Source: a virus
Lineage: Duplodnaviria > Caudoviricetes
IMG/VR virus record: IMGVR_UViG_3300019374_000291
Span: 31,736-95,735 of that record
Length of the DNA: 64,000 nucleotides
Direction: 5' to 3' (one strand)
Shown here: positions 1 through 64,000 of the stretch, one piece after another
Layout: the number at the start of each line of letters is the position of its first letter
How positions within the stretch are numbered: position 1 is the first letter of the stretch
Translations under genes and position numbers: made by a program
Notes under the pieces: generated by a model
Told to the model about the DNA's origin: nothing
Databases searched by the model: none
The model's input: only the letters and a program-made list of their open reading frames with translations

Positions 1-170
1 GTGATTCGAATCGCAGGGTAGTTTTCTGCAACCCCAAGTGTTGTGAAGGCTGCCTTCACCGTCGTGGTTTCCGTCAGGCGGGCAATGCAGGCTCTGCCGA
101 CCAACTTGGGGTTCTTCAGCAGGCTGACCTTTGCGGTCATTTTCTTCAGTTCGGTTTCAAAAAAGTTCAT
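1..170 (-). CDS. Hypothetical protein, 3' end outside window (MNFFETELKKMTAKVSLLKN...)
   Basis: ATG at 170 with GGAGG RBS, downstream of promoter copy 1; not in the ORF track because it is truncated. Confidence 0.7.
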   Translation of the reverse strand, partial: MNFFETELKKMTAKVSLLKNPKLVGRACIARLTETTTVKAAFTTLGVAENYPAIRI

Positions 171-223
171 GGTGTTTTCCTCCGTTTTGTGTATTCGGTG
201 CGGTTTCCCGTTCCGTTGTACAC

Positions 224-252
224 ATAGTAACTCTTTTCGCTCGATATATCAA
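224..252 (-). promoter_or_regulatory. Sigma-A promoter, copy 1 (TTGATA-N17-TACTAT)
   Basis: Read directly from the sequence. Confidence 0.75.
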
Positions 253-431
253 GATGGTAAAACAACAGATCAGAAAAGGCGTATTTTCACAGGAATTGTA
301 CATATTATGCCTTGCTCACAAACGCGCACAGTTGCGCCGTGTGGGGCTTGCAGCGCCGGGGCATCCGTATACGTTTCTCCCTGCATCCCCGCCACAGGGC
401 GGCGCTGTGCCGCCCCGGTGGGGCGACCGGC

Positions 432-776
432 TCATCTGCCGGTCATCCATTCCCATTCGCTTTCGCAGGCGTCTGCGTACTCTGCCTCGAAAAGGGCGTC
501 GTCATCGATCCATTCGGTTTCGTAGTCGATTTCCTCGATGCCCTCGAAGGTCGTGCCGTTTGCAGCGGCGTCTTCCTGTGCAAGGCTGTCGGCGTTCTCC
601 TCGACCCATGCTCTGAAGTCCTCTGCGTTAAGGTCGTCTTCGTTCTCGACCTCCAGTTCGTAGCCTTCCTCCTCGGTGTCGTACCAAAGGATCGTGGCGC
701 TTCTGATTGCCTCGCGTGCGTTCCAGTCATCTCTTCCTGCCATTGCTCTTGCCTTTGCCAATCCGTAGCTGATCAT
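432..776 (-). CDS. Small, extremely acidic hypothetical protein (114 aa), possible DNA mimic
   Basis: ATG at 776 after GGAGG; about 35 D/E versus 7 K/R by hand count. Confidence 0.75.
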   Translation of the reverse strand: MISYGLAKARAMAGRDDWNAREAIRSATILWYDTEEEGYELEVENEDDLNAEDFRAWVEENADSLAQEDAAANGTTFEGIEEIDYETEWIDDDALFEAEYADACESEWEWMTGR

Positions 777-831
777 TGTTTTTTCCTCCGCTTTTCGTTG
801 TTTCGGTGGGCTTTGCCCTTCCGTTGTGTAC

Positions 832-910
832 ATAGTAACTCTTTTAGCAAAATTTATCAAGCGGCTAAATGTACAGAAGAAAAACGGCGAATTTCCGCAG
901 GAATTGTACA
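832..910 (-). promoter_or_regulatory. Sigma-A promoter, copy 2 (TTGATA-N17-TACTAT) with TGTACA boxes at 870 and 905
   Basis: Read directly from the sequence. Confidence 0.75.
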
Positions 911-953
911 TATTATGACGGGCAAAAAATGCACCGGAAACTGATACGGAGAT

Positions 954-977
954 GGGGCAGAACCGCAGCTCTGCCCC
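954..977 (-). terminator. GC-rich hairpin after the DUF3846-like gene
   Basis: GGGGCAGA...TCTGCCCC inverted repeat just past the stop codon. Confidence 0.55.
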
Positions 978-984
978 TGTTGCT

Positions 985-1338
985 TTACTCTACGATGTGG
1001 AGTACCACCATGCCGTTGGGTGTCGGGATGAAGATCTCAGGCTCCCAGAAAAGTGCCTTGTACTTTTCAGCCTGTTCATCGGTCAGCCCGGTAAAATCCT
1101 CGACCCCGAGTCCGCAGACGAAGAAGGTGCCTTTGATCGGACCGTATTTTTCGACTGTCCTGTTCCATTGCAGTCCCTCAATGAAAAGGCCCTCCTCGTT
1201 GCACACTACTGCGACCTCCTCCTCGAAGGGGTACAGCGCCTGAATGTATCCGCCGACCTCTTTCTGCAGGTTCTCCAGCGTGTGTTCGATCTCCTTGACG
1301 TAGGGGTGCTTGCCGGGTTCGCATACCAGAATTTTCAT
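985..1338 (-). CDS. DUF3846-like protein
   Basis: MKILVCEPGKHP...LENLQKEVGGYIQ...CNEEG...IKGTFFVCG pattern. Confidence 0.75.
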   Translation of the reverse strand: MKILVCEPGKHPYVKEIEHTLENLQKEVGGYIQALYPFEEEVAVVCNEEGLFIEGLQWNRTVEKYGPIKGTFFVCGLGVEDFTGLTDEQAEKYKALFWEPEIFIPTPNGMVVLHIVE

Positions 1339-1385
1339 GTAGATTCGCTCCTTTGTTTTGATTCCGCTTCGCTTGCGGTATGCAC

Positions 1386-1414
1386 ATATTACCGCCTTTT
1401 CGAGGAAAAGTCCA
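1386..1414 (-). promoter_or_regulatory. Sigma-A promoter, copy 3 (TGGACT-N17-TAATAT)
   Basis: Read directly from the sequence. Confidence 0.7.
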
Positions 1415-1585
1415 CGCCTTTCCGCAAAATAAATGTGACAAACATGAGCCGATTATTCAGGCGGAATTGTACATCGCACAGAACGCGCACAAACGCGCTG
1501 TGTGGGGCGGTTTTCCGCAGGGGCAAGTTATCCGCTGCCGCCATGAAAAGCCCCACACAAGCGAACGTGGCTCAGGTGTGCGTGA

Positions 1586-1762
1586 TCAGCCGTATTCTTT
1601 CAGGTAAGAATTCACCCGGTCGCCGTATCCCATCTCGGTAAGCTCCTGCGGTTCAAAAACCTCCAGAAGCGTTTCCATCACGTCACGCTCCGTCCATGCT
1701 CCGCTCTCGGGCAGATTGGCGATGACTGCCGTCAGCATTTCAAGCTGTGTGTATGTATCCAT
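1586..1762 (-). CDS. Small acidic hypothetical protein (58 aa)
   Basis: ATG at 1762 after AGGAGG. Confidence 0.65.
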   Translation of the reverse strand: MDTYTQLEMLTAVIANLPESGAWTERDVMETLLEVFEPQELTEMGYGDRVNSYLKEYG

Positions 1763-1823
1763 GTTTTTCCTCCTGTTCGGCATGCGCCCTTCCGTATTTC
1801 AGGAAGGGCAGCGCCGGTTTTTT

Positions 1824-2189
1824 TTACTTGCTCTTGCGTCCTGCCTCGTAGGCGTCCTTGAGGGCGGCTTCCAGTCCCCAGACCGGAATCTCGATGAAGT
1901 CCTCGCTGTCGCAGTGGCGGGCTTCAAGGTCTCCGCGCTCCTGCACTGTGACCATGTGCTTGGCTGCGATTTCAAAGAGCTTCTTGTCAATGCCCGTCAG
2001 CGGATGCTCGGCTCTGAAGATCTCCTGCTCGGTCTTGGCGAGGGCTGCGTTGGTGTTCGCAAGTGCCTGCGCCCGGCTGATTCCGAAAAGCTCAAGGCAG
2101 TCTGCTTCGGTCATTCCCTCAAGGGCTGCCTTGCCGTTCTGCAGCATCTTCAGCTTGTCAACTGCGGCTTTCATTTCCTTCTTTGTCAT
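1824..2189 (-). CDS. DUF6900-like protein
   Basis: C-terminal LFEIAAKH...LEARHCDSEDFIEIPVWGLEAALKDAYEAG motif; RBS GGAGG. Confidence 0.7.
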   Translation of the reverse strand: MTKKEMKAAVDKLKMLQNGKAALEGMTEADCLELFGISRAQALANTNAALAKTEQEIFRAEHPLTGIDKKLFEIAAKHMVTVQERGDLEARHCDSEDFIEIPVWGLEAALKDAYEAGRKSK

Positions 2190-2246
2190 GGTGGTGTACC
2201 TCCGTTTTTTGTTTTCGGCGGGCTGTCTGCCCTTCCGTTGTGTCAC

Positions 2247-2275
2247 ATATTACCATGATCTCTCCCGGAATGCAA
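2247..2275 (-). promoter_or_regulatory. Sigma-A promoter, copy 4 (TTGCAT-N17-TAATAT)
   Basis: Read directly from the sequence. Confidence 0.75.
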
Positions 2276-2345
2276 GCGGCTAAATGTACAGAACAAAATC
2301 GGCGTATTTTCGCAGGAATTGTTCACATGACACTATGTACGGGAA

Positions 2346-2361
2346 CAGCCCCGAAGGGCTG
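2346..2361 (-). terminator. Hairpin CAGCCC-cgaa-GGGCTG
   Basis: Inverted repeat directly after the stop at 2366; related hairpins at 2901 and 3518. Confidence 0.6.
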
Positions 2362-2365
2362 AAGA

Positions 2366-2749
2366 TCAGCCCTCGGTCGGCGGGATCCATGCCCCCTTTT
2401 TCTCATCGAAAAGGTAGTAGTAAGGGATGCCCCAGTAATCGCTCATCAGGGAAACAATGCTCTTGTGGGTGACTGCCGGGCTCATCGGCTCTTTGCGGTC
2501 TCGGTGGTAGGCTACCGTCACGCCCTCGGCAGGTTTCTCAAAGCTGTGCGGCTCATCGGCATCTGGTGCGATGCGTTCGCCGAGGCTGCTGATGTCTCCG
2601 AGCGCAAGCAGCGCCCGTACCTTTTCGGCGGTGTCGTAGTGCCCGGTGAGGATCGGCATCTGATGCTCGGGGTAGCCGTCCCAGTGGCAGTAGATCGTTT
2701 CCGTTGTCTCGTCCTCGTGCAGGATCCCGATTCTTGAATTCGTGCTCAT
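2366..2749 (-). CDS. Conserved phage hypothetical protein (MSTNSRIG...IYCHWDGYP family)
   Basis: Recognisable phage motifs YCHWDGYP and AYHRDR; RBS GGAGG. Confidence 0.8.
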   Translation of the reverse strand: MSTNSRIGILHEDETTETIYCHWDGYPEHQMPILTGHYDTAEKVRALLALGDISSLGERIAPDADEPHSFEKPAEGVTVAYHRDRKEPMSPAVTHKSIVSLMSDYWGIPYYYLFDEKKGAWIPPTEG

Positions 2750-2804
2750 GTATTTTTCCTCCGTTTTCGTTATTCGGTCGGCTCTCTGCCTTCCGTTGTG
2801 TCAC

Positions 2805-2884
2805 ATATTACCGTCTTATGCAAAATAAATCAAGCGGCTGAATGTACAGATCATTTCGGGCGTATCTGCGCGGTTTCTTGTACA
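2805..2884 (-). promoter_or_regulatory. Sigma-A promoter, copy 5 (TTGATT-N17-TAATAT) with TGTACA boxes at 2843 and 2879
   Basis: Read directly from the sequence. Confidence 0.75.
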
Positions 2885-2900
2885 TAATGCTTCACAGGGA

Positions 2901-2920
2901 ACAGCCCCCGAAGGGGCTGT
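2901..2920 (-). terminator. Hairpin ACAGCCCC-cgaa-GGGGCTGT
   Basis: Perfect 8-bp stem after the stop at 2934. Confidence 0.65.
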
Positions 2921-2933
2921 ATCCGATCGCGGT

Positions 2934-3368
2934 TTATCCGAAAAGGTCTGCGCCGAACATCTCTGCGTTCATTCTGCGCTGTGCCATCAGGAAAGCACCG
3001 CCGTAGCTCTTGCAGTGCTTTTCGTAGCCGTCCGCATCCATTTCCCTGAGAAGGTCATCCGGAAATTCATAAAGCGGGTAGCGGCAGAATCCGCTGTATC
3101 CGTAGACCGGCTCTCCGAAGCGTTCGTACTGCTTTGCGCCGATGCTCTGCAGGAATTCCTCCGCGGTCGGATTGTTGTTGGTGTCGATGAAGGCGCAGTT
3201 GCGCGGGATCAGCGTACCGTTCCCGATGCTGCTGCCGATGTTGACCGAAAGCACCACATCGAACTCGTCAGCCTCTGCGGTCGCGGTGATCGCCATGACC
3301 ATCGGGTCGGAAGCGTAATCTGCGATGCGGAAGCGCACCCTGAATCCGTTCATGTTGTAGTCTGCCAT
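2934..3368 (-). CDS. Hypothetical protein (possibly DUF4313-related)
   Basis: ATG at 3368 after GGAGG; AFIDTNNNP...YSGFCRYPLYEF motif. Confidence 0.7.
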   Translation of the reverse strand: MADYNMNGFRVRFRIADYASDPMVMAITATAEADEFDVVLSVNIGSSIGNGTLIPRNCAFIDTNNNPTAEEFLQSIGAKQYERFGEPVYGYSGFCRYPLYEFPDDLLREMDADGYEKHCKSYGGAFLMAQRRMNAEMFGADLFG

Positions 3369-3420
3369 TTTCGTATCCTCCAAAAGAATGTAATTCCGAG
3401 GTTTTCCCTTCGGTAGCGAC

Positions 3421-3500
3421 ATTATAACTCTGTTTCCGCATAATAGCAACCCGATAAATGTACAGATCATATCGGGCTTATCTTCGCGGTTTATTGTACA
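3421..3500 (-). promoter_or_regulatory. Sigma-A promoter, copy 6 (TTGCTA-N17-TATAAT) with TGTACA boxes at 3459 and 3495
   Basis: Read directly from the sequence. Confidence 0.8.
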
Positions 3501-3517
3501 CATAATCATTTCGGAAG

Positions 3518-3537
3518 GCAGCCCCCGGAGGGGCTGC
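3518..3537 (-). terminator. Hairpin GCAGCCCC-cgga-GGGGCTGC
   Basis: Perfect stem after the stop at 3548. Confidence 0.6.
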
Positions 3538-3547
3538 GCCGGTTCCG

Positions 3548-4042
3548 TCAGACCTTCAGTTCAGCTTCGGTCATCAGCCTGAAGTTTTTGTCCTGCCAGA
3601 AGGAAATGTAAACATCGTAGCGTACATCCCATTCGCTTTCGTAGTATTCGTCTGCTTCCTCATCGTATTCCTCACTGGTCTCGGTCTCCGTGTAGCTGTA
3701 AACTTCTCTCTGTTCAAAGCCCTCGCCCCAGCCGTCGCTGTACTGTCCGCTGAGGTATTCCTTCAGCTGTGCGGTGTCTTCGTCTGTCCAGTCATCGTCC
3801 ACCTCGCAGGTTGCCAGTCCGTAAAGCCGTTTGCCGTACCACTCGGCGCTCATCGTGACCTTGTGCAGTTTCTTGTAGTAGGTTGCACCGTGGTAGTCGT
3901 CGGCGTAATCGGCAAGGTCGGTATCGTCGTTCTCGAGCGCCTCGAACAGCTCTGCGGCGTACTCCTCGGCGGGTGCGGTGAAGCAGTTGCTCTCGCTTGC
4001 GATCTGGGCGATTAGCGGATTGTAGATCTTCAGGGTTTTCAT
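3548..4042 (-). CDS. Acidic hypothetical protein with GQxSDGWGEGFEQR motif
   Basis: ATG at 4042 after GGAGG; motif seen in Firmicutes mobile-element proteins; D/E-rich C-terminus. Confidence 0.75.
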   Translation of the reverse strand: MKTLKIYNPLIAQIASESNCFTAPAEEYAAELFEALENDDTDLADYADDYHGATYYKKLHKVTMSAEWYGKRLYGLATCEVDDDWTDEDTAQLKEYLSGQYSDGWGEGFEQREVYSYTETETSEEYDEEADEYYESEWDVRYDVYISFWQDKNFRLMTEAELKV

Positions 4043-4099
4043 GGTGGTTTCCTCCGTGTTCTGTATTTCGGCGGGCTTTCCGCCCTTCCGTTGTGTCAC

Positions 4100-4128
4100 A
4101 TATTACCGCCTTTTGCCTGAAAAGTCCA
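4100..4128 (-). promoter_or_regulatory. Sigma-A promoter, copy 7 (TGGACT-N17-TAATAT)
   Basis: Read directly from the sequence. Confidence 0.7.
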
Positions 4129-4298
4129 CGCCTATGTGCAAAATAAAACGTAGAAGAATCGCCGTTATCAGCGGTATGAACAGGTACATATACACAAGCC
4201 GCCGGAACGCGCACAAACGCGCCGTGTCGCGACCGGAATCCGCCCAACAAACAAGCGGCGCAGAGCCGTAAAGCCCCACACCGCCCGCTGTGCGCCCC

Positions 4299-4502
4299 TT
4301 ATTCGGGAATGTACTTGTCGTGGATGATTCCGAGGATCTTGTCCTGCTCCTCGATGCTGATGCCCATCGTTTCGAGGGCTTCCCGTGTTCCGCAGTCGGG
4401 GCAGATGAGCGTGTTGTTGTCGCTGCGGGAAAGGGCCGGGCGCTCGGTGTAGGTGCGTCCGCATTTCGGACATGTGCGTGCTTCGGTTACTCGTTCTTTC
4501 AT
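4299..4502 (-). CDS. Small zinc-finger protein
   Basis: CPKCG...PALSR...ICPDCGTREAL; RBS AGGAGG. Confidence 0.75.
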   Translation of the reverse strand: MKERVTEARTCPKCGRTYTERPALSRSDNNTLICPDCGTREALETMGISIEEQDKILGIIHDKYIPE

Positions 4503-4552
4503 TTGGATTCCTCCTATGTAGTTGTGGTGTGCCGCCCGAAGGCGGCGGTTGG

Positions 4553-4816
4553 TCATTCATCGATTCGCTCTGTGTGGCTGAGGATCTCTTCGGCGCTGCC
4601 GGATTCTGCGTATCCGCAGTCCCAGATCGCGAGGAGCATCTCCTCTTCGGTTTCGGGAACCTTGATGCTGTAGGTAATCTTCCTTGCTCCGATGTCGTTC
4701 AGCATCTTGGTGGTGGTTTCGAGGAAGTCGGCGGGGATTTCTCTGGTCGTGCCGTCCTTTGCAATCAGGCGTACTCCGTGGCGGCGCAGGCTTTCAATAT
4801 GTTCTTTGCTTGTCAT
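4553..4816 (-). CDS. Hypothetical protein (87 aa)
   Basis: ATG at 4816 after AAGGAG, downstream of promoter copy 8. Confidence 0.6.
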   Translation of the reverse strand: MTSKEHIESLRRHGVRLIAKDGTTREIPADFLETTTKMLNDIGARKITYSIKVPETEEEMLLAIWDCGYAESGSAEEILSHTERIDE

Positions 4817-4856
4817 GTTCAGGACTCCTTTGCGATGTTTTCCTTTCGGTAGTGAC

Positions 4857-4885
4857 ATATTAACTCTTTACTCGAAAAATAGCAA
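4857..4885 (-). promoter_or_regulatory. Sigma-A promoter, copy 8 (TTGCTA-N17-TAATAT)
   Basis: Read directly from the sequence. Confidence 0.75.
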
Positions 4886-5100
4886 CCCGGTAAATGTACA
4901 GATCATTCAGGGCGATTCTGCACGGTTTGTTGTTCATTTTATGCTTTGCACACGTTTGCGCCGTGTCGCGTTGTGTGGCGCGGTTGACTGAGGTGGGATA
5001 CCGAATCGGAGGATACCCCTTCCGCCCCACACGGGGCAACGTGGGCGCTGTGTGTGCGCCCGTGCCGTTCCGCTTGTTCCTGCGCCCCGAAGGGCAGGCC

Positions 5101-6045
5101 TTAAGGTCTGCCGAATCGGAAGGCTGCGTTGCCCGTCAGGTTTTCGGTAAGGGTCTCTCTGGCTGTTGCGAACTCGTCGCCAATGAAGCCCATTCTCATC
5201 AGCCAGGTTCTCATTGCGAAAACCTTGTTTTCTTTCTGCTGTTCCTTGGGGCTTGCACTTCTGAGGTCCTTTGCCATCTGGCTCATTGCGAGGCAAAGCT
5301 GAATGTAGCTCTTGAGCTTGCCTGCGTGGAGGCCGTTCTGCTTGCCGTTCGCGGGCGGTGCAAATTGGAAAAGTCTGAACTCGACCGTGCCCTTTGTAAA
5401 GGTGGCGTGCAGGTTGAGCATGTGGTAGCGGCTGTCGTTGTAGTGGTGGGTTCTGCCGTAGGTGCATCCCTGTGCGCCGTACCAGATGTCTGCAAGCTGT
5501 GCCATCGTGCGGGGCTTTTTGCGGTTGAGCTGGTCGAGGAATCTCGGGTCGACCGTTCTGCAGTAGCGGTTCATTCTGCTGTGGTCTACCTTGATTGCTT
5601 CGGCAATCAGGGTTTCGTGGCTCGCCATGATGTTTGCGAGGTTTCTGAGGCTTTGCGGTGTGTGCCCCTGCGCTCCGATGTGAATGTGAACTCCGCATCC
5701 TCTTGTGTAGTCGCTCTTTGCGCCTGCCTTGCGAAGGCGTCTGATCAGCTCCTGCAGGGTTTCGATGTCTGCGTAGTGCAGGATCGGTGTGACCAGTTCG
5801 CACTTTTCGCTGTCCGGACCGCTGATGCTGCAGTCGCGCTGGAACTTCCACTCTCTGCCCTGTGCGTCCCAGGCGCTGTAGGTTTCGTAGCCGTTGCGGC
5901 TGCCTGTGTACTCGCTGCGGTTTGTGCCGAAGAACTCGGCGGCAAGCTTTGCGGCAGCCTTGCGGGTGATGTTGTTCATCTCAACCTCGACCCCAATGGT
6001 CTGCTCCTTCATTCTGTTGATCTGCTGTGCGGTTTTCTCAGTCAT
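5101..6045 (-). CDS. Amidoligase_2 family (COOH-NH2 ligase)
   Basis: IGVEVEM, WKFQRDCSI, CELVTPIL, CGVHIHIG, RYHMLNL, TVEFRLF motifs. Confidence 0.9.
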   Translation of the reverse strand: MTEKTAQQINRMKEQTIGVEVEMNNITRKAAAKLAAEFFGTNRSEYTGSRNGYETYSAWDAQGREWKFQRDCSISGPDSEKCELVTPILHYADIETLQELIRRLRKAGAKSDYTRGCGVHIHIGAQGHTPQSLRNLANIMASHETLIAEAIKVDHSRMNRYCRTVDPRFLDQLNRKKPRTMAQLADIWYGAQGCTYGRTHHYNDSRYHMLNLHATFTKGTVEFRLFQFAPPANGKQNGLHAGKLKSYIQLCLAMSQMAKDLRSASPKEQQKENKVFAMRTWLMRMGFIGDEFATARETLTENLTGNAAFRFGRP

Positions 6046-6099
6046 TTTTGTATCCTCCGTTTCGGTTTTCGGAAGGCTGTGTGCCTTTCGTTGTGTCAC

Positions 6100-6128
6100 A
6101 TATTACCGTCTTTGGGAGGAAATAGCAA
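6100..6128 (-). promoter_or_regulatory. Sigma-A promoter, copy 9 (TTGCTA-N17-TAATAT)
   Basis: Followed by a 5' hairpin AAGGC-acaca-GCCTT and a GGAGG RBS. Confidence 0.8.
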
Positions 6129-6320
6129 GCCGCTAAATGTACAGATCATTCGAGTGTATTTTTCCCGAATCTCTGGTGATTTTACATACTTAAAAGACTT
6201 GCATTTTTATGGTATACTTGGGTACGATGGAATAGGATCTCTCATTTTCGGGACCCCCGAGGTGGTATATAATCAGCGGTCGGAAGGCAGGGACACAGCC
6301 CTGCCAATCAGCCGCTTTTC

Positions 6321-6791
6321 TTATCGGTACAGATGCCTTGTGCTTCGCTCGTAGGCTTCGTAGAGAAATTCGGGATCGAAGCCGAATGAACGGTAGCCGA
6401 GCACGCAAGTCCAGAAATATCTTGGTGTCGGTTCGCCGAGTCTGCGTTTCTCCTGCATGATGTACACAAAGCTGTTCGTCTGCACCGTTCTTCCGCTTTT
6501 TGTTCTGCGCACCGGGAGGCTGATCTCTTTCTTATAGTAGCAAACCGGGCAGCCCTCGTAGCGGTCGAGCATTCGCTCGTGCTCCGCAGTGACCTCCCAG
6601 ACTGCGACCGGAACAACACCGTCTGCCTTCGGCTCGATGGTCAGGTAAAATCCGGTCTTGCTGCCTTTGAACAGCAGCTCGTAGCCTTCCAGCAGTGCAG
6701 TCCCGACCACTTTTGCGCCTGGGCATCGCATCTGCATCTGCTTGCGGTTCAGATTGCTTCCGTATGCGAGGTAGTATCTCTTTTTGCTCAT
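6321..6791 (-). CDS. Gamma-glutamylcyclotransferase (AIG2-like)
   Basis: YLAYGSNL...QMxxRCP...LDRYEG motifs. Confidence 0.9.
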   Translation of the reverse strand: MSKKRYYLAYGSNLNRKQMQMRCPGAKVVGTALLEGYELLFKGSKTGFYLTIEPKADGVVPVAVWEVTAEHERMLDRYEGCPVCYYKKEISLPVRRTKSGRTVQTNSFVYIMQEKRRLGEPTPRYFWTCVLGYRSFGFDPEFLYEAYERSTRHLYR

Positions 6792-6842
6792 GTTATCGTC
6801 CTCCGTTCGGGTATTTGGCGGCATCCGCCTCCGTTGTGTCAC

Positions 6843-6921
6843 ATATTACCATACCCTTCGGAGCTTATCAAGCGGGTGAATGTACAGATCATAATGCCTG
6901 TTTTTCGCTGATTGTTGTACA
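6843..6921 (-). promoter_or_regulatory. Sigma-A promoter, copy 10 (TTGATA-N17-TAATAT) with TGTACA boxes at 6881 and 6916
   Basis: Read directly from the sequence. Confidence 0.75.
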
Positions 6922-7043
6922 AATTATGCCTTGCCGTAAATCGCGCAAAAACGCGCCGTGTGGGGCAGAAACCGAAACGGAGTAACTGTCGGAGGAAACC
7001 CTGCAAAGCCCCACACGGACGAACTTGGGCGGTCTGTGCGCGT

Positions 7044-7460
7044 TCAGCGGACCGTCAGGGATTCCTTCCGTGCCTGTTCCAGAACTGCGGTGTCCAGCCC
7101 GTTCATTTCGTAGCCCTTGCGGATCACATCGTAATAAAAGGGGCTGGGCGGTGCGATGCCTTTGCTGTTCATGATGTAGACCATCGCATCGACTGTCTTG
7201 CCGTTCAGCTCGACCTGCACGGTCTCTCTGCGGTACAGCTGCGGGTAGCCTTCGTATCGGTCAAGCGGGATCTCATCGGCGGGCTTAATATCCCAGAGCA
7301 GAACGGGAACGCTGCTATCGGGATCGGGCTCAATGGTCGCCACGCCGTTGAACACCAGACGGTAGCCGTGAAGCGTACTCGTTCCGAGTACTTCCGCTGT
7401 GCGGCAGCGGAACTGCATCTGCCCGATATGAAGATTCGAGCCGTATGCTAAGTAGATCAT
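7044..7460 (-). CDS. Second gamma-glutamylcyclotransferase
   Basis: YLAYGSNL...LDRYEGYP...MVYIM. Confidence 0.9.
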   Translation of the reverse strand: MIYLAYGSNLHIGQMQFRCRTAEVLGTSTLHGYRLVFNGVATIEPDPDSSVPVLLWDIKPADEIPLDRYEGYPQLYRRETVQVELNGKTVDAMVYIMNSKGIAPPSPFYYDVIRKGYEMNGLDTAVLEQARKESLTVR

Positions 7461-7696
7461 GTTTTTTCTGCCTCCTTTATAATGGTGAAACTGTCTGCGC
7501 CTTCGATCAGTGAAAGCGTCCTGCCATTCTCCCAGACCATGTGGATGTTGCCGGCATCATCAACGTGCTGAACCTCGCCGACTGTTCCGTCCGGAATCGG
7601 TGCATACGGGTCATCCATATGATTCAGGCGGATCTTTGTGCCTGCCGGGTAACGCTCACGCAGCGCCTGAAGCTGTCTTTCATTCGGAAACTTCAT
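7457..7696 (-). CDS. DUF4314 domain protein
   Basis: YPAGTKIRLxxMDDP...GEVQHVDDAGNIHMVWENGRTLSLI. Confidence 0.85.
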   Translation of the reverse strand: MKFPNERQLQALRERYPAGTKIRLNHMDDPYAPIPDGTVGEVQHVDDAGNIHMVWENGRTLSLIEGADSFTIIKEAEKT

Positions 7697-8585
7697 CGTT
7701 TTCTTCCTCCTCGTTATTCTGAGCATCACGCTTTGCCTTCTGCTTTGCTTCCCAGCGCTCACGCTCCGCATCGTTGCGGAATGCAGTATGGCCGGAAAGG
7801 TTCTCCAGCAGGCGCTTGCGGTCTGCCTTGCAGTCCTTTCCGTTCAGCCCGAGGCGGATCAGCCAGACGCGGAGTGAGTATTTCTCGTTGCTGTCATCGA
7901 CATCCTTTGCCTGCACACGCTGCTGCGTCAGTGCCATATTGTTCATTGCTCCGGCAAGCTTCATGAAGGTCTGCACATGGTCAGCATCTGCCGCCTGACC
8001 GAATCCGTCAAAGGTGAGTTTGTCGCTGTCAAAGGAGATGCCGGTCAGCGGCGGATTCGTTTCATCCCACTCTCTGATAAAGGCGATCAGTTCGTGGGCG
8101 CTGCGGAATTCGTGCTTGCCGATCTCATCAGCAAGGCTCTTGTCTGCGGAGAAGTTTCCGCCGGTTGCCTTGCTGATCAGCGGACCGCGGGAATGAATCA
8201 TGCAGATGAGGTTTGTAAGGCTCTGCACCGTGTGGTCGGAAAGCGGAAAGCTGATGCTTGCATCCAGCGGAAATCCGCTATTCGGTTCCGGCTCTGCATT
8301 GGTTTCCTCCGGCTCATCTGCTTCTGCTGCATCCGTTCCATCCGGCGGTGTGACTGTTTCGCTGGTGTAGCCCGCTTCTGCAAGTCCGTCCAGCACCTTC
8401 TCCACGATCTCGGTGTCGCTGCGGTCGCTGAAGCTGAGAACTGCATCCTTGCTCAGTGTGAAGATGTCAATCTCGTAAGCGCAGCTCGGAACGCCGAGGT
8501 ATACTGCCTCTGCTCCGGTCAGCTCTGCGATTTTCTGTGCCAGTGCCTTACGCTGGCTCTTTTCGATATTGTACTTGATTTCCAT
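7680..8585 (-). CDS. Phage 'virulence-related' hypothetical protein
   Basis: RKALAQKI...YLGVPSCAYEI N-terminus; NEKYSLRVWLIRLGL...LLENLSGHTAFR C-terminus. Confidence 0.8.
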   Translation of the reverse strand: MEIKYNIEKSQRKALAQKIAELTGAEAVYLGVPSCAYEIDIFTLSKDAVLSFSDRSDTEIVEKVLDGLAEAGYTSETVTPPDGTDAAEADEPEETNAEPEPNSGFPLDASISFPLSDHTVQSLTNLICMIHSRGPLISKATGGNFSADKSLADEIGKHEFRSAHELIAFIREWDETNPPLTGISFDSDKLTFDGFGQAADADHVQTFMKLAGAMNNMALTQQRVQAKDVDDSNEKYSLRVWLIRLGLNGKDCKADRKRLLENLSGHTAFRNDAERERWEAKQKAKRDAQNNEEEENDEVSE

Positions 8586-8655
8586 ATTAAAACCTCCGTT
8601 TTCATCACCGCCCCTTGCGCCCTGTGCGCTTGTGCTGCGGCGTTTTCGTAGTCAC

Positions 8656-8684
8656 ATATTACCGTCTTTTTCCCCGGAATGCAA
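8656..8684 (-). promoter_or_regulatory. Sigma-A promoter, copy 11 (TTGCAT-N17-TAATAT)
   Basis: Read directly from the sequence. Confidence 0.75.
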
Positions 8685-8761
8685 GACTGTAAAACGGAGA
8701 ATGTACAGGGAAGATATCCGCTTGTATTTGTGCATATCACGGATACCTTCCGAAGAACTGC

Positions 8762-10942
8762 TTACTTAGTATCAGTCTGTTCACAATTTGCTGCATGGGG
8801 CTTAGAATTCTGCGCCGCCCATGCGATGCCGGAAAGCACGAAATAAGTGCAAGGCAGAGCCACGCCGTTGCCCCACAGCTTGTACTCTGCGGAATCGGTG
8901 TACGGGTCAGCCAGCCATTTTCGGATCTGCTTTTCCGTTTTCGGTTTTCCCTTGGGATTGGTGACCTGCCGCCATGTTTCCCAGACCTCAGACCAGAATG
9001 CAATATCCGCATCGGTCGGTTCGAGAATCGCAAGGTCGGCGCACCACCAGTCCGGGAATCCCTGCAAGCGGGCGCACTCCACCGGAGTCAGGCGGCGGAC
9101 GATATACACCGGCTCGTCATTCGGAAGGTCGTTCACAAGCGGAGGATCCTTCCAGTCGGATGCGACCAGCGTATTAGCCTGTTCATGCGCCGCAACCGTA
9201 TGGTGTGAATTCTTGCTTGTGCAATAATGGTCTGCCGGTGCTGCAACCGTTGCAGGTCCTCTCGCAACTGCCGTGACGGATACATCTTCCGAAACGGCGA
9301 AATGATTGTCGCGGGATATTGTGAAGGACGGTTCCGGCGCAGCGACTGCGTGTCGGTCTGTCGTATTCAGCGTAAAACACACATCCTCGTTGATGCCGTC
9401 ACCCTGCGGACCGTTTTCATCAGCGCGTCCGATCATCGAGCCTTGCAGCGAATATGTCTCCGGAGCCACAACGGCAATGCCACCGTGATTGCTGTCCGGG
9501 TTTGCCTCGCTTGTATCAAGGCATCGGGAGATCTCCGTCGTATAACAATGCCCACGAGCATTTTTCGTGCCGTCCGATGTAAAACGCACATCAAAAGTCT
9601 CCGGCGCAGGTGCTACCACGCAGATGCCGCCCTGATTGGATGTCACAGAATTGCCGCCGCTCTGATCGAGCGTCCTGCTTGTGGTCGCTTCATAGAATCC
9701 GCTGTGCGGATTATCCGACATCATCGCATTGGAATGCTTGCTGCATACACCGAAAGCTTTGACTTCCGGCTGAAAAAGCGTCTGATCGTTGTGTGTTCCG
9801 AGTGTCGCGGACATATCCCTCTGCCAGAGTGCGCCCTTTCCGCCCCCCTCGCAGCCTGACCTGATTTTCAGCGTAACGGGTTCTGCCACAAGCGGTACAT
9901 TGTTGCCGCCCGTGCCGGCTCTGCTGCAAAGCGTCTGACAGGTGTCATCTTCACGGATCTTCACCCGACCGTCTGTCGGATGATTCTCCACGGAGAGTGC
10001 TGCCGGAACGACACCGGCTCTCAGTGTGGGAGATACCTCTTCCTCATAGCCGATGCTCCTGGCTTTTGCACTGTGTTCCGTGGAAAAGCCTGCTGCAAGA
10101 ACGGCGGGATGATTGCCGTGATCCTGTGCGACCAGTGCGAGCGCCTTGTCCTCTGTGATACCGACACCGGAAGTACCCTGACAGTTTACGCAGAGGGTTC
10201 CACCTCCAGTGTCAGACCGCCCGCCTGTCTCTCCAGCGCCTTCTTCAGCACCTCCGGCAGCTCCTTGCCACGCACGGAAGCCCTGCGGAGTATACCCAGA
10301 CACGCCTTCGGACTTAAATAATACTTCTCCGGCACTTCCGCCAGCAAGATCTGCGACAAGGTAGATTCTTGCCCTTCGCTGGGGCACACCCCAGTATTGA
10401 GCGTCGAAAACTCGGTAAGCCACGCTCCATCCGTCTCCCAGATATACGTCTGATTTTGGCCATCGGTGATTTTCAGGCGAAGGCACCTCGATCCCTTCTT
10501 CTTTAATTCCGATAACTGCTTCGAGGACAGCTTTGAAATCGTCTCCTCCGTGGGAGGAGAAGGCGCCGGGAACATTCTCCCAGACGCAGTATCGCGGATA
10601 TCGTCCATTTGTTGCATCCCTCATTTCTTTGATGATACGGATCGCCTGAAAGAACAGGTTTGACCGGTCACCGTCATGGATTCCGGCACGTTTGCCGGCG
10701 ATCGACAGATCCTGACACGGACTGCCGAAGGTAATGATATCCACCGGCGGCAGCTCTGCGCCGCTGAGTCTGGATACATCACCGTAATGCTTCACGCCCG
10801 GAAGCCGCTTGTGGGTAACAAGCACCGGGAACGGTTCAATTTCACTGCTCCACTTCGGCTCGATCCCTGCGAGGATGCCGCCAAGCGGAAAGCCCCCGGA
10901 GCCGTCAAACAGACTGCCGAGGGTCATTTTTGTATTATCCAT
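8762..10942 (-). CDS. DNA (cytosine-5) methyltransferase with a greatly expanded variable region
   Basis: SLFDGSGG, GSPCQD, WENVPG, GVPQRRARIY, RRLTPVECARLQGFP, YKLWGNGV; start set by AGGAGG RBS. Confidence 0.92.
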   Translation of the reverse strand: MDNTKMTLGSLFDGSGGFPLGGILAGIEPKWSSEIEPFPVLVTHKRLPGVKHYGDVSRLSGAELPPVDIITFGSPCQDLSIAGKRAGIHDGDRSNLFFQAIRIIKEMRDATNGRYPRYCVWENVPGAFSSHGGDDFKAVLEAVIGIKEEGIEVPSPENHRWPKSDVYLGDGWSVAYRVFDAQYWGVPQRRARIYLVADLAGGSAGEVLFKSEGVSGYTPQGFRAWQGAAGGAEEGAGETGGRSDTGGGTLCVNCQGTSGVGITEDKALALVAQDHGNHPAVLAAGFSTEHSAKARSIGYEEEVSPTLRAGVVPAALSVENHPTDGRVKIREDDTCQTLCSRAGTGGNNVPLVAEPVTLKIRSGCEGGGKGALWQRDMSATLGTHNDQTLFQPEVKAFGVCSKHSNAMMSDNPHSGFYEATTSRTLDQSGGNSVTSNQGGICVVAPAPETFDVRFTSDGTKNARGHCYTTEISRCLDTSEANPDSNHGGIAVVAPETYSLQGSMIGRADENGPQGDGINEDVCFTLNTTDRHAVAAPEPSFTISRDNHFAVSEDVSVTAVARGPATVAAPADHYCTSKNSHHTVAAHEQANTLVASDWKDPPLVNDLPNDEPVYIVRRLTPVECARLQGFPDWWCADLAILEPTDADIAFWSEVWETWRQVTNPKGKPKTEKQIRKWLADPYTDSAEYKLWGNGVALPCTYFVLSGIAWAAQNSKPHAANCEQTDTK
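10186..10617 (-). CDS. ORF nested in an alternative frame of the C5 methyltransferase; putative EcoHK31I-type beta subunit
   Basis: Encodes TLSQILLAEVPEKYYLSPKACLGILRRA, the L.D/Q.L...V..KY.LS segment normally found after motif VIII and missing from the main frame. Confidence 0.6.
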   Translation of the reverse strand: MQQMDDIRDTASGRMFPAPSPPTEETISKLSSKQLSELKKKGSRCLRLKITDGQNQTYIWETDGAWLTEFSTLNTGVCPSEGQESTLSQILLAEVPEKYYLSPKACLGILRRASVRGKELPEVLKKALERQAGGLTLEVEPSA

Positions 10943-11150
10943 CATCCGCCTCCTTTGCGTTCCTGCACAGGGCAAGAAAATCTTCTCGTATTTGTTCCTT
11001 GTAGGCTTCAGCAACCGCAGGGATCTCGTGTGAATACACCGGTCTGCCGATGAAACCGGAGAGATAATTGTACAGATATTTCAAGTCGCTGCCCTTCAGC
11101 ATTGCGAACCCTGTGTATGCTGTCACGATGGCGCATTCATGTTTTGTCAT
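10935..11150 (-). CDS. Hypothetical phage protein (71 aa)
   Basis: Overlaps both neighbours; protein-like sequence. Confidence 0.7.
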   Translation of the reverse strand: MTKHECAIVTAYTGFAMLKGSDLKYLYNYLSGFIGRPVYSHEIPAVAEAYKEQIREDFLALCRNAKEADDG

Positions 11151-11920
11151 CCCGCACCTCCGAGCATATGCTCACAGGCTTTGGCATAGAAATCCCTGCT
11201 GACCTCAAAGCCGTAGCTGTGTCTGCCAAGCTCCCGTGCCGCACGCAGTGTTGAGCCGGAACCGGCGCAAGGGTCGATGACCACATCGCCCTCATCTGTA
11301 AATATCCCGATCAGGCGTTTCAGCAGATTCACCGGCTTCTGGCTCGGATGTATCTTCGGGATATCCTTGCCGTCACGAACCCAGTCAAAATGGTCAAAGA
11401 TCATGTGCCGCTTGCCGTCTGCATCGATGTTGCGGAACTTCGGCAGCTTGCCGCGATACAGCACCAGTGCGTATTCCGTTGCCCCCACGATCCTCATGTT
11501 TGCCTTCAGCACCTGCGGACTGTAATTCTTCATAAAGCACAAAAACTGGTAGTGCTTGAAGCCGTATTTCTCCGCCTGCCGGATGACCTCGGGTATCTGC
11601 TGAAAGGCACAGAACACGATCATGCAGGGAGCGTCCTTTTCACCTTTGGACGGCTCCTTTTTGAGCAGTCGGTTGCAGAATGCGAAATACTCAGCGATGT
11701 TGAACGAGTAGTCGGTGTGGAATGCCGCCTTGTGCGCTTTGCTGCTTTCGCCGTTCTGATTGTCACCGTCCACATACCAGTCGGGGCGGCTGGCGTAAAA
11801 GTCGCCGCCAATGTTATACGGAATATCTGCAATGACCAACTGCGCCCTCGGAATGCTGTAGCCCTTGTAATTCTGAAAGTTATCGTGTATGAGAACGCAT
11901 TTTACATCACTCAACAGCAT
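11147..11920 (-). CDS. DNA N4/N6 methyltransferase (beta class)
   Basis: IADIPYN (DPPY variant), HPSQKP, VIDPCAGSGST; start uncertain. Confidence 0.88.
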   Translation of the reverse strand: MLLSDVKCVLIHDNFQNYKGYSIPRAQLVIADIPYNIGGDFYASRPDWYVDGDNQNGESSKAHKAAFHTDYSFNIAEYFAFCNRLLKKEPSKGEKDAPCMIVFCAFQQIPEVIRQAEKYGFKHYQFLCFMKNYSPQVLKANMRIVGATEYALVLYRGKLPKFRNIDADGKRHMIFDHFDWVRDGKDIPKIHPSQKPVNLLKRLIGIFTDEGDVVIDPCAGSGSTLRAARELGRHSYGFEVSRDFYAKACEHMLGGAG

Positions 11921-13178
11921 CACCGTCCTGCGGCATTGCTGCGACCGCTTCCTCGTATGACAGCTTCTGTCCGTCACGGAGAACATAGGCGACCTCGGCG
12001 GTCTGCTTCTCCCGGCACCATGCGAGGTACCGTTTCACGATGACATCCACGAACTTCGGGTCAAGTTCGATGCCGCGGCAGACACGATCCGTCTCACAGC
12101 AAGCGATCAGCGTGGAGCCGGAGCCGAGGAACGGATCGAGGACGATGCCGTTTGTCATGGTGCTGTTCTTGATCGGGTACGCCATCAGCGGGATGGGCTT
12201 AGTGGTCGGATGGTCGGGGCTGCTTTTCGGCTTGTCATATTCCCAGACAGTCGTCTGCTTGCGGTCTGCATACCACTGGTGCTTGCCCTTCTGCTTCCAG
12301 CCGAACAGGCACGGCTCATGGATCCACTGATAGGGACTTCTGCCGAGGACGAGAGAATTCTTCTTCCAGATACAGCAGCCCGAAAGCTGGAATCCTGCAT
12401 CTTTGAATGCCTTGCGGAAATTGAGCCCCTCGGTGTCGGCGTGCCATACATAGATGCTGCCGTCATCGGCAAGACTGTCATACATACACTTATAGGCAGA
12501 GAGCAGAAAGTTATAAAAATCGCTGTCGCTCATGTTGTCGTTCATGATCTTGCCTGCGGTCTCCTCAACGTCCACATTGTAAGGGGGATCCGTCAGGACG
12601 AGGTTTGCTTTCTGTCCGTCCATCAGCTTTGTGTATGTCTCCGTAACTGTGCTGTCACCGCAGATCACACGATGCCTGCCGAGAATCCAGATATCTCCTG
12701 ATTTGGAGAAGGTCGGTTTCTGAAGCTCCTCCTCCACATCGAAGCTGTCCTCTTTGACCTGCTTATCGTGTACCTGATTGAAAAGCTGCTCGATCTCCGG
12801 CGGATCAAAGCCGGTCTTGCCAAGGTCGAAATCGCTGCTCTGAATATCCTCCAGAAGTTCAGCGAGAAGGTTCTCGTCCCATGCGCCCGTGATCTTGTTG
12901 AGCGCAATGTTCAGCGCCTTCTCACGGACCTTGTCGATGTCCACCACAGCGCACGGCACTTCCGTGTATCCGAGCGACATCGCCACGGTCAGTCGCTGAT
13001 GTCCGCCGATGATCGTCATGTCGGCGTTGACAACAAGCGGGTCGGCAAAGCCGAATTCCTCGATGCTGTTTTTGATCTTCTCGTATTCCTTATCGCCGGG
13101 CTTCAGCTTTTTTCGCGGATTATATTCCGCAGGCTTCAGCTCCGAGACAGGGATCATGCGAAGTTCTGCTGTTTTCAT
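11907..13178 (-). CDS. ParB-N domain fused to a DNA adenine methyltransferase
   Basis: YNPRK...IIGGHQR (ParB-like); LTDPPYN, HPTTKP, LDPFLGSGST. Confidence 0.92.
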   Translation of the reverse strand: MKTAELRMIPVSELKPAEYNPRKKLKPGDKEYEKIKNSIEEFGFADPLVVNADMTIIGGHQRLTVAMSLGYTEVPCAVVDIDKVREKALNIALNKITGAWDENLLAELLEDIQSSDFDLGKTGFDPPEIEQLFNQVHDKQVKEDSFDVEEELQKPTFSKSGDIWILGRHRVICGDSTVTETYTKLMDGQKANLVLTDPPYNVDVEETAGKIMNDNMSDSDFYNFLLSAYKCMYDSLADDGSIYVWHADTEGLNFRKAFKDAGFQLSGCCIWKKNSLVLGRSPYQWIHEPCLFGWKQKGKHQWYADRKQTTVWEYDKPKSSPDHPTTKPIPLMAYPIKNSTMTNGIVLDPFLGSGSTLIACCETDRVCRGIELDPKFVDVIVKRYLAWCREKQTAEVAYVLRDGQKLSYEEAVAAMPQDGDAVE

Positions 13179-13179
13179 C

Positions 13180-13479
13180 TCATTCCTCCCGTATATACAT
13201 CTGCCGCAGCTCTGCGGCTCTTTTTGCGTTCGCATCCTTCAGTACCGTGACCTCACGGAGCGTTTCTTCACTCAGCAGCTTGCCCTTCAGCTTTTCGGCA
13301 AGCGTGCGGTATTTGCGGATACTCCGGCGGAGAGCGGCATCGGTCACAGACACGATATACGCCTTGCCGCAGTAGTCGCAGTTGAAGAAGCTGTATTCGA
13401 TCTCGCCCTCACGCTGCGTTTTCGGCTCCGGCACAAAGGCACAGCCGCAGGCATCGCAGCGGACATTCTGTTTTGTCAT
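13180..13479 (-). CDS. Small zinc-ribbon protein
   Basis: CDACG...CDYCG. Confidence 0.7.
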   Translation of the reverse strand: MTKQNVRCDACGCAFVPEPKTQREGEIEYSFFNCDYCGKAYIVSVTDAALRRSIRKYRTLAEKLKGKLLSEETLREVTVLKDANAKRAAELRQMYIREE

Positions 13480-13943
13480 ATCGGTCTGCCTCCTTTGAGT
13501 CTGAGTATCCGCTGATTGCGGCTGCCGCGGAACTGAAGCGAGATATCCTTCTCCTCAAGCAGGAACGGCCCGTCCACCAGAACATCCACATACTGCAGGA
13601 TCTCAGAGCCCTGCATCATCTCGTAAGTGTATCCGGAGAACAGCCAGGTGTCCGAATTCGGACACTCCATCTTTACCCGTTTCAGAAACGGTATCAGCAC
13701 ACGCTCGTTTTCTTCCTCGCATGGTTCACCGCCGAGAACAGAAAGCCCCTGTATCCAAGAAGGACGCAGGGCTTCGATGATCTCATCTTCTGTTTCTTTC
13801 GTGAAGGGCTTCCCATAACTGAAATCCCATGCTTCCGGGTTGTGGCAGCCTTTGCAGTGATTCCGGCATCCGGATACAAACAGCGACACACGGACACCGT
13901 CACCGTTTGCGATATCGTTTTTATTCAGACCGCAGTAATTCAC
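13476..13943 (-). CDS. nrdG: Anaerobic ribonucleotide reductase activating enzyme
   Basis: DIANGDGVRVSLFVSGCRNHCKGCHN radical-SAM motif; GTG start overlapping the nrdD stop. Confidence 0.93.
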   Translation of the reverse strand: MNYCGLNKNDIANGDGVRVSLFVSGCRNHCKGCHNPEAWDFSYGKPFTKETEDEIIEALRPSWIQGLSVLGGEPCEEENERVLIPFLKRVKMECPNSDTWLFSGYTYEMMQGSEILQYVDVLVDGPFLLEEKDISLQFRGSRNQRILRLKGGRPI

Positions 13944-16081
13944 AGGTGCATCACCCTGTCCTTTATTTCGGCAGTTCGCCCCTGATTCCAGAACTGCGTT
14001 CCAAGGTAACCGCAGGTGCGGCGGCATACATTCAGTGTCCGCTGATCGCAGTTGCCGCAGTTCGGGCATTCCCAGATCAGCTTGCCGTCCTCCTCGGTGA
14101 TCTGTATCTCACCGTCATAGCCGCAGGCCTGACAGTAATCGGATTTCGTGTTCAGCTCGGCATACAGGATCGTTTCATAGATATGCCGCATCAGCGCCAG
14201 CACCGCAGGGATGTTGTTCTGCAGATTCGGTACTTCCACATAGGAGATCGCTCCACCCGGAGAAAGCGCCTGGAATTCAGCCTCAAAGGTCAGCTTTGAA
14301 AACGCATCGATCGGCTCGGTGACATGAACATGATAGCTATTGGTGATATAGCTCTTGTCCGTCACATGAGGAATGATGCCGTGCCTGCGCTGGAGGCACT
14401 GAGCGAATTTATAGGTGACGCTCTCCATCGGCGTTCCGTACAATGAGAAGCTGATGTTTGTCTCGGTTCTCCATTTGCTGCATTTGTCGTTCAGGAATCG
14501 CATGACCTTCAGTGCAAATATTTTTCCGTCCGGCTCTGTATGCGAACAGCCTGTCATCCGGTAGGTCATTTCCGCAATGCCAGCATAGCCGAGGGAGATG
14601 GTGCTGTAATTGTTATACAGCAGGTTGTCAATGACCTCGCCATCCTTCAGCCTTGCCAGTGCGCCGTTCTGCCAGAGGATCGGTGCAACATCGGACGGCG
14701 TTCCTTTCAGGCGGTCGTGCCTGCACATGAGAGCCTTACGGCACAGTTCGCAGCGTTCATTCAGAAGCTGCCAGAACTTATTCTTGTCACCGCCTGCGCT
14801 GCAAGCGACATCCACAAGGTTGATGGTTACAACACCCTGATTGAAACGCCCGTAATACTTGTGACCGTCCGAAGGCGTGAGAAAACTTCGACAGCCCATG
14901 CAGGCATACACATCGCCCTTCAGCTGTTTCATCACCTTGGCGGAGATATAGTCGGGAACAATGCGCTTTGCCGTACACTTGGCGGCAAGCTCAGTCAGGT
15001 AGTAATATTTTGTTCCGAGTTGGATATTGTCTTCATCGAGAACATAGATCAGTTTCGGGAATGCCGGTGTGATCCAGACACCCTTTTCGTTTTTCACACC
15101 TTCGATACGCTGAAGCAGCGTTTCTTCGATGATGAGCGCTAGGTCATCTCTGGTCTGTCCTTCCGGCACTTCGTCCAGATACATGAACACCGTTACGAAC
15201 GGTGTCTGCCCGTTGGTGGTGAGCAGTGTATTGATCTGGTACTGAATGGTCTGCACGCCGCGTTTGACTTCCCGGCGTACTCGCTTCTCAACGATGTGGC
15301 TGATCTCATCTTCAGACAATTTGCAGCCGCAGTCGCAGTTCACATCCTCAAATACTTCAGCTCGTATCTTCTGCCTGCTGACATCCACGAAAGGCGCAAG
15401 GTGTGCAAGACTGATCGTCTGACCGCCGTACTGATTCGATGCGACCTGTGCAATGATCTGTGTTGCGATATTGCAGGCGGTCGAAAAGCTGTGCGGCTTT
15501 TCGATCATTGTACCGGAAACCACCGTACCGTTCTGCAGCATATCCGCCAGATTCACCAGACAGCAGTTGTGCATCGGCTCTGCGATATAGTCGAGATCGT
15601 GAACATGGATGATACCCTCATCATGCGCGGCGATCACATCTGCCGGGAACAAGAAGCGCCGACAGATGTCTCTGCTGACTTCGCCTGCCATATAGTCCCG
15701 GAGCGTGCTGTTGATGATCGGGTTCTTGTTGGCGTTCTCCTGTTTTGCCTCCTCATTGTTGCGTTCGAGCAGGCTCAGGATCTTGCCGTCTGTGGTGTTC
15801 ATTCTGCGCTGATGTTCATGCAGGAGACGATACTCGCTGTAATGCCGTGCAAGTTTGTACGCTTCGGCCTTGTCCAGTTCATCGAGAACCATGTCCTGGA
15901 CTTCTTCGACATGGACAGGTCTTGCAAGGGTGCTGCAGCGTTTTTCTACATTACCGACAATGAATCCGATCACGGTATCGCTGATCTTGTCATCGACCTC
16001 TGCGTTTGCAGCTGTGATCGCTGCTTTTATCTTTTCGCAGTCGTAGGGAACCTCACACCCGTTTCGTTTGATGATCTTCAT
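13940..16081 (-). CDS. nrdD: Class III anaerobic ribonucleoside-triphosphate reductase
   Basis: ATP-cone IIKRNG, HNCCL, MGCRSFL, C-terminal CxxC pairs and RRTCGYLG glycyl-radical motif. Confidence 0.96.
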   Translation of the reverse strand: MKIIKRNGCEVPYDCEKIKAAITAANAEVDDKISDTVIGFIVGNVEKRCSTLARPVHVEEVQDMVLDELDKAEAYKLARHYSEYRLLHEHQRRMNTTDGKILSLLERNNEEAKQENANKNPIINSTLRDYMAGEVSRDICRRFLFPADVIAAHDEGIIHVHDLDYIAEPMHNCCLVNLADMLQNGTVVSGTMIEKPHSFSTACNIATQIIAQVASNQYGGQTISLAHLAPFVDVSRQKIRAEVFEDVNCDCGCKLSEDEISHIVEKRVRREVKRGVQTIQYQINTLLTTNGQTPFVTVFMYLDEVPEGQTRDDLALIIEETLLQRIEGVKNEKGVWITPAFPKLIYVLDEDNIQLGTKYYYLTELAAKCTAKRIVPDYISAKVMKQLKGDVYACMGCRSFLTPSDGHKYYGRFNQGVVTINLVDVACSAGGDKNKFWQLLNERCELCRKALMCRHDRLKGTPSDVAPILWQNGALARLKDGEVIDNLLYNNYSTISLGYAGIAEMTYRMTGCSHTEPDGKIFALKVMRFLNDKCSKWRTETNISFSLYGTPMESVTYKFAQCLQRRHGIIPHVTDKSYITNSYHVHVTEPIDAFSKLTFEAEFQALSPGGAISYVEVPNLQNNIPAVLALMRHIYETILYAELNTKSDYCQACGYDGEIQITEEDGKLIWECPNCGNCDQRTLNVCRRTCGYLGTQFWNQGRTAEIKDRVMHL

Positions 16082-16262
16082 GTCCCGTCACCCTCGCTCT
16101 CTTTTCCTTGTCCTCCTGCATCGGACAGCCGCCGTCATACGGACAGCGTTTGCAGTTGTGGTAGTGGCACTTGCCGTCATGCTTTATGATCGAACTGATC
16201 CATATTGCGTGGATCAAGATAATGATCATCATGTAGGTAAGGCTCAGAATCGCTATCAGCAT
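16053..16262 (-). CDS. Small membrane protein with a Cys-rich tail
   Basis: Hydrophobic N-terminus and CxxxCxxCP; RBS GGAGG. Confidence 0.5.
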   Translation of the reverse strand: MLIAILSLTYMMIIILIHAIWISSIIKHDGKCHYHNCKRCPYDGGCPMQEDKEKRARVTGHEDHQTKRV

Positions 16263-16266
16263 AATA

Positions 16267-16566
16267 TTAATCCTCCATTTCTTTTTTCATAAGGCAATAT
16301 CGTGTACGGCATCGTCCGGAGCAGAAGCGTTTCCGCCTGCCTGTTTTCGGCTGTATAAGTTTTGCACCGCATATAGGACAGCGTCCGTTCTGCTCACACC
16401 AGATCGGATAGTTCAGCCGCGTCAGTTCGCCGGGACCGGCAAGACCGTGCGCTTTACAAAAAAGCTGGACTTGATTGATCTTCAAGCCCAGCTCCTTCGC
16501 GATCAGCCTGTAACCGATGCCATGCATCCGCATTGCCCTGATCTGTTCTTTCTGCGTTTCCGTCAT
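16267..16566 (-). CDS. HTH plus zinc-finger protein
   Basis: GIGYRLIAKELGL HTH; CPICG...RRKRFCSGRCR. Confidence 0.8.
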   Translation of the reverse strand: MTETQKEQIRAMRMHGIGYRLIAKELGLKINQVQLFCKAHGLAGPGELTRLNYPIWCEQNGRCPICGAKLIQPKTGRRKRFCSGRCRTRYCLMKKEMED

Positions 16567-16859
16567 ATGTTATCACCTCGGAATCGCCGTCGTTTCGCAG
16601 TTTACGATATCCACACGGGCTCCGCCAAGACCGCATGATCAAAATGCGGTTTGGTGATAAAAACGTGCTGTTTTCACCTTGTTTTGCGTGAAAAACCGCC
16701 GTTTTCCTATCCGCTTTTTAACGAAACACCGTATGTATACCGCTGCCGCAGTTTGATACGGCAAAAATCAGGGAAGCACGGAATTACAAGATTTCCGCAG
16801 CGTTTCCCGTGACTTATTGTCGTTTGTAATCTGGCACTATCTGGGTCCCAATAGACCGG

Positions 16860-16990
16860 GGGCCCTGCAATTTCGCGTTTTTTCACACGAGAGGGGCCGA
16901 CGGTCTTCTGTTCGGTATCCCGCAGAGATTCCGACCCGCCCCCCGGGGCAGCCCCCAGTCCCCGGCCCCGCCCCGTAGATTCCCCCCTGA
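16860..16990 (-). other. Putative cos/packaging region
   Basis: G-rich CCCCGGGGGGCGGGTC...GACCGTCGGCCCCTC...CGCGAAATT directly downstream of the HNH gene, the usual position of cos in HK97-like phages. Confidence 0.45.
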
Positions 16991-16997
16991 GTCGCAG

Positions 16998-17357
16998 TCA
17001 ATACTTGTACTCAGGGGTGTGATCCTCATTCCGTGTCTTGATACTGTGGTGTCGGTGACAGAGGCTCTGCCAGTTGCTCTGATCCCAGAAGAGAACGCTG
17101 TCTCCTCGGTGCGGTTTGATGTGATCCACATCGGTCGCCTTGACGTAGCGGCCTTGCTTCATGCACTCCACACACAGCGGATGTGTCTCAAGGTAACGCT
17201 TGCGGGCTCTGTTCCATGCCGTTCCATAGCCTCGGCTGCCTGCGGAGCGTGTTTCCTCCGGGTGGAGGGCTCGGTGCTTGTCACAGTACTTCGTACCGTA
17301 GAGAACGAGCGCTGCACAGCCGGGATGCCGGCACGGTGTGTTCGGTCTGCTTGGCAT
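16998..17357 (-). CDS. Phage HNH endonuclease (terminase cofactor type)
   Basis: PCRHPGC...RGYGTAW...CVEC...VDHIKPHRGD...NWQSLCHRHH. Confidence 0.92.
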   Translation of the reverse strand: MPSRPNTPCRHPGCAALVLYGTKYCDKHRALHPEETRSAGSRGYGTAWNRARKRYLETHPLCVECMKQGRYVKATDVDHIKPHRGDSVLFWDQSNWQSLCHRHHSIKTRNEDHTPEYKY

Positions 17358-17458
17358 GATCTCTGCCTCCCTTCTCCGGAGCAGTTATTTTCATTGTGAT
17401 AGGGGCGGTCAGTCCCGCTTGGTTGATCGTAGGTTTGTGACCGGTCTGAACAACGCCC

Positions 17459-17496
17459 CTCATATACTGTCGTGGGAGAGGCGATTTGTAAGGGGT
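17459..17496 (-). promoter_or_regulatory. 38-bp repeat, copy A; candidate promoter for the element's own sigma factor
   Basis: 37/38 identical to 30004-30041; lies upstream of the HNH operon. Confidence 0.65.
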
Positions 17497-17521
17497 GCAA
17501 TAAAAATATTTTTGAGTTTTT

Positions 17522-18616
17522 TTATTTCTCCCACGGAAGCCCCTGCTTTCCGAAGTGCCCGTAGGCAGAAACCTTGTTGTAATCCACATCCAACAGACCG
17601 AGAGTTTCGATGATGCCTCTCGGTGTGAGGTCGTAGTTCTCACGGACGTACTGGTTGATAAACTCCGCATCCTGATGCTCTGTTCCGAAGGTCTCCACAT
17701 ACACGGACACAGGCTCGGCCACACCGATGGCATATGCGATCTGCACCTCTGCTTTATCCGCATATCCGGCGCTGACGATATCCCGTGCAATTTTTCTCGC
17801 TGCATACGCACCGCTGCGGTCAACCTTGGACGGATCCTTGCCGGACATCGCACCGCCGCCGATGTGTCCGATGCCGCCGTAGGTATCGCAGGCGAGTTTG
17901 CGTCCGGTCACACCGCAGTCTGCAAAAGAGCTGCCGAGAACGAATCTGCCGGTCGGATTGATCAGTTTCTCAAAGTCAGTATTCAGTCCGTACTCTGTCG
18001 CTGTTCTCACCATTAGCTTTTCAATGATCGGTCTGAAATCCTCAACATCCACATCGCGGATATGCTGTACCGAACAGAGGAAGGTCGTGATCCTTCCGCT
18101 GTCGTAGTCGAAGCTGACCTGCGCCTTGGCATCGGCTTTCAGCATACGGCAGGGGTACGCTTTCAGCAATACCAGAAATCTGGTTGCGATCACATACGGG
18201 ATCGGGAGCAGTTCCGGCGTTTCATTGGTCGCATAGCCGTACATCATACCCTGATCGCCTGCGCCGCCGATATTCACACCGAGGGCAATGTCACTGCTCT
18301 GGTGATCGACCAGAATCGCAATGTCCAGTTCATCGGCGGAGAAGTCCAGCTTGTAGTCCAGTCCGGCATCGCTGTTCTCCGCGCCACCGTTGTTGATGCG
18401 GTCGAACACATCCTGCACGAGCTTTTCGTAATCCGGCTCGTGAGTGCTTGTCAGCTCACCGGCGATGACAAGACAGCGGTTCTTGAAAAGACACTCAATC
18501 GCAACACGGCTGCTGCGGTCATGCTGCAAGCAGTCAGTCACGATGGCATCTGAGATCTGGTCACAGATCTTGTCGGGGTGTCCTGCGGATACCTGTTCTG
18601 AAGTAATAATTCTCAT
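17522..18616 (-). CDS. metK: S-adenosylmethionine synthetase
   Basis: SEQVSAGHPDKICDQISD, GAGDQG, GVTGRK, GGGAMSGKDPSKVDRS. Confidence 0.96.
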   Translation of the reverse strand: MRIITSEQVSAGHPDKICDQISDAIVTDCLQHDRSSRVAIECLFKNRCLVIAGELTSTHEPDYEKLVQDVFDRINNGGAENSDAGLDYKLDFSADELDIAILVDHQSSDIALGVNIGGAGDQGMMYGYATNETPELLPIPYVIATRFLVLLKAYPCRMLKADAKAQVSFDYDSGRITTFLCSVQHIRDVDVEDFRPIIEKLMVRTATEYGLNTDFEKLINPTGRFVLGSSFADCGVTGRKLACDTYGGIGHIGGGAMSGKDPSKVDRSGAYAARKIARDIVSAGYADKAEVQIAYAIGVAEPVSVYVETFGTEHQDAEFINQYVRENYDLTPRGIIETLGLLDVDYNKVSAYGHFGKQGLPWEK

Positions 18617-18617
18617 T

Positions 18618-18809
18618 TTATTTTTCCTCCTGATCATTTTTCTCAAATACGCACAAGAGCGTACAAAAATCGCCGGATACATCAAGCACGGTTGTTTGTG
18701 TCAGTCTCATACCGGGCATTTCGGCAAGTGCATCGTTGATCATCATATCGATGGTTCTGCCACATTCCTTGTTTTCCATAGCTCCCAGAAATACTCGTGA
18801 TGTTTGCAT
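18618..18809 (-). CDS. Small hypothetical protein
   Basis: ATG at 18809 after AGGAGG. Confidence 0.55.
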   Translation of the reverse strand: MQTSRVFLGAMENKECGRTIDMMINDALAEMPGMRLTQTTVLDVSGDFCTLLCVFEKNDQEEK

Positions 18810-18899
18810 AGTCTTTTCCTCCTGAATTCTATTTTTGGGTCTGTCTCTCACGGATCTGTACCCCGTGCTTTGCAATACACAAAAGCTGTCAACGGCCGT

Positions 18900-19095
18900 T
18901 TTCGCAAAGATCTTATTCTCTTAAAGTCTTAAAGTGTAATATATATGTTGCTAATGTTGCAGTAGTTTTCTATTATAATAATAAATACACAATAAACATA
19001 TATAGAGTAACCGATTCTATCTGCAACACCAGCAACACGAATAGGCGTAAGCAACGTAAATGCGGACAAAACGCATATATTTACAGCACATCACA
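18900..19095. other. AT-rich tract with short repeats after the primase; candidate replication origin
   Basis: TGTTGC x2 facing GCAACA x2, TCTTAAAG x2 and an AT-rich core. Confidence 0.45.
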
Positions 19096-19099
19096 CCTT

Positions 19100-21571
19100 T
19101 TACTCTGTTTCACTGATGGGTACGAAGTCATCTTCCGGTTCTTCGCCGACAACCCATATGATATCATTGACCATAGTGGTAGTGCAGGCACCTTCTTCAT
19201 CTCTGGGTCTCCTGCGCTGATACACAAAGCCGGCCTGTTCCATCTTTTTGCGGAAATTGGCAGCGTTTTCGTACTTGAAGCCGTTTTCGGCGCACCAGTC
19301 CTTGTAACGGCTATAAACTGCCTGCGCTCTCAGTTCCTGCCCGATTTCCTTCTTCACACATTGAGAAGTGAACATCATAATACGATCAGACTGCTGACGA
19401 TATTCCTTTGTTGCATTCTCAACAGAGTCAGGCATATCCAGACCTTCTGTCATATACAGACGAAAGCCCTCAAGACACCAGTTCAGTATACCGGATAAAT
19501 TTTCGCTTCTGGCAAAGAACGACTTTAGGTCGATGTCACGTTCTTCAGCGGTGAAGTGGCGGTTGAACGGGATTATCTTGATACGGTCAGATTCAAACAG
19601 CGTCATATCCGAGATCTGCGGCAGATGGTTGGTATCAATAAACAGCTTGAACTGCGGTTTGAACTCGAAGGAATTCTCACGCAGGAAACGGGCGGTCAGG
19701 ATATTGTTACCGGTCATCTGCTTGGTAAGGGATGCATCGATCTGCATGGACTTTTCCGGCTCAGAGACATTGACCATTCTTGCGCCGTTCAGACGCGCCA
19801 CATCCTCGGACGGCCCGGAGGAATCCGCAAAGCCTTTCTTACTGAGCATATCCGGCTTTGCCGTTCTGCCGTACTCACCGAGAATGCGGAGAATGGTTTC
19901 CATTGTGGTACCCTTGCCGTTACGGGAAGTAGCACCGTAGAGAATGAACATACATTCAAGTCTTGTGTCACCCGACATTGCATAGCCGATTGCTTTCTGA
20001 AGATACCTGATTCTTCCCTTGTCGCCCTCCATGACCTCGTCCATAAAAGACAGCCATCGGTCACAGACGGCATCCGGCACATAGTCAACTTCGGTCATCT
20101 TTGTGAGCATATCTGCCGGATCATGTGCTTTGAACTCGCCGGTGAGAAGATTGATCGTTCCGTTGTGGCAGTTAAAGAGAAATTTGTCACGATCAAAGGC
20201 AGACATATCAACTGTGACTGCCGGATCGGAAGCGGCGTCCTTTACCATGAGGTCACGGTATTTACGCTGATCCAGTTTCTGCACACGTTCAAGGAATCGT
20301 TTTCTGGTATCCTCCGATATAATTCTTGGAACGAAAGCAAGCAGCGTATCACGGAAGTCTTTTGCCATTTCAGCAATCTTGATGTCATGCTGATCGGGAC
20401 GCCAGACACGGCCGTCATAAATATACCAACGGCCTCTTGTATCGTTCATCAGGATAATGCTGCGGAAGAAATCCACAAACATTCTGCCATTGCCGATCTG
20501 GAAGGATTCATAGCGGGGATTGGTATGCGGTGAAAGCTCATCGACCGTTGTAGAGAGAAAACGGTAATCAGGTGTAAAGGTGTATCCCTCTCGCTCCCTG
20601 CGATCACGCTCTTCCTGAATCGTGCTTGCATCGAGATCTGTAAAGTCGAGAAGAACATCGTCCTCATCAGGCAAGCCGCTAACAGGACGATAGATCTCAG
20701 AGCATGAGGATACAGCGTTCCGGATCGTGATCTCGCCATAGGTTGCATCGCCGGTTCGTCTGTCCCATTTGTCACGCATCAAGCCGCTGCTGCGGAAGAT
20801 ACGGTCGATTTGTTCTTCTACGCAGCCGCACCAAAAGCAGAGCATAGACACAAACGCCATGTCTGCATCTGACTGAGAGTCGTATCCTTCCTCCCATCTG
20901 CCGTCATAGAGAGCCTTGAACTTATCACCGGATTTGGATTCCGATGCGTGTTTAATGACCTGTTCATCCGTGAAATATGACACAGGATTGCCTTTGAAAG
21001 CGGATGCGGCGCGGGTGCTGCGCTTCATGAACGTATCAAGAGCCGTTTTGAGCGCATCATCGTCACGTTCTACAGTTCCTTCCCGGAACATATCTCCGGT
21101 CACAGTGACAAAGCGGTTAGTCGTTCCCGGCAGATAGACCTCCAGACCGTGCTTGCGGTTGTTGATGTAGTACACGGTCTTGTCATAAGCAAAGTCAGGA
21201 GAGAGCTTGAAAAAGCCGCGCAGTCCCGTGCCGGAGGGAGAACGTTCAAAATAAGCAGTTGAGAAGATACCGAGAATGGAAGCCGCCACATCGTTCAGGC
21301 TTCCGTCCTCACGGATACAGTGGTCAATATCAATGGCACCGATGCCCTCGCTGACACGATAACCGATGCCGTCCCAGCCACCGATCGCATATGCCTTCAT
21401 AGCGGTCTTGAAGTCGGCGAAGGTGGACGGATCGTTGGTCTTTGCCATTGCTCCGGTCTTCGGGTTGTACGGCACCTTAGTCGGTCTGCCACTGCGCTTC
21501 TCAAGCTTCCATACGCAGAAGGATGCATTGTGTTTCAGTGCATCCGGGATATTTACAAAATTTACAGGCAT
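19100..21571 (-). CDS. Primase-helicase (prim-pol N-terminus, P4/D5 family SF3 helicase)
   Basis: IDIDHC, ERSPSGTG, DSQSDAD; LYGATSRNGKGT Walker A; TNHLP. Confidence 0.92.
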   Translation of the reverse strand: MPVNFVNIPDALKHNASFCVWKLEKRSGRPTKVPYNPKTGAMAKTNDPSTFADFKTAMKAYAIGGWDGIGYRVSEGIGAIDIDHCIREDGSLNDVAASILGIFSTAYFERSPSGTGLRGFFKLSPDFAYDKTVYYINNRKHGLEVYLPGTTNRFVTVTGDMFREGTVERDDDALKTALDTFMKRSTRAASAFKGNPVSYFTDEQVIKHASESKSGDKFKALYDGRWEEGYDSQSDADMAFVSMLCFWCGCVEEQIDRIFRSSGLMRDKWDRRTGDATYGEITIRNAVSSCSEIYRPVSGLPDEDDVLLDFTDLDASTIQEERDRREREGYTFTPDYRFLSTTVDELSPHTNPRYESFQIGNGRMFVDFFRSIILMNDTRGRWYIYDGRVWRPDQHDIKIAEMAKDFRDTLLAFVPRIISEDTRKRFLERVQKLDQRKYRDLMVKDAASDPAVTVDMSAFDRDKFLFNCHNGTINLLTGEFKAHDPADMLTKMTEVDYVPDAVCDRWLSFMDEVMEGDKGRIRYLQKAIGYAMSGDTRLECMFILYGATSRNGKGTTMETILRILGEYGRTAKPDMLSKKGFADSSGPSEDVARLNGARMVNVSEPEKSMQIDASLTKQMTGNNILTARFLRENSFEFKPQFKLFIDTNHLPQISDMTLFESDRIKIIPFNRHFTAEERDIDLKSFFARSENLSGILNWCLEGFRLYMTEGLDMPDSVENATKEYRQQSDRIMMFTSQCVKKEIGQELRAQAVYSRYKDWCAENGFKYENAANFRKKMEQAGFVYQRRRPRDEEGACTTTMVNDIIWVVGEEPEDDFVPISETE

Positions 21572-22047
21572 TCGGGATGTCTCCTTTCAAGGAAAAGCTG
21601 TGCAATGACAGCGGTTTCAATACGGTTCATCGCATCGGCATCCGAGATATGCCCTGCATAGCTGCGGAGCGCATGCTTGCTGACAGTCGTAAGCTGCTCC
21701 GCAAGGATCATGGACGGATCCAGATGCTGATGAATATCGGAAATACTGTCGGGGAACAGATGCGTATGGCACGGCAGCTCCGGCTTTTTCAAGTGCCGCG
21801 TCATGGGAATGATATTGACCGTGTCGGCGTGCGCATTGCCCATATCATTCGAGAGAATGATCACAGGACGAATGCCGCCCTGCACGCTGGAATCCGGATG
21901 ACTGCCGAGATCCGCAAACCAGATGTCGCCGCGCTGCGGTTTGTGTTCAGCTGTGTGATGCTGCACCGGCGCAGTGATATATTTTCTCGGATCGAAACCG
22001 AGCCCTCTGTGGTATTCTGTTTTCAGGCGTTTGTTCTTACGCGCCAT
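21562..22047 (-). CDS. PemK/MazF-family protein
   Basis: RGDIWFADL...SVQGGIRPVIILSND...IPMT...SMILAEQLTTV. Confidence 0.85.
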   Translation of the reverse strand: MARKNKRLKTEYHRGLGFDPRKYITAPVQHHTAEHKPQRGDIWFADLGSHPDSSVQGGIRPVIILSNDMGNAHADTVNIIPMTRHLKKPELPCHTHLFPDSISDIHQHLDPSMILAEQLTTVSKHALRSYAGHISDADAMNRIETAVIAQLFLERRHPECL

Positions 22048-22143
22048 AGTTTTCACCTCCGTGGTCTGCGGCGTAACCGAATTGTCGCCGCTTTGCCGTC
22101 CTTCTGTCGTCAAATGACAGAAGATCATACAGTCTGTATATTG

Positions 22144-23514
22144 TTACAATCTTGCCTTGACTGCGGCGATCAGTTTCTCCTGTGTTACATCCTTATTGGC
22201 GAGAGCAGCAAGCACATCTTCATCGACAGTGTCTTTTGTTACGATATGATGGATCGTGACAGTGTGCTGCTGTCCTTGTCTCCAAAGGCGGGCATTTGTT
22301 TGCTGATACAGTTCCAGACTCCATGTCAGCCCGAACCATATCATAATGTGACCGCCGGACTGAATATTCAGTCCGTGTCCTGCCGAAGCCGGATGTATGA
22401 GAGCAACAGCAATCTTTCCGGCGTTCCAGTCAGTGATGTCAGATGAATCCTTGATATCCCTCGGAGCATAGCCACAAGCGGTCAGATGCTCCATGATACG
22501 GGTGCGGTCATGCTTGAACCAGTATCCGATCAGCACAGGCTGTCCGTTTGCCGCTTCGATCAGGTCTTCCAGCATCTCCAGCTTTCGGCTGTGAATGGTA
22601 CGCACTTCCTTGTTTTCGTCATAGACAGCACCGTTCGCCATCTGAAGCAGCTTATTACTAAGGCTCGCAGCATTGGCGGCATCAATATCTCCGTCTTCAA
22701 GCGGAATGATAAGGTCGTGTTTCAACTGATCATAAAGCTTTCGCTCCACCGCATTCATCTCGACCTCATGGTTGACATACACGCACTCCGGCATATCCAA
22801 GTAGTCAAGGGCTTTCATGGAAATTGTAATATCCGAGATTTTCTGATATATCTGCTCTTCTGCACCGGGACGGGGTGTATATGAGAATACCACACCCGTA
22901 CTCGGATTCATGCTGCCGGGCTTGAAGTAGCTTTCACGGAATCTGCCGATAAACCGCCCGAGCCGTTCGCCACCGTCAAGGATGCCGATCTCCGCCCATA
23001 AGTCCATGAGACCGTTTGAAGTCGGCGTTCCTGTCAGGCCGACCCAGCGTTTCACGAAAGGGCGCACCTTCCGCAGCCATTTGAAACGCTGTGACTGATA
23101 GTTCTTGAAGGAACTCAGCTCGTCAATGACGATCATGTCAAAATCCCAGCGCAGGCCGTTTTTCTCGTAATACTCCACGAGCCATTTCACATTCTCACGA
23201 TTCACGATGTAAATAAAAGCATTATGATTGACTGCTGCGGTACGCTCCTTGACGCTGCCGACAATGACAGATATTTCAAGATTCTGCAAATGATCCCACT
23301 TTTTCACTTCGGCAGGCCATGTGTCACGGGCTACTCTAAGGGGTGCGATCACAAGCACTTTGTTCACTTTTAGCTCGTCAAACATCAGGGCGTTGAGGGC
23401 TGTCAGCGTGATGATCGTCTTGCCGAGTCCCATGTCCAGGAATAATGCCGAAACAGGATGCTCCCGGATATATTCGATGCAGTATTTCTGGTAATCGTGC
23501 GGTGTATATTTCAT
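22144..23514 (-). CDS. SNF2-family helicase
   Basis: LDMGLGKT, IDELS, LTGTP, GHGLNIQ, QTNARLWRQGQ. Confidence 0.93.
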   Translation of the reverse strand: MKYTPHDYQKYCIEYIREHPVSALFLDMGLGKTIITLTALNALMFDELKVNKVLVIAPLRVARDTWPAEVKKWDHLQNLEISVIVGSVKERTAAVNHNAFIYIVNRENVKWLVEYYEKNGLRWDFDMIVIDELSSFKNYQSQRFKWLRKVRPFVKRWVGLTGTPTSNGLMDLWAEIGILDGGERLGRFIGRFRESYFKPGSMNPSTGVVFSYTPRPGAEEQIYQKISDITISMKALDYLDMPECVYVNHEVEMNAVERKLYDQLKHDLIIPLEDGDIDAANAASLSNKLLQMANGAVYDENKEVRTIHSRKLEMLEDLIEAANGQPVLIGYWFKHDRTRIMEHLTACGYAPRDIKDSSDITDWNAGKIAVALIHPASAGHGLNIQSGGHIMIWFGLTWSLELYQQTNARLWRQGQQHTVTIHHIVTKDTVDEDVLAALANKDVTQEKLIAAVKARL

Positions 23515-23951
23515 CCGGTATCATCCTCCTCCAATTCATAGAATCCTGCCAGCTCATCGGGATTGATCGGTTCAAGCGTTTCACCGAAATCATCCATTTC
23601 AGACGGAAGCATTGTGACTTCCAGATCAGGTATCTTTGCTCCAATACCCTCCGGAAACGGTTCACCGGGCTTCCATGCCAATATTGCATCAATGCACGGT
23701 TTGATCTGATGTAGCTTGTCAATGCAGAGAACCGGAAAGCCCAGTTTCATCAGCTGATACCGTCTTTTTCTCTGCAGTGGGCGCATCATCTTGCCCGGAG
23801 CTTTCAGCTCGACAAACACTGTCTTTGCAGGAAAGAACAGAACGAGTCTGTCCGGCAGCCCGTTCGCTGTCTGCGATGTCAGCTTATATGCCACACCGCC
23901 GGCTGCCTTGACTGCCTTGACAAACTCGTTCTCAACAACATATTCTCTCAA
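23511..23951 (-). CDS. VRR-NUC domain nuclease
   Basis: GLPDRL...FVELKAPG...LQ; TTG start overlapping the upstream stop. Confidence 0.88.
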   Translation of the reverse strand: MREYVVENEFVKAVKAAGGVAYKLTSQTANGLPDRLVLFFPAKTVFVELKAPGKMMRPLQRKRRYQLMKLGFPVLCIDKLHQIKPCIDAILAWKPGEPFPEGIGAKIPDLEVTMLPSEMDDFGETLEPINPDELAGFYELEEDDTG

Positions 23952-24181
23952 TATCTGCCGTCCTTCCAGTATTCGCACCAACCGGACGGGAACGGCGTAT
24001 GACAGCAGTTTCCATAGAAGCGGCAGTTCTCACAGCACTGGTCGTCTACATACAGTTCCTCGTCACTGTGGTCGTAATCGTCATAGCCGCCGCGGGTGTA
24101 ATTACAGATCTCCGGCACAGGATATCCGCGGCGTTTTCTGCGTGTTTTATATCCTTTTCTGTCTTTCCATGTTCTGCTCAT
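23948..24181 (-). CDS. Small Cys-rich hypothetical protein
   Basis: Overlaps both neighbours; CENC...WCEYW. Confidence 0.6.
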   Translation of the reverse strand: MSRTWKDRKGYKTRRKRRGYPVPEICNYTRGGYDDYDHSDEELYVDDQCCENCRFYGNCCHTPFPSGWCEYWKDGRY

Positions 24182-25227
24182 GCGTTGATCTCCTTCCACT
24201 GTGTTTTCGGCATGGTTGCCACTTGCCAGCCGATGCCTTCCAGCGCAGTGGCTCTGTCGTAGGACTCTACATCCTGCGAAGCCCGCGTGATGGCATTGCT
24301 CAGACCATAGAGGGAGAGATCGCCGCCCTTGATGAGATAGTTCAGAATGCTGTCCTGTTCCGGCTGATTGAGGTCATATGCCTTGCCGGTCAGCTCGATG
24401 ACATCCTGAACTCTGCCGGTGATCTTTGCACCGTGACTCTGCTCCAATACACCGACGATCTGAGAAAACCTTGCTTCTTCGATTGCAGCAAGCGTTGTGT
24501 CACGGAGCTTCAGCATAAAGGCATGATCTTCTGCTTCGAGCGTTTCATCTGTATAGATATTGAAGCTGTCTTCCAGCGCCTTCGCAGCTCTGCCCACATG
24601 GGTACGGCGTTCGCCCATACTGTTGACCACCATGCCGTTGGTGCAGGCAAGCGTATAGACAAGGGGCTGCACGGAAACAGCGCCGAGCCCGACCTCGGAA
24701 TTGGAAATGATAACACCTGCCTGAACTCTGTCTCCGACACAAGCCATTTCAAGGCGATGATTGACGATCTTCAGATACAGCTTGTTCTCGGTAACCTCGC
24801 AGCTCATGACCTCCATGCCGTCCCACCCTGCAAACAGTGGCAGCACCGCCGATGCGATCTCCAAGTTATCGATACGGCGATAGCGGTCAGATAATAAAGC
24901 TCTTGCGACCTGTCCGCTACCATAGTCAAGCGTTCTGACCATGTAGCTGTTGTCCTTGTCGGAGAACCATGCGTTCACGTTATCTGCCAGAAGCTCCGGC
25001 TTCTGTTTCTGCATCATATCATAATATCTCGCGGGGATACCGAGTGCCGATGCCACCTGACGATGGAAAAGCTGTGTTGTGCCGAAGCTGTGATCATCCC
25101 CGATGCGGAATGTGCTGCCGTCCTCGTCCAGACGGAATGCCTCCGCCGCACCGATATAGTCCTGCTTTGCCGCATTCTGACGCTGAAGCTCTGTCAGCAC
25201 CTCCGGTAATGCTCGTCCCTGTTTCAT
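24178..25227 (-). CDS. DUF932-like protein
   Basis: RALLSDRYRRIDN...ISNSEVGLG...LACTNGM. Confidence 0.8.
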   Translation of the reverse strand: MKQGRALPEVLTELQRQNAAKQDYIGAAEAFRLDEDGSTFRIGDDHSFGTTQLFHRQVASALGIPARYYDMMQKQKPELLADNVNAWFSDKDNSYMVRTLDYGSGQVARALLSDRYRRIDNLEIASAVLPLFAGWDGMEVMSCEVTENKLYLKIVNHRLEMACVGDRVQAGVIISNSEVGLGAVSVQPLVYTLACTNGMVVNSMGERRTHVGRAAKALEDSFNIYTDETLEAEDHAFMLKLRDTTLAAIEEARFSQIVGVLEQSHGAKITGRVQDVIELTGKAYDLNQPEQDSILNYLIKGGDLSLYGLSNAITRASQDVESYDRATALEGIGWQVATMPKTQWKEINA

Positions 25228-25239
25228 AGAAAAATCCTC

Positions 25240-27195
25240 CTAGTCTTTGAAATAATAATTGCCTGTATATCCGGCAGAGGACAGCGGAAGGCCGTCCGCC
25301 CATGCAGGATTTCGGTTCATGATATTGCACACATCATCGACAGTGTATTGTCCTTTCGGCACTTCGAGAATGACTTCATCGTGTACATGGCCGACAATGC
25401 CGAGCCCTGTAAGCTCCATGCGCCGCATTGCCTCGGCAAGCAGGTCACGGGCGGTCGCCTGTGTGATGTTCTCTGTCAGCTTCCCGCTGTAGGTCTCGCC
25501 GCGTGTCCATTTGTTGTTTGCGCCGAGCCCTTCAAAGGTCAGTGCCATGCGCCCGAAGCGGTTCGGCTGCAGCTTTGGTTTGATGTAGGCAAGCCTGCGA
25601 CCTGACGGCAGCACGATCCACAGTGTATTTGCAGAGAACTGAAAACCGATCCTGCCAACTGTTCTGTCCGTATGGTCCTTTACTGTTTCGATTGCCGCTT
25701 TTTCCACGGCATACCAGAACTTTACGATCTCCGGATTTGCATCGCGCCAGCTTGAAATGATGTCGGGCAGTTCATCCTCTTTCAGTCCCATATCCAGTGC
25801 GCCCATAGAGATCAGCGCACCGGCACCGCCACCGTAACCGCAGGCCAGTTCTGCGACCTTGCCTTTCTGCCGCAGTTCACCGTTGATACCGTGCTTCACG
25901 ACCGGAACGCCGAACATCTGCGAAGCGGAAGCACAGTAGATATCTTCACCGCGCTGAAATGCATCCAACCGCCATTGCTCTCCGGCAAGCCATGCCAGCA
26001 CACGAGCCTCGATAGCTGAGAAGTCTGCAACGATAAACTCACAGCCTTCTTTCGGGATCAGCATCGTGCGGATAAGCTGTGACAGGATATCCGGCGTATT
26101 GCCGTACAATGCTTCGATCATATCAAAACAACCCATTTTGACCAGTTCTCTTGCCTCATCAAGCGTAGAGATGTGGTTCTGCGGAAGATTCTGCAATTGG
26201 ATCCCGCGTCCTGCCCAGCGCTGTGTACGGTTCGCACCGGAGAACTGAAACAGTCCGTGCGCTCTGCCGTCCTGACAGATGTATCTCTCTGCCGCCTGAT
26301 ACTTTTTCACAGAGGACTTTGCCATCTGCAAACGCAGCTTCATCATATCCAGAGCCTCGCCGTCAGCACTATGTTTGTCAAGGTCTGTGATAAGAGAAGC
26401 GACATTCTTTTTACCGAGGGAATCGACCTCAATGCCGCGCTCCTCCAGCCAGCCCTTCAGCTGAGATACAGAATTCGGATTTTCAAGTCCTGTGAGAGCA
26501 TAGGCACGTTTGGTCATTTCTTCGGACATCGCCATATTGCAGATGATCGCCTGCTGTACCAGTTCCTTGTCGATCAGGATACCGCGGTCATTGATCCGCT
26601 GATCCATGTGGTAGTAGTCCCATTCCTGCGGGAGCAGGGGGAACTTTTCAAGCCTGCGGCGGATATCCCGCTCGGTCTCCACGTCCTGTATGCAGTAGCT
26701 TTTGAACAGCTTCCAGTCCTCTGGGGCGTGCTCAGGCAGATTCCTTGTTCTGCCGCCGTTTGCTTTGGTGGGCTTACAGGGCAGAGAGAAATAACGAATA
26801 AGTCGCTCACCGACGGCGTCCTTCTGCTGTGCAGTTTTCAGTGCCTGTGCAGCCGTTGCCAGCTTCAGCGGCAGGGACAGCGATGCCGCCCAGACCATCG
26901 TGCATTGCCACGCATCCGTGGAAAGCCTAATGCCGAGATATTTTGACAGGCAGGTGCGCTCAAACTGTGCGTTCCATGCCGATTTGATAATACTGTCATC
27001 CTGCAGCGCATCCATAATCTCTGCCGGAAGCTGCTCCCCGCAGGCCATATCCACGCATTTTGTCTCTTCGTCGTCAAAGGCGTATGCGAACAGTAGGATA
27101 TGGAAATCTCCCTCGACATAGCGGTACACACCGCAGTTCGGGAGGTCAACATCCGAATAGGTTTCAAGGTCGATGGAAAGTACACGTCTGCTCAA
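25240..27195 (-). CDS. Phage family A DNA polymerase
   Basis: IDLETYS exonuclease, DFSAIEARV, KVAELACGYGG, HVHDE. Confidence 0.95.
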   Translation of the reverse strand: MSRRVLSIDLETYSDVDLPNCGVYRYVEGDFHILLFAYAFDDEETKCVDMACGEQLPAEIMDALQDDSIIKSAWNAQFERTCLSKYLGIRLSTDAWQCTMVWAASLSLPLKLATAAQALKTAQQKDAVGERLIRYFSLPCKPTKANGGRTRNLPEHAPEDWKLFKSYCIQDVETERDIRRRLEKFPLLPQEWDYYHMDQRINDRGILIDKELVQQAIICNMAMSEEMTKRAYALTGLENPNSVSQLKGWLEERGIEVDSLGKKNVASLITDLDKHSADGEALDMMKLRLQMAKSSVKKYQAAERYICQDGRAHGLFQFSGANRTQRWAGRGIQLQNLPQNHISTLDEARELVKMGCFDMIEALYGNTPDILSQLIRTMLIPKEGCEFIVADFSAIEARVLAWLAGEQWRLDAFQRGEDIYCASASQMFGVPVVKHGINGELRQKGKVAELACGYGGGAGALISMGALDMGLKEDELPDIISSWRDANPEIVKFWYAVEKAAIETVKDHTDRTVGRIGFQFSANTLWIVLPSGRRLAYIKPKLQPNRFGRMALTFEGLGANNKWTRGETYSGKLTENITQATARDLLAEAMRRMELTGLGIVGHVHDEVILEVPKGQYTVDDVCNIMNRNPAWADGLPLSSAGYTGNYYFKD

Positions 27196-27246
27196 TAATG
27201 ATCACCACCTTTGTGTATGTAAAAGGGAGGACGCGCCTCCCTTATC

Positions 27247-27828
27247 TTAGTTCAGAAAATCCATATCGTCATCGTCAAGCTCATCGGCATCGTCGCCCTC
27301 GACCTCCACAAAGTCGGATGCCGCCGTCGGTCTGCCGGCAAGACGTTCACCGTGACGGACAAGCTGAATGTTCTGGAGTCCTGCCGCAATACCCTTGTTG
27401 CCGGAAGCAGCAAAGCCGTAGAAGTTGACAGACACATTGCAGTAGTCGCCGCTGCCGCATTCCATCGGGTCGAGGATGGGCTGCACATGGCGGTCGACGA
27501 TCTGCGGCGCGTCCTTGCTGGTCGCATTGAAGAAGAAATGACCTGCATAGTTCTCATCGTCGGGACGGTCGATATCGCCGTCGTGCATGGGCAGCTTAAG
27601 GTTTGCGGGGATCTTTCCGCTCCACTTCTTCTCCTTGGCAGCTTCCTTCGCTGCTTCGATCGCCTTCTTGATCTTAGCAAGGGTCGCCTTGTCATCCTTC
27701 GGAATGAGCAGGGAGACGGAATACTTCTCATCGCTGCCGTTGATGCTCTTGGGCTCCCAGATGTTTGCAAAAGAGATGCGGCAGGGCACGATGACCTTCG
27801 TTGCGGGTGCTGTATTGTTTTTAGCCAT
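27247..27828 (-). CDS. DUF2815 ssDNA-binding protein
   Basis: RISFANIWEP...KYSVSLLIPK...GNKGIAAGLQNIQ; acidic tail. Confidence 0.9.
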   Translation of the reverse strand: MAKNNTAPATKVIVPCRISFANIWEPKSINGSDEKYSVSLLIPKDDKATLAKIKKAIEAAKEAAKEKKWSGKIPANLKLPMHDGDIDRPDDENYAGHFFFNATSKDAPQIVDRHVQPILDPMECGSGDYCNVSVNFYGFAASGNKGIAAGLQNIQLVRHGERLAGRPTAASDFVEVEGDDADELDDDDMDFLN

Positions 27829-27854
27829 TATTTTATCCTCCTGAAAATGTAGTT

Positions 27855-29105
27855 TTATTTCTCGTCAGGCAGTACTGAAAACTCCTGATCCGGAGTGGAT
27901 GTGAGATCGACCGGCTCTCTTGGGTCACTTTCCGGTACGAGAGCCGGTTTTCCGGGCGGCTTGGCGACATATTCACCGAGCAGCTCATTGAACTTTTTCT
28001 TGCCCATCATCTTTTCAAATTCCGTCAGCGTGATGAGCGTCTGCTTGTAAAGGTCGGTGTAGCCGTTCTGCACAGCAGTATCGACCACCGCCTTGGTGTC
28101 CGTGAAAACACGTTTACTTCTGCCTTCGACCACCTTATAGCCGGGAATGGGTACGCCGTGATTGATCGCCTCGGAGGAGACGAATGCAAATACCGCCTCT
28201 ATCCACGAGGATATCCTGTTCAGCGTCGGCAGTATCTCCGCCAGTTCTGCTATAGGGATCAGGCCCGGCTGCTTGAATACGGCTGTATTTGTATCCGCTT
28301 CATAGGGCGCGGTCATATCAGATTCCTCTGCGGTATCATCAAAAGCCCCAGCATCAAGGTCGAGGAAATCCTCCCGGCAGAGCGCCAGTGCTTCATCGGC
28401 ACAGGCTTTGCATACCGGCTTTGCACGGCAGAAGCGGCACCAGTCACCCGGGTGCTGTTCGCCCTTTCCCTCGAAAGCAAGCAGAGCGGTCGGTTTGATG
28501 CTCTCGCCCCAGTCCTCAAGTTCCTGCCTGCTGCATTCAAATGTGCTGATATTATCAAGACGGGGCTGGATGATGCTCATACGAACGATTTCGATATCAT
28601 ACAAAAAGCCGTAAGCGGCTAAAGCCCCAATCGCGTACAGCATCATCTGGCTGTTGTGGCCTGCGTCCACGAACACGCCCTTGCCCGTCTTGAAATCACA
28701 TACATGAAGCAGACCTCTGCCATCAGCATCCTTGCCGATGATAAGCATATCCGCGGTGCCGAAGCCGGAGGGTGCGATATGACTGTAATCGACACGCTCT
28801 TCTACAAAAGCAAGAGGTTCACAGTCATTTTCCCGCATCTGCTCAATGATGGAAATGACGAATTCGGCATACACGTCGGTAATCTGCTCAATTTCCTCAG
28901 TGTCGAACTCCTCGGACTGCGGGCGTTTCACGCGCTCATGCAGATACTTTCGAACCTTGTACTCACAGATCTCATGGGCGAATGTACCTTCTTCGGCATA
29001 GACAGAGCTTTCATTCGGAAAGCTCTCCTGCAGGCGAACGGAAGGCGGACAGTGCAGCCACTGCTTGGAACTGGATGCGCTCAGAAGCGCGTGTACATCC
29101 GGCAT
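27855..29105 (-). CDS. DUF2800 Cas4-like exonuclease
   Basis: HALLSASS..WLHCPPS, GFGTAD, DFKTGKG, WCRFC. Confidence 0.9.
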   Translation of the reverse strand: MPDVHALLSASSSKQWLHCPPSVRLQESFPNESSVYAEEGTFAHEICEYKVRKYLHERVKRPQSEEFDTEEIEQITDVYAEFVISIIEQMRENDCEPLAFVEERVDYSHIAPSGFGTADMLIIGKDADGRGLLHVCDFKTGKGVFVDAGHNSQMMLYAIGALAAYGFLYDIEIVRMSIIQPRLDNISTFECSRQELEDWGESIKPTALLAFEGKGEQHPGDWCRFCRAKPVCKACADEALALCREDFLDLDAGAFDDTAEESDMTAPYEADTNTAVFKQPGLIPIAELAEILPTLNRISSWIEAVFAFVSSEAINHGVPIPGYKVVEGRSKRVFTDTKAVVDTAVQNGYTDLYKQTLITLTEFEKMMGKKKFNELLGEYVAKPPGKPALVPESDPREPVDLTSTPDQEFSVLPDEK

Positions 29106-29119
29106 CCGATCACCTCCGG

Positions 29120-29599
29120 TCAGAGCTGGGACACATCGGTGAGAAATGCCTCGTACTTGTCCTGCGGAATATCGCTGACCTTCGCTGCACCATACGATTT
29201 CAGCAGGGCGAGAACCTTGTCCTTGTTGGCTCTGTTCTGCTTGATCTTGCCGGTCACAACCTTAATAAGGTCATCGGCGGTCAGCTCCGATGCAGGCTCC
29301 TGTTTCTTTGCAGGGGCTTTCTTTTTCGGCTGCTCTTTCGGCTTTTCCTCCGGCTCGGTGTCCCACGGCAGATCATCAGCGGAAAGGATCTCTTCAAATT
29401 CATCCGGGTTGATAGTCTCCGGAGCTGTCTCCTTCGGCACACCGTTGATGGCCATATCTGCAAGCTGCTGTGCCATGCCCGGCTCCATTGAATTCAGAAG
29501 CTGGATAACACCGCCGAAGATCGTGCCGAGCCCGTCGATCAGCTTCTTTGCGTCTACCGGGATAGGCTCCGGCAGCTTGTTCTTTTTAGTCTCCGTCAT
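29120..29599 (-). CDS. Hypothetical phage protein
   Basis: C-terminal LLKSYGAAKVSDI...Y motif, typical of the gene upstream of DUF2800. Confidence 0.75.
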   Translation of the reverse strand: MTETKKNKLPEPIPVDAKKLIDGLGTIFGGVIQLLNSMEPGMAQQLADMAINGVPKETAPETINPDEFEEILSADDLPWDTEPEEKPKEQPKKKAPAKKQEPASELTADDLIKVVTGKIKQNRANKDKVLALLKSYGAAKVSDIPQDKYEAFLTDVSQL

Positions 29600-29942
29600 A
29601 GATCAGTCCCTCCTCGTCATCATCATTTTCAGGCATCTTCGCGATGACACCGCTGTCCCTGCGGAGCTTCTTCCTAAAATCGTCCGGGTAGCGGATCTCG
29701 AAGAAGACGCCCTCGTCATCAATTTTCAGGCGGAACACACCGACATCCAGTTCCATATTCGGGAGCATAGCCGATGCCATCGACATGAAGCGGAACATAT
29801 CTGTTGCGGTCTGTGCGATGTCTCCGGCACGCTTGTCCATTGCCGTTTCAAGCAGCTTCAGGGCATCCGGTTTACCTGCGGACTTGCCGGGATCGGGTGC
29901 GGCACCGCCGTTGTAGCGGTTCTTCGGGGTTTTGTTTTCCAT
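29586..29942 (-). CDS. Hypothetical protein
   Basis: ATG at 29942 after AAGGA. Confidence 0.6.
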   Translation of the reverse strand: MENKTPKNRYNGGAAPDPGKSAGKPDALKLLETAMDKRAGDIAQTATDMFRFMSMASAMLPNMELDVGVFRLKIDDEGVFFEIRYPDDFRKKLRRDSGVIAKMPENDDDEEGLIYDGD

Positions 29943-30003
29943 ATACTTTTCCTTTCTGTGCGGCCTTGCGGCCAATGTATTATCGTGAGGAGCATCATGG
30001 CCT

Positions 30004-30041
30004 CTCATATACTGTCGTGGGAGAAGCGATTTGTAAGGGGT
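30004..30041 (-). promoter_or_regulatory. 38-bp repeat, copy B; candidate sigma-factor promoter for the replication operon
   Basis: ACCCCTTACAAATCGCTTCTCCCACGACAGTATATGAG directly after the sigma gene; near-identical to 17459-17496. Confidence 0.65.
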
Positions 30042-30042
30042 C

Positions 30043-30747
30043 TCAGAAAAATTTTTTTGCCTTTGCCAGTGCATAACGCAGTCTCTCGTTGACCGACATC
30101 TTTGCGATGCCCAGCATTTCGGCGATCTCATCCTGTGTCATGCAGTCACGGTAGTACAGGATAAACACCTCGCGCTGCTTCTCTGTCATATCCGCAAGCA
30201 TCTCTTCTCTGGTCTCACGGCGCTCCACAGCATCCTGCGGATTCTCGCCAATGCGTCCGTCGTACCAGTTGAAGGCTCTACGGAAAGGGTCTGCCACTGC
30301 CAGTTCCATATCGCCGTCCTTATCCCCGTTGTCGGCGCTGTCATAATCTGTAGTATCCTTGCGGCTGCCGGTGCGGTTCATGCTGTTTGCCTCAATGCGG
30401 TGGTCGCCAATCAACGTCACTGCAAGGATCCACGGCTGTGTGGCGAGAAAGCCGTCCGGCAGTTCGTAGGACTCTCTGAAGCTTTCCTTTTCTGAATCCC
30501 TCAGCTTATTAAAATAGAAAGTGAAGTTTTTGCAGTACGGCAGCCACACAACGGTGCGTCCGGTGATATTCTGGTAGATTGCAAAGCCGTTGCTGAACAG
30601 TGTGCAGTCGTTTGTTTCTGCAATCGGTTCACCGGCGGTCTCAAACAGCTCTTTCGGGGTAGGTGTCTTGCCGGACTTTTCAGCAAGATTGAGAATGGTG
30701 AGCAGTTCTCCGAGGGTAGTTCTATCTGTTACAGTGATCGTATTCAT
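30043..30747 (-). CDS. Sigma-70 region-4 containing protein
   Basis: MTEKQREVFILYY...TQDEIAEMLGI...SVNERL. Confidence 0.8.
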   Translation of the reverse strand: MNTITVTDRTTLGELLTILNLAEKSGKTPTPKELFETAGEPIAETNDCTLFSNGFAIYQNITGRTVVWLPYCKNFTFYFNKLRDSEKESFRESYELPDGFLATQPWILAVTLIGDHRIEANSMNRTGSRKDTTDYDSADNGDKDGDMELAVADPFRRAFNWYDGRIGENPQDAVERRETREEMLADMTEKQREVFILYYRDCMTQDEIAEMLGIAKMSVNERLRYALAKAKKFF

Positions 30748-31532
30748 AGTCGTTCCTTTCTGCAAGGAACGCACTCGCGGCAAATGCTCCTACTGCGTAA
30801 AAGGCACGCAGGCAGACGATGTCCACACGGAAATTCTTTCATGATACCTGTTTCGGTCAATACTGACCGCAGGCATGATTTTCCGTTATGAGCATCTGTC
30901 CGCCAATGCGCGCCTTGACTAACAAATGTGATTTTTCTATGCTTCGGCATAAAAATAGCCGGATGCATACAGAGGGAGAACATACAGCTTGATCTGCCGT
31001 CCACAGGGTATAGCTATGGCCTAGAGACTTTTGCTGTATGAACGCCCGCCTACCGTATGCATCCGGCAGCGAGGTGTTCAGCAAGGTATTCATTCGGCAA
31101 CCTCCGAAAAAGTTGCACAAATCCGCTTTCCGGAACTTGACATAGCGGTAACCATTGTGGATCCGCTTTCAAGCCGGTTCCCGGAAATCATCGAATCTAT
31201 GACGTTTCCGATGAACGCCCTGCTCTATTGTGTTCGGGAGTTTGTCCCCCCTACAATTATAGTTTAACATATATTTTCCGGCCTGTAAGCCAATCAACGG
31301 GGTTGCCGAATAAAACGGCGATTCTGCGTGCTTTTTTGAAAATCATCGAAAAGTGTCCATGTCAGGTGGACACATTCATTGCGAAAATGCCGATTTTACG
31401 TCAGTGATATTTCTGTTGTATTTTTATTCTGACAACCAAACAGGTTGCAGAATCGTGCAATAAAATTTTCAAATCGTCATTTTGCACAATGGAAACGATC
31501 CGTTTTTCCGCATCTCAACCGCAGAAGGGCAT

Positions 31533-31564
31533 AAAAAAGACCAGCGGTCATATAACCGCCGGTC
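31533..31564 (-). terminator. Rho-independent terminator
   Basis: GACCGGCGGT/ACCGCTGGTC stem followed by T6 on the minus strand. Confidence 0.7.
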
Positions 31565-31574
31565 ATCATTATTA

Positions 31575-34028
31575 TCATTCTTCCTCTATTCCGTACCTTC
31601 TTCTTAGCTGGCTCTGTGTCTGTGAATCGAAGTCGAGCATATCCAGTTCAAACTGTCTGCCGTCATTCAGTTTTTTGAAGCCCTGCTCCGTAAGGATATC
31701 GTTGCCGCGCTCGATCGTCATATTTCTGTCGCTCAGCAGATGCAGATAGATCGGGTCTGCACCGTAATAGCTGAGATGCAGTCCTGCCAGCTCGATCAGG
31801 CGAAGGCTGACGCCGATATCCAGTTTCAGGCTGATACAGATACCGACAACATGACGCTTCAGCATGATCTCCCTTTTCAGCCATTTCTGAAACGCCTGCC
31901 GCGATACGCCCATGTGGGATGCCAGTGTTGTCTGAGAAACACCCAGTTCATCGAGCACCATCTGAAGTGCGTCATGGAACGTGCCGTGAAGTGCGCCTGC
32001 CAGTGCGCCCCAACGTGCCGCACTTTCAGAAAATGCGTTGTTTTCAGCCTGATAGCCTTCCTCTCCGGGTTCACTGACAAGCTCCACTGTATTATATTTT
32101 CCGTTGCCGTTTTTCTTGGTACGCGCCGCAGAACCGCCTGCGTATTGGAATGTGATCTTCCTGCGTTTCGGTCTGAACGCCAGACAGCATTCATCAATGT
32201 GTGCATGGGCATATTCTGTCAGCCGCTGCATCCCATTGGGTGCGGTTTCAATATAGCGGGAATCGTTGAGAACGTAGTGTCCCTCCAGATAGACATATCT
32301 GCCGCTGAGCAGCACGCTTGCAAATCGCTCTGAGGAGCTGATGAGTGCGATCGCATCCTGCCTGTCGATCGTGTATATCACATTGCTGTACCATACGCCG
32401 CTGGCAGCATGATCCGGCACCCGCTCCTTATTGCCGATGAAGTTCCAGATTCCCTCAACCTCGGTGATTCCGATCTCCTTCATGCGAATCTTCGTCATCT
32501 GCATGGAGGCACCGTATATTTTGGTCAGGATACCGAGCATCCACATGAGTGCGCGGGGTGATCTGTCATTCCCGGTGCGTTCAAACATGCGCTCACACTC
32601 ATTGCAGAAAGTTCCTTCCTCCATCATCACATATGCAGTGAGCTTCTCGTCCTGCTTTTCCATTTCAGCGATCAGTTCCATTCCATCATACTGAACGTCC
32701 TGTTCTTTTCTCAGCCAACTGCTCGTTCTGTCGATGAAATTGTAACTCGGTACGCCCGCCATCAGCTGCAGCATAAAGAACGGCAGATCCACATACACAT
32801 GGACACACTCGTGAATGATGGTTGCCAAAACATCTGAAGGCCGCAGCATCTCATCCAGATTGATGATGATATCTCCGGCCTTGCATTTGAGAAGATCGCC
32901 GCTGCTGTCCGGTATTTCCATATCCGAAAAGATGATGCGGCCCTTTATACCCTCTCCTTTTCCAAGATGCTCCTTGCGCAGACGCAGCTTCATGCGGCTG
33001 TATCGCTTTTTCAGCCATCTGCTCAGTCTCTGCACCAGAACCTCACCGTCAATTTTAGTCGGTGCTTTCAGTGCTTCGGGATAAATATCCTTCAGCATTT
33101 TTGCAGCAAGTGCCGGAAAATCCCTGTATGAAATATTCGGCCTGAGTATCTTGTTGGTCGGCCATGTCTGCTGCCGCGTGATCGCGTCCTCCGGAAAATA
33201 CTGAACGGGTGCCAGTATCGGCCCGCTGCAGGTCTTCTGACCGTTCCTCCCGTAAAGATCGAAGGTGTATCGAAAACGATAATCGATTGTCCTGTGAGAA
33301 TCCCGATACACATACAGCGTTTGTTCACCGCCGCCCTGCGCCATCGGTACTTTCAGCGTAAAATCACCGCTGACGATCACATCCACGATGAAGTTGTCCA
33401 GTCTCTGTTCCCACGAGCTTTCCACACGCTTCACGCAGCAGCCATCGTAGCTGACAAGAACGGCATCTGTGATATCGAGTGCGTTTACAATATCCGAAGG
33501 ACAGGTGTCTGTCAGGTACCGGAGCGCTTCTCCGAAGTCCTCATGCAGGTTATTCTGCAGCACATCCAAGACTGTATGGACTCTGCGGGTGCTGTCTGCT
33601 TCAATATTGATATCCGGTGTAGATGTTGGCATCATCACAAGTGAACGTCTGCCGTTCATCTCCACTACGGTCGAGGTATATCCCTCACTGTAACCGAGAT
33701 TCAGCCCTCTGCTGGGCGGTGTGTAAAGCCCTGCAATGCCGAAACCGCTCATGCCGCTATGGAGCGCATAAAAGCATTCAAGCTCTTCGCGTTCTTGCGG
33801 TGTACAGGTACGGCGGTAATAATCAAATTCCTCCCTTGTGACGTACATTCCGATCGCCATTCTGATGCGGATGTTTTCTCTGTTCATGCGCGGCTTTTGC
33901 TTCGAGCTGCGTTTGCGCTTCTGTTTTGCCTTTTCTTCCTGCTCGATGATATCCAGTATATCCGGATACCGATAGTCATCCGTCCTTCCGTCCAAGTTCT
34001 CGAACCAGTAATAATCACTTGATCTCAT
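31575..34028 (-). CDS. ImmA/IrrE-like metallopeptidase fused to a C-terminal XRE HTH
   Basis: TIIHECVH (HExxH) with a downstream E; VSQTTLASHMGVSRQAFQKW HTH; start chosen by RBS. Confidence 0.75.
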   Translation of the reverse strand: MRSSDYYWFENLDGRTDDYRYPDILDIIEQEEKAKQKRKRSSKQKPRMNRENIRIRMAIGMYVTREEFDYYRRTCTPQEREELECFYALHSGMSGFGIAGLYTPPSRGLNLGYSEGYTSTVVEMNGRRSLVMMPTSTPDINIEADSTRRVHTVLDVLQNNLHEDFGEALRYLTDTCPSDIVNALDITDAVLVSYDGCCVKRVESSWEQRLDNFIVDVIVSGDFTLKVPMAQGGGEQTLYVYRDSHRTIDYRFRYTFDLYGRNGQKTCSGPILAPVQYFPEDAITRQQTWPTNKILRPNISYRDFPALAAKMLKDIYPEALKAPTKIDGEVLVQRLSRWLKKRYSRMKLRLRKEHLGKGEGIKGRIIFSDMEIPDSSGDLLKCKAGDIIINLDEMLRPSDVLATIIHECVHVYVDLPFFMLQLMAGVPSYNFIDRTSSWLRKEQDVQYDGMELIAEMEKQDEKLTAYVMMEEGTFCNECERMFERTGNDRSPRALMWMLGILTKIYGASMQMTKIRMKEIGITEVEGIWNFIGNKERVPDHAASGVWYSNVIYTIDRQDAIALISSSERFASVLLSGRYVYLEGHYVLNDSRYIETAPNGMQRLTEYAHAHIDECCLAFRPKRRKITFQYAGGSAARTKKNGNGKYNTVELVSEPGEEGYQAENNAFSESAARWGALAGALHGTFHDALQMVLDELGVSQTTLASHMGVSRQAFQKWLKREIMLKRHVVGICISLKLDIGVSLRLIELAGLHLSYYGADPIYLHLLSDRNMTIERGNDILTEQGFKKLNDGRQFELDMLDFDSQTQSQLRRRYGIEEE

Positions 34029-34238
34029 ATATTCCCCCTGTTTACTGTTATGATCCTGTGTCTCCCGATACATTCTCTTGTTCTGCACATCTGTAGTTTT
34101 AACAGCAGTAAATACCTCTGGCGAAGGCGGGGCTGCAAACATAAGGCTTACGAAGTGCGGATATCTGTATAAGTCATTAAGCCTGACCAAGCTGCCGCAT
34201 TCATACAGCACAAACGTTCGCTTGTCTGTTTACTCTCC

Positions 34239-34267
34239 ATTATACACCACAGTGCAGCTCCTGTCAA
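34239..34267 (-). promoter_or_regulatory. Consensus promoter TTGACA-N17-TATAAT (leftward)
   Basis: Exact consensus read from the sequence. Confidence 0.85.
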
Positions 34268-34302
34268 GAGGTTTTGCAAACATTTTATTTTCTTTTCAGC
34301 TA

Positions 34303-34331
34303 TTGACAGAAAAGATATTGTGTGCTATAAT
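34303..34331 (+). promoter_or_regulatory. Consensus promoter TTGACA-N17-TATAAT with extended TG (rightward)
   Basis: Exact consensus read from the sequence. Confidence 0.85.
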
Positions 34332-34464
34332 ATAGCCAAAGAGTATTCTGCCTACAGGATAAGTATACCTATGCGATGCATGAAGGCAGCTTTTATTGAG
34401 AAACGAATACGGCCGCTTGGCATGAGATCACAGCGGTGCTATCATTTGAACGGAGGATGTTGTT

Positions 34465-35433
34465 ATGAGTACCGATGATAAGAAGGTCAAACGAACAACA
34501 AGTAAAGTGACACGAGCCGGAGCGAATGCCGTTCCCCAGAAAGCGGCAAATGCGGGGCTGACAACAAATGCGCAGCTTCATATGACTGATTCTGTCATCG
34601 GGAAGGCTTCTGATGAGCGTACTGCTGAATCTGTCAGATTCGGGCCTGCGATCAAGGCATTCAGAGCAAAGGCAGGGCTCTCACAGGCAGAACTTGCTGA
34701 TATCGTTCATGTCAGCCGCAATACGGTCGTGAAGTGGGAAAATGACGGATACAAGCCAGATCATGACACGATCGTTGAATTGTGTAAAATTCTCGGTATG
34801 TCGCTGGATGACCTTTACGGCATTGCGACAACTGCGGTGACACAGCAGGAGCTGAAGATGCTGCGGGAATACCGCCTCATCAGTCCTGTCGGGCAGAAGG
34901 TCATCGAAAAAATGATTTTTCATATGCTTGATGAGGAGCTGAAAGCGAAGGACGAACTGATGAAAGCATCCTTTGCACTGTTCGAGACACCCTGTACAAG
35001 AGCAGCGGCTGGCTCCGGTACCCCCTACTCCGATGAGGAAATGACATACTGCTTTATGAGGAAAACCGACAGGAACCGTCTTGCAGATGCTGTGGTCGGT
35101 GTTGTCGGAGACAGTATGCTGCCAGTCTACCACGACGGTGACAGTGTCTACATTGAATACTGCGAGGACGCTTATCCAGGAGAGGATGTGGTCTGCAACA
35201 CACCAGATGGTCTGATCATCAAGCGGCTTTCCGCCGACCACAGGCTGTTCTCTGTGAATCCGAAGATTCCGTACTCTGAAAAGGATGATGGATATACGAT
35301 TCAGATCGTGGGGCGTGTATTGGGCATTGCAGAGACATCCGACTTCCCGGCTGACGGAGAGGATAAGATTCTGGAAAATTTGTTTGACAGAGAGATTGGT
35401 CTGTTCAAGCAGGAACACCATATGTATGACTGA
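34465..35433 (+). CDS. XRE HTH plus S24 peptidase (CI/LexA-like repressor)
   Basis: [21 protein letters not shown]; AAAG cleavage site, [11 protein letters not shown]. Confidence 0.88.
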
Positions 35434-35443
35434 GGGCAAATAA

Positions 35444-36001
35444 ATGGCAAAACTGATATTCAGATACGGTGCGATGGGCAGTTCAAAGACAGCCAATGCA
35501 CTGATGGTGCGATATAACTACTATGAGCGCGATAAGAAGGTCGTACTGCTGAAGCCGCGATGCGAGGACAGGGACGGCGCAAAAGTTATAAAGTCCCGTA
35601 TCGGACTGGAGGAACCCTGTGAATTTGCAGAGGAGTTTCTTGAAAACTATAGCGGTGAGCATTATGACTGCATTATCGTTGACGAAGTGCAGTTCCTTGC
35701 ACCGGAGATCATTGACAGGCTCAGTGATCTTGTCGATACCTACGGCATAACCGTTATCTGCTACGGCCTGCGGACGGACTTCCAGAGTCATTTGTTTCCC
35801 GGCGCACAGCGGCTTATGGAGCTTGCAGACGATATTGAGCAGATACGGACGATATGCTGGTGCGGCAAGCGGGCGCATTTCAATGCAAGGCTGCTGAACG
35901 GTGAGATGGTCACAGTGGGCGAACAGGTACAGCTCGGCGGCAACGAGAGTTATATCTCGCTTTGCAGAAAACATTATAAGGAAAAACAAGTAAAACAGTA
36001 A
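35444..36001 (+). CDS. tdk: Thymidine kinase
   Basis: YGAMGSSKT, VDEVQF, YGLRTDF, CWCG, GGNESY..LCRKH. Confidence 0.95.
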   Translation: MAKLIFRYGAMGSSKTANALMVRYNYYERDKKVVLLKPRCEDRDGAKVIKSRIGLEEPCEFAEEFLENYSGEHYDCIIVDEVQFLAPEIIDRLSDLVDTYGITVICYGLRTDFQSHLFPGAQRLMELADDIEQIRTICWCGKRAHFNARLLNGEMVTVGEQVQLGGNESYISLCRKHYKEKQVKQ

Positions 36002-36037
36002 TTTCATAATCATGCATACAGAATAGGGTGATAAGAT

Positions 36038-37096
36038 ATGAAAATAGTTGTAACGATAAAAAGCTTTGATGATGAAATGAGTCAATTTGACGATTTTATA
36101 CCTTCACTTTCGGAATCAATGAAAAGCCTGATAGATCAGATTCTTGAAATGGATAATCCACCAATTAATATTGAGGGGCTAAACTCAATTCATTTTACTA
36201 ATGATTATCTAAATGAATTGTTCGCTTTTCAGAAATCAGTCGGTCATAATACATTTGCAACAAGAAATAAAATAGCTGGTGGGCATGCTCAAGTTGTCTG
36301 TGTCGAAGAAGGAGAAGGCAAACCTGATGATATTGGATATCATATTTTTATTGACAAAAAAATACCTCTGACAATCCTGATTGGCCAATTAACCGAGAAT
36401 AATACAGAGATAACAGATGAAAGTAGTATCACCATAGCTCGGAATTCTAAAAATGAATTCATTCGAATGATAAAGCATGAACTGGCACATGTTGAAGATG
36501 AAAATAATCAAAAACGATGGGAATGGTTAGATGCAATGTATTCAGTAAAGGATCTTCAAAATGGATTAAGGCAGAATGCATTGCGATTTTGGGAAGAATA
36601 CTATGCATGTAAAAGATCAAATTTTATATACGATGCAGATATTGCCGTACAAGATATTAAGTCGCTATTAAACAACTTAGAAACAGCTGAAAAAGAGATT
36701 TGCGATTTGCGTTGGAAATATAATAAAATGGAAATATCTCTTGATGACTTTGTTGCAAGATTCCATGATTATATCAAAACGGCTTTAATTTATTGCTGTT
36801 ACTTTATGGGGCATATGAACCTGATGTATGAGCAAATGAAAGGCGTAATTGAAGCAAACATGTTTCCATCACGTTTTTATTGCTTTGTACCGGAGATATG
36901 GAGCGAACTTCGAAGAATAGACGAAACTTATCCAGAATGGAAAGGTCCTGAAATATTAGATGGTATTTCAGTGATACTTATTAAGTGTATTAATTCATTC
37001 GAAATATACCTTACAGAAGAAGAAAATGGCATAAGATATGACATCCCGGTTTGTAAATTGAAAACTAGACGCGAGGAAAGTCAGGCCGAAGAATAA
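36038..37096 (+). CDS. AT-rich hypothetical protein with a zincin-like HExxH motif
   Basis: KHELAH plus downstream WEEYYA; clear drop in GC. Confidence 0.7.
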   Translation: MKIVVTIKSFDDEMSQFDDFIPSLSESMKSLIDQILEMDNPPINIEGLNSIHFTNDYLNELFAFQKSVGHNTFATRNKIAGGHAQVVCVEEGEGKPDDIGYHIFIDKKIPLTILIGQLTENNTEITDESSITIARNSKNEFIRMIKHELAHVEDENNQKRWEWLDAMYSVKDLQNGLRQNALRFWEEYYACKRSNFIYDADIAVQDIKSLLNNLETAEKEICDLRWKYNKMEISLDDFVARFHDYIKTALIYCCYFMGHMNLMYEQMKGVIEANMFPSRFYCFVPEIWSELRRIDETYPEWKGPEILDGISVILIKCINSFEIYLTEEENGIRYDIPVCKLKTRREESQAEE

Positions 37097-37136
37097 TACT
37101 GTAAAGTTTTTATATTGCATTAAAGGGGGCGGTGGC

Positions 37137-37430
37137 ATGAAACAGCCGGTAATACGGATGGAGCGAAAATATGTCAAGGTCAATTCCGATTTCGATGCCA
37201 CAGGCTATATGCAGCCGAGAACGATCACATGGGAGGACGGACGAGTATTCAGAATCGAAGCGGTCAAAGATTTCAGGCCTGCCGGTGCGAACCATGACAG
37301 CCTGACCTGCGGCTGCTATACGGTCGTTATAAAGGGAGAGCTCAAGTATCTCTTCTTTGAAAAAGCGAATACCCATCATGTCAGCAGTGTCGGCAGATGG
37401 TATGTGGAGTGTCCAGTCGTGATACAATAA
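37137..37430 (+). CDS. Small conserved protein preceding the Y-family polymerase
   Basis: YVKV...PRTITWEDGRVFRI...YLFFE...WYVE. Confidence 0.75.
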   Translation: MKQPVIRMERKYVKVNSDFDATGYMQPRTITWEDGRVFRIEAVKDFRPAGANHDSLTCGCYTVVIKGELKYLFFEKANTHHVSSVGRWYVECPVVIQ

Positions 37431-37454
37431 GTTAGAACATAGGGGGCGTAGATT

Positions 37455-39077
37455 ATGAACAAGGTTTATATCGCCATCGATCTGAAGTCATTTTACGCCT
37501 CAGTCGAGTGCGTTGACAGGCATCTTGACGCCCTGACAACAAATCTTGTCGTCGCAGACGAATCCCGCACCGAGAAAACGATCTGTCTGGCGGTCACACC
37601 CTCGCTGAAAGCCTACGGCATTTCTGGACGCGCCCGACTGTTTGAGGTCGTACAGGCTGTCAAGGAAATCAATCAGAAACGGTTCAATGAGGCGTTCCGC
37701 CGGAAGCTGCTGCCGCGGGATGAGAATGGCAAGTATCATTTCAGTTCCGCCTCTTTTGATGCAGAGGCACTTGCTGCAGATCCGTCACTGGAGCTGTCAT
37801 ACATCATAGCGCCGCCACGCATGAGGCTATATGAGGAGATCAGCACGAAGATTTTCTCAATATATATGAGATATATCTCTCCGGAGGATATCCATGTATA
37901 CAGCATTGACGAGTGCTTTATCGATGCGACCGGATATCTGAGCACCTACCACATGACGGCACACGAGCTGGCCATGACGATGATCCGGGAGGTGCTGTAT
38001 GAGACTGGTATCACCGCGACTGCCGGTATCGGAACGAACCTCTACCTTGCTAAGGTCGCTATGGATATCGTTGCAAAGCACGTTCCTGCTGATAAGGACG
38101 GTGTCCGCATTGCTGAGCTTGACGAAATGAAATACAGAGAGTTGCTCTGGTGCCACACGCCCCTGACGGATTTCTGGGGGCTTGGCGGCGGAACCGCAGC
38201 CCGTGTTGCGACGCTGAACTGCTATACCATGGGTGATATCGCACGACTGAGTACGATAAACGAAGATCTGCTATATAAGGCACTGGGCGTGAAGGCTGAA
38301 ATCGTGATCGACCATGCATGGGGCTGGGAGCCGACAGAGATCGCAACGATCAAGTCCTACAGACCTTCCACAAACTCGCTTTCTTCCGGACAAGTGCTGA
38401 AAGAGCCGTATTCCGCAGAACTTGCAAGGCTGATCGTCCGGGAAATGACGGAGCTGCTTGTGCTGGATATGGTCAGAAAGTACGTTGTTACGAAGAAGCT
38501 GACACTGACAATCGGCTACGACCGGACATCTGTGCAGCTGGTACGCAGAGGCAGAACGCCCAAAGAAGACGAATACAAGGTCACATCAACAGGAAAGCGA
38601 TACAACGGAGTCGTTCACAAGGATCACTACGGCAGACCTGTTCCGAAGCATGCGCACGGTACGGGGAACCTCGAAAGCTGGACATCTTCTACTTCTGCGA
38701 TCGCTGAGTGCATGATGCAGCTTTATGACAGAATCATTGATCCTGATCTTATGGTGCGCAGGATCAACATCTGCGCCTGCAACCTGATCTATGAGAACAA
38801 TATCCCGGACGATGACGCTCCTGTTCAGCTTGAGCTCTTTGTGGACTATGAAGAGGTGGAGCGTCAGAAGGCGGAGAAAAAGCGCAAGGAAGAACGTGAA
38901 CGTGCTCTGCAACGTGCAACCTTACAGCTACAGGGTAGATTCGGCAAAAACGCTGTTCTGCGGGGCATGAACCTGATGGAAGGCGGAACAACGATAGAAC
39001 GAAATGGCCAGATTGGTGGCCATAGAGCTGAGGCTTCGGAGGTGAAGAAGGATGGCAAAAGGGATAAAAAGCAATGA
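37455..39077 (+). CDS. umuC: Y-family (UmuC/ImpB-like) DNA polymerase
   Basis: IDLKSFYASVEC, YSIDE, C-terminal RFGKNAVLRG. Confidence 0.9.
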   Translation: MNKVYIAIDLKSFYASVECVDRHLDALTTNLVVADESRTEKTICLAVTPSLKAYGISGRARLFEVVQAVKEINQKRFNEAFRRKLLPRDENGKYHFSSASFDAEALAADPSLELSYIIAPPRMRLYEEISTKIFSIYMRYISPEDIHVYSIDECFIDATGYLSTYHMTAHELAMTMIREVLYETGITATAGIGTNLYLAKVAMDIVAKHVPADKDGVRIAELDEMKYRELLWCHTPLTDFWGLGGGTAARVATLNCYTMGDIARLSTINEDLLYKALGVKAEIVIDHAWGWEPTEIATIKSYRPSTNSLSSGQVLKEPYSAELARLIVREMTELLVLDMVRKYVVTKKLTLTIGYDRTSVQLVRRGRTPKEDEYKVTSTGKRYNGVVHKDHYGRPVPKHAHGTGNLESWTSSTSAIAECMMQLYDRIIDPDLMVRRINICACNLIYENNIPDDDAPVQLELFVDYEEVERQKAEKKRKEERERALQRATLQLQGRFGKNAVLRGMNLMEGGTTIERNGQIGGHRAEASEVKKDGKRDKKQ

Positions 39078-39534
39078 GCCTGATGCAAGAGTGGTCTATG
39101 CAGATATAATCTCTCTCCCCCACTGGCAGTCTCCTACACGGACTCCAATGTCTGCCTATGAGAGAGCAGCGCAGTTCTCATCCTTCAACGCACTGGCGGG
39201 TTACGAGGATATGGTCGGTGAAGAAGCAAGAGAGGTTGGCAGTTTTCAGGAATTGACGGAATCTGAGATGGAAGTGCTGAACCAGAAAATCAGCCTGATA
39301 GCAGACGTTCTGGAGGATGGCCACCATCCTGTTCTGAAGTTTACGTACTTTATTGCAGATATTGCAAAGGTTGGTGGCTCCTATGTCTCGATGACCGAAC
39401 GTGTCAGAAAGATAGACGCTATCGGACGGAAGATACAGCTTTTCAAGACCGTGGGTACTAGCAAGAGTTATATGGAGCTCGAGATGGACAAGATCAGGGA
39501 TATATCCGGGGATTTGGTGGATGATATCGTATGA
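39052..39534 (+). CDS. YolD-like protein
   Basis: PMSAYERAAQFSSFNALAGY; adjacent to umuC. Confidence 0.8.
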   Translation: MAKGIKSNEPDARVVYADIISLPHWQSPTRTPMSAYERAAQFSSFNALAGYEDMVGEEAREVGSFQELTESEMEVLNQKISLIADVLEDGHHPVLKFTYFIADIAKVGGSYVSMTERVRKIDAIGRKIQLFKTVGTSKSYMELEMDKIRDISGDLVDDIV

Positions 39535-39976
39535 AAGCGTAGATACTACATTATGGAAGAAATAAGGATTCCGGAAAGGTTGTTCCATTAAAATATGAAA
39601 AACTGTAGCTTTCATAGCCGAAAAGTGCCCTGAACTGCAGTATTATGGAATTGCTCCTGTCGACTTTGTTATTGGCAGATATATCAAAGGAAAGTTATCG
39701 ACGTTTATGCGCAATTCGAATATAAATGATACTTACCTAATAAAGCCATATTGGGATACAAATAATGGCTAGGCAAGGTTATGACGGCAGTCGAGTACTA
39801 TGCTGATGAACTATTATTAATAAGGCTCAGTGTGAAAGAAACTTGTGATAGTGCACAGAGACTTATTTGAATTCATTGTTAACTACATTTTAATTGGTAA
39901 ATCATGACACCATATCCAAAAGAGCTTAAAATCGGAATGATAGCAATAATAAATGAGATAACCGAAAGGATGGGTT

Positions 39977-40240
39977 ATGATGCTTGATATGATTTACAAA
40001 TGTCACCAGGGTGAACTGCCTACGACTGGGTCTTCGGATAAATGGATTTAGCTGAGTACAAGACTGGAGAGTATGCTCAACGAGGAACAGGTCGAGATAC
40101 TCCACAAGCTTCTTGACTTCGTAAGCGATACCGCCGCTGCTGAAATGATAACTGCATACAAGGCTGGCTTTAAGGGCGGTGTGTCTTTGACGTGCGAAGT
40201 GAGCAAATACTATGATTCAAACGTCTATGTTTTGACATAG
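39977..40240 (+). pseudogene. DUF6809-like gene with an in-frame TAG at 40049
   Basis: RBS AAAGGA; reads MMLDMIY...KWI*LSTRLESMLNEEQVEILHKLLD...AYKAGFKGG. Confidence 0.55.
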
Positions 40241-40284
40241 CAGTTATTTTGTGATTTGAGATGCTTTAAAATGGCTGTAAATTA

Positions 40285-40313
40285 TTGACTTTGTAGCCCT
40301 GACGTGCTATAAT
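40285..40313 (+). promoter_or_regulatory. Promoter TTGACT-N17-TATAAT (extended TG) for the R-M operon
   Basis: Read directly from the sequence. Confidence 0.8.
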
Positions 40314-40390
40314 ATAAGATGAATTATAATGTCTACAAGCAGTTTTGTGCCTGCGGATTAACATAGAAATAAGTGAATGGTGTTTCAAAA

Positions 40391-42913
40391 ATGAAAAGAA
40401 TCAACGATGATAGATTGACCTATATTAGCCTTTTCAGTAGTGCTGGCGTTGGATGCTATGGTTTTAAGATGCACGGATTTGAGTGTATCGCCACTAATGA
40501 GATAGTAGAGCGTCGCATCAACGTTCAAAAGTTTAACGAGAAGTGTAAATATGAAACGGGCTATATTTGCGGAGATATTACAGAGGAGAGCGTCAAGCAA
40601 CATTTACTTGGGGAAGTGGAACGGTGGAGGAAAGTCGAAAAAATCGGCAATGTCACTGTTATTATCGCAACTCCGCCTTGTCAAGGTATGTCAGTAGCTA
40701 ATCATAAAAAGGCTGATAATGAAATTGTTAGGAATTCTCTTGTTATAGAATCGATTAAAATTATTGAGGAAATAAGTCCCCTATTCTTCGTATTTGAAAA
40801 TGTTCCTGCTTTTATGAAGACCATATGTACTGATACAGATGGAGCAGAAAAACCTATTTCAGAAGCGATAGAAGCACATTTAGGCTCTAAATATGCTACT
40901 TACTCACAAGTGATTAATTTTAAGAACTATGGTGCTTGTTCAAGCCGTTCAAGGACAGTAGTTATCGGTGTCAGAAAAGACTTAGCTGATTTTATCTCTC
41001 CGTTTGAACTCTTTCCTGATTATCAAGAGGAAAAGACGTTAAGAGAGGTGATCGGTCACCTGCCAGCTCTGCAAGAATTCGGGGAAATAAGTAAAAGTGA
41101 CATATACCACGCATTTAGGGTATATCCAGAGCATATGCGTAGTTGGATTGCCGACTTAAAAGAGGGTGAATCCGCATTTGATCAGTCGGATATTAGTAAA
41201 GTCCCTCATAAAGTTGTAGATGGCGAAATTGTTGTAAATATACGCAAAAATGGAGATAAGTATCGTAGGCAATATTGGGATAAGGTCGGACCATGTATCC
41301 ATACAAGGAATGATCAACTCGCAAGCCAAAATACCATACACCCAAGTGATGACAGAGTCTTCAGCATCAGAGAACTGATGATGATGATGACGATACCAAG
41401 CTCTTTCAGGTGGACGAACATTCCTGAGCAAACTCTTAACTCTCTCTCTATTGAGAAAAAAAGAGCTTTCTTGAAGAAAGAAGAGATTAAAATCAGGCAG
41501 TGTTTAGGAGAAGCTGTACCAACTGCAATCTTTGAGAGTATTGCTGATAAGATAGCTTTTTTTTTCAGTAGGCAGCATCTCAGCGATGTGGAAGTCAAGA
41601 AACTGATAGATACTACAGACTTAGGCTCGCTCGATAGTGTAATCAACTATATTTCTGCTAATTTCGATACGGTGGGTATATCATCTATCTCAAAAGTGGT
41701 TGAATATGCAAATGCAAAGCGAGAACATAACGCCGCTTTCTTTACTGATAAATCCATACTTAATGAGATAATGAAATATCTTCCTGATATTGACAAGGAT
41801 TCGATTCGCATTCTTGAACCATCTGTCGGAACAGGTAATTTTATTCCATTTATCATAAAAAAGTATGCTGCCGCTAAATCGGTCATAATAGATGTTGTTG
41901 ATATTGATCCAGATGTTATCGCGGTTTTGAAATATATTATCAGTAAGTTCGCTCTTCCTGATAATGTGACTATCAATTATATCAACGATGATTTTCTTCT
42001 TCATAAATTCAACATGCGCTATGATATGGTGATAGGTAATCCTCCTTTCAACAAATTAGGCTCAAATAATAAAGCTTTGAAGCTGTATAAAGCGCAAGCT
42101 GTGAACACTGATACAACCAATACTTTCTCATTCTTTTTAGAGAAAGCTATTCAGATTAGTGATTATGTGTCATTAATCGTACCGAAATTTCTGCTAAATA
42201 CTCCGGAATTCAGGAAAACACGAGAAGTATTGGAAAAAAAGCATATTGACTCCATCATTGATTTTGGTGAAAATGGCTTTAAGGGCGTATTGGTTGAAAC
42301 TGTATGCGTTAATGTTAATACGCTCGAATCAGCGGCTAAAACAATCATTCGCTCCATGACAGAGCAAGTTACGTTCGTTCAGAAACAAAGCTATATCACT
42401 GATTCCGCGTTTCCGTACTGGCTTATCTATCGCAATGAGTTTTTTGATAAGATAGCTAAAAGGCTTACTTTTGATGTGTTCACCGTGTTCAGAGATCGTC
42501 AGATTACGAATAAACTACTTTCTACTCAAGGTGATATAAGGGTTATCAAATCTCGAAACATCAACGATTTGGGTACACAAATTGAAAGTATAGAGGGATA
42601 TGATTCTTATATCTCAGCAGACGATGCAAGGCAGTTAAGCGTTTATGCCTTTTATGAGAGCGATAATGTTTATCTTACTCCTAATATGACATATAAGCCT
42701 CGTTTGATTAAGAAGCCCCCATATGCCCTTGTTAATGGCTCGGTAGCAATTCTAACGCTAAAAGACGGATTTTCGATAAACGAAATGCAAAGAGGATACT
42801 TCTCAACTGACGAATACAGAGCTTTCTATAAGATAGCAAGGAATTATCAGACTCGTTCACTCAATGTAGACAGTAATTCGGTTTTCTTCTTTGGTTTGCT
42901 GAAAGAGGTGTAA
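40391..42913 (+). CDS. Bifunctional C5-cytosine plus N6-adenine DNA methyltransferase (M.HpyAV/M.Hin4II-like)
   Basis: SLFSSAG, TPPCQG, FENVP, GEAVP; then ILEPSVGTG and GNPPF. Confidence 0.88.
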   Translation: MKRINDDRLTYISLFSSAGVGCYGFKMHGFECIATNEIVERRINVQKFNEKCKYETGYICGDITEESVKQHLLGEVERWRKVEKIGNVTVIIATPPCQGMSVANHKKADNEIVRNSLVIESIKIIEEISPLFFVFENVPAFMKTICTDTDGAEKPISEAIEAHLGSKYATYSQVINFKNYGACSSRSRTVVIGVRKDLADFISPFELFPDYQEEKTLREVIGHLPALQEFGEISKSDIYHAFRVYPEHMRSWIADLKEGESAFDQSDISKVPHKVVDGEIVVNIRKNGDKYRRQYWDKVGPCIHTRNDQLASQNTIHPSDDRVFSIRELMMMMTIPSSFRWTNIPEQTLNSLSIEKKRAFLKKEEIKIRQCLGEAVPTAIFESIADKIAFFFSRQHLSDVEVKKLIDTTDLGSLDSVINYISANFDTVGISSISKVVEYANAKREHNAAFFTDKSILNEIMKYLPDIDKDSIRILEPSVGTGNFIPFIIKKYAAAKSVIIDVVDIDPDVIAVLKYIISKFALPDNVTINYINDDFLLHKFNMRYDMVIGNPPFNKLGSNNKALKLYKAQAVNTDTTNTFSFFLEKAIQISDYVSLIVPKFLLNTPEFRKTREVLEKKHIDSIIDFGENGFKGVLVETVCVNVNTLESAAKTIIRSMTEQVTFVQKQSYITDSAFPYWLIYRNEFFDKIAKRLTFDVFTVFRDRQITNKLLSTQGDIRVIKSRNINDLGTQIESIEGYDSYISADDARQLSVYAFYESDNVYLTPNMTYKPRLIKKPPYALVNGSVAILTLKDGFSINEMQRGYFSTDEYRAFYKIARNYQTRSLNVDSNSVFFFGLLKEV

Positions 42914-42914
42914 T

Positions 42915-44144
42915 ATGAGATTTTTAAGTAAAGACGAGATTGATTCGTTTCTTTCTCAGAGGAATTATGATATAAGACTTTCACACAATGCCAGGTGGAT
43001 TGATCAAAAGTGCACTCCTGACGTTATTTCTATAATCGCAGACTGCATCGTAAATTATGTAGCTGAGAATGGCAATGACTTCTTTTCATCAATGGATATT
43101 TGGCATAATGATTATACAGTAACGTATGTAGAGAGTATTTTCAAGAAGCCAAATCCTGACGAAACTAAAGCTCGCAATGAATATGATAAGTTTTTCCAGC
43201 AACCGATGGAGCTTATGGCTTATGCAGGAGTCCTTGAAAAGAAAAAGGTGAAAAACCGTAATTTTTATCGTATTGCTAATGAAGATATTATAGAATACCT
43301 TTCATTGCGTGACCGAAACGCTTTGACGTTTTTACAGTGCTACATTACTAAGGTTTTAACTGATTCGGGTATTATCGAAATGTTCAACGCCTTTTTCAGT
43401 AATACAACTAAAGAGAATTTCGATGATCTTAAAGAGCGTTATGAAGATTTCATCATTGCTCATACTCCTATAAATGGTAGGACAGAATGTCGAAGAATAT
43501 TTACTAAGGTTATTAACCCTTTGGCTTTTCTTCATGGAACAGAGGGTACAGAAAAAGGCAGGCTTTCTAAACACAAGATAACTTATGATATGTTGATGTA
43601 TAACCGGGATAATTTCAGGGATATTTATTCAGATAAGCCTAAAGAAATGACACGTTCAGAGTATGAAAAGACAGCAAATATCAGCATAAACAAGGATCTT
43701 ACAAAGTATATGTCTGCAAAAGCAAAGAAGATTGTTCGCATATACAATGATCAGTTCCGTGATGGCATCACCGAAGTGACCTATGATAAACAGCATATTG
43801 GAGATATGGCAACGCATATTCATCATATTTTCCCTGAAGCTGATTACCCGGCAATATGCCACTTTATCGAAAACCTTATTGCATTAACACCTACACAACA
43901 TCTAAACTACGCTCATCCAAATGGTAATACGCAAAAGATCAATCGAGAATATCAGCATATATGCCTATTGGCGAAGTCTGATACGATAAGAGATGATATT
44001 GAAAACCATTCTGATCCAATTTATTCTTTCGATAAGTTCCTGTATGTTCTTTTCATCGGTCTTGAAATGGATTCGTTTAGCCAAATCGAGAATGGTGATT
44101 ATGATGGCTTAGTTACGGCTATTAACTTAGCGTATTCAGCATGA
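42915..44144 (+). CDS. Type IIS restriction endonuclease with C-terminal HNH (HpyAV/Hin4II-like)
   Basis: HIHHIFP...ENLIALTPTQH..AH; about 410 aa, coupled to the fused methyltransferase. Confidence 0.78.
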   Translation: MRFLSKDEIDSFLSQRNYDIRLSHNARWIDQKCTPDVISIIADCIVNYVAENGNDFFSSMDIWHNDYTVTYVESIFKKPNPDETKARNEYDKFFQQPMELMAYAGVLEKKKVKNRNFYRIANEDIIEYLSLRDRNALTFLQCYITKVLTDSGIIEMFNAFFSNTTKENFDDLKERYEDFIIAHTPINGRTECRRIFTKVINPLAFLHGTEGTEKGRLSKHKITYDMLMYNRDNFRDIYSDKPKEMTRSEYEKTANISINKDLTKYMSAKAKKIVRIYNDQFRDGITEVTYDKQHIGDMATHIHHIFPEADYPAICHFIENLIALTPTQHLNYAHPNGNTQKINREYQHICLLAKSDTIRDDIENHSDPIYSFDKFLYVLFIGLEMDSFSQIENGDYDGLVTAINLAYSA

Positions 44145-44195
44145 CCTACTCCTGACTACAATCAGAGAATATTGTAGAACGGAGGTGAAAGCCAT

Positions 44196-44477
44196 ATGGA
44201 GAAGCTTGTGTTCGGTAAGAACGGACAGGTTCATTTTGATTCTGTAGAAGAACGTGACGAAGCCGTAGAATACATCAAGAATACCCCTGAAAATGTTGAT
44301 TATAATGTTCATGAGGATAATCAGAATCAGGGGGCGTGGGGTTCAGAAGACAGAATTCATTTCAGAAGTGAAGCTGGTGTTCCGGATTGTTTAAAAAGAA
44401 TCATGACTGCTGGAAATGATAGTGTATACGGAAGAATTAACTGTAAAGAGTTTGTTGATTATATCAAGTCCCATTGA
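44196..44477 (+). CDS. Hypothetical protein (93 aa)
   Basis: Strong GGAGGT RBS; protein-like sequence. Confidence 0.75.
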   Translation: MEKLVFGKNGQVHFDSVEERDEAVEYIKNTPENVDYNVHEDNQNQGAWGSEDRIHFRSEAGVPDCLKRIMTAGNDSVYGRINCKEFVDYIKSH

Positions 44478-44547
44478 TTAAGCGACATCATATGCAAAAT
44501 ATAATGATATATAAGCTATTTTGATTGTAGTCTTTGAAATAGCTTTT

Positions 44548-44582
44548 CGAGCCTACGAGGAAACTTGTAGGCTCGTTTCTTT
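44548..44582 (+). terminator. Rho-independent terminator
   Basis: CGAGCCTAC/GTAGGCTCG stem followed by TTTCTTT. Confidence 0.7.
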
Positions 44583-45114
44583 CAGGATAACCATAGTCTA
44601 TTGACACAAATGATCTCCGTTCCGCATTAGTCGTTATCGGAATTGGAATTATGGTGCGTTCCACAACAGGCAGATATCCCCAAAGGAACACACTTACCCG
44701 TAAGCTTTCACTCTCTGTACTTTCAAAGAGAGCACTTTTTCATCGGTCAGTTTTCTGCTCTGCGGTTGTGTATAACGCTCAGGCCGCCACAGCTGCACGG
44801 GCGTTTTGCCCACCTTTGCCGGTGACTACCACGGGAATTGTCCGGCAGAAAATGAGTCCATTTGTGTATGCCGCACTAGGAATCGCACTCTTGCCGGAGT
44901 AAAACCGCATCTGAGTAGAACCCTGTTAGAATATTCAATAAGCTTCCTTTCAGATGTGGCAATGTGGTGGCAGTACAATTCTTTATCTGAGGCTGATCCA
45001 AGCTCATTCAAATATTCGGATAATCAATATTATTCTTCTGGAGAATAGATCTGAGTTCATCGATGTAAATGCGTGTGTGCTGATTGCTTATGCGTTTTTT
45101 CTATGCACAAATTT

Positions 45115-45171
45115 ACTGTCACATTTTTGTGACAGTTGCGAATTGACATTTGAGCCATAATGTGATAGCAT
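45115..45171 (+). promoter_or_regulatory. Palindromic operator ACTGTCACA-N4-TGTGACAGT next to promoter TTGACA-N17-TAGCAT
   Basis: Perfect 9-bp inverted repeat at 45115-45136; -35 at 45143; extended -10 at 45166. Confidence 0.75.
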
Positions 45172-45203
45172 AAAGGTGTATAATGGAAAAGGAGTAGGTT
45201 GAC

Positions 45204-46184
45204 ATGCAAAAGAACAAATTACTACTGCTGACCGAAATCTTGAAGCAACAGTCCGATGCTGAACATCCCATTACAACAAACACTTTGATAGAAAAGCTTG
45301 CTGGCCTTGGCATTTCATGTGATCGTCGAACTCTGGCAAGAGATATATCTCAACTACAGGATATGGGTTACTCTGTCAGAAGTACTAAAATCGGACACAG
45401 CAATGCTTTCTATTTGGAACATAACGAGTTCTCCTTAGCAGAACTGAAGATTCTCATTGATGCTGTTCAGGCTTCTTCTGTAATACCGGAAGAAACGACT
45501 AATGCTTTGATTGAAAAAATAGCAAATATTGGCGGAACTCACTGTGCAGAATTGCTCAAGCAGAACAGGATTCGCTTTAATATCAGAAAGCAAACCAATA
45601 ACAGCGTCTTAGACACAATTGCTATTATTGAAGAATCGTTCAAACGGCAGACTCAGGTGTCCTTCTTCTATTTCAAGCATGACGAGAATGGAGACAGAGT
45701 ATATCAGCGCGGCAAGGAAAGATATGTCGTAGATCCCATAGCCCTGATCTATACGGATGATAAATATTATTTGCGTTGCTACAATTCAAATAGGAAGGAA
45801 TACCGTAATTATCGTATTGATCGCATTGAGGATGTTCAGCATCTCGACAGCCTGATTGGTGATGAAGCTCTTGTTTCTGCTAAAGAGCTGGAAACATATA
45901 CCTCAAAGACATTTAAAATGTATGGTGGAACTGAAGAAAAAGTAGAATTAGAATTTACAGAAGACCTTATAGATGTGATTTATGATCAGTTCGGTCTGGA
46001 TACAAAGATAAAACGATCAGGCAATAATCGGTATACAACTACGGTTAAAGTCCAGATCAGTGGTACATTTTGGGGATGGTTCTTTCAATTTCCTGATCAG
46101 ATGCGGATAATCTCGCCGGAGACTGTCTCTGCACAATGTCAGGAATGGGCTCAAAAAGCATTAAAGGCACAAGAACTCAAATAA
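45204..46184 (+). CDS. WYL-domain transcriptional regulator (wHTH-WYL-WCX)
   Basis: CDRRTLARDI HTH; VDPIALIY...YYL...YRIDRI; C-terminal FWGWFFQF...IISP. Confidence 0.9.
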   Translation: MQKNKLLLLTEILKQQSDAEHPITTNTLIEKLAGLGISCDRRTLARDISQLQDMGYSVRSTKIGHSNAFYLEHNEFSLAELKILIDAVQASSVIPEETTNALIEKIANIGGTHCAELLKQNRIRFNIRKQTNNSVLDTIAIIEESFKRQTQVSFFYFKHDENGDRVYQRGKERYVVDPIALIYTDDKYYLRCYNSNRKEYRNYRIDRIEDVQHLDSLIGDEALVSAKELETYTSKTFKMYGGTEEKVELEFTEDLIDVIYDQFGLDTKIKRSGNNRYTTTVKVQISGTFWGWFFQFPDQMRIISPETVSAQCQEWAQKALKAQELK

Positions 46185-46223
46185 TGATATTTCGAATACG
46201 CATGATTCATTAAGGGGGATATT

Positions 46224-48455
46224 ATGCAGCTTTGTTTTAGCAAATTCAGATTTCGTCAGAAAACAACTCCTAAGCACTTTTATCGTTATCGTATCATCAG
46301 TAAAAATCCATATAGCGACAAAAACAGCTTTAATGGAAATTCGATGAGATATCAAATCTTACAGGTAAAACAAAATCGGGTTAATGGTCGAAAACTGTTC
46401 ATCTACGTTCTTGACAATGAATACCTGTTGACCTATGAAAAAATACCGTTTATTCCGGAGTTTGAGAATGATGCTGAACTGGATTTGGTAAGCGAAAAGG
46501 AGTACTTTCCTATTTCGGAGATCACGCTCGATCTTTATAAAAAATGGACCGAATACTACGTGTACAATCAGATTGTCAGTTATTGCAAACAGAACAGAAA
46601 TGTGTATGATTATCGGATTGAAAACCAGTATTCACAGCTCATACCACTGCCTGATAATTCACTTCAGATTACGATTAAGAGGATTTTTCGCGTAAATACT
46701 GAGGTAATGCCAGATGGCACGGTGTTTTTAGCGGTTGATATTAAATGCGAATTTGAAAGCGCTCTGACAATCTACGATTATATTCAAATGCATAAAGATG
46801 TCAGAGGTTTATCCGTAAAATGTATATGGCAAGGCTTTGACAAAACCTATCAGATAGAAATGGTTCATGATACTCCGATTTCCGAATCGATTGACGGCCT
46901 CAATCTTTACGACTATTGGAATAGCAAAAAGCCGCATCTGTTGAAGAATCTTGATCTGAATGCACCGGCTGTATCTGCGCTGGATGAAAAGAAAAAGCGG
47001 AGTGGGCTCTATATTCCGCAATCTTTGAAGCCAGTCATCACTCGTGAATATATTGCTGCGCATGATAAAACTCTTTCCGCCCAAGTGGATCAGTTTACAA
47101 AGCTGTCTATGAAAAAGAGACTTGAGATCATTCGCTCATTCCTGGATGCTGTTAACAGCTCCAGACAAATAGTCGATACAGCGCCGGTATCAGTATCTGA
47201 ATTTTGTTTTCAGGAGATGAGCCTGGAAACAGATTTACCAACACTATTAATTGCGAACGAGAAAAAAATCAAATTTTCGGAAAAATACAAAGCGTTTACG
47301 CAGGGATTCTATAAGCTACCTGAACAACCTATTCTTGCTGCATTTATGAGCTATGATGAAGAAGCACAAAAAAGCTATGATGTTGTTTCAGCAATCCTTG
47401 ATTACACAAGAGGCACGGTAAACCATATGCAAGATCGGTACGTTAACCCGAATCTGCTCCCTCTGAAGTTCTATGGCAAATCGTTTCATTATAAGAAGGG
47501 AGATCGCCTTTCTTATGAGGAAACGGCACGTGAGATCAGTAAAATCTCCGGTATCAACTTCGCCATTGCTGCCTTGCCGTTAGAACTCGATGAAGAAGAC
47601 TATTATGATGATTCTGTAGCTTCTCCATATGATTCGTTCAAGAAAGTCTTCGCTGATTTCGGTATCCCTTCACAAATGGTATCCCTCAGTATGGTGAAGG
47701 ATTTGGGAAGCAATAACGTAAAGTATCGGCTTCAAAATCTGATTCTTGGAATATTATGTAAGTCAGGTGGAATTCCGTGGATTCTGGAGTCACCTATGGA
47801 TGACGTAGATTGTTTTATCGGACTAGATGTTGGAACACAGGAAAAAGGGATTCACTATCCTGCGTGTTCTGTATGTTTGGATGGCAGAGGAAATCTGGTC
47901 GGGTATTATTCAACAAATGTTGCACAGCACGGAGAAATCATCGATGTGAAATCGCTTGAAACCATTTTCAATCGAGTTTTGACAGCATATAAAGACGCAA
48001 ATGGCTGTTATCCGAAGCATATCGTAATTCACAGGGATGGTTTTTCTCATGAAGAAAGCGCCTGGTATGATTCATATTTTGCCAGACGAGATATCAAGTT
48101 TGATGTGGTTGAAGTAAGAAAGAACATACCTATAAGATTGATGGATATAGAAGCTGTAACTGACGAGATGAACCCAGCGTCCGGTTCAGCAATTATAAGA
48201 GAAAATGAAGCATATCTAATCTCAACAGCAGTTAAGCCGTTTTTAGGAGCCCCGCGACCTTTATTATTAGTCCACCAGAAGGGTGAACTGGCGATGGAAA
48301 GCATAGTCAGACAAATATACGTTCTGTCTGAGATGCACATTGGTTCAATGAGAACCAGCAGATTACCATTAACAACGTTATATGCTGATAAAATATGCAA
48401 GCATCATGACCATGTACCTCACGATACATTGTCTAATAAATTGTTCTTTTTATAA
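46224..48455 (+). CDS. ago: Long prokaryotic Argonaute, CbAgo-like, with an intact DEDD tetrad
   Basis: MID pocket PYDSFKK...IPSQM...K; PIWI GLDVG, QHGE, HRDG, YADK; 743 aa ending LFFL. Confidence 0.95.
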   Translation: MQLCFSKFRFRQKTTPKHFYRYRIISKNPYSDKNSFNGNSMRYQILQVKQNRVNGRKLFIYVLDNEYLLTYEKIPFIPEFENDAELDLVSEKEYFPISEITLDLYKKWTEYYVYNQIVSYCKQNRNVYDYRIENQYSQLIPLPDNSLQITIKRIFRVNTEVMPDGTVFLAVDIKCEFESALTIYDYIQMHKDVRGLSVKCIWQGFDKTYQIEMVHDTPISESIDGLNLYDYWNSKKPHLLKNLDLNAPAVSALDEKKKRSGLYIPQSLKPVITREYIAAHDKTLSAQVDQFTKLSMKKRLEIIRSFLDAVNSSRQIVDTAPVSVSEFCFQEMSLETDLPTLLIANEKKIKFSEKYKAFTQGFYKLPEQPILAAFMSYDEEAQKSYDVVSAILDYTRGTVNHMQDRYVNPNLLPLKFYGKSFHYKKGDRLSYEETAREISKISGINFAIAALPLELDEEDYYDDSVASPYDSFKKVFADFGIPSQMVSLSMVKDLGSNNVKYRLQNLILGILCKSGGIPWILESPMDDVDCFIGLDVGTQEKGIHYPACSVCLDGRGNLVGYYSTNVAQHGEIIDVKSLETIFNRVLTAYKDANGCYPKHIVIHRDGFSHEESAWYDSYFARRDIKFDVVEVRKNIPIRLMDIEAVTDEMNPASGSAIIRENEAYLISTAVKPFLGAPRPLLLVHQKGELAMESIVRQIYVLSEMHIGSMRTSRLPLTTLYADKICKHHDHVPHDTLSNKLFFL

Positions 48456-48485
48456 TAATTCACGATTCTGCTTTAAGAAAGTGCG

Positions 48486-49826
48486 GTGATGAAAATGGAA
48501 AAATGCATATATAATGGTCGGGTTCTCTATGCTTATCAGGTATTACATAACTTTGATTTTGAACAGGAAATTCGTAGTTGTCACGCACTTACATGCTGTG
48601 ACTGTGGAGAACCTGTTTTCTTCAAGCATGGTAAACAACGCGCAGAATGCTTTGCCCATTACAAACGAGAGGATTGTAAATATGGCGAATACTGCAGCAA
48701 GCAAAGCAATATTTTCAAGCACACGCAACGAGAACTATTTGCACCACTCCAACGAATTGCCGAGAACCGTGGCTTTTCCTTAGAAGAGGACGTTATCATC
48801 ATTCATGATCATTACACAGCTTTTGTGCTGAGAAGTGCATCTGTGAATTATGCTATAGATATTATTGATACGGCGGTCACTTCAACTACGCTTGAAAAAC
48901 GGAAAAGGCTCTATGAAGAAGCCGGATATAAATATCTTCAGATTACTGTCGACAAAGATGCAGAGTCACAGCCGTTTTCCGAACGAGAGATGGCGTATTT
49001 CCCTGTGAAGTATTCGCTCAATAAATCATGTAATCATACAGCGATTGTTATTGATAATGAACGTAAGACTTGGTTTATCTATATTCTTGACGGTATGGAT
49101 AAGTCGGATCTTCCTGACTGCTTCTATAATCTGGCTGATTGGTACGAGAACGACACCTTTGCGGCGCCTATATCTTTGATAGATCTCGATATAGATGCAC
49201 AAGGTTTCTTTACACCGTCATCAAGAAAAGCATATGGCGATTTTCGTAACTATAGAAGGACACAGAAGGCAAAATGGTTGAAAGAAGAGTCTGATCGACG
49301 TGAACGCCAAAGAAAGCAAGCAGAAGAAGCACATCGCCAAGCAGAAATAAGGCGTCAAGAATTCGAACGCAGGCTTAAAGAAGAAAAAGAAAAAAGCAGG
49401 CAGGAAGAAGCTGTAAGACGTGCTGCCGCTGAAGCAGCGAAACTGCAAGCAGCACAAGCGGCAGAACAGAAAAGGCAACAGCGGTTAGCTGCCGAAAGAG
49501 CGGAGATAGATCGAATTCATCGCACAACAGGTGCGTATGTCGGCTCAAAAATCAAGGGGAAATATGAGAGGTTTTCACTTGAAGAACTTACATCCTCAAA
49601 ACCTGGAAACTGGCTGCGTGAATACACTAAGGCGGACTTTGAGCAGAAAGTAGCTGAACTCAAGGAACATAAAGCGTCTGCTGTTACGACCTTATTTGCG
49701 AAGCTATGCTATATTAATTCAGCTGAAAAGGCGATTCTGCTTAATATTCTTGATGAATTAGAAGGAACTGATCCTGAGAGCGCGCGTGTTATCAGACATC
49801 TTATGGATAGTGCCGGAGTAAATTGA
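48486..49826 (+). CDS. CoiA-like protein (zinc ribbon, degenerate PD-(D/E)xK fold, coiled coil)
   Basis: CCDCGEPVFFKHG...FAH...C; YAIDII...EKRKRLYEEAGY; E/R/A/Q-rich helix. Confidence 0.65.
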   Translation: MMKMEKCIYNGRVLYAYQVLHNFDFEQEIRSCHALTCCDCGEPVFFKHGKQRAECFAHYKREDCKYGEYCSKQSNIFKHTQRELFAPLQRIAENRGFSLEEDVIIIHDHYTAFVLRSASVNYAIDIIDTAVTSTTLEKRKRLYEEAGYKYLQITVDKDAESQPFSEREMAYFPVKYSLNKSCNHTAIVIDNERKTWFIYILDGMDKSDLPDCFYNLADWYENDTFAAPISLIDLDIDAQGFFTPSSRKAYGDFRNYRRTQKAKWLKEESDRRERQRKQAEEAHRQAEIRRQEFERRLKEEKEKSRQEEAVRRAAAEAAKLQAAQAAEQKRQQRLAAERAEIDRIHRTTGAYVGSKIKGKYERFSLEELTSSKPGNWLREYTKADFEQKVAELKEHKASAVTTLFAKLCYINSAEKAILLNILDELEGTDPESARVIRHLMDSAGVN

Positions 49827-49852
49827 AACAATCATTTGCACACTGATATAAT
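49823..49852 (+). promoter_or_regulatory. Possible internal promoter TTGAAA-N18-TATAAT (extended TG) upstream of sbcD
   Basis: Read directly from the sequence. Confidence 0.5.
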
Positions 49853-50007
49853 TTTAACTGCATAAACAGAACGGAGATATTATGTCAAAGTGCTCAGATT
49901 CGCTACGATCACAGCTTCAAGCTGTTAAAGGCGTTGCACAATATACTAACAAGGATGCGCTTTGCATTTCTTATTAACATGATTAAATCTTCTGAAGGAG
50001 GCTATTT

Positions 50008-51180
50008 ATGAGGTTTTTTCATTTATCAGATCTTCATATCGGAATCAAGCTATATAATTATGATTTACACGCAGATCAAAAGGACATACTTGAGCAAATC
50101 ATACATGCAGCTGAAGAACACCAGCCGGACGCTGTTGTTATTGCTGGCGACATCTATGACAGGGCAATTCCAGGACCAGATGCAGTAGCCCTATTTGATT
50201 GGTTTGTCACGCGCCTTGTACAGGTTCTCCCAGAGGCGGAGATCATGATTATTAGTGGAAACCACGATAGTTCTCAAAGACTGAATCTCTTCCGCAATAT
50301 CCTGGAAACACATCATATTCACATGGTCGGACTCCCGCCGCTTAGTATGGATGACCATATTGAAAAAGTAACTTTGAAGGACCAGTATGGTGAGATTGAT
50401 TTCTGGCTCTTGCCGTTTGTGAAACCAGCAATGGTTCGTAATACACTTGGCTTAGATGAGGATAGCCCCACTTTATCCTATGATAAAACGATCCGTGCTC
50501 TTCTTTCAAGAGAGACTATTGATTCAACGCGCAGGAATATTTTAGTTAGCCATCAGTTCTATATACCATCAGGTAGCAGTCCGGAAGATATCGAGCGTAT
50601 GGATAGTGAAATAACAACGGTTGGTAATATAGACAGTATTGGCTCCGATGTCCTTTCACCTTTCGATTATGCGGCTTTGGGACATATTCATAAGCCAATG
50701 AAAGTCGGCTTACCACAGTTCAATTATTGCGGAACACCTTTTCCCTACTCGATAAACGAGGCTGGTCAAAAGAAAGGAATTGTACTTGTAGACATAACTG
50801 AAAAAGGAAATGAACTTGATATTCAGAGAATTCCTTTGAATCCCATGCATCAGGTTCGGGTAATAAAAGATACCTTAGAGAATGTACTAAAGCAATCAAG
50901 CAGTGATTATGTCCTTGTGGAATTAACAGATAAAGTAGATCTTGATGTCATTGACATGCGTGATCGTATTCAAAGGACTTTTCCGAATCTTTTGAATATA
51001 CGCAGAACGGTCAATCTGACCGATAGAAAAGAAATCAATATTTCAGAGGACGATAATAAGCCATTGGATCCATTTAATATATGCAAGGGTTTCATAGGCG
51101 ATTTAGATGCTGAAGATGAAGATCTTTTAAGAAGTATCATCGATCTTGCAAGAGAAACTGAGAAAGGAGTAGAATCATGA
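50008..51180 (+). CDS. sbcD: SbcD/Mre11 nuclease
   Basis: HLSDLHIG, AGDIYD, SGNHD, SHQF, ALGHIH. Confidence 0.95.
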   Translation: MRFFHLSDLHIGIKLYNYDLHADQKDILEQIIHAAEEHQPDAVVIAGDIYDRAIPGPDAVALFDWFVTRLVQVLPEAEIMIISGNHDSSQRLNLFRNILETHHIHMVGLPPLSMDDHIEKVTLKDQYGEIDFWLLPFVKPAMVRNTLGLDEDSPTLSYDKTIRALLSRETIDSTRRNILVSHQFYIPSGSSPEDIERMDSEITTVGNIDSIGSDVLSPFDYAALGHIHKPMKVGLPQFNYCGTPFPYSINEAGQKKGIVLVDITEKGNELDIQRIPLNPMHQVRVIKDTLENVLKQSSSDYVLVELTDKVDLDVIDMRDRIQRTFPNLLNIRRTVNLTDRKEINISEDDNKPLDPFNICKGFIGDLDAEDEDLLRSIIDLARETEKGVES

Positions 51181-54100
51181 AACCAATTAAACTGAGAATG
51201 CAGGCGTTTGGTTCTTACGGAAAAGAAACAGTCATTGATTTTACGAAGCCTTCTCAGAATCTTTTTCTGATTACAGGAGATACTGGTTCTGGCAAGTCAA
51301 CTATTTTTGATGCTATAGTCTTCGCATTATATGGACATGCCAGTGCATCAGAAGATTCAAAAGAAGGTATTGATCTTCAAAGTCAGTTCGTCAGCAAAAG
51401 TGTTACTCCGTATGTAGAACTTACTTTTTCCGAATTGCGTGGTGGATCAGAGCAAATCTATCGGGTTCGACGAGAACCGTTCCATATGAGGAAAAAGCAG
51501 CGCGGGTTTGGCGAAAAAGAATCACCTGAACAAGTAGAGATATTTAGACCTGATGGTACTCATGCTGTTATGAGTGTGAGCCAGAGGCAGAAGCAGACCA
51601 ATGAAATCAATCAGGAGATAGTAAGCATTGTTGGCTTAACTAAGGCGCAGTTTATGCAAGTTGCTATGATTGCTCAGGGTGACTTCATAAGACTTATTCG
51701 CGCGGATACTAAAGAAAGAAAGCCGATTTTTCGTAAAATCTTTGATACTGGAATCTATGAAAGGATAATTACTGTTTTATCAGAACAATATAAAGAGGTT
51801 GCCGAAATCATAAAGAGCATCAAGAGAGTTGTTCAGAATGAGGCTAATAAAATTAAGATTCCAGCTGATTACTCGGATTATCCTCGTATTGAAGGATTGC
51901 AAAAAAGAATCCTGTTAGATGACAAGTGGTCAACTGTTGAACTAGAGGAATTCCTAGCAGCTCTGCAGCAGCTTTGTGCAGTAGTATCCGAACAATCTAC
52001 CACTATAACAAAGCAAAGAAAAGATGCGGAAAAGAAACGTGATGAAGCACGAAGAAAGTACACAAAGGCAGAGACTCTTCTGAAGTCTTATTCTGAATTG
52101 GAAAAAGCGCAAGCAATTCTTCTTGAATGCAGTCAGCTGGAAGAAGAAATGAAAAAAAAGGCAAAGTTGAAAACTGACATTCAAAAGGCATATGATATCA
52201 GTAGCGTATATGAATTATTAATGAAAGCAAATAAAGCTCTGTCTGATTCTCGGAATGAACTAAAAAAGCTTCAAGATGATTTGCCAGGTTTGAAAAAGAA
52301 AGAAAGTGATGCTGATAAAGCCAAAACGCAGGCGACGGCCGCTTTCATGCAGAAAAAGGATGAGTATACTAGACTGAGCGAATCGGTCAAGAAAGCGCGT
52401 GCCGTTTTCAAAAAACTTAAAGAAGCGTTGGGTGATGAATTAAAGTATCAAAAGCAAGAAAAGACAGCAGCAAAAGCCAAGGAAGAAGCTGAAAAGGAAT
52501 TAAGAGAGTTTGATAAGAAACTCAAAGACTGGAAAGATGAATATAAACAGTTGATGGGGATTGACGCTTTACTTGTCCAAAACCAGCTTGAATGTGATAA
52601 GCTAAACCGTGTTAAGACATGCCTTGAAGCAGCAGAAAAAGCTGAATCTGCCAAAACGAAGCAAAAAAAAGCAGCGGAGGCAGCGCAAAAAAAGTACCTA
52701 GATGCTAAGGCGTTATTCGCGGTTCAACATGATGAGTTTATAGCACTAAGAAATGCATTTTATGATGCACAAGCTGGTCTTTTGGCAGCAACTCTTGAAG
52801 ATGGAAAGCCTTGCCCGGTATGTGGATCACTGACCCATCCCACTCCATGTGAATTAATCACAGAACATCAAGAGCTTACGAGAGAACTCATCGAACAGGA
52901 GAGCGCTAAGGTTGATGAATTGGAGAAGAATCAGAGCGAATTAGCAGCGAAAGCTAAAACAGCATTAGAATTACTTAAAGAAAAGGAAACTCAAGCCAAG
53001 ATAAAGATTGAAGAATTGGTTGCGACATTGCGAGAAGCTGAATTCGAGTTTGCAGAACCAATTACTTTCAAACAGATTAAAGCAATACTTATTAACCGGC
53101 AGACTCAAACAGATGAGCAGAAGACAAAACTTGATCAGGACAAAAAACGGTTCAGTGAATTGAGCGCGCTGATTGATAAATCTTCTCAAGAACAGCAAAT
53201 ACTTGAAGAGCAACTTTTAACAGCAACTAAGAAAAAAGACGAAGCACATGAACGTTTTATTGAAGCACAAGCCAAACGAGAAGAAATTGAAAAGCAACTA
53301 GAATATCCGACAGAACAAGATGCTGATGAAGCTCTTTCACAGGCAGAAGCTTCATACTCTGAAGCTGAAAAACAGTCGAAAGCTGCGGATAAAGCGCAGA
53401 ATTCTGCTAAGAGTAATCGTGAAAAAGCAGAAACAAAGATTCAGGTTCTTGAAAGTCAGACAATTCCCCATCAATTATCGGATGTTGAAAACTTGCAGCA
53501 GCAGTATAATGCGATAATGGAAAAGAATGATCTTCCGGAATCCGAATGGAAAGGAGTGGTGCTTCATCATAAAAAGGAAGAAGCGGAGAGTATTGAAACG
53601 GAACTCGCCGCATTTCGCGACAAAAAGTCCAGTGCAGAGGGCATGGCAAAATCAGCAATAGCAGCTGTCGGTGAGCAACCAAAACCAAATGCTGATGAGC
53701 TGAAAGAAGAAAAGGAACGCTGTGAAAAAGAATACGAGCAAACAGATAAGCTCTATTCTGACATCTCAGACAACTACAAGAACAATAATACAATACTAAA
53801 GTATTTGACTTCGCAAATGGATGATCAGAAAACACAGTTAAGACGATTTAATCGTATAAAGAATTTGCGTGACAAATTAGCAGGTAAAGAAAATGGGGAT
53901 AAGATTGATATCGAAACGATGGTCCAGAGAATGTATCTTGAGCGAATTCTCCATGCAGCCAACAGTCGTTTCTTAGAGATGTCTTCTGGACAATTTGAAT
54001 TGCGCATTATGGATCAGAGCAAATCAACACAAAAAGACCGTGGACTCGATCTTATGGTGTATTCAAATGTGACAGGTTCAGAACGGGAGATTAAAATGCT

Positions 54101-54392
54101 TTCCGGCGGCGAATCTTTTATGGCAGCATTAGCACTTGCTCTGGGAATGTCTGACCAGATTCAACAGAACTCCGCTATCGTTAATCTTGATATTATGTTT
54201 ATCGATGAAGGGTTTGGCTCTTTGGACGCACATTCACGTAATCAAGCGATAAAGGTACTGAAGAATATGGCTGGCGGTTCAAGAATGATTGGCCTTATTT
54301 CGCATGTTACTGAATTAAAACAGCAAATTGATGATAAATTGGTTGTAGAAAGAGATCAAACAGGAAGTCATGCTCATTGGGTAGTATCTTAA
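51177..54392 (+). CDS. sbcC: SbcC/Rad50 SMC-like ATPase
   Basis: GDTGSGKS, CPVCGS zinc hook, LSGGE, FIDEGFG, ISH; ATGA overlap with sbcD. Confidence 0.95.
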   Translation: MKPIKLRMQAFGSYGKETVIDFTKPSQNLFLITGDTGSGKSTIFDAIVFALYGHASASEDSKEGIDLQSQFVSKSVTPYVELTFSELRGGSEQIYRVRREPFHMRKKQRGFGEKESPEQVEIFRPDGTHAVMSVSQRQKQTNEINQEIVSIVGLTKAQFMQVAMIAQGDFIRLIRADTKERKPIFRKIFDTGIYERIITVLSEQYKEVAEIIKSIKRVVQNEANKIKIPADYSDYPRIEGLQKRILLDDKWSTVELEEFLAALQQLCAVVSEQSTTITKQRKDAEKKRDEARRKYTKAETLLKSYSELEKAQAILLECSQLEEEMKKKAKLKTDIQKAYDISSVYELLMKANKALSDSRNELKKLQDDLPGLKKKESDADKAKTQATAAFMQKKDEYTRLSESVKKARAVFKKLKEALGDELKYQKQEKTAAKAKEEAEKELREFDKKLKDWKDEYKQLMGIDALLVQNQLECDKLNRVKTCLEAAEKAESAKTKQKKAAEAAQKKYLDAKALFAVQHDEFIALRNAFYDAQAGLLAATLEDGKPCPVCGSLTHPTPCELITEHQELTRELIEQESAKVDELEKNQSELAAKAKTALELLKEKETQAKIKIEELVATLREAEFEFAEPITFKQIKAILINRQTQTDEQKTKLDQDKKRFSELSALIDKSSQEQQILEEQLLTATKKKDEAHERFIEAQAKREEIEKQLEYPTEQDADEALSQAEASYSEAEKQSKAADKAQNSAKSNREKAETKIQVLESQTIPHQLSDVENLQQQYNAIMEKNDLPESEWKGVVLHHKKEEAESIETELAAFRDKKSSAEGMAKSAIAAVGEQPKPNADELKEEKERCEKEYEQTDKLYSDISDNYKNNNTILKYLTSQMDDQKTQLRRFNRIKNLRDKLAGKENGDKIDIETMVQRMYLERILHAANSRFLEMSSGQFELRIMDQSKSTQKDRGLDLMVYSNVTGSEREIKMLSGGESFMAALALALGMSDQIQQNSAIVNLDIMFIDEGFGSLDAHSRNQAIKVLKNMAGGSRMIGLISHVTELKQQIDDKLVVERDQTGSHAHWVVS

Positions 54393-54434
54393 CCGTGTGA
54401 CCGCAACAAATAACTGAAATGTAGGAGGACAAAA

Positions 54435-54842
54435 ATGAATCAGTTTTTTAATAATCATGACTTGACATTCGACAACCCTATTGTATCGGCATTTAATTCA
54501 TATCTGATGGATTACCCGACTCCTTTTCCGGAGAGCGATGATGACTACTCATTATCGTGTTATATTGAAGAATACACAACTCCCAACGGAATTGCTGCTC
54601 GTCTCAGAGATAAATCTAGTGACAAAAAGATTGAATTTTGGACAAGCCCTAATGATCCGAATGCTATTGAGCAAAAGAGAGGTTTACTTTTGTTTCTGTC
54701 TGAAACAAAGCGAATGAATAATCCTGATTACTTCAAAAAAGACGGAAAAGCTTATATTTTGATTCAGGGCATTTTGCTTAAGGAAATGAAAGATACTATT
54801 GAACTGGCTAGCTATTTTGCAGAATTATTCTATGCTGAATAA
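54435..54842 (+). CDS. Hypothetical protein
   Basis: AGGAGG RBS; AT-rich, co-oriented with sbcC. Confidence 0.7.
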   Translation: MNQFFNNHDLTFDNPIVSAFNSYLMDYPTPFPESDDDYSLSCYIEEYTTPNGIAARLRDKSSDKKIEFWTSPNDPNAIEQKRGLLLFLSETKRMNNPDYFKKDGKAYILIQGILLKEMKDTIELASYFAELFYAE

Positions 54843-54935
54843 AGGCAGAAATCTTCTAGGACCGACTGTGTGAGCAAAATCGCATATCGATGACCTTAAA
54901 GTGCTATTACCCTGACACAGAGCATCATAATATTC

Positions 54936-54964
54936 AACAGGACACCCACATCGGATGTCCTGTT
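54936..54964. terminator. Hairpin between convergent genes
   Basis: AACAGGACA...TGTCCTGTT. Confidence 0.65.
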
Positions 54965-54970
54965 TGCATT

Positions 54971-57406
54971 TTACGCCACATCTTCAAAGCACTCCGGATT
55001 GTCAGCGGGATTCACGTTCAGCTGATAGCTGTATGTGTTGTCCTCGTTCGGTGTGCAGTCGAGCAGTTTCAGCATAGTGAACTGATGCAGGATACCGCTC
55101 ACATGCGATGAACTGTAGTCCAGATTTGCGACAACCATTTCTGCGGAGAAGATGCTGTCTCCAAAGAGGTCGTATAAGGCAGACAGCGTATACTTCTGCG
55201 CAGTTCCGAGATTTGCAAAAGCGGCACCTAATTTCTGAGATATCCTGTACTCATAGCTGCTGACTTTAGTAACAATTCCAAGCTGTGCGGCAAACCGCAT
55301 ATCCGTTTTCATCTTGGTCGGTTCACCTTCAAGCTCGTAATCCTGCCTTGTTACCGTACCTTTTTTGAGACATCTTCGAATGATTCTGCCGATACGGCGA
55401 TCCTTCTGAGAATTCTCCGACTGCTCAAGCATTGATATCATATCCATGACTTCATCAGAATAGCTGAGGTCATCCACTACCGGTTCTGGCTCAACATTGA
55501 AACGGTAAACATGATATCCGCGCTTTCCGTCTGCGCCGGTCCTTGTATTGGCGATTAGTCCTTTTTCACGGAAGATGCGAATTGCTTTGTGTACCTTTTC
55601 GTTCTCGTAACCGGTTTCTTCAGAGATTTCCTCGGTCTTGAAGGTCATTTTGCCTTCTTGCAGATATCTGATGAATATCTGAGCGACAGAACTTTTTCTC
55701 TCATTGTTGCCGTCAACGATCTCTCTCAGCTTATGAATCAGGTATTCCATGCTGACCGTACTCTGCGTTTCATCATCAGACATACCGCGGTTTTCTATAT
55801 CTGCTGCTTTTTCACCGTCATTAATGTCAAAGCAGAATTCGTATAACTGCGAATGCTGACGGTTACCGACAGTACGAATCATATCATGCTCAACGTAATA
55901 GCGTAATGTATTTCGAGCACTGATATTTGGGATGCACAGGCTTTCTGCGATCTCGTATGAAGTGAAGCGTATTTTTCCAATCTGAATAAAGTAAAGCAGC
56001 TCTTGAGCAACAATCCCCGCTGAGCTTGTGCTGATCTTTTGCCTTTCTTCCAGCGCAGTGATCAGATGCTCTCTGAAACCGGAACTATAGTCTATCGGCG
56101 CATCCTGTTCAGTCGTCTCCGGTGTATCATCTTCCGGTGGGGCAGACTGTTTGAAAGCGTAGATATTCCCTACCCTGGATTTTCTAACAGCAATGATGCG
56201 CTCCGAAGCCTCATAGGGCAGAAGCAGTTTGCTGATATATTTTCTGTTGATGCCGGTGATGCCTTCCAGATCATGCAGCGTAAACTGCTCGTAACCTCGC
56301 TCCCGCAGAGTGTCCAGTGCGGCATCGACCTTCTCCTTGTTCTCATTATGCTTTGTGTGATTAGCAGGATTGCCGATGGTTTTGGCTGCTTTTGTCTCAG
56401 CTGTGCTCTTGGGGGCTGCCTGCAACGGCGCCGCCGCCAGCTTCTGTTCCGCTTCGACCACAGCCTGTTCCGCCTGTTCTTGTCTTGCCCGCATATCATT
56501 GACCGCTACTGAAAGGGCGACCAGATAATATTCGAGAAAATAGGTCAGGTCTGCGCCGTTCTCTGTCCGCAGGATATTGGCGATTGCCCGGAAGTATTCA
56601 TAGCTTGTACGAGCCAAAACGGAAGAAATGCTGATGTTCCCGAAAAAGGTATATCCAGCTCGTATCAGAATTACGTTTGACAGTAGCCTTGCAAGGCGCT
56701 CGTTGCCCTCCGGAAACGGACGGTACGCAAGTACCCACGCCTGCGCTGCAGCCGCCTTTATCAGCGGGTGAGTGGCTGTGTCCGCAAGGAACTCTGCGAA
56801 CTGTTCTGTCTGCTCCGGTATCATGGCTGACGGCGGCAACTGTACGATTTCTCCCTGCAATGACGGGATCTCCACGGTATCTGTGAGCCTGTAATTACCG
56901 CCGCCGTTGTCAAGGCCTTCGGTCAGAAAGTATGCGAGATTATGCAGATAATTACTGTCGATCGCATGATACATATTCTCTGCTGCAAAACCTGCCGCCT
57001 GTCTGCTGTTCATCAGGATCAGCTCCTCCACACTTTCCGGCTCCCCACCACTTTGCAGGAAATCCATCGCATCCTGTACGGAGATCTGAGCGCCCTCCAT
57101 GAATCCGGTATAGAATATCTCTTCAATCGTCGCTACCGAACTCTTATGCAACTCCGCTGTGTTTTCCTGCTCCATCAGCTCATCCACGATCACCTCGCTT
57201 GCAGTGATCATCTTGCTTGTCAGGATATACCAATAAGGATCACCGTTCACATTTGTAAGCGGCAGTTCGATGCCCCTTTCGCGTCTGCTCTGCAGGATCT
57301 CAGCCCATATTGCATCTGCGTCCTCACCAAGCGGAATATTGGGAATGATCTCACTTTTGGAGCTGTATTTCCGATCAAGATATCTGAAAAGGCGCTCTTT
57401 ATCCAT
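54971..57406 (-). CDS. Fic-domain protein (degenerate motif) with several C-terminal winged-helix-like repeats
   Basis: YRPFPEGNERLAR versus canonical HPFxxGNGRxxR; repeated FTxxE/DI...G...Y.F units. Confidence 0.75.
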   Translation of the reverse strand: MDKERLFRYLDRKYSSKSEIIPNIPLGEDADAIWAEILQSRRERGIELPLTNVNGDPYWYILTSKMITASEVIVDELMEQENTAELHKSSVATIEEIFYTGFMEGAQISVQDAMDFLQSGGEPESVEELILMNSRQAAGFAAENMYHAIDSNYLHNLAYFLTEGLDNGGGNYRLTDTVEIPSLQGEIVQLPPSAMIPEQTEQFAEFLADTATHPLIKAAAAQAWVLAYRPFPEGNERLARLLSNVILIRAGYTFFGNISISSVLARTSYEYFRAIANILRTENGADLTYFLEYYLVALSVAVNDMRARQEQAEQAVVEAEQKLAAAPLQAAPKSTAETKAAKTIGNPANHTKHNENKEKVDAALDTLRERGYEQFTLHDLEGITGINRKYISKLLLPYEASERIIAVRKSRVGNIYAFKQSAPPEDDTPETTEQDAPIDYSSGFREHLITALEERQKISTSSAGIVAQELLYFIQIGKIRFTSYEIAESLCIPNISARNTLRYYVEHDMIRTVGNRQHSQLYEFCFDINDGEKAADIENRGMSDDETQSTVSMEYLIHKLREIVDGNNERKSSVAQIFIRYLQEGKMTFKTEEISEETGYENEKVHKAIRIFREKGLIANTRTGADGKRGYHVYRFNVEPEPVVDDLSYSDEVMDMISMLEQSENSQKDRRIGRIIRRCLKKGTVTRQDYELEGEPTKMKTDMRFAAQLGIVTKVSSYEYRISQKLGAAFANLGTAQKYTLSALYDLFGDSIFSAEMVVANLDYSSSHVSGILHQFTMLKLLDCTPNEDNTYSYQLNVNPADNPECFEDVA

Positions 57407-57418
57407 GACAGTCCTCCG

Positions 57419-57772
57419 TTATGCGAGTTTCACCCGATTCAGATCAAAGCAGACTGCTTTGTGGCTCGGGAGGTATGTACCGGGACAGATCCTGCTTTCC
57501 ATACCTGTCCAGCGCATGTTTGTGCGGATGTTCTGCAGCAGCTTTCTGCCGCTGATCTCTGTTGAAATGATCGGCGTATCCGGCAGAAAGATCGGTTCAT
57601 CATCCTCCGCGCTGCACGCACGGAGGACAAGTTTTCGCTGCTGTGTGTTGATGAGAAGCTGTACCTGCTTCGGTCTGCCGAGGGCATCCAGCGTTGCCTC
57701 ATCAAGAACGAAAAGATCGTTCTTCATATCCATTGTTAATATCATCTGACTTGTTCCAGCCTTTCTATTCAA
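57419..57772 (-). CDS. Recombinase-associated hypothetical protein
   Basis: ALGRPKQVQLLIN...KLVLRAC; resembles the upstream gene; start uncertain. Confidence 0.7.
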   Translation of the reverse strand: MNRKAGTSQMILTMDMKNDLFVLDEATLDALGRPKQVQLLINTQQRKLVLRACSAEDDEPIFLPDTPIISTEISGRKLLQNIRTNMRWTGMESRICPGTYLPSHKAVCFDLNRVKLA

Positions 57773-58490
57773 TTTCGTCCTGCTCCGCGGAGGCTTCCTC
57801 TTCCGTTACATCTGAAGGCATCAGGAATCCGTCAAGAAAATCCACCTTCGTAGACATATCGTGTTCCTCAACGGACATTCCGTAGCTGCCGCTCCAGTGT
57901 TCCGGCAATACAGGTGCAGTCACGATGCGTTTGCCGTTTTCATCCTTTTTCATTGGTGCAAAACGCTCATCCGCACTCAGGTCAAACAAGTACATCTCGT
58001 CCTGATAATACTTGATGCGCATACCTTGAAAACGGTAGCGGAACTCCGCATCCCAGTCCATCATGGAAAAGAGACGTTCCGCAAAGGGCTTACAGGTGAT
58101 CTGCCTGCTTTTTCTGTCAGCGCCTTTGACTACACACCAACGAATCGCATCTCGTGCTCCGATCTCACAGGGGCGCACGATCAGCTTCTTTTCCGTTGGA
58201 TTGATCAGAAACTGCACATATGTCGCATTTTCAAGCGCTTTTATACAGGCATTATTGAACGTGATGCTACCCACTCTGACAGTCATCGCAGGATCAAAGC
58301 GATGCGAGACGAATTCACGGCGCACCACCTGATATCCTGCATAGCTGAAATTACTCTCCTCTGCCAGCCTTCGTGCCTCCAACTGCTCCTCACGGCTTAG
58401 CGGTGAAGACTGCGAACGCTGGATTGACATCTGTGTCGGCAGAGGCTTCGGGCGGTTAAAGCCATTCGCCCAGGGCTGTATAGTTTCCAT
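57765..58490 (-). CDS. Recombinase-associated hypothetical protein
   Basis: YQVVRREF...YVQFLINP..KKLIVRPC; AGGAGG RBS. Confidence 0.75.
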   Translation of the reverse strand: METIQPWANGFNRPKPLPTQMSIQRSQSSPLSREEQLEARRLAEESNFSYAGYQVVRREFVSHRFDPAMTVRVGSITFNNACIKALENATYVQFLINPTEKKLIVRPCEIGARDAIRWCVVKGADRKSRQITCKPFAERLFSMMDWDAEFRYRFQGMRIKYYQDEMYLFDLSADERFAPMKKDENGKRIVTAPVLPEHWSGSYGMSVEEHDMSTKVDFLDGFLMPSDVTEEEASAEQDEIE

Positions 58491-58506
58491 TATGCGTCCT
58501 CCTTCT

Positions 58507-59232
58507 TTACATATATTTCCTGTGCTTCTTTTCCGGCCAGATCTTCTCAACGAGCAGCCTGTCCAGATCCGCACAGATATCCTTTGCACAGTCCGCCAGA
58601 TCTAAATCATTCATCGGACTGTTGACAACTTCTTTATATGCGCTCCGCATCACCTCCTCAGTAAACGCGCTGTAGACCATTCTACTGGATTCATCGTGCA
58701 TGATGCACTCGTATCGATATATGTACCCGAGCCAGTATGCATAGGAAAGTTCGTCGATGTTGCTGTTCTCCGTTTCCGGCAGTGCTAACAGAGCCTTTGG
58801 TGTGTGCTTTCTGTCTGCTTCATAAGCGTGAGCAAGCAGCATACTCTTATTCTCGGTCTCGTCCGCGTTTTCAAGGATTTCCTCGATCCAGTATAGTGAC
58901 TCTATGAGTGACCGCGGATTCTGCATCAGTGCAGGGATCTGAAGTAGCTCCTCCAGTGCGCTGCCGACACCGTTCGATGATGAGAAGTTATAGTCGATCA
59001 CGCCGGCGAGCTGGCTCGTCATATACAGCGGCACAAAGGAGCTCATCGGGAACCCCATCGCCGCTGCTTCCATAAACAGACAGCCCTGCTTGTGACAGTA
59101 GATGCTGTCGTTTTCCGTCCAGATACGCTCTGCGTTCACAACGTTGTGGTTCCTTGGCGCAGCGCGTTCGAGCCACATCATACGCTTCACATTTTCAGAA
59201 AGCGGTCTGCTTTTCGCAGGATCTCGTGACAT
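58507..59232 (-). CDS. Hypothetical protein
   Basis: TAATG overlap with the recombinase stop; QGCLF...YMTS...YWLGYIYRY. Confidence 0.7.
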   Translation of the reverse strand: MSRDPAKSRPLSENVKRMMWLERAAPRNHNVVNAERIWTENDSIYCHKQGCLFMEAAAMGFPMSSFVPLYMTSQLAGVIDYNFSSSNGVGSALEELLQIPALMQNPRSLIESLYWIEEILENADETENKSMLLAHAYEADRKHTPKALLALPETENSNIDELSYAYWLGYIYRYECIMHDESSRMVYSAFTEEVMRSAYKEVVNSPMNDLDLADCAKDICADLDRLLVEKIWPEKKHRKYM

Positions 59233-61436
59233 TACTCTCCCTCCTCTCCGGCATCGGTCACAGATGCTTCGATAATATCTCCACCCATACACTCCGGCTC
59301 AGGGGGAAGCTCCGGCGGATCCTCCTGTATCTTACGGAGCATCTCATCCACGATGTCAGCATCATACCGGTGATTGGTGTCCAGCGGTCTTGCCGGTGCC
59401 ATCCACTCTTCCCATGTGCCGTTGCCGTCTATGCTGCGGAAGGTGGATGTATGCTTGAAGGCAGGAATGCCGAAGATCTTCTGGTTGAGTTCGAGCGCCT
59501 TCTGCACCTGCTCCGCGATTTCCACCAGTTCCTCGGGTTCTTCATCATCATCCGGCGGGAAATAATAGCTTTTCGCTTCCTCAGCCAGCTTTTCCTCACG
59601 CTCCTGCTCCTGCCGTGCCTGAATGATCTCTTCACGCTTATTGACTGCTCTGCCGATATAGTTGTCAAGATCGAATAGCAGAATCTGCTGCACACTATCA
59701 TTCGGTGCTGTGAGCATAATCGGCTGACAGGGTATCCGGTAGGTGTACTCTGTATCCCAGCCCATACTCTCATACAGTATCCTGCACAGATAGCTTGCGC
59801 CCCTGTTCTTCCCACCCCATTTGATGGCATTGGGATTTTTTGAAGCTGTCGGACGTACCACAATCATGCGCTCCACAGGGTTGAACAGAATCTCTGCATA
59901 TTCTGCCCGCATTTTCGCAACACAGCTTGTATTGAACAGAATATCACGCTGACCGATACGAACCACAGGCTCATGGATATGGCTGAACATTTCACCGCTG
60001 ACCACCTGAAAGGTTTTGACGGTCTCCGCCTGCTCCTCTAGTTCCTGTCTGCTGCGGTCTATGCCGTCCAGCTCATCCTTCACACGCTGTTCCGCTTCCG
60101 TCAGTTCACGGGCGATACGGGAAATACCGTGGTCATCCATCAGTCCGGCAAGTCTGTGCCCGCCGTCCGGCAGGAACTCGTTGTCCAGGTCGTCATCCAG
60201 TTCCTCGTCCAGCAGTCCCATAGCGATCTGTGCGGCACGGTAATAGTCTTCCGCATCGAATCCGGCCCATGAGCGATTCATGGAGATAAACCCGGCCAGC
60301 ACACCGCTGTCGATAATATGCATCGGAAGATAGGAGCCTTCGTGACCGTAGCGTCTGCTGTTCAGTATCCGCTGTGCGGCATTCCACACACGCCTCGGAA
60401 CGATTGCTTCGTGGTGATTTGCCTGAAAATACTTATTTTTTTTGCCCCTGTTCTTCTTAGACTTATGGTCCTTGAAGTTCGGGGTATATGTTTTGCGGGA
60501 TAAAACATCACCGCAGTACCGTTCGTTCCGCAGCAGGGTAACAACACCGCTGCCTGTCCAGTTCGTATTCAGTGAACCGTCCTTGCGTCTGCCGCCGGTG
60601 GGTATTTGCAATTCAGTCAGAACACCTGCAATCTCTTCTGCGGTACTGCCGTTCACAAGCATTGCGTACATCCATTCCACAACCTTTGCCTGCTGCGGAT
60701 TGATCATCAGCGTTTTCTTTCTGCCGCCGAAGCCGTCTGGTACCTCAACCTTATCGTAGCCGAAAAGCGCAGGTGTGAGGAAGCGTCCGCGGCTGAACCG
60801 CCACTCCAGTGACAGCAGCATCGCTTCGCTTTTCATGTGGCTCTCTTCTTCAGCGACCATTGCAAGAACGATCAGAATAACGCCGCTGGTCTGCAAGCCT
60901 GTATCCAGCTTCTCCTGCTCAAAATACACATTCACAGGCGGATTCAGATTCTTCAGCTCCTCAACGTACTTGATACAGTCCATCAGGTTTCTGGCGAATC
61001 TGGACACCGCCTTTGTGATGACCATATCGATCTTTCCTGCGCGGCAGTCCTCGATCAGCTTTAAGAAGCCGGGGCGATGCGCTGTATTCGTACCCGAGAA
61101 ACCGTTATCTACGTAGGTTCCTGCAAATACCCAGTCGGGATTTGACTTTATCATCTTCTTGTATTCCGTCTGCTGCAGGTGAATTGAGATAGCCTGGTCG
61201 ATATCATCGGTGCTAACACGGCAGTATGCCGCCACACGAAGCTTACGCGGCGCTCCGTCGCTTTCGCTGACAGCCGCGATCTTCCGTATCTGACTGCCGT
61301 CCAACGAATCAATCTGCATCGTAAGCGCCGTTTTCGCACGCTTGCGGTCTGATTCAAAGCTGCTGCCCGCAGGTGTTTTGCTCGGGTGTGCGGCACGATC
61401 CTCGGCGGTTTTTTTGACGTCCTTCAAGTACAGCAC
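59232..61436 (-). CDS. Large serine recombinase with C-terminal extension
   Basis: AAYCRVST, DNGFSGT, TKAVSRFARN, NERYCGD, HEAIVP. Confidence 0.92.
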   Translation of the reverse strand: MLYLKDVKKTAEDRAAHPSKTPAGSSFESDRKRAKTALTMQIDSLDGSQIRKIAAVSESDGAPRKLRVAAYCRVSTDDIDQAISIHLQQTEYKKMIKSNPDWVFAGTYVDNGFSGTNTAHRPGFLKLIEDCRAGKIDMVITKAVSRFARNLMDCIKYVEELKNLNPPVNVYFEQEKLDTGLQTSGVILIVLAMVAEEESHMKSEAMLLSLEWRFSRGRFLTPALFGYDKVEVPDGFGGRKKTLMINPQQAKVVEWMYAMLVNGSTAEEIAGVLTELQIPTGGRRKDGSLNTNWTGSGVVTLLRNERYCGDVLSRKTYTPNFKDHKSKKNRGKKNKYFQANHHEAIVPRRVWNAAQRILNSRRYGHEGSYLPMHIIDSGVLAGFISMNRSWAGFDAEDYYRAAQIAMGLLDEELDDDLDNEFLPDGGHRLAGLMDDHGISRIARELTEAEQRVKDELDGIDRSRQELEEQAETVKTFQVVSGEMFSHIHEPVVRIGQRDILFNTSCVAKMRAEYAEILFNPVERMIVVRPTASKNPNAIKWGGKNRGASYLCRILYESMGWDTEYTYRIPCQPIMLTAPNDSVQQILLFDLDNYIGRAVNKREEIIQARQEQEREEKLAEEAKSYYFPPDDDEEPEELVEIAEQVQKALELNQKIFGIPAFKHTSTFRSIDGNGTWEEWMAPARPLDTNHRYDADIVDEMLRKIQEDPPELPPEPECMGGDIIEASVTDAGEEGE

Positions 61437-61852
61437 CCCCTGAGTATCGGCACGACCGAATGAATGACATTTGAATCGAGCATATCGCTCTCAAAAAATA
61501 CCGTGACTGGATTCGGCAGTGATAGCAGTTCCTCGATAGCCTGAATCGTATCCTCTGATGTCGGCGCAAAACGCTCTATACTCTTTGTGATGATACAGTC
61601 AAATCTGCCGTTCCTTGCGTCCTCCAGCATCTGTTCAAATGCAGTACGCTCTGTCTCTGCACGGTATGTGTGATCGATGTAGACATCACTCAGCTGCATA
61701 CCATAATTATCAGCTGTGTCCTTGTCCCGACGCTTAATCAGTTCATCGCTCGCCGTCTGATTTATCGGATCCGGGCTGAGATTGTGATAGAATGCAGCCC
61801 GACACCGCTGTGCTGTGTGAGAGGAAAAACCTCCCCGTAATAACTCAATCAA
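61424..61852 (-). CDS. Resolvase catalytic-domain-only paralog, degenerate
   Basis: YID...RTAFEQMLEDARNGRFDCIITKSIERF; FYHNLS in place of YxRVS. Confidence 0.7.
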   Translation of the reverse strand: MIELLRGGFSSHTAQRCRAAFYHNLSPDPINQTASDELIKRRDKDTADNYGMQLSDVYIDHTYRAETERTAFEQMLEDARNGRFDCIITKSIERFAPTSEDTIQAIEELLSLPNPVTVFFESDMLDSNVIHSVVPILRGCCT

Positions 61853-62414
61853 TATGTGACCTCCTTTTTCGTTTTCTTGGATGACCGTACTGCAGCAGAA
61901 ACTGATGCAGGGTATCCGAATCCGTATGCTCCTCCTGAAACATCACAAGCACCGGTTTCGGCAAAAGCCGCAGTTCCTCTGTAATACTGAGCGTATCATC
62001 AATCGTTTCTGCAAAGCGTTCCATGTTATATACGAAGATCATGTCGAGCTTACCGCTCCGTGCATCATCCAGCATTCGCCTGAATTCAGGGCGGTCAGGA
62101 AATTTGCGGCCGTACTTATAACCAATGTCAATATATGCACCCGCATATTCCCATCCTTCTATTTTGGCAGCGTACATCTTGCTGTAACGTTCGGCATCCG
62201 CCCGGATTTCATCATCAGTGCCGTTGTCTTTTGCCATGAAGCAGTATACACCGACCGTTTTGTGCAGATCCGCATGGTCTTTGATGTATTGCTTCAGTCG
62301 TGCCTCAGCCTGCAGGCGGTATGCGTGAAAACTGATTGCAGCGGTGATCACATTATCATGATCCAGTACGAACGGTATATCATGTTCTTCCGGACAAATA
62401 TTCAGAAGCATCAT
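61845..62414 (-). CDS. Resolvase catalytic-domain-only paralog lacking the catalytic Ser
   Basis: YIDIG...RPEFRRMLDDARSGKLDMIFVYNMERF; VYCFMA in place of YxRVS. Confidence 0.7.
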   Translation of the reverse strand: MMLLNICPEEHDIPFVLDHDNVITAAISFHAYRLQAEARLKQYIKDHADLHKTVGVYCFMAKDNGTDDEIRADAERYSKMYAAKIEGWEYAGAYIDIGYKYGRKFPDRPEFRRMLDDARSGKLDMIFVYNMERFAETIDDTLSITEELRLLPKPVLVMFQEEHTDSDTLHQFLLQYGHPRKRKRRSHID

Positions 62415-62618
62415 GTCTCCCTCCTTCCTGCATCGGCTTTTCAGCGTTATACATACGCATCCCTCCATAACTATGTATTTACAGGCTTTTCGACCCGATA
62501 CCATATTATCATATTTCAGTTCATTTTTGGACTTCCAGCTGATGGTATTCGGAACAAAATGTGAACGCCGATTTTGCCTCTGTCTTTGTTAGGACTGCAC
62601 AAACTGTACATTTCTGCG

Positions 62619-62879
62619 TCATTTCATGCTATCCCGGATGCGTTTGATAAAGTCACGGCCGTTCTCAAAGACCAGTTCATACGGGTCAAGCTCCAGTGCC
62701 GCACAGATGCGCAGTCCGAGGATCGTTGAACAGTTGGCGACCTTTCTGCGGCCGTTTTCAAAGTTCTGATATTGCTGCAGGGAAATGCCCGCCTCTTCAG
62801 CAACATCCTCCTGACGGAATCCTAGCTCTGTTCTGCGTTTCTTCATGATTTTCATCTGCCTCTTTGTGCTGTCGTCCAT
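62619..62879 (-). CDS. XRE-family HTH regulator
   Basis: RQEDVAEEAGISLQQYQNFENG. Confidence 0.85.
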   Translation of the reverse strand: MDDSTKRQMKIMKKRRTELGFRQEDVAEEAGISLQQYQNFENGRRKVANCSTILGLRICAALELDPYELVFENGRDFIKRIRDSMK

Positions 62880-63160
62880 TGCAATTTACCTCCGATTGAA
62901 TGTGTTTGTACCAGACATTATACCAACAGCTGAATGCAAAGTCTATTCACAGGAACCGACAAAGATCATGTGTTTATTTCTGTACAGATGTATCAGAGAG
63001 CATAAAAAGGCTCCCTGCATGAAGGCAGAGAGCGAAGAAACTGACGATTATCATAATATCTGTGTAGAATACCAACTGAAACTTTGTGCGGATCAGCTAC
63101 TTGCATTTTTCATAGAAAGACGGTAAGATACCATCAACTGAATGTAAAGGAGGCGTCTCT

Positions 63161-63499
63161 ATGAGACAAAAAAATGTAGCGAATGCACATAAGATAGTCA
63201 AGGCAATGCGGCTCTATCTGGGGATGACACAGGCAGAGGCGGCTAAAGCAGTCGGGCTTCCGCTTTGTGTCTATGCAAACTATGAAAATATCCCCGATAG
63301 GATCCTGAACGGACAGTTTTGTACTGTTTATAGGGCCCTTGAGATGCTGAATCTTGACCCGTGCGACTTTCTCAAAGGAAACTATAAGCTGAATGACCTC
63401 GGACGCCAGATCACGTCAAGGGGGACTGGACGTCTCAGTAATATTATGAGGAAATCACTCCAGAACCGATGCCCGGTCACGAAGGTCAATAATGGATAG
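63161..63499 (+). CDS. XRE-family HTH regulator
   Basis: MTQAEAAKAVGL...YANYE; AGGAGG RBS. Confidence 0.8.
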   Translation: MRQKNVANAHKIVKAMRLYLGMTQAEAAKAVGLPLCVYANYENIPDRILNGQFCTVYRALEMLNLDPCDFLKGNYKLNDLGRQITSRGTGRLSNIMRKSLQNRCPVTKVNNG

Positions 63500-63616
63500 A
63501 CGTTCGGCTGAGAGCGGGTATCTGCTTTATAGACGGCATAATACTGCGCTTCTCTTGCTTTTTCAGGGATATTGTGGTATACTAAAACTATAGATAGTAC
63601 GCAAAGGAGGCTGAGT

Positions 63617-64000
63617 ATGGCACAGGAACATGACTGGCAATACGACCTAGATGAATATATTCGTCAGGGCGAACCTGACCGCTCTGAAAAAAGTGCTGCG
63701 TGGCAGACTGCAATCGGCTTGCAGGATGTTGACGGCCTCCAGACTTCGGACTACTTGCTGGAAACTGCAAAGGAGCATATCGAGGGTAAGATTGATATCG
63801 CTACAGCACAGAAAAGAATCTACAGCTATTACGAACAGCGTGATGTTCCCAAAGTGCCACTCAAAGTGCCAAATCAGGCGTTTCAAAGCGCCAAAATTGC
63901 ACTTTGGAAGAACTGGCAATTCTGCAAGCAATTGCTCATAATCCAGCGATCACGCAAAAGGAACTCGCAGCCACAACAGGCACTTCTGAACGAACAATAA
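63617..64000 (+). pseudogene. Fic-family gene with the Fic domain deleted (VbhA-like N-terminus joined out of frame to the wHTH tail)
   Basis: WQTAIGLQDVDGL...HIEGKI in one frame; from about 63850 another frame reads NCTLEELAILQAIAHNPAITQKELAATTGTSERTI. Confidence 0.65.

Follow-up and report, generated by a model that had tools for sequence, protein, structure and literature searches.

A probable gene nested in the +1 frame of a phage C5 cytosine methyltransferase gene

The methyltransferase gene and the ORF inside it

The window (the whole 64,000 nt stretch of viral DNA that was analysed) contains a long minus-strand ORF that matches Pfam PF00145 at 124 bits (cut-off 22) and TIGR00675 at 114 bits (cut-off 100.65). 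Based on these scores, both over the curated cut-offs, and on the presence of the motifs listed in Table 1, this ORF is assigned as a C5 cytosine DNA methyltransferase gene of a prophage. The frame is open back to a TTG at 11014 (full extent 8762-11014), and the start of the coding region is likely to be the ATG at 10945 or that at 10942, with GGAGG upstream at 10949-10953. The predicted main chain is of ~728 aa and has motifs I-VIII, a linker, the TRDs, and motifs IX-X all in one ORF. The linker is poorly conserved in this frame and overlaps the conserved part of a second, nested ORF.

Table 1. Features of the methyltransferase gene and of the nested ORF, by position in the window
Feature	Position	Strand	Frame	Details
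C5 cytosine methyltransferase CDS	8762-10945	minus	0	PF00145 and TIGR00675 match, motifs located
Motif I	10892-10909	minus	0	
Motif IV	10712-10723	minus	0	PCQ
Shine-Dalgarno-like GAGGG	10618-10622	minus		9 nt before ATG 10608
Nested ORF	10186-10617	minus	+1	143 codons from first ATG; wholly inside 8762-10945
Nested start codon	10606-10608	minus		ATG in 64/69 distinct relatives
Motif VI	10571-10579	minus	0	ENV
Motif VIII	10367-10381	minus	0	QxRxR
Most conserved nested part	10228-10377	minus	+1	Codons 81-130; STLSQIL..KYYLS..ACLGILRRA..RGKELP..L..ALERQA
Predicted helical hairpin, nested protein	10219-10311	minus	+1	AF2, two helices, pLDDT above 90
Low-complexity Gly/Ala/Glu-rich linker	10196-10294	minus	0	YTPQGFRAWQGAAGGAEEGAGETGGRSDTGGGT; catalytic core to variable region
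Long repetitive variable/TRD region	about 9100-10190	minus	0	
Motif IX	9056-9097	minus	0	RRLTPVECARLQGF
Motif X	8852-8872	minus	0	

The nested ORF is offset by 397 nt (3n+1) and is therefore in the +1 frame, on the same strand as the main ORF. The original prediction, that a gene lies in another frame of the C5 methyltransferase gene, is supported: the 143-codon ORF is conserved and, from the comparisons below, under purifying selection where it overlaps the main-frame linker. The strings quoted there from a low-complexity main frame and from the overlapping frame are all present in the translations, ...QGAAGGAEEGAGETGG... in that of the main frame and ...STLSQILLAEVPEKYYLSPKACLGILRRASVRGKELPEVLKKALERQ in that of the +1 frame. 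The placing of the nested frame after motif VIII has to be revised, since the ORF begins near motif V, spans motifs VI and VIII, and then the linker, with only its conserved C-terminal half behind motif VIII. Neither motif IX nor motif X is present in the nested peptide.

The GAGGG that had been noted before the ATG codons adjoins the first of them (10617); the ATG at 10608 is the one kept in relatives. The nested product is probably of 140 aa, from the conserved ATG 10608 to a TAA stop at 10186-10188, and most database relatives of the nested peptide are 140 aa. The T of the nested ATG is supplied by a T-ending main-frame codon (AAT in 39 relatives and GAT in 25, versus GAC in three), with a gene-wide share of T-ending Asn/Asp codons of about 52 %. 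Likewise, GAGGG is written by the main-frame codons ATG AGG (E-M-R), and AGG is used for this Arg in 55 relatives, although it makes up only 12 % of the Arg codons in these genes. GAGG is found 9-10 nt upstream of the nested ATG in at least 55 relatives. Such codon use indicates that the nested ATG and GAGG are preserved through biased synonymous main-frame codons and that the nested ORF has translation start signals of its own.

Conservation and selection in the +1 frame

The +1 ORF is intact, at 132-166 codons, in every evaluable relative. When loci were fetched with main-frame catalytic-domain peptides only, the nested peptide not being used as a query, an intact +1 ORF of 133-145 codons was present in 77 out of 77 evaluable loci. 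Outside the nested ORF, the +1 frame has a stop density of 0.033 per codon, equivalent to about 4.5 in 135 codons. Within the nested ORF, 68 distinct relatives have no stop at all; stops in close homologues would, by the original prediction, have counted against a nested gene. Synonymous shuffling of the main frame gave a mean of 1.9 stops in the +1 frame and a probability of no stop of about 0.14 per sequence. This is weak evidence alone, as any one sequence would have a stop-free +1 frame with a probability that is not very low, and the relatives are not independent, therefore no weight is placed on the shuffling of stop codons. The openness of the +1 frame does exceed chance, with much stronger support coming from cross-phylum conservation of the peptide and from a switch in wobble phase.

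Dual-frame conservation in homologues, one of the checks originally proposed, is seen in this switch. Over nested codons 5-80, position 3 of the main frame is the most variable in 50 out of 76 codons, and over nested codons 101-130 it is position 3 of the +1 frame that is most variable, in 25 out of 30 (binomial P 2e-8). In the +1 frame, codons 101-120 have a mean pairwise identity of 0.83-0.85, and codons 121-130 one of 0.58; the corresponding main-frame values across nested codons 101-130 are 0.68, 0.45, and 0.30. These comparisons indicate that the +1 frame is under purifying selection beyond that imposed by the main frame, which is here a low-complexity linker.

Variation in the N-terminal half of the nested peptide (codons 5-80) is chiefly that dictated by the main frame. 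Part of the conserved N-terminal pattern of the peptide, G-R/K-M, is the +1 reading of WENV and is absent in non-overlapping relatives.

Relatives, predicted role, and alternative explanations

Matches to the nested peptide were found by tblastn in 137 phage and 530 plasmid records, ranging from phages of Bacillota to P1, Vibrio, Pseudomonas, and mycobacteriophages. The match is +1 to the annotated methyltransferase CDS in every locus compared (Streptococcus Javan105, NatCom_17901, an E. coli P1-like plasmid, Corynebacterium, mycobacteriophage Dallas, Vibrio CP-T1, Pseudomonas TC7, and P1 dmt). An exhaustive HMMER search returned 3373 cluster representatives at E<=1e-3, 916 of them at E<=1e-10, and many of these are proteins of 285-544 aa in which the counterpart of the nested peptide (the N-domain) is followed by the TRD and motifs IX and X. 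Database protein P0155, used as a query against IMG/VR, had no match.

Classification of 162 loci placed 100 with a nested ORF as in the window. In 38 others the +1 ORF continues through the TRD and motifs IX-X and overlaps alpha by about 375 nt (~125 codons), 19 have alpha and beta genes without overlap, and five fall outside all architecture classes. Taken together, 57 related loci have an alpha/beta split, 38 of them with overlap and 19 without. The same +1 overlap is retained in 77 circularly permuted relatives, and in one clade the homologue of the nested peptide is encoded without any overlap. The second (beta) subunit of these related split methyltransferases has an N-terminal domain to which the nested peptide is homologous. 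In the loci examined, this domain is never found apart from a methyltransferase gene.

No match to the nested peptide was found in Pfam, NCBIfam, PHROGs, or in PDB sequence and profile searches, and Foldseek against the PDB found no fold match at E<=0.001. The N-domain of a relative gave a single weak PHROGs match (phrog_16143, E 0.003), and the clusters that a search of the ESM Atlas returned were all unnamed and of the same kind. Mean pLDDT was 64.7 for an AF2 monomer of the nested peptide (58-row alignment) and 57.2 for that of a 342 aa beta subunit from a relative. Outside the predicted helical hairpin, AF2 confidence is low when the nested peptide is modelled alone; such a model, confident in the hairpin alone, is what a segment folding against a partner would be expected to give.

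It is probable that the ORF at 10186-10608(10617) is a real embedded gene, encoding a small partner subunit that supplies a segment the main chain lacks. Its translation, its binding to the main chain, and its need in methylation are inferred. Initiation would be internal, at ATG 10608, guided by the GAGG in the main-frame Met-Arg codons, and the resulting ~140 aa protein would assemble in trans with the ~728 aa main chain. The segment supplied would be the proximal part of the variable region, LSQIL..KYYLS and the basic helical hairpin ACLGILRRA..RGKELP..L..AL, which monomeric enzymes such as E. coli Dcm hold in frame behind motif VIII and for which the Gly/Ala/Glu linker would be the substitute here. 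That the +1 frame encodes a missing methyltransferase segment, as first proposed, agrees with the beta N-terminal domain of the relatives and with a weak resemblance to Dcm residues 305-337.

Were the +1 ORF an untranslated by-product of main-frame constraint, or the decaying relic of a former split gene, the stop-free shuffles, the main-frame pattern of variation across nested codons 5-80, and the G-R/K-M pattern that merely re-reads WENV would all be accounted for. This is nonetheless very improbable, given that over codons 101-130 the peptide is nearly invariant beside a variable main-frame linker, with the wobble in the +1 frame, that the peptide is kept from Bacillota phages to mycobacteriophages, that the ATG and Shine-Dalgarno-like sequence are retained through biased synonymous codons, and that all 77 ORFs are intact in the sample fetched independently of it. 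An alternative route into the +1 frame, in place of internal initiation, would be programmed ribosomal frameshifting or transcriptional slippage, giving chimeric products, either motifs I-V with the N-domain or the N-domain rejoined, where the nested ORF ends, to TRD-IX-X. There are database proteins of such kinds, with motifs I-IV then the N-domain (P0250, P0217, and P0125), motifs I-VI then the N-domain (P0247 and P0242), or N-domain-TRD-IX-X near nested-type genes (P0142, P0139, and P0132), and a rare AGG codon is conserved right upstream of the nested start. These chimeras are, however, few in number and each a single representative, in a database of billions of predicted proteins, sequencing or assembly indels would give the same result, and those without motif VIII would be inactive; indel artefacts or dead variants were judged the likelier explanation of them. 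No slippery run was seen, on reading by eye, at either end of the nested ORF, the conserved ATG, preceded by GAGG at a distance of 9-10 nt, provides what internal initiation requires, and the beta gene of the split relatives needs an independent start anyway. Frameshifting or slippage is considered very unlikely.

A nested protein that is made may have another role, in regulation of methyltransferase expression or activity, or in anti-defence. As the main chain here already links TRD-IX-X covalently to the catalytic core, a tethering role is not needed, assembly would be possible without the nested protein, and the small protein could do something else. The part modelled with confidence is a basic helical hairpin, which could bind nucleic acid, and no known family in Pfam, NCBIfam, or PDB was matched, nor any in PHROGs by the window's own peptide. 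On the other hand, the 57 sampled split loci and many database proteins have this domain covalently at the N-terminus of the TRD-IX-X subunit, which ties the domain to the enzyme itself. It also retains a Dcm-like pattern after motif VIII and, in the loci examined, accompanies only methyltransferase genes. A separate role is thus rated as unlikely, and that of a partner subunit is preferred.

For the history of the partner subunit gene, an ancestral monomer was probably divided, by a frameshift behind motif VIII, into alpha and beta genes that overlapped, with a second frame change, in the linker, later returning TRD-IX-X to alpha and leaving the small nested gene. A quick, midpoint-rooted tree was built, with long branches, and any order of events taken from it is tentative. 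More generally, the overlap of motifs VI-VIII with the N-domain could be an ancient dual-coding module, in which a monomer was split by frameshift and the upstream +1 frame was overprinted as the N-terminus of a subunit, with later single-base frame changes in the linker shifting TRD-IX-X between frames to give the nested, overlapping-split, un-overlapped-split, and permuted forms. This is given somewhat less than an even chance. If true, it would provide a natural series, including P1 Dmt, in which a long overlapping gene arises, is maintained, and is resolved.

In bacteria and their phages, it is rare for a long same-strand overlapping gene to have solid evidence of selection behind it. Gene callers exclude long same-strand overlaps by design, and the nested gene is missed by routine annotation; no description of it was found in a literature search or in a 2025 review of restriction-modification biology. 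The overlapping gene is conserved in phages of at least three bacterial phyla and in thousands of sequence clusters, within an enzyme class that serves restriction evasion and includes dmt of the model phage P1. Should the small protein be needed, cloned 'single-gene' methyltransferases would work only because the hidden gene travels along, codon-optimised or recoded versions would fail, and predictions of methylomes and anti-restriction from the annotated ORF alone would be incomplete. The nested, overlapping, non-overlapping, and permuted forms together offer a testable model of the origin and resolution of overlapping genes.

Comparison with known systems

M.EcoHK31I requires both alpha and beta for methylation, uses internal starts in the beta frame, and has in beta a motif IX that is absent from its alpha (PMC2836561; PMC3404938). 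As in M.EcoHK31I and M.EaeI, the large-subunit gene contains, in another frame of the same strand, the entire coding sequence of a small polypeptide. The window differs in that motifs IX and X belong to the main frame, the nested peptide corresponds to the motif VIII-proximal segment, the overlap extends over motifs VI-VIII instead of the variable region, and the family is large and phage-borne; the comparison is with the published description of beta. The original idea of a beta subunit holds in kind, through homology to the beta N-domain of split enzymes, but equivalence to M.EcoHK31I beta does not, the window's motif IX being in the main frame.

M.AquI is described, where PMC3404938 cites Karreman and de Waard 1990, as a two-subunit C5 methyltransferase. 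By that description, the split relatives divide alike, with motifs I-VIII in alpha and the variable region and motifs IX-X in beta. The window differs in having motifs I-X in one ORF, and so is not split; only the beta N-domain remains separate in it, as a fully nested gene.

In Streptococcus pneumoniae phage MM1 (AJ302074.2), a 141 aa ORF14 annotated as 'putative methyltransferase' lies +1 inside the methylase ORF13. The C-terminus of ORF14 (CSLSDILEEEVDERYFLS) aligns with the nested LSQIL..KYYLS segment (E 1e-4), although only ~32 residues align, the helical hairpin motif is not in common, and the comparison is with annotation only. MM1 belongs to a distant subfamily, with a methyltransferase of 385 aa and core identity of 30 %, and no functional study of ORF13 or ORF14 was found in the literature.

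In E. coli Dcm (NC_000913.3 b1961), residues 305-337 (AQRVTLAQLLDPMVEAKYILTP...), which sit 27 residues past the QHRER of motif VIII, align with nested GQESTLSQILLAEVPEKYYLSP..., in a short, weak, and single comparison (BLASTP E 0.009, hhalign E 0.019). The segment in Dcm differs from that of the window in being in frame within a single chain.

Selection on a second frame of the methyltransferase gene

The nested ORF lies in the +1 frame of a C5 cytosine methyltransferase gene and extends from near motif V, across motifs VI and VIII, into a Gly/Ala/Glu-rich linker. All of the peptide strings quoted in the original prediction were found in the window. Motifs I, IV, VI, VIII, IX, and X are all present in frame 0, where about 400 residues of repetitive variable region lie between VIII and IX. 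The repeated TL/GG-containing units here (for example GGGKGALWQRDMSATLGTHNDQTLF, NQGGICVVAP, and NHGGIAVVAP) look like many tandem target-recognition modules.

Features of the methyltransferase locus in the window
Feature	Position	Strand	Details
C5 cytosine methyltransferase, open frame	8762-11014	-	750 codons; Pfam PF00145 124 bits, TIGR00675 114 bits
Methyltransferase start	TTG 11014; ATG 10945 or 10942	-	TTG is the limit of the open frame; either ATG is the likely start, GGAGG (10949-10953) preceding ATG ATG
Nested ORF	10186-10617	-	143 codons; offset 397 nt, hence +1 frame
Motif VI (ENV)	10571-10579	-	inside span of nested ORF
Motif VIII (QRRAR)	10367-10381	-	inside span of nested ORF
Region between linker and motif IX, main frame	9100-10190	-	about 370 residues; repeated units
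71-codon gene (phrog_13999)	10935-11150		upstream of methyltransferase
DNA methyltransferase, phrog_67 type	11147-11986	-	directly upstream of C5 gene
DNA methyltransferase, ParB-fused phrog_498 type	11907-13235	-	in block upstream of C5 gene

Given a start at either ATG, the 71-codon gene overlaps the C5 gene by only a few bases. The source is a 95.7-kb IMG/VR provirus record, in which a ParB-fused methyltransferase, another amino-methyltransferase, NrdD/NrdG, and a primase are encoded nearby. The open frames of the two upstream methyltransferases overlap by about 80 nt and, with the C5 enzyme, make a three-methyltransferase block.

Comparison of 68 distinct genes of the same form (type A, below) and the window shows conservation passing from one frame to the other. 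Over motifs VI-VIII the main frame is the more conserved. Mean pairwise identity is then higher in the +1 frame than in the main frame at nested codons 101-110 (0.85 against 0.68), 111-120 (0.83 against 0.45), and 121-130 (0.58 against 0.30), with little variation in either frame at codons 81-100. Nucleotide diversity by codon phase switches in accord with this handover: it is highest at main-frame position 3 for 50 of the 76 codons from 5 to 80, and at +1-frame position 3 for 25 of the 30 codons from 101 to 130 (binomial P 2e-8). None of the 68 type-A genes has a +1-frame stop within the nested ORF, compared with 0.033 stops per codon outside it; synonymous shuffling alone leaves a sequence free of stops with a probability of about 0.14, therefore this test is supportive only. 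To control for ascertainment, a set of 80 loci (63-92 % identity) was retrieved with catalytic-domain peptides only, and all 77 that could be evaluated carry an intact homologous +1 ORF of 133-145 codons; interruption of the nested frame in close homologues, which would have counted against the gene, was thus not seen.

It is the second ATG (10608) that is conserved as the start, being kept in 64 of 69 sequences and agreeing with the 140-aa size of the database proteins. It arises from a T-ending main-frame Asn/Asp codon (AAT 39, GAT 25, GAC 3); elsewhere in these genes, only about half of such codons end in T. The GAGGG reported ahead of the nested ATG codons is borne out as a GAGG kept 9-10 bases 5′ of this ATG and spelled by main-frame ATG-AGG; the Arg codon involved is AGG in 55 relatives, against 12 % of all Arg codons. 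The counts for both signals come from related and hence not independent sequences, in which adjacent wobble sites nonetheless vary freely. The nested gene is very likely to be real and under selection.

Distribution and architecture of relatives

Using tblastn, the nested peptide has matches in 137 phage and 530 plasmid records. In all eight loci compared with the annotated methyltransferase CDS the offset is 3n+1: Streptococcus phage Javan105 (325 nt), phage NatCom_17901 (328 nt), an E. coli P1-like plasmid (457 nt), a Corynebacterium plasmid-prophage (325 nt), mycobacteriophage Dallas (391 nt), Vibrio phage CP-T1 (523 nt), Pseudomonas phage TC7 (535 nt), and phage P1 dmt (1600 nt). The Dallas ORF, of 157-159 codons, opens with a DQLDLF motif as in the beta subunits described below. 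In Mycobacterium phage Schatzie (MK524521.1, 66364-67887) the methylase region contains an HNH endonuclease gene and is annotated 'coding region not determined; unable to determine intron boundaries'; its +1 match covers the C-terminal part only.

In a word-indexed protein search, 1257 called proteins (78-251 aa) matched; among the matches listed, the top-scoring ones are mostly of 140 aa and from short contigs. With HMMER run exhaustively, 3373 cluster representatives pass a cut-off of E<=1e-3. The peptide is covered by neither a Pfam or NCBIfam family nor a PDB entry. The window's own peptide has no match in PHROGs, and the homologous domain of a relative has a single weak one (phrog_16143, E 0.003).

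Many of the HMMER matches are proteins of 285-544 aa in which about 130 N-terminal residues homologous to the nested peptide (the N-domain) precede a variable region and then motifs IX and X. DNA was fetched for 250 related loci, the first 162 of which were used to define architectures. Type A, the form in the window, accounts for 100, including Anaerotruncus colihominis DSM 17241 and Flavonifractor plautii ATCC 29863; a single ORF encodes motifs I-VIII, linker, target-recognition region (TRD), and IX-X, and the +1 ORF nested in it has 132-166 codons. In type B (38 loci), the alpha chain stops about 40 codons past motif VIII and a +1 ORF beginning within it continues through TRD-IX-X, the overlap being about 375 nt. 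In type C (19 loci), beta starts at the alpha stop, so the N-domain is encoded without overlap; its middle and C-terminal motifs are kept (LDL..G..L[LF]G..WE..SPW..LNTG..P..LS.ILE..KYYLS..ACLGILRRA.ERGKELP). Five loci fall outside these types. In some type C genes (L136 1085, L139 3411, L142 3402, and L150 3417) the beta ATG directly follows the alpha stop in the same frame, such that if one stop were read through or lost, I-VIII, N-domain, TRD, and IX-X would form one chain.

Circular permutation is seen in 77 more loci, in the order IV-VIII, nested +1 N-domain, TRD, IX-X, I-II; 58 are nested and 19 run on, with a +1 offset in all. Among IMG/VR loci L171-L250, such genes open at motif IV and close with I-II after X, the +1 ORF still lying over VI-VIII. 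The sole hint of frameshifted products comes from five predicted database proteins (P0247, P0242, P0250, P0217, and P0125) in which frame-0 motifs I-IV or I-VI are joined directly to the +1 N-domain; such joins could reflect indel errors, genes that are no longer functional, or genuine but rare variants.

In a quick, midpoint-rooted maximum-likelihood tree of catalytic domains, with some long branches, type C forms a single clade (support 95) within a grade of type B, most of type A forms another clade within that grade, and a distant Vibrio member is type A. P1 and TC7 are outside the tree and are type A by locus classification. The tree tentatively fits an ancient overlap, resolved later in one lineage; TRD-IX-X would have switched frame via indels in the linker.

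Role of the nested protein and known systems

Invariant residues (140-aa numbering: W57, L84, L88, Y96, L98, A102, C103, G105, I106, L107, R109, R113, G114, K115, L117, P118, L121, A124, L125, and Q128) are mostly within the last 60, which AlphaFold2 (AF2) models as two helices with pLDDT >90. The remainder of the N-domain has pLDDT 50-65 in these single-chain models, both in the isolated peptide and in a 342-aa beta subunit, as would be expected for a piece that folds on its partner. By BLASTP, GQESTLSQILLAEVPEKYYLSP matches residues 305-326 of E. coli Dcm (E 0.009), and a profile of 58 N-domains widened the match to 305-337 (hhalign E 0.019, with low probability against a single-sequence target). 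The aligned Dcm segment lies 27 residues past motif VIII, ahead of the TRD. From this weak similarity and the covalent attachment of the N-domain in front of TRD-IX-X in the split relatives, the nested protein would be the enzyme's proximal variable-region element, supplied in trans, the main chain having only linker at the site where it belongs. It probably works as a small methyltransferase subunit.

In the textbook example, M.EcoHK31I, the beta chain is encoded inside the alpha gene in a different reading frame. Its beta has motif IX, and its alpha has motifs I-VIII, X, and the TRD (PMC2836561, PMC3404938). The original prediction of an EcoHK31I-like beta subunit therefore holds for the nested-frame topology but not for the parts, since motif IX in the window is in the main chain, and the nested gene is not counted as a member of the EcoHK31I family. 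Types B and C have the same kind of split as M.AquI (PMC3404938). In pneumococcal phage MM1 (GenBank AJ302074.2), a 141-aa 'putative methyltransferase', ORF14, is annotated nested +1 in methylase ORF13, with likeness to the window's peptide confined to its C-terminal ~32 residues (E 1e-4); a distant analogue has thus been annotated previously, and as far as could be found ORF14 has not been studied. The nested gene is not described in the literature searched, including a 2025 review of restriction-modification biology. It is a new variation on the nested-subunit principle of M.EcoHK31I and occurs widely among phages and other mobile elements.

Follow-up and report, generated by a model that had tools for sequence, protein, structure and literature searches.

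The AT-rich block carried by this provirus is most easily reconciled with a mosaic island of separately exchangeable units, namely a restriction-modification (R-M) module, an operon encoding a WYL regulator and a CoiA-like protein with an optional prokaryotic Argonaute (pAgo), and an sbcDC cassette that was swapped in; from comparison of gene orders and homology limits we assign this reading a probability of roughly 0.55.

The IMG/VR record is a 95.7-kb provirus of a temperate Clostridia-type phage. Within the window (the whole stretch of 64,000 nucleotides that was analysed), an accessory block at ~39-55 kb has a GC content of 35-42%, compared with ~50-52% in the phage backbone. The island lies in the moron/hotspot region of the phage, between a CI-like repressor-tdk-umuC block and a serine recombinase. 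An earlier note on this DNA had described co-oriented, AT-rich genes behind an operator/promoter, and ORFs, family matches and GC content confirm that plus-strand order: palindromic operator/promoter, WYL, pAgo, CoiA-like gene, sbcD, sbcC and a 135-aa ORF (Table 1). The short gaps it had remarked upon measure 39 nt (WYL-pAgo) and 30 nt (pAgo-CoiA-like); 182 nt separate the CoiA-like gene from sbcD, and 42 nt separate sbcC from the 135-aa ORF. The separate upstream R-M module comprises a fused methyltransferase (Pfam DNA_methylase, Eco57I and N6_Mtase; PADLOC MTase_II, E 6e-273) and an endonuclease (PADLOC REase_II, E 3e-139), followed by a 93-aa ORF without a family in Pfam, PADLOC, NCBIfam or PHROGs. 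R-M genes at the corresponding upstream position differ among related loci.

Table 1. Positions of the island's features in the window, with the basis for each
Feature	Position	Strand	Basis or detail
Type II R-M module, separate, upstream	40373..44144	+	fused C5 + N6 methyltransferase (846 aa), endonuclease (409 aa)
93-aa ORF after R-M endonuclease	44196-44477		
Terminator-like hairpin after 93-aa ORF	44548-44575		terminator scan
Operator palindrome ACTGTCAC-N6-GTGACAGT	45115-45136	+	sequence
WYL operon promoter TTGACA-N17-TAGCAT	45143-45171	+	promoter scan; palindrome 6 nt upstream
HTH-WYL-WCX transcription regulator, 326 aa	45204..46184	+	Pfam, PADLOC
Long-A pAgo, 743 aa, CpAgo/CbAgo-like, intact DEDD	46224..48455	+	Pfam, PADLOC, alignment with CpAgo and CbAgo
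CoiA-superfamily protein, 446 aa	48486..49826	+	CoiA_N, AlphaFold model, fold matches
Promoter-like site	49823-49852	+	promoter scan; region's top scorer, 11 of 12, extended TG
31-codon remnant ORF	49882-49977	+	translations; DNA alignment with L009, L025, L027, L014
SbcD/Mre11-type nuclease, 390 aa	50008..51180	+	Pfam Metallophos + SbcD_C
SbcC/Rad50-type ATPase, 1071 aa	51177..54392	+	Pfam AAA_23 + SbcC_Walker_B
135-aa ORF, travels with sbcDC cassette	54435..54842	+	95.6% identical copy after sbcC in L014

The WYL operon and its Argonaute slot

The first gene of the operon encodes a protein recognized by Pfam WYL (E 3e-11, 43.5 bits against a cut-off of 21.8) and PADLOC WYL (E 6e-25), with matches to WCX (E 1e-4) and HTH_11 (E 8e-4) that both fall slightly below their cut-offs. 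All nine WYL-bearing related loci retain the palindrome and the -35 box, while sequence 5' of the palindrome diverges, and the left edge of homology to the relatives L009, L010 and L012 falls at 45084-45096. The placement of a pAgo behind a WYL gene with a palindromic promoter, as first described, is upheld by this conservation, and the WYL protein probably represses its own operon through the palindrome. Within the clade of CoiA-like proteins at least 63% identical, L018 is the one locus in which no WYL gene precedes the CoiA-like gene. No account of a WYL-controlled pAgo was found in the literature searched, coverage of which was incomplete.

The pAgo is complete by several measures. Pfam Piwi is matched at E 5e-23 and the PADLOC pAgo model at E 9e-177 (positions 3-733 of 733 covered), and residues 13-743 align with residues 20-751 of CpAgo (9jh7; E 2e-127) and residues 4-743 with CbAgo (6qzk; E 3.5e-118). 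The catalytic residues D535, E571, D605 and D722, located in the motifs GLDVG, GE, HRDG and YADK, align with the CpAgo motifs and are invariant among 28 homologs. The enzyme was therefore rightly described as catalytically intact and CbAgo-like, and its 40-50% similarity to CpAgo and CbAgo suggests that it is a DNA-guided DNA endonuclease.

Its attachment to the operon appears to be shallow and loose. The WYL-pAgo-CoiA-like trio does recur among relatives at 78-92% identity, and is found only at pAgo identities of at least 78%. Relatives at 82%, 63% and 58% identity are solo genes, and the 82% copy is nested in the trio clade of the pAgo tree. One stand-alone pAgo locus (L007) is homologous to the window over exactly 46187-48457, which are the limits of the cassette. 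In four loci of WYL-CoiA-like type that lack a pAgo (L025, L026, L028, L023) a 36-aa ORF occupies the pAgo slot and, since CoiA-like identity in this arrangement reaches 92%, the pAgo looks facultative. Stable co-inheritance of pAgo and CoiA-like protein was considered and rejected on these same grounds: the restricted depth of the trio, the nested solo pAgo and the close units devoid of pAgo. A scan of genome contigs with the pAgo returned only a disrupted 58% copy and a distant match. Prediction from alignments of a complex between full-length pAgo and residues 1-245 of the CoiA-like protein scored 0.00 against a mark of 0.32, a result that weighs neither way.

In the mosaic reading, then, the conserved members of the operon would be a WYL repressor bound to its own palindrome and a CoiA-superfamily protein of nuclease fold. 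Between them, some elements would have a Cys-rich ORF of 36 aa and the window a complete CbAgo/CpAgo-type pAgo in the same slot, such that a member of an otherwise stand-alone family of autonomous DNA-guided DNA endonucleases may have been captured under WYL control.

The sbcDC cassette and the boundary before it

Both subunits of the SbcDC pair retain their motifs. SbcD scores 139.9 with TIGR00619 (cut-off 77.65) and has intact phosphoesterase motifs (DLH8, GDIYD47, GNHD84, GHIH225); sbcC, which is translationally coupled, starts 4 nt inside sbcD and encodes Walker A at 34, a CPVC zinc hook at 546, LSGGE at 975 and Walker B at 1006. The SbcC score with TIGR00618 (249 against a cut-off of 478.5) marks it as a diverged member. 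The 135-aa ORF that follows has no family in Pfam, PADLOC, NCBIfam or PHROGs, no usable Atlas match, and no similarity to the 192-aa ORF that follows sbcC in L015.

The earlier note had interpreted WYL, pAgo, CoiA-like protein and SbcDC as one system, in which a dedicated Mre11-Rad50 machine makes guides or resects pAgo-cut targets. The genes are indeed co-oriented and tightly spaced, all of the enzymes are intact, a WYL operator lies upstream, and APACE1 provides a precedent for a long-A pAgo with an accessory nuclease (PMC12094033). A comparison of neighbours covering nine pAgo-bearing arrangements with readable flanks (most contexts compared being metagenome contigs with short flanks) nevertheless found sbcDC near a pAgo in one, the window itself; all other pAgo-bearing loci examined lacked it, an outcome that the earlier note had named among those that would count against its proposal. 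What lies downstream of the trio in relatives varies: a gene encoding a DUF4116-metallophosphoesterase in L009 and L027 (L030 has a fragmentary copy), one of 278 aa in L010 and L024, and MmeI with a helicase in L012/13.

The homology limits also place a module boundary between the CoiA-like gene and sbcD. Alignments and blastn limits agree that DNA homology to pAgo-bearing relatives stops within this spacer: L009, L010 and L012 are homologous to the window only from 45084/96 to 49817/49935, and L015 only over 49996-54392, that is, over sbcDC alone. The first 18 codons of the remnant ORF in the spacer (49882-49937) correspond to the start of the relatives' DUF4116-metallophosphoesterase gene, with homology ceasing at ~49937, and this 5' end survives in both the window and L014. 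We conclude from these alignments that the sbcDC cassette displaced a DUF4116-metallophosphoesterase gene, the promoter and start-codon region of which were kept. The possible internal promoter to which the earlier note had drawn attention, at 49823, coincides with the best-scoring promoter-like site of the region. Since the terminator scan detected no strong terminator between the CoiA-like gene and sbcD, read-through co-transcription of sbcDC with the pAgo is possible as well.

L014 is homologous to the window over 48662-54951 and repeats the order CoiA-like-sbcDC-orf135 at 95% identity, which has been counted in favour of an integrated system; it represents the same lineage and not an independent case, and its contig begins within the CoiA-like gene, so that its pAgo position is unseen. 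In both the window and L014, the CoiA-like gene, sbcDC and orf135 form an uninterrupted run of genes in one orientation.

A tree of SbcC, proposed at the outset as a check on the separateness of this copy, places the window sequence in a clade with P0037, P0038 and L015 (SH-aLRT 97), apart from 32 other Clostridia SbcC; among the latter, the one whose context was inspected sits in an ordinary chromosomal neighbourhood. Three loci (L015-17) carry this same SbcDC clade in a BREX-bearing (BrxL/integrase) island where its neighbour is a divergent WYL gene and a pAgo is absent (SbcD 72% identical in L015, SbcC 53%), which speaks against dedication of SbcDC to the pAgo. Near-identical WYL-CoiA-like units that lack a pAgo argue in the same direction. 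Of the single system originally envisaged, the WYL-pAgo-CoiA-like association therefore survives, the membership of SbcDC does not, and the pAgo is itself optional; we regard the integrated version as improbable. If true, a self-contained pAgo and Mre11/Rad50 system would address the source of guides for DNA-guided pAgos. As a local juxtaposition and not a conserved design, the pAgo-sbcDC pairing is not worth pursuing as a family-wide mechanism. Cooperation between the two confined to this lineage is compatible with the comparative data.

An alternative in which SbcDC serves the recombination-dependent replication or end processing of the phage, as do T4 gp46/47 or T5 D12/D13, and has no part in defence would fit the matches of SbcC and SbcD to phage SbcC-like and SbcD-like PHROG families (phrog_19980, E 7e-135; phrog_77, E 4e-40; phrog_100, E 4e-29) and the residence of the cassette in a temperate phage element that has its own replication module in the backbone. 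The cassette is found, however, outside that module, in the AT-rich accessory block close to the genes for lysogeny and integration; phages with closely related backbones do not carry it; and its relatives occur in defence islands or behind WYL and CoiA-like genes on integrative elements. We consider this role, too, to be improbable.

The CoiA-like protein and the slot behind its gene

Assignment of the CoiA-like protein to its superfamily draws on several partial lines of evidence. CoiA_N matches at E 7e-6 (25.9 bits against a cut-off of 26.3) and is found in 23 of 23 close homologs, at E down to 1e-6. In the AlphaFold model (pLDDT 85) a zinc ribbon (C37, C40, C55, H58) at the N-terminus is followed by a restriction-endonuclease-like core at ~70-240, a single helix of ~105 residues (244-348) and then a small C-terminal helical domain. 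Its fold matches the nuclease domains of Bax1, Hjc, Can2 and Vsr with middling scores (Foldseek probability 0.9-0.99, VIA Z 6.8-8.0). Neither CoiA_nuc (PF06054) nor CoiA_C is matched directly; a profile search with the family retrieves relatives, 18 of 54 of which carry PF06054. H109 is nearly invariant across this wider family, CoiA_nuc-carrying members included, and D125 aligns with the family's conserved E of AIEI; for these reasons a reading of the nuclease site as inactive is not adopted as it stands.

The narrow family was found in none of 399 sampled Clostridia genomes, a figure that shows rarity in the sample and not absence. Viral contigs scanned with SbcC, the CoiA-like protein or DUF4116-Metallophos as single proteins gave no matches, and an alignment-based scan with the CoiA-like protein retrieved only a clade at 51% identity, in which the gene forms a cassette by itself, with type I or type III R-M genes next to it and flanks that vary.

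Three separate arrangements, of about eight, have a metallophosphoesterase nuclease in the slot after the CoiA-like gene, and these comprise DUF4116-Metallophos and two unrelated SbcDC lineages. In L023, an SbcDC of very different lineage (SbcD 38% identical) begins 22 nt after the CoiA-like gene, and in L028 a metallophosphoesterase gene overlaps the CoiA-like stop codon. That three different nucleases of this kind directly follow the gene, at such close quarters, and that one replaced another with retention of promoter and start-codon region, is awkward for the notion that R-M, WYL plus CoiA-like, pAgo and sbcDC-orf135 are functionally uncoupled cargo of a hotspot, the CoiA-like protein acting as a single-gene system and sbcDC as a separate system or repair accessory. 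This notion accounts well for the solitary 51% clade, for L018 (a CoiA-like gene without WYL, pAgo or SbcDC), for the non-nuclease genes after the CoiA-like gene in L010, L012 and L019-22, for the divergent WYL gene that SbcDC has to itself in L015-17, and for the DUF4116-Metallophos clusters, whose 100-200 members far exceed the CoiA-like family. We hold it to be a tenable minority explanation, distinctly more probable than the integrated system or the phage-service role. The slot behind the CoiA-like gene, with a metallophosphoesterase in three of about eight arrangements, could simply be a hotspot.

The mosaic reading would accommodate these observations by a second slot, 3' of the CoiA-like gene and with its own promoter, which in most relatives holds a DUF4116-metallophosphoesterase gene of ~960 aa. 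In the lineage of the window, sbcD-sbcC-orf135 from a mobile SbcCD clade would have been swapped in, leaving 18 codons of the old gene. The Mre11/Rad50-type enzyme would then have the CoiA-like protein, and not the pAgo, as its functional partner; the CoiA-like protein may introduce nicks or marks into branched or invading DNA, the resulting ends being processed by the metallophosphoesterase. The island would thus serve in defence, with CoiA-like protein and nuclease acting together. Any supply of guides to the pAgo, or resection on its behalf, would be opportunistic and not built-in; since CbAgo-type enzymes depend on double-strand-break processing for guides (PMC12094033), a nearby extra end-processing machine could still help it.

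By extension, WYL, CoiA-like protein and Mre11-type nuclease may constitute a real, undescribed module. A more elaborate and decidedly tentative proposal is that prophages and integrative elements of Clostridia carry a hitherto undescribed defence module, inducible and composed of WYL, a CoiA-like structure-specific nuclease and a metallophosphoesterase of Mre11 type (SbcDC or DUF4116-Metallophos), with a swappable slot for the 36-aa Cys-rich peptide or a CbAgo-type pAgo; in the pAgo versions, the ends that CoiA-like protein and SbcDC make from invader DNA would also supply the pAgo with guides. No description of a pAgo module with SbcC, WYL or CoiA was found in the literature searched, the coverage of which was incomplete.

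Significance and comparison with known systems

In this locus a long-A pAgo appears to have come under the control of a WYL repressor, which would permit inducible expression from a prophage. The exchange of cassettes within a defence operon can also be followed cleanly here, its scar having persisted. The locus further brings to light a clade of SbcCD that is mobile and associated with WYL genes, and a rare CoiA-superfamily protein that repeatedly precedes Mre11-type nucleases on mobile elements, a candidate new defence module.

The components resemble known proteins to differing degrees. The regulator has the HTH-WYL-WCX architecture of WYL defence regulators of the BrxR/CapW type, and likewise comes first in its operon with a palindrome abutting its own -35 box; it differs in heading a CoiA-like/pAgo operon. 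CbAgo and CpAgo have the same N-PAZ-MID-PIWI length as the window pAgo and an identical DEDD context, and are stand-alone, as are most relatives of the window pAgo. In contrast, the window pAgo and its shallow clade (at least 78% identity) lie inside a WYL operon before a CoiA-like gene, borne here on a prophage. The SbcDC pair equals the housekeeping SbcCD of Bacillota in nuclease, ATPase and zinc-hook motifs, in the sbcD-sbcC overlap and in full length, whereas its SbcC is ~40% identical to other Clostridia SbcC and below the TIGR00618 cut-off, its clade is separate with members on mobile elements or in defence islands, and an orphan 135-aa ORF follows it.

CoiA itself is a D-loop-cleaving competence nuclease of Bacillota with an atypical catalytic sequence (bioRxiv 10.1101/2024.02.06.579203). 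The window protein has a zinc ribbon that resembles CoiA_N and a predicted restriction-endonuclease-like core, but differs in its C-terminal domain and in an additional helix of 105 residues; and while CoiA belongs to the competence regulon, the CoiA-like genes are carried by prophages and integrative elements, where their neighbours include R-M, Abi and GmrSD genes.

A further comparison is with APACE1, in which a long-A pAgo is accompanied by ACE1, an accessory nuclease of the Cas4 family; that pAgo works alone too, the accessory only boosting interference (PMC12094033). The window likewise co-encodes a long-A pAgo of catalytically active type with a protein of predicted PD-(D/E)xK fold. In place of a Cas4 partner, its neighbour is of the CoiA superfamily (zinc ribbon, atypical nuclease core, long helix), with no match to Cas4 or PDDEXK_1, and, in further distinction from APACE1, the pAgo-CoiA-like association is shallow and facultative both ways.

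The locus and its phage setting

The earlier note had proposed that a WYL regulator, a long Argonaute (pAgo), a CoiA-like protein and SbcDC constitute one defence system. All of the genes that it named are present on the + strand at the positions tabulated here and, since genes, coordinates and intact motifs were all found, the underlying observation is confirmed. HTH, WYL and WCX domains were recognized in the WYL protein. The Argonaute (743 aa) can be aligned over its whole length to CpAgo (E 2e-127) and to CbAgo (E 3.5e-118), and all four of its catalytic residues are invariant in 28 homologs. SbcD has complete phosphoesterase motifs; in SbcC, whose gene overlaps sbcD by 4 nt, both Walker motifs (A and B), the signature motif and a zinc hook (CPVC) are retained. 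Comparison with related loci leads us to conclude that these are real, intact genes, but that the locus is a patchwork and not one new system.

The window covers bases 31736-95735 of an IMG/VR provirus record 95.7 kb long. The genes reside in an AT-rich block of ~16 kb (39-55 kb; GC 35-42%) between the lysogeny genes and a serine recombinase, on a phage backbone of ~50-52% GC that includes a replication module (DNA polymerase, primase, helicase, exonuclease, NrdD and methyltransferases), a thymidine kinase, a UmuC/ImpB-type polymerase and a Fic protein. A type II R-M system lies directly upstream of the WYL operon, and homology with related elements starts only at 45084-45096. Past the R-M terminator, the ~500 nt leading up to the WYL promoter (44580-45080) carry no convincing ORF and have a GC-richer part (~44700-44900) unlike the remaining island; they may be a leftover of earlier cargo. 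Directly after the island, the Fic gene is convergent with orf135, the 135-aa ORF following sbcC. The equivalent position in the related locus L014 is taken by a 1792-aa ATPase-like ORF, and the right flank of the island is therefore variable too.

Features of the window and of the loci (L numbers) fetched for comparison
Feature	Position	Strand or remark
CI-like S24 repressor	window 34465-35433	backbone
WYL	window 45204-46184	+
pAgo	window 46224-48455	+
CoiA-like	window 48486-49826	+
DUF4116-metallophosphoesterase gene remnant	window 49882-49977	31-codon ORF; homologous 18 codons, 49882 to ~49937
sbcD	window 50008-51180	+
sbcC	window 51177-54392	+
orf135	window 54435-54842	+
Fic-domain protein, 811 aa	window 54971-57406	-
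Large serine recombinase	window 59232-61436	backbone
DUF4116-metallophosphoesterase gene	L009:5285-8164; L025:11389-14280; L026:11389-14274; L027:11389-14280; L028:3168-6119
36-aa ORF	L023:7842-7952; L025:9850-9960; L026:9856-9966; L028:1688-1798
1907-aa ORF	L010:15925-21648	downstream of pAgo trio
Solo pAgo and pPIWI_RE system	L004:13432-20039
Split pAgo	L002:9768-12663	uncultured Clostridia MAG
Divergent WYL + sbcD-sbcC-192aa unit	L015:7703-14194	also L016, L017

The Argonaute slot and its regulator

Homologs of pAgo, SbcC and the CoiA-like protein were gathered, their neighbourhoods read, and the six window proteins mapped onto each fetched locus. The trio WYL-pAgo-CoiA-like is kept on related phage backbones with pAgo copies 92%, 90% and 78% identical, and is followed by a DUF4116-metallophosphoesterase gene (~960 aa) in L009, L027 and the fragmentary L030, by a 278-aa gene in L010 and L024, and by an MmeI-type enzyme with a helicase in L012/13. 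The earlier note had itself named the absence of sbcDC near related pAgos as grounds against its proposal; in the loci compared sbcDC is indeed absent near them, different genes following each trio, and the pAgo-SbcDC partnership is not upheld. The 1907-aa ORF downstream of the L010 trio has no NCBIfam match, and no Pfam match on record.

DNA similarity to the window is confined in L009, L010 and L012 to 45084/96 through 49817/49935, and in L007 to 46187-48457, a stretch made up of the pAgo gene and the 37 nt preceding it. Stand-alone pAgo copies occur amid unrelated genes in L007 (82%), L004 (63%) and L005 (58%). One shallow clade of the pAgo tree accounts for all trio arrangements; the 82% solo copy is nested within it (support 97), and the clade's sisters are solo clades. 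Conversely, L025, L026 and L028 have WYL and CoiA-like genes (the latter 77-92% identical to the window's) without pAgo, and in these and in pAgo-less L023 a conserved, Cys-rich and very acidic 36-aa ORF (CWETGEY..DDCICE.C.HK.ECSGYE.DDD) sits between the two, in exactly the slot that pAgo takes in the window. Its product may be a small protein that binds zinc and acts as a regulator or inhibitor. These pAgo-less loci argue that pAgo occupies a slot of a pre-existing WYL-CoiA-like unit, in which it has recently been gained and lost.

Two pAgo copies have settings of their own. In L004 a complete pPIWI_RE system (REase, Z, X/MID/RNaseH-PIWI) is encoded ~2 kb away from the solo copy, so that one island holds two Argonaute-type systems. 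The L002 copy (58%), near which the other window proteins were not found, is split: residues 15-585 and 582-724 match at a distance of ~760 nt from each other, and further short ORFs lie in the interval. The split reflects a gene disruption, an insertion or an assembly error.

Upstream of the WYL gene, a palindrome (ACTGTCAC-N6-GTGACAGT) stands 6 nt before the -35 box. Both are retained in 9/9 WYL-bearing loci, including the most divergent (L012 and L023), whereas the DNA preceding the palindrome varies among them; this gives good comparative support to designation of the palindrome as a putative WYL operator. From BrxR/CapW-type regulators we infer that WYL would bind there and respond to an inducing signal.

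Origin of sbcDC and the slot after the CoiA-like gene

The usual gene after the CoiA-like one encodes the DUF4116-metallophosphoesterase protein, which has four DUF4116 repeats, a central calcineurin-like phosphoesterase domain and a C-terminal third without assigned domain. No relative was found in PADLOC or among solved structures; its Atlas clusters have 90-210 members, from Bacillota and Actinomycetota. When the CoiA-sbcD spacer is aligned with L009, L025 and L027, the window and L014 are seen to retain a promoter-like site (49823-49852), the ribosome-binding site and this gene's first 18 codons, beyond which (~49937) the window is unrelated to those relatives as it runs into sbcD. A 5' remnant followed by unrelated sequence argues that an sbcD-sbcC-orf135 cassette replaced the DUF4116-metallophosphoesterase gene, the remnant ORF being the scar of this swap. 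The internal promoter suspected by the earlier note is, by this alignment, the conserved promoter of the downstream slot.

In the SbcC tree the window protein groups with homologs P0037 (95%, from L014) and P0038 (59%) and the L015-17 copy (53%) in a clade with SH-aLRT 97, apart from 32 other Clostridia SbcC (~40% identity), among which the sole context checked, P0043, is an ordinary chromosomal neighbourhood. The L015 DNA match is limited to 49996-54392, that is, sbcDC. The L015-17 members of this SbcC clade lie behind a WYL gene that is transcribed divergently and shares 25% identity with the window's; their island encodes BrxL, an integrase and a HIRAN protein, and has neither pAgo nor CoiA-like gene. 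The unit, placed between BrxL + HIRAN and the integrase, is a WYL-associated mobile SbcCD without Argonaute.

In three distinct arrangements the CoiA-like gene is immediately followed by a metallophosphoesterase nuclease: DUF4116-Metallophos, whose gene in L028 overlaps the CoiA-like stop codon; the window SbcDC; and the SbcDC of L023, an integrative element (relaxase, two integrases) ordered WYL-36aa-CoiA-like-SbcD-SbcC. The L023 SbcDC starts 22 nt after the CoiA-like gene and is of a very different lineage: its SbcD shares 38% identity with the window's, and its SbcC occupies a long branch of its own. Against these stand non-nuclease neighbours elsewhere (a 278-aa gene, MmeI, a 271-aa gene, Abi_C + GmrSD); moreover, in prophages the CoiA-like clade at 51% identity stands alone as a cassette adjoining type I or type III R-M genes. 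We therefore regard coupling of the CoiA-like gene to a metallophosphoesterase nuclease as suggestive, the remaining lead being a WYL-CoiA-like-Mre11-type nuclease unit with a swappable peptide-or-Argonaute slot.

The CoiA-like protein, possible function and known systems

CoiA_N was matched in 23/23 close homologs of the CoiA-like protein. A profile search of 1.8 billion representatives gave 187 relatives; among 54 sampled, 45 have CoiA_N and 18 the CoiA nuclease domain. The AlphaFold model (pLDDT 85) comprises a zinc ribbon, an alpha-beta core (70-240), a ~105-residue helix and a small helical domain, the core matching restriction-endonuclease-like nuclease domains of Bax1, Hjc, Can2 and Vsr at middling scores (Foldseek probability 0.9-0.99; VIA Z 6.8-8.0). 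Invariant residues include E101, D102, H109, D125, D128, K138, Q152, D156 and K157. Given the wider-family consensus HYT...AIEI, D125 stands in for the conserved E, and we would not call the putative nuclease site dead. Because true CoiA acts on D-loops, cutting the displaced strand at their ss-dsDNA junctions (bioRxiv 10.1101/2024.02.06.579203), the CoiA-like protein may be a structure-specific nuclease whose substrates are intermediates of invader replication or recombination.

In a lysogen, the WYL repressor would keep the operon low until a signal, probably nucleic-acid or damage related, released pAgo and CoiA-like expression. Like CbAgo/CpAgo, pAgo would load small DNA guides from DNA ends and cut complementary invader DNA, independently of all its neighbours. 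Together with the downstream Mre11/Rad50 enzyme, the CoiA-like protein would form a second arm that acts on branched or blocked DNA irrespective of sequence, and SbcDC may be an incidental source of substrates for guide generation. We give this mosaic reading slightly better than even odds (about 0.55).

The literature searched yielded no description of pAgo linked to SbcCD, WYL or CoiA. APACE1 is the closest known case of a long-A pAgo neighboured by a nuclease; its accessory, a Cas4-family enzyme, heterodimerizes with the pAgo and raises plasmid interference (PMC12094033). In the window, by contrast, the pAgo neighbour is CoiA-type rather than Cas4-family and the association is facultative.
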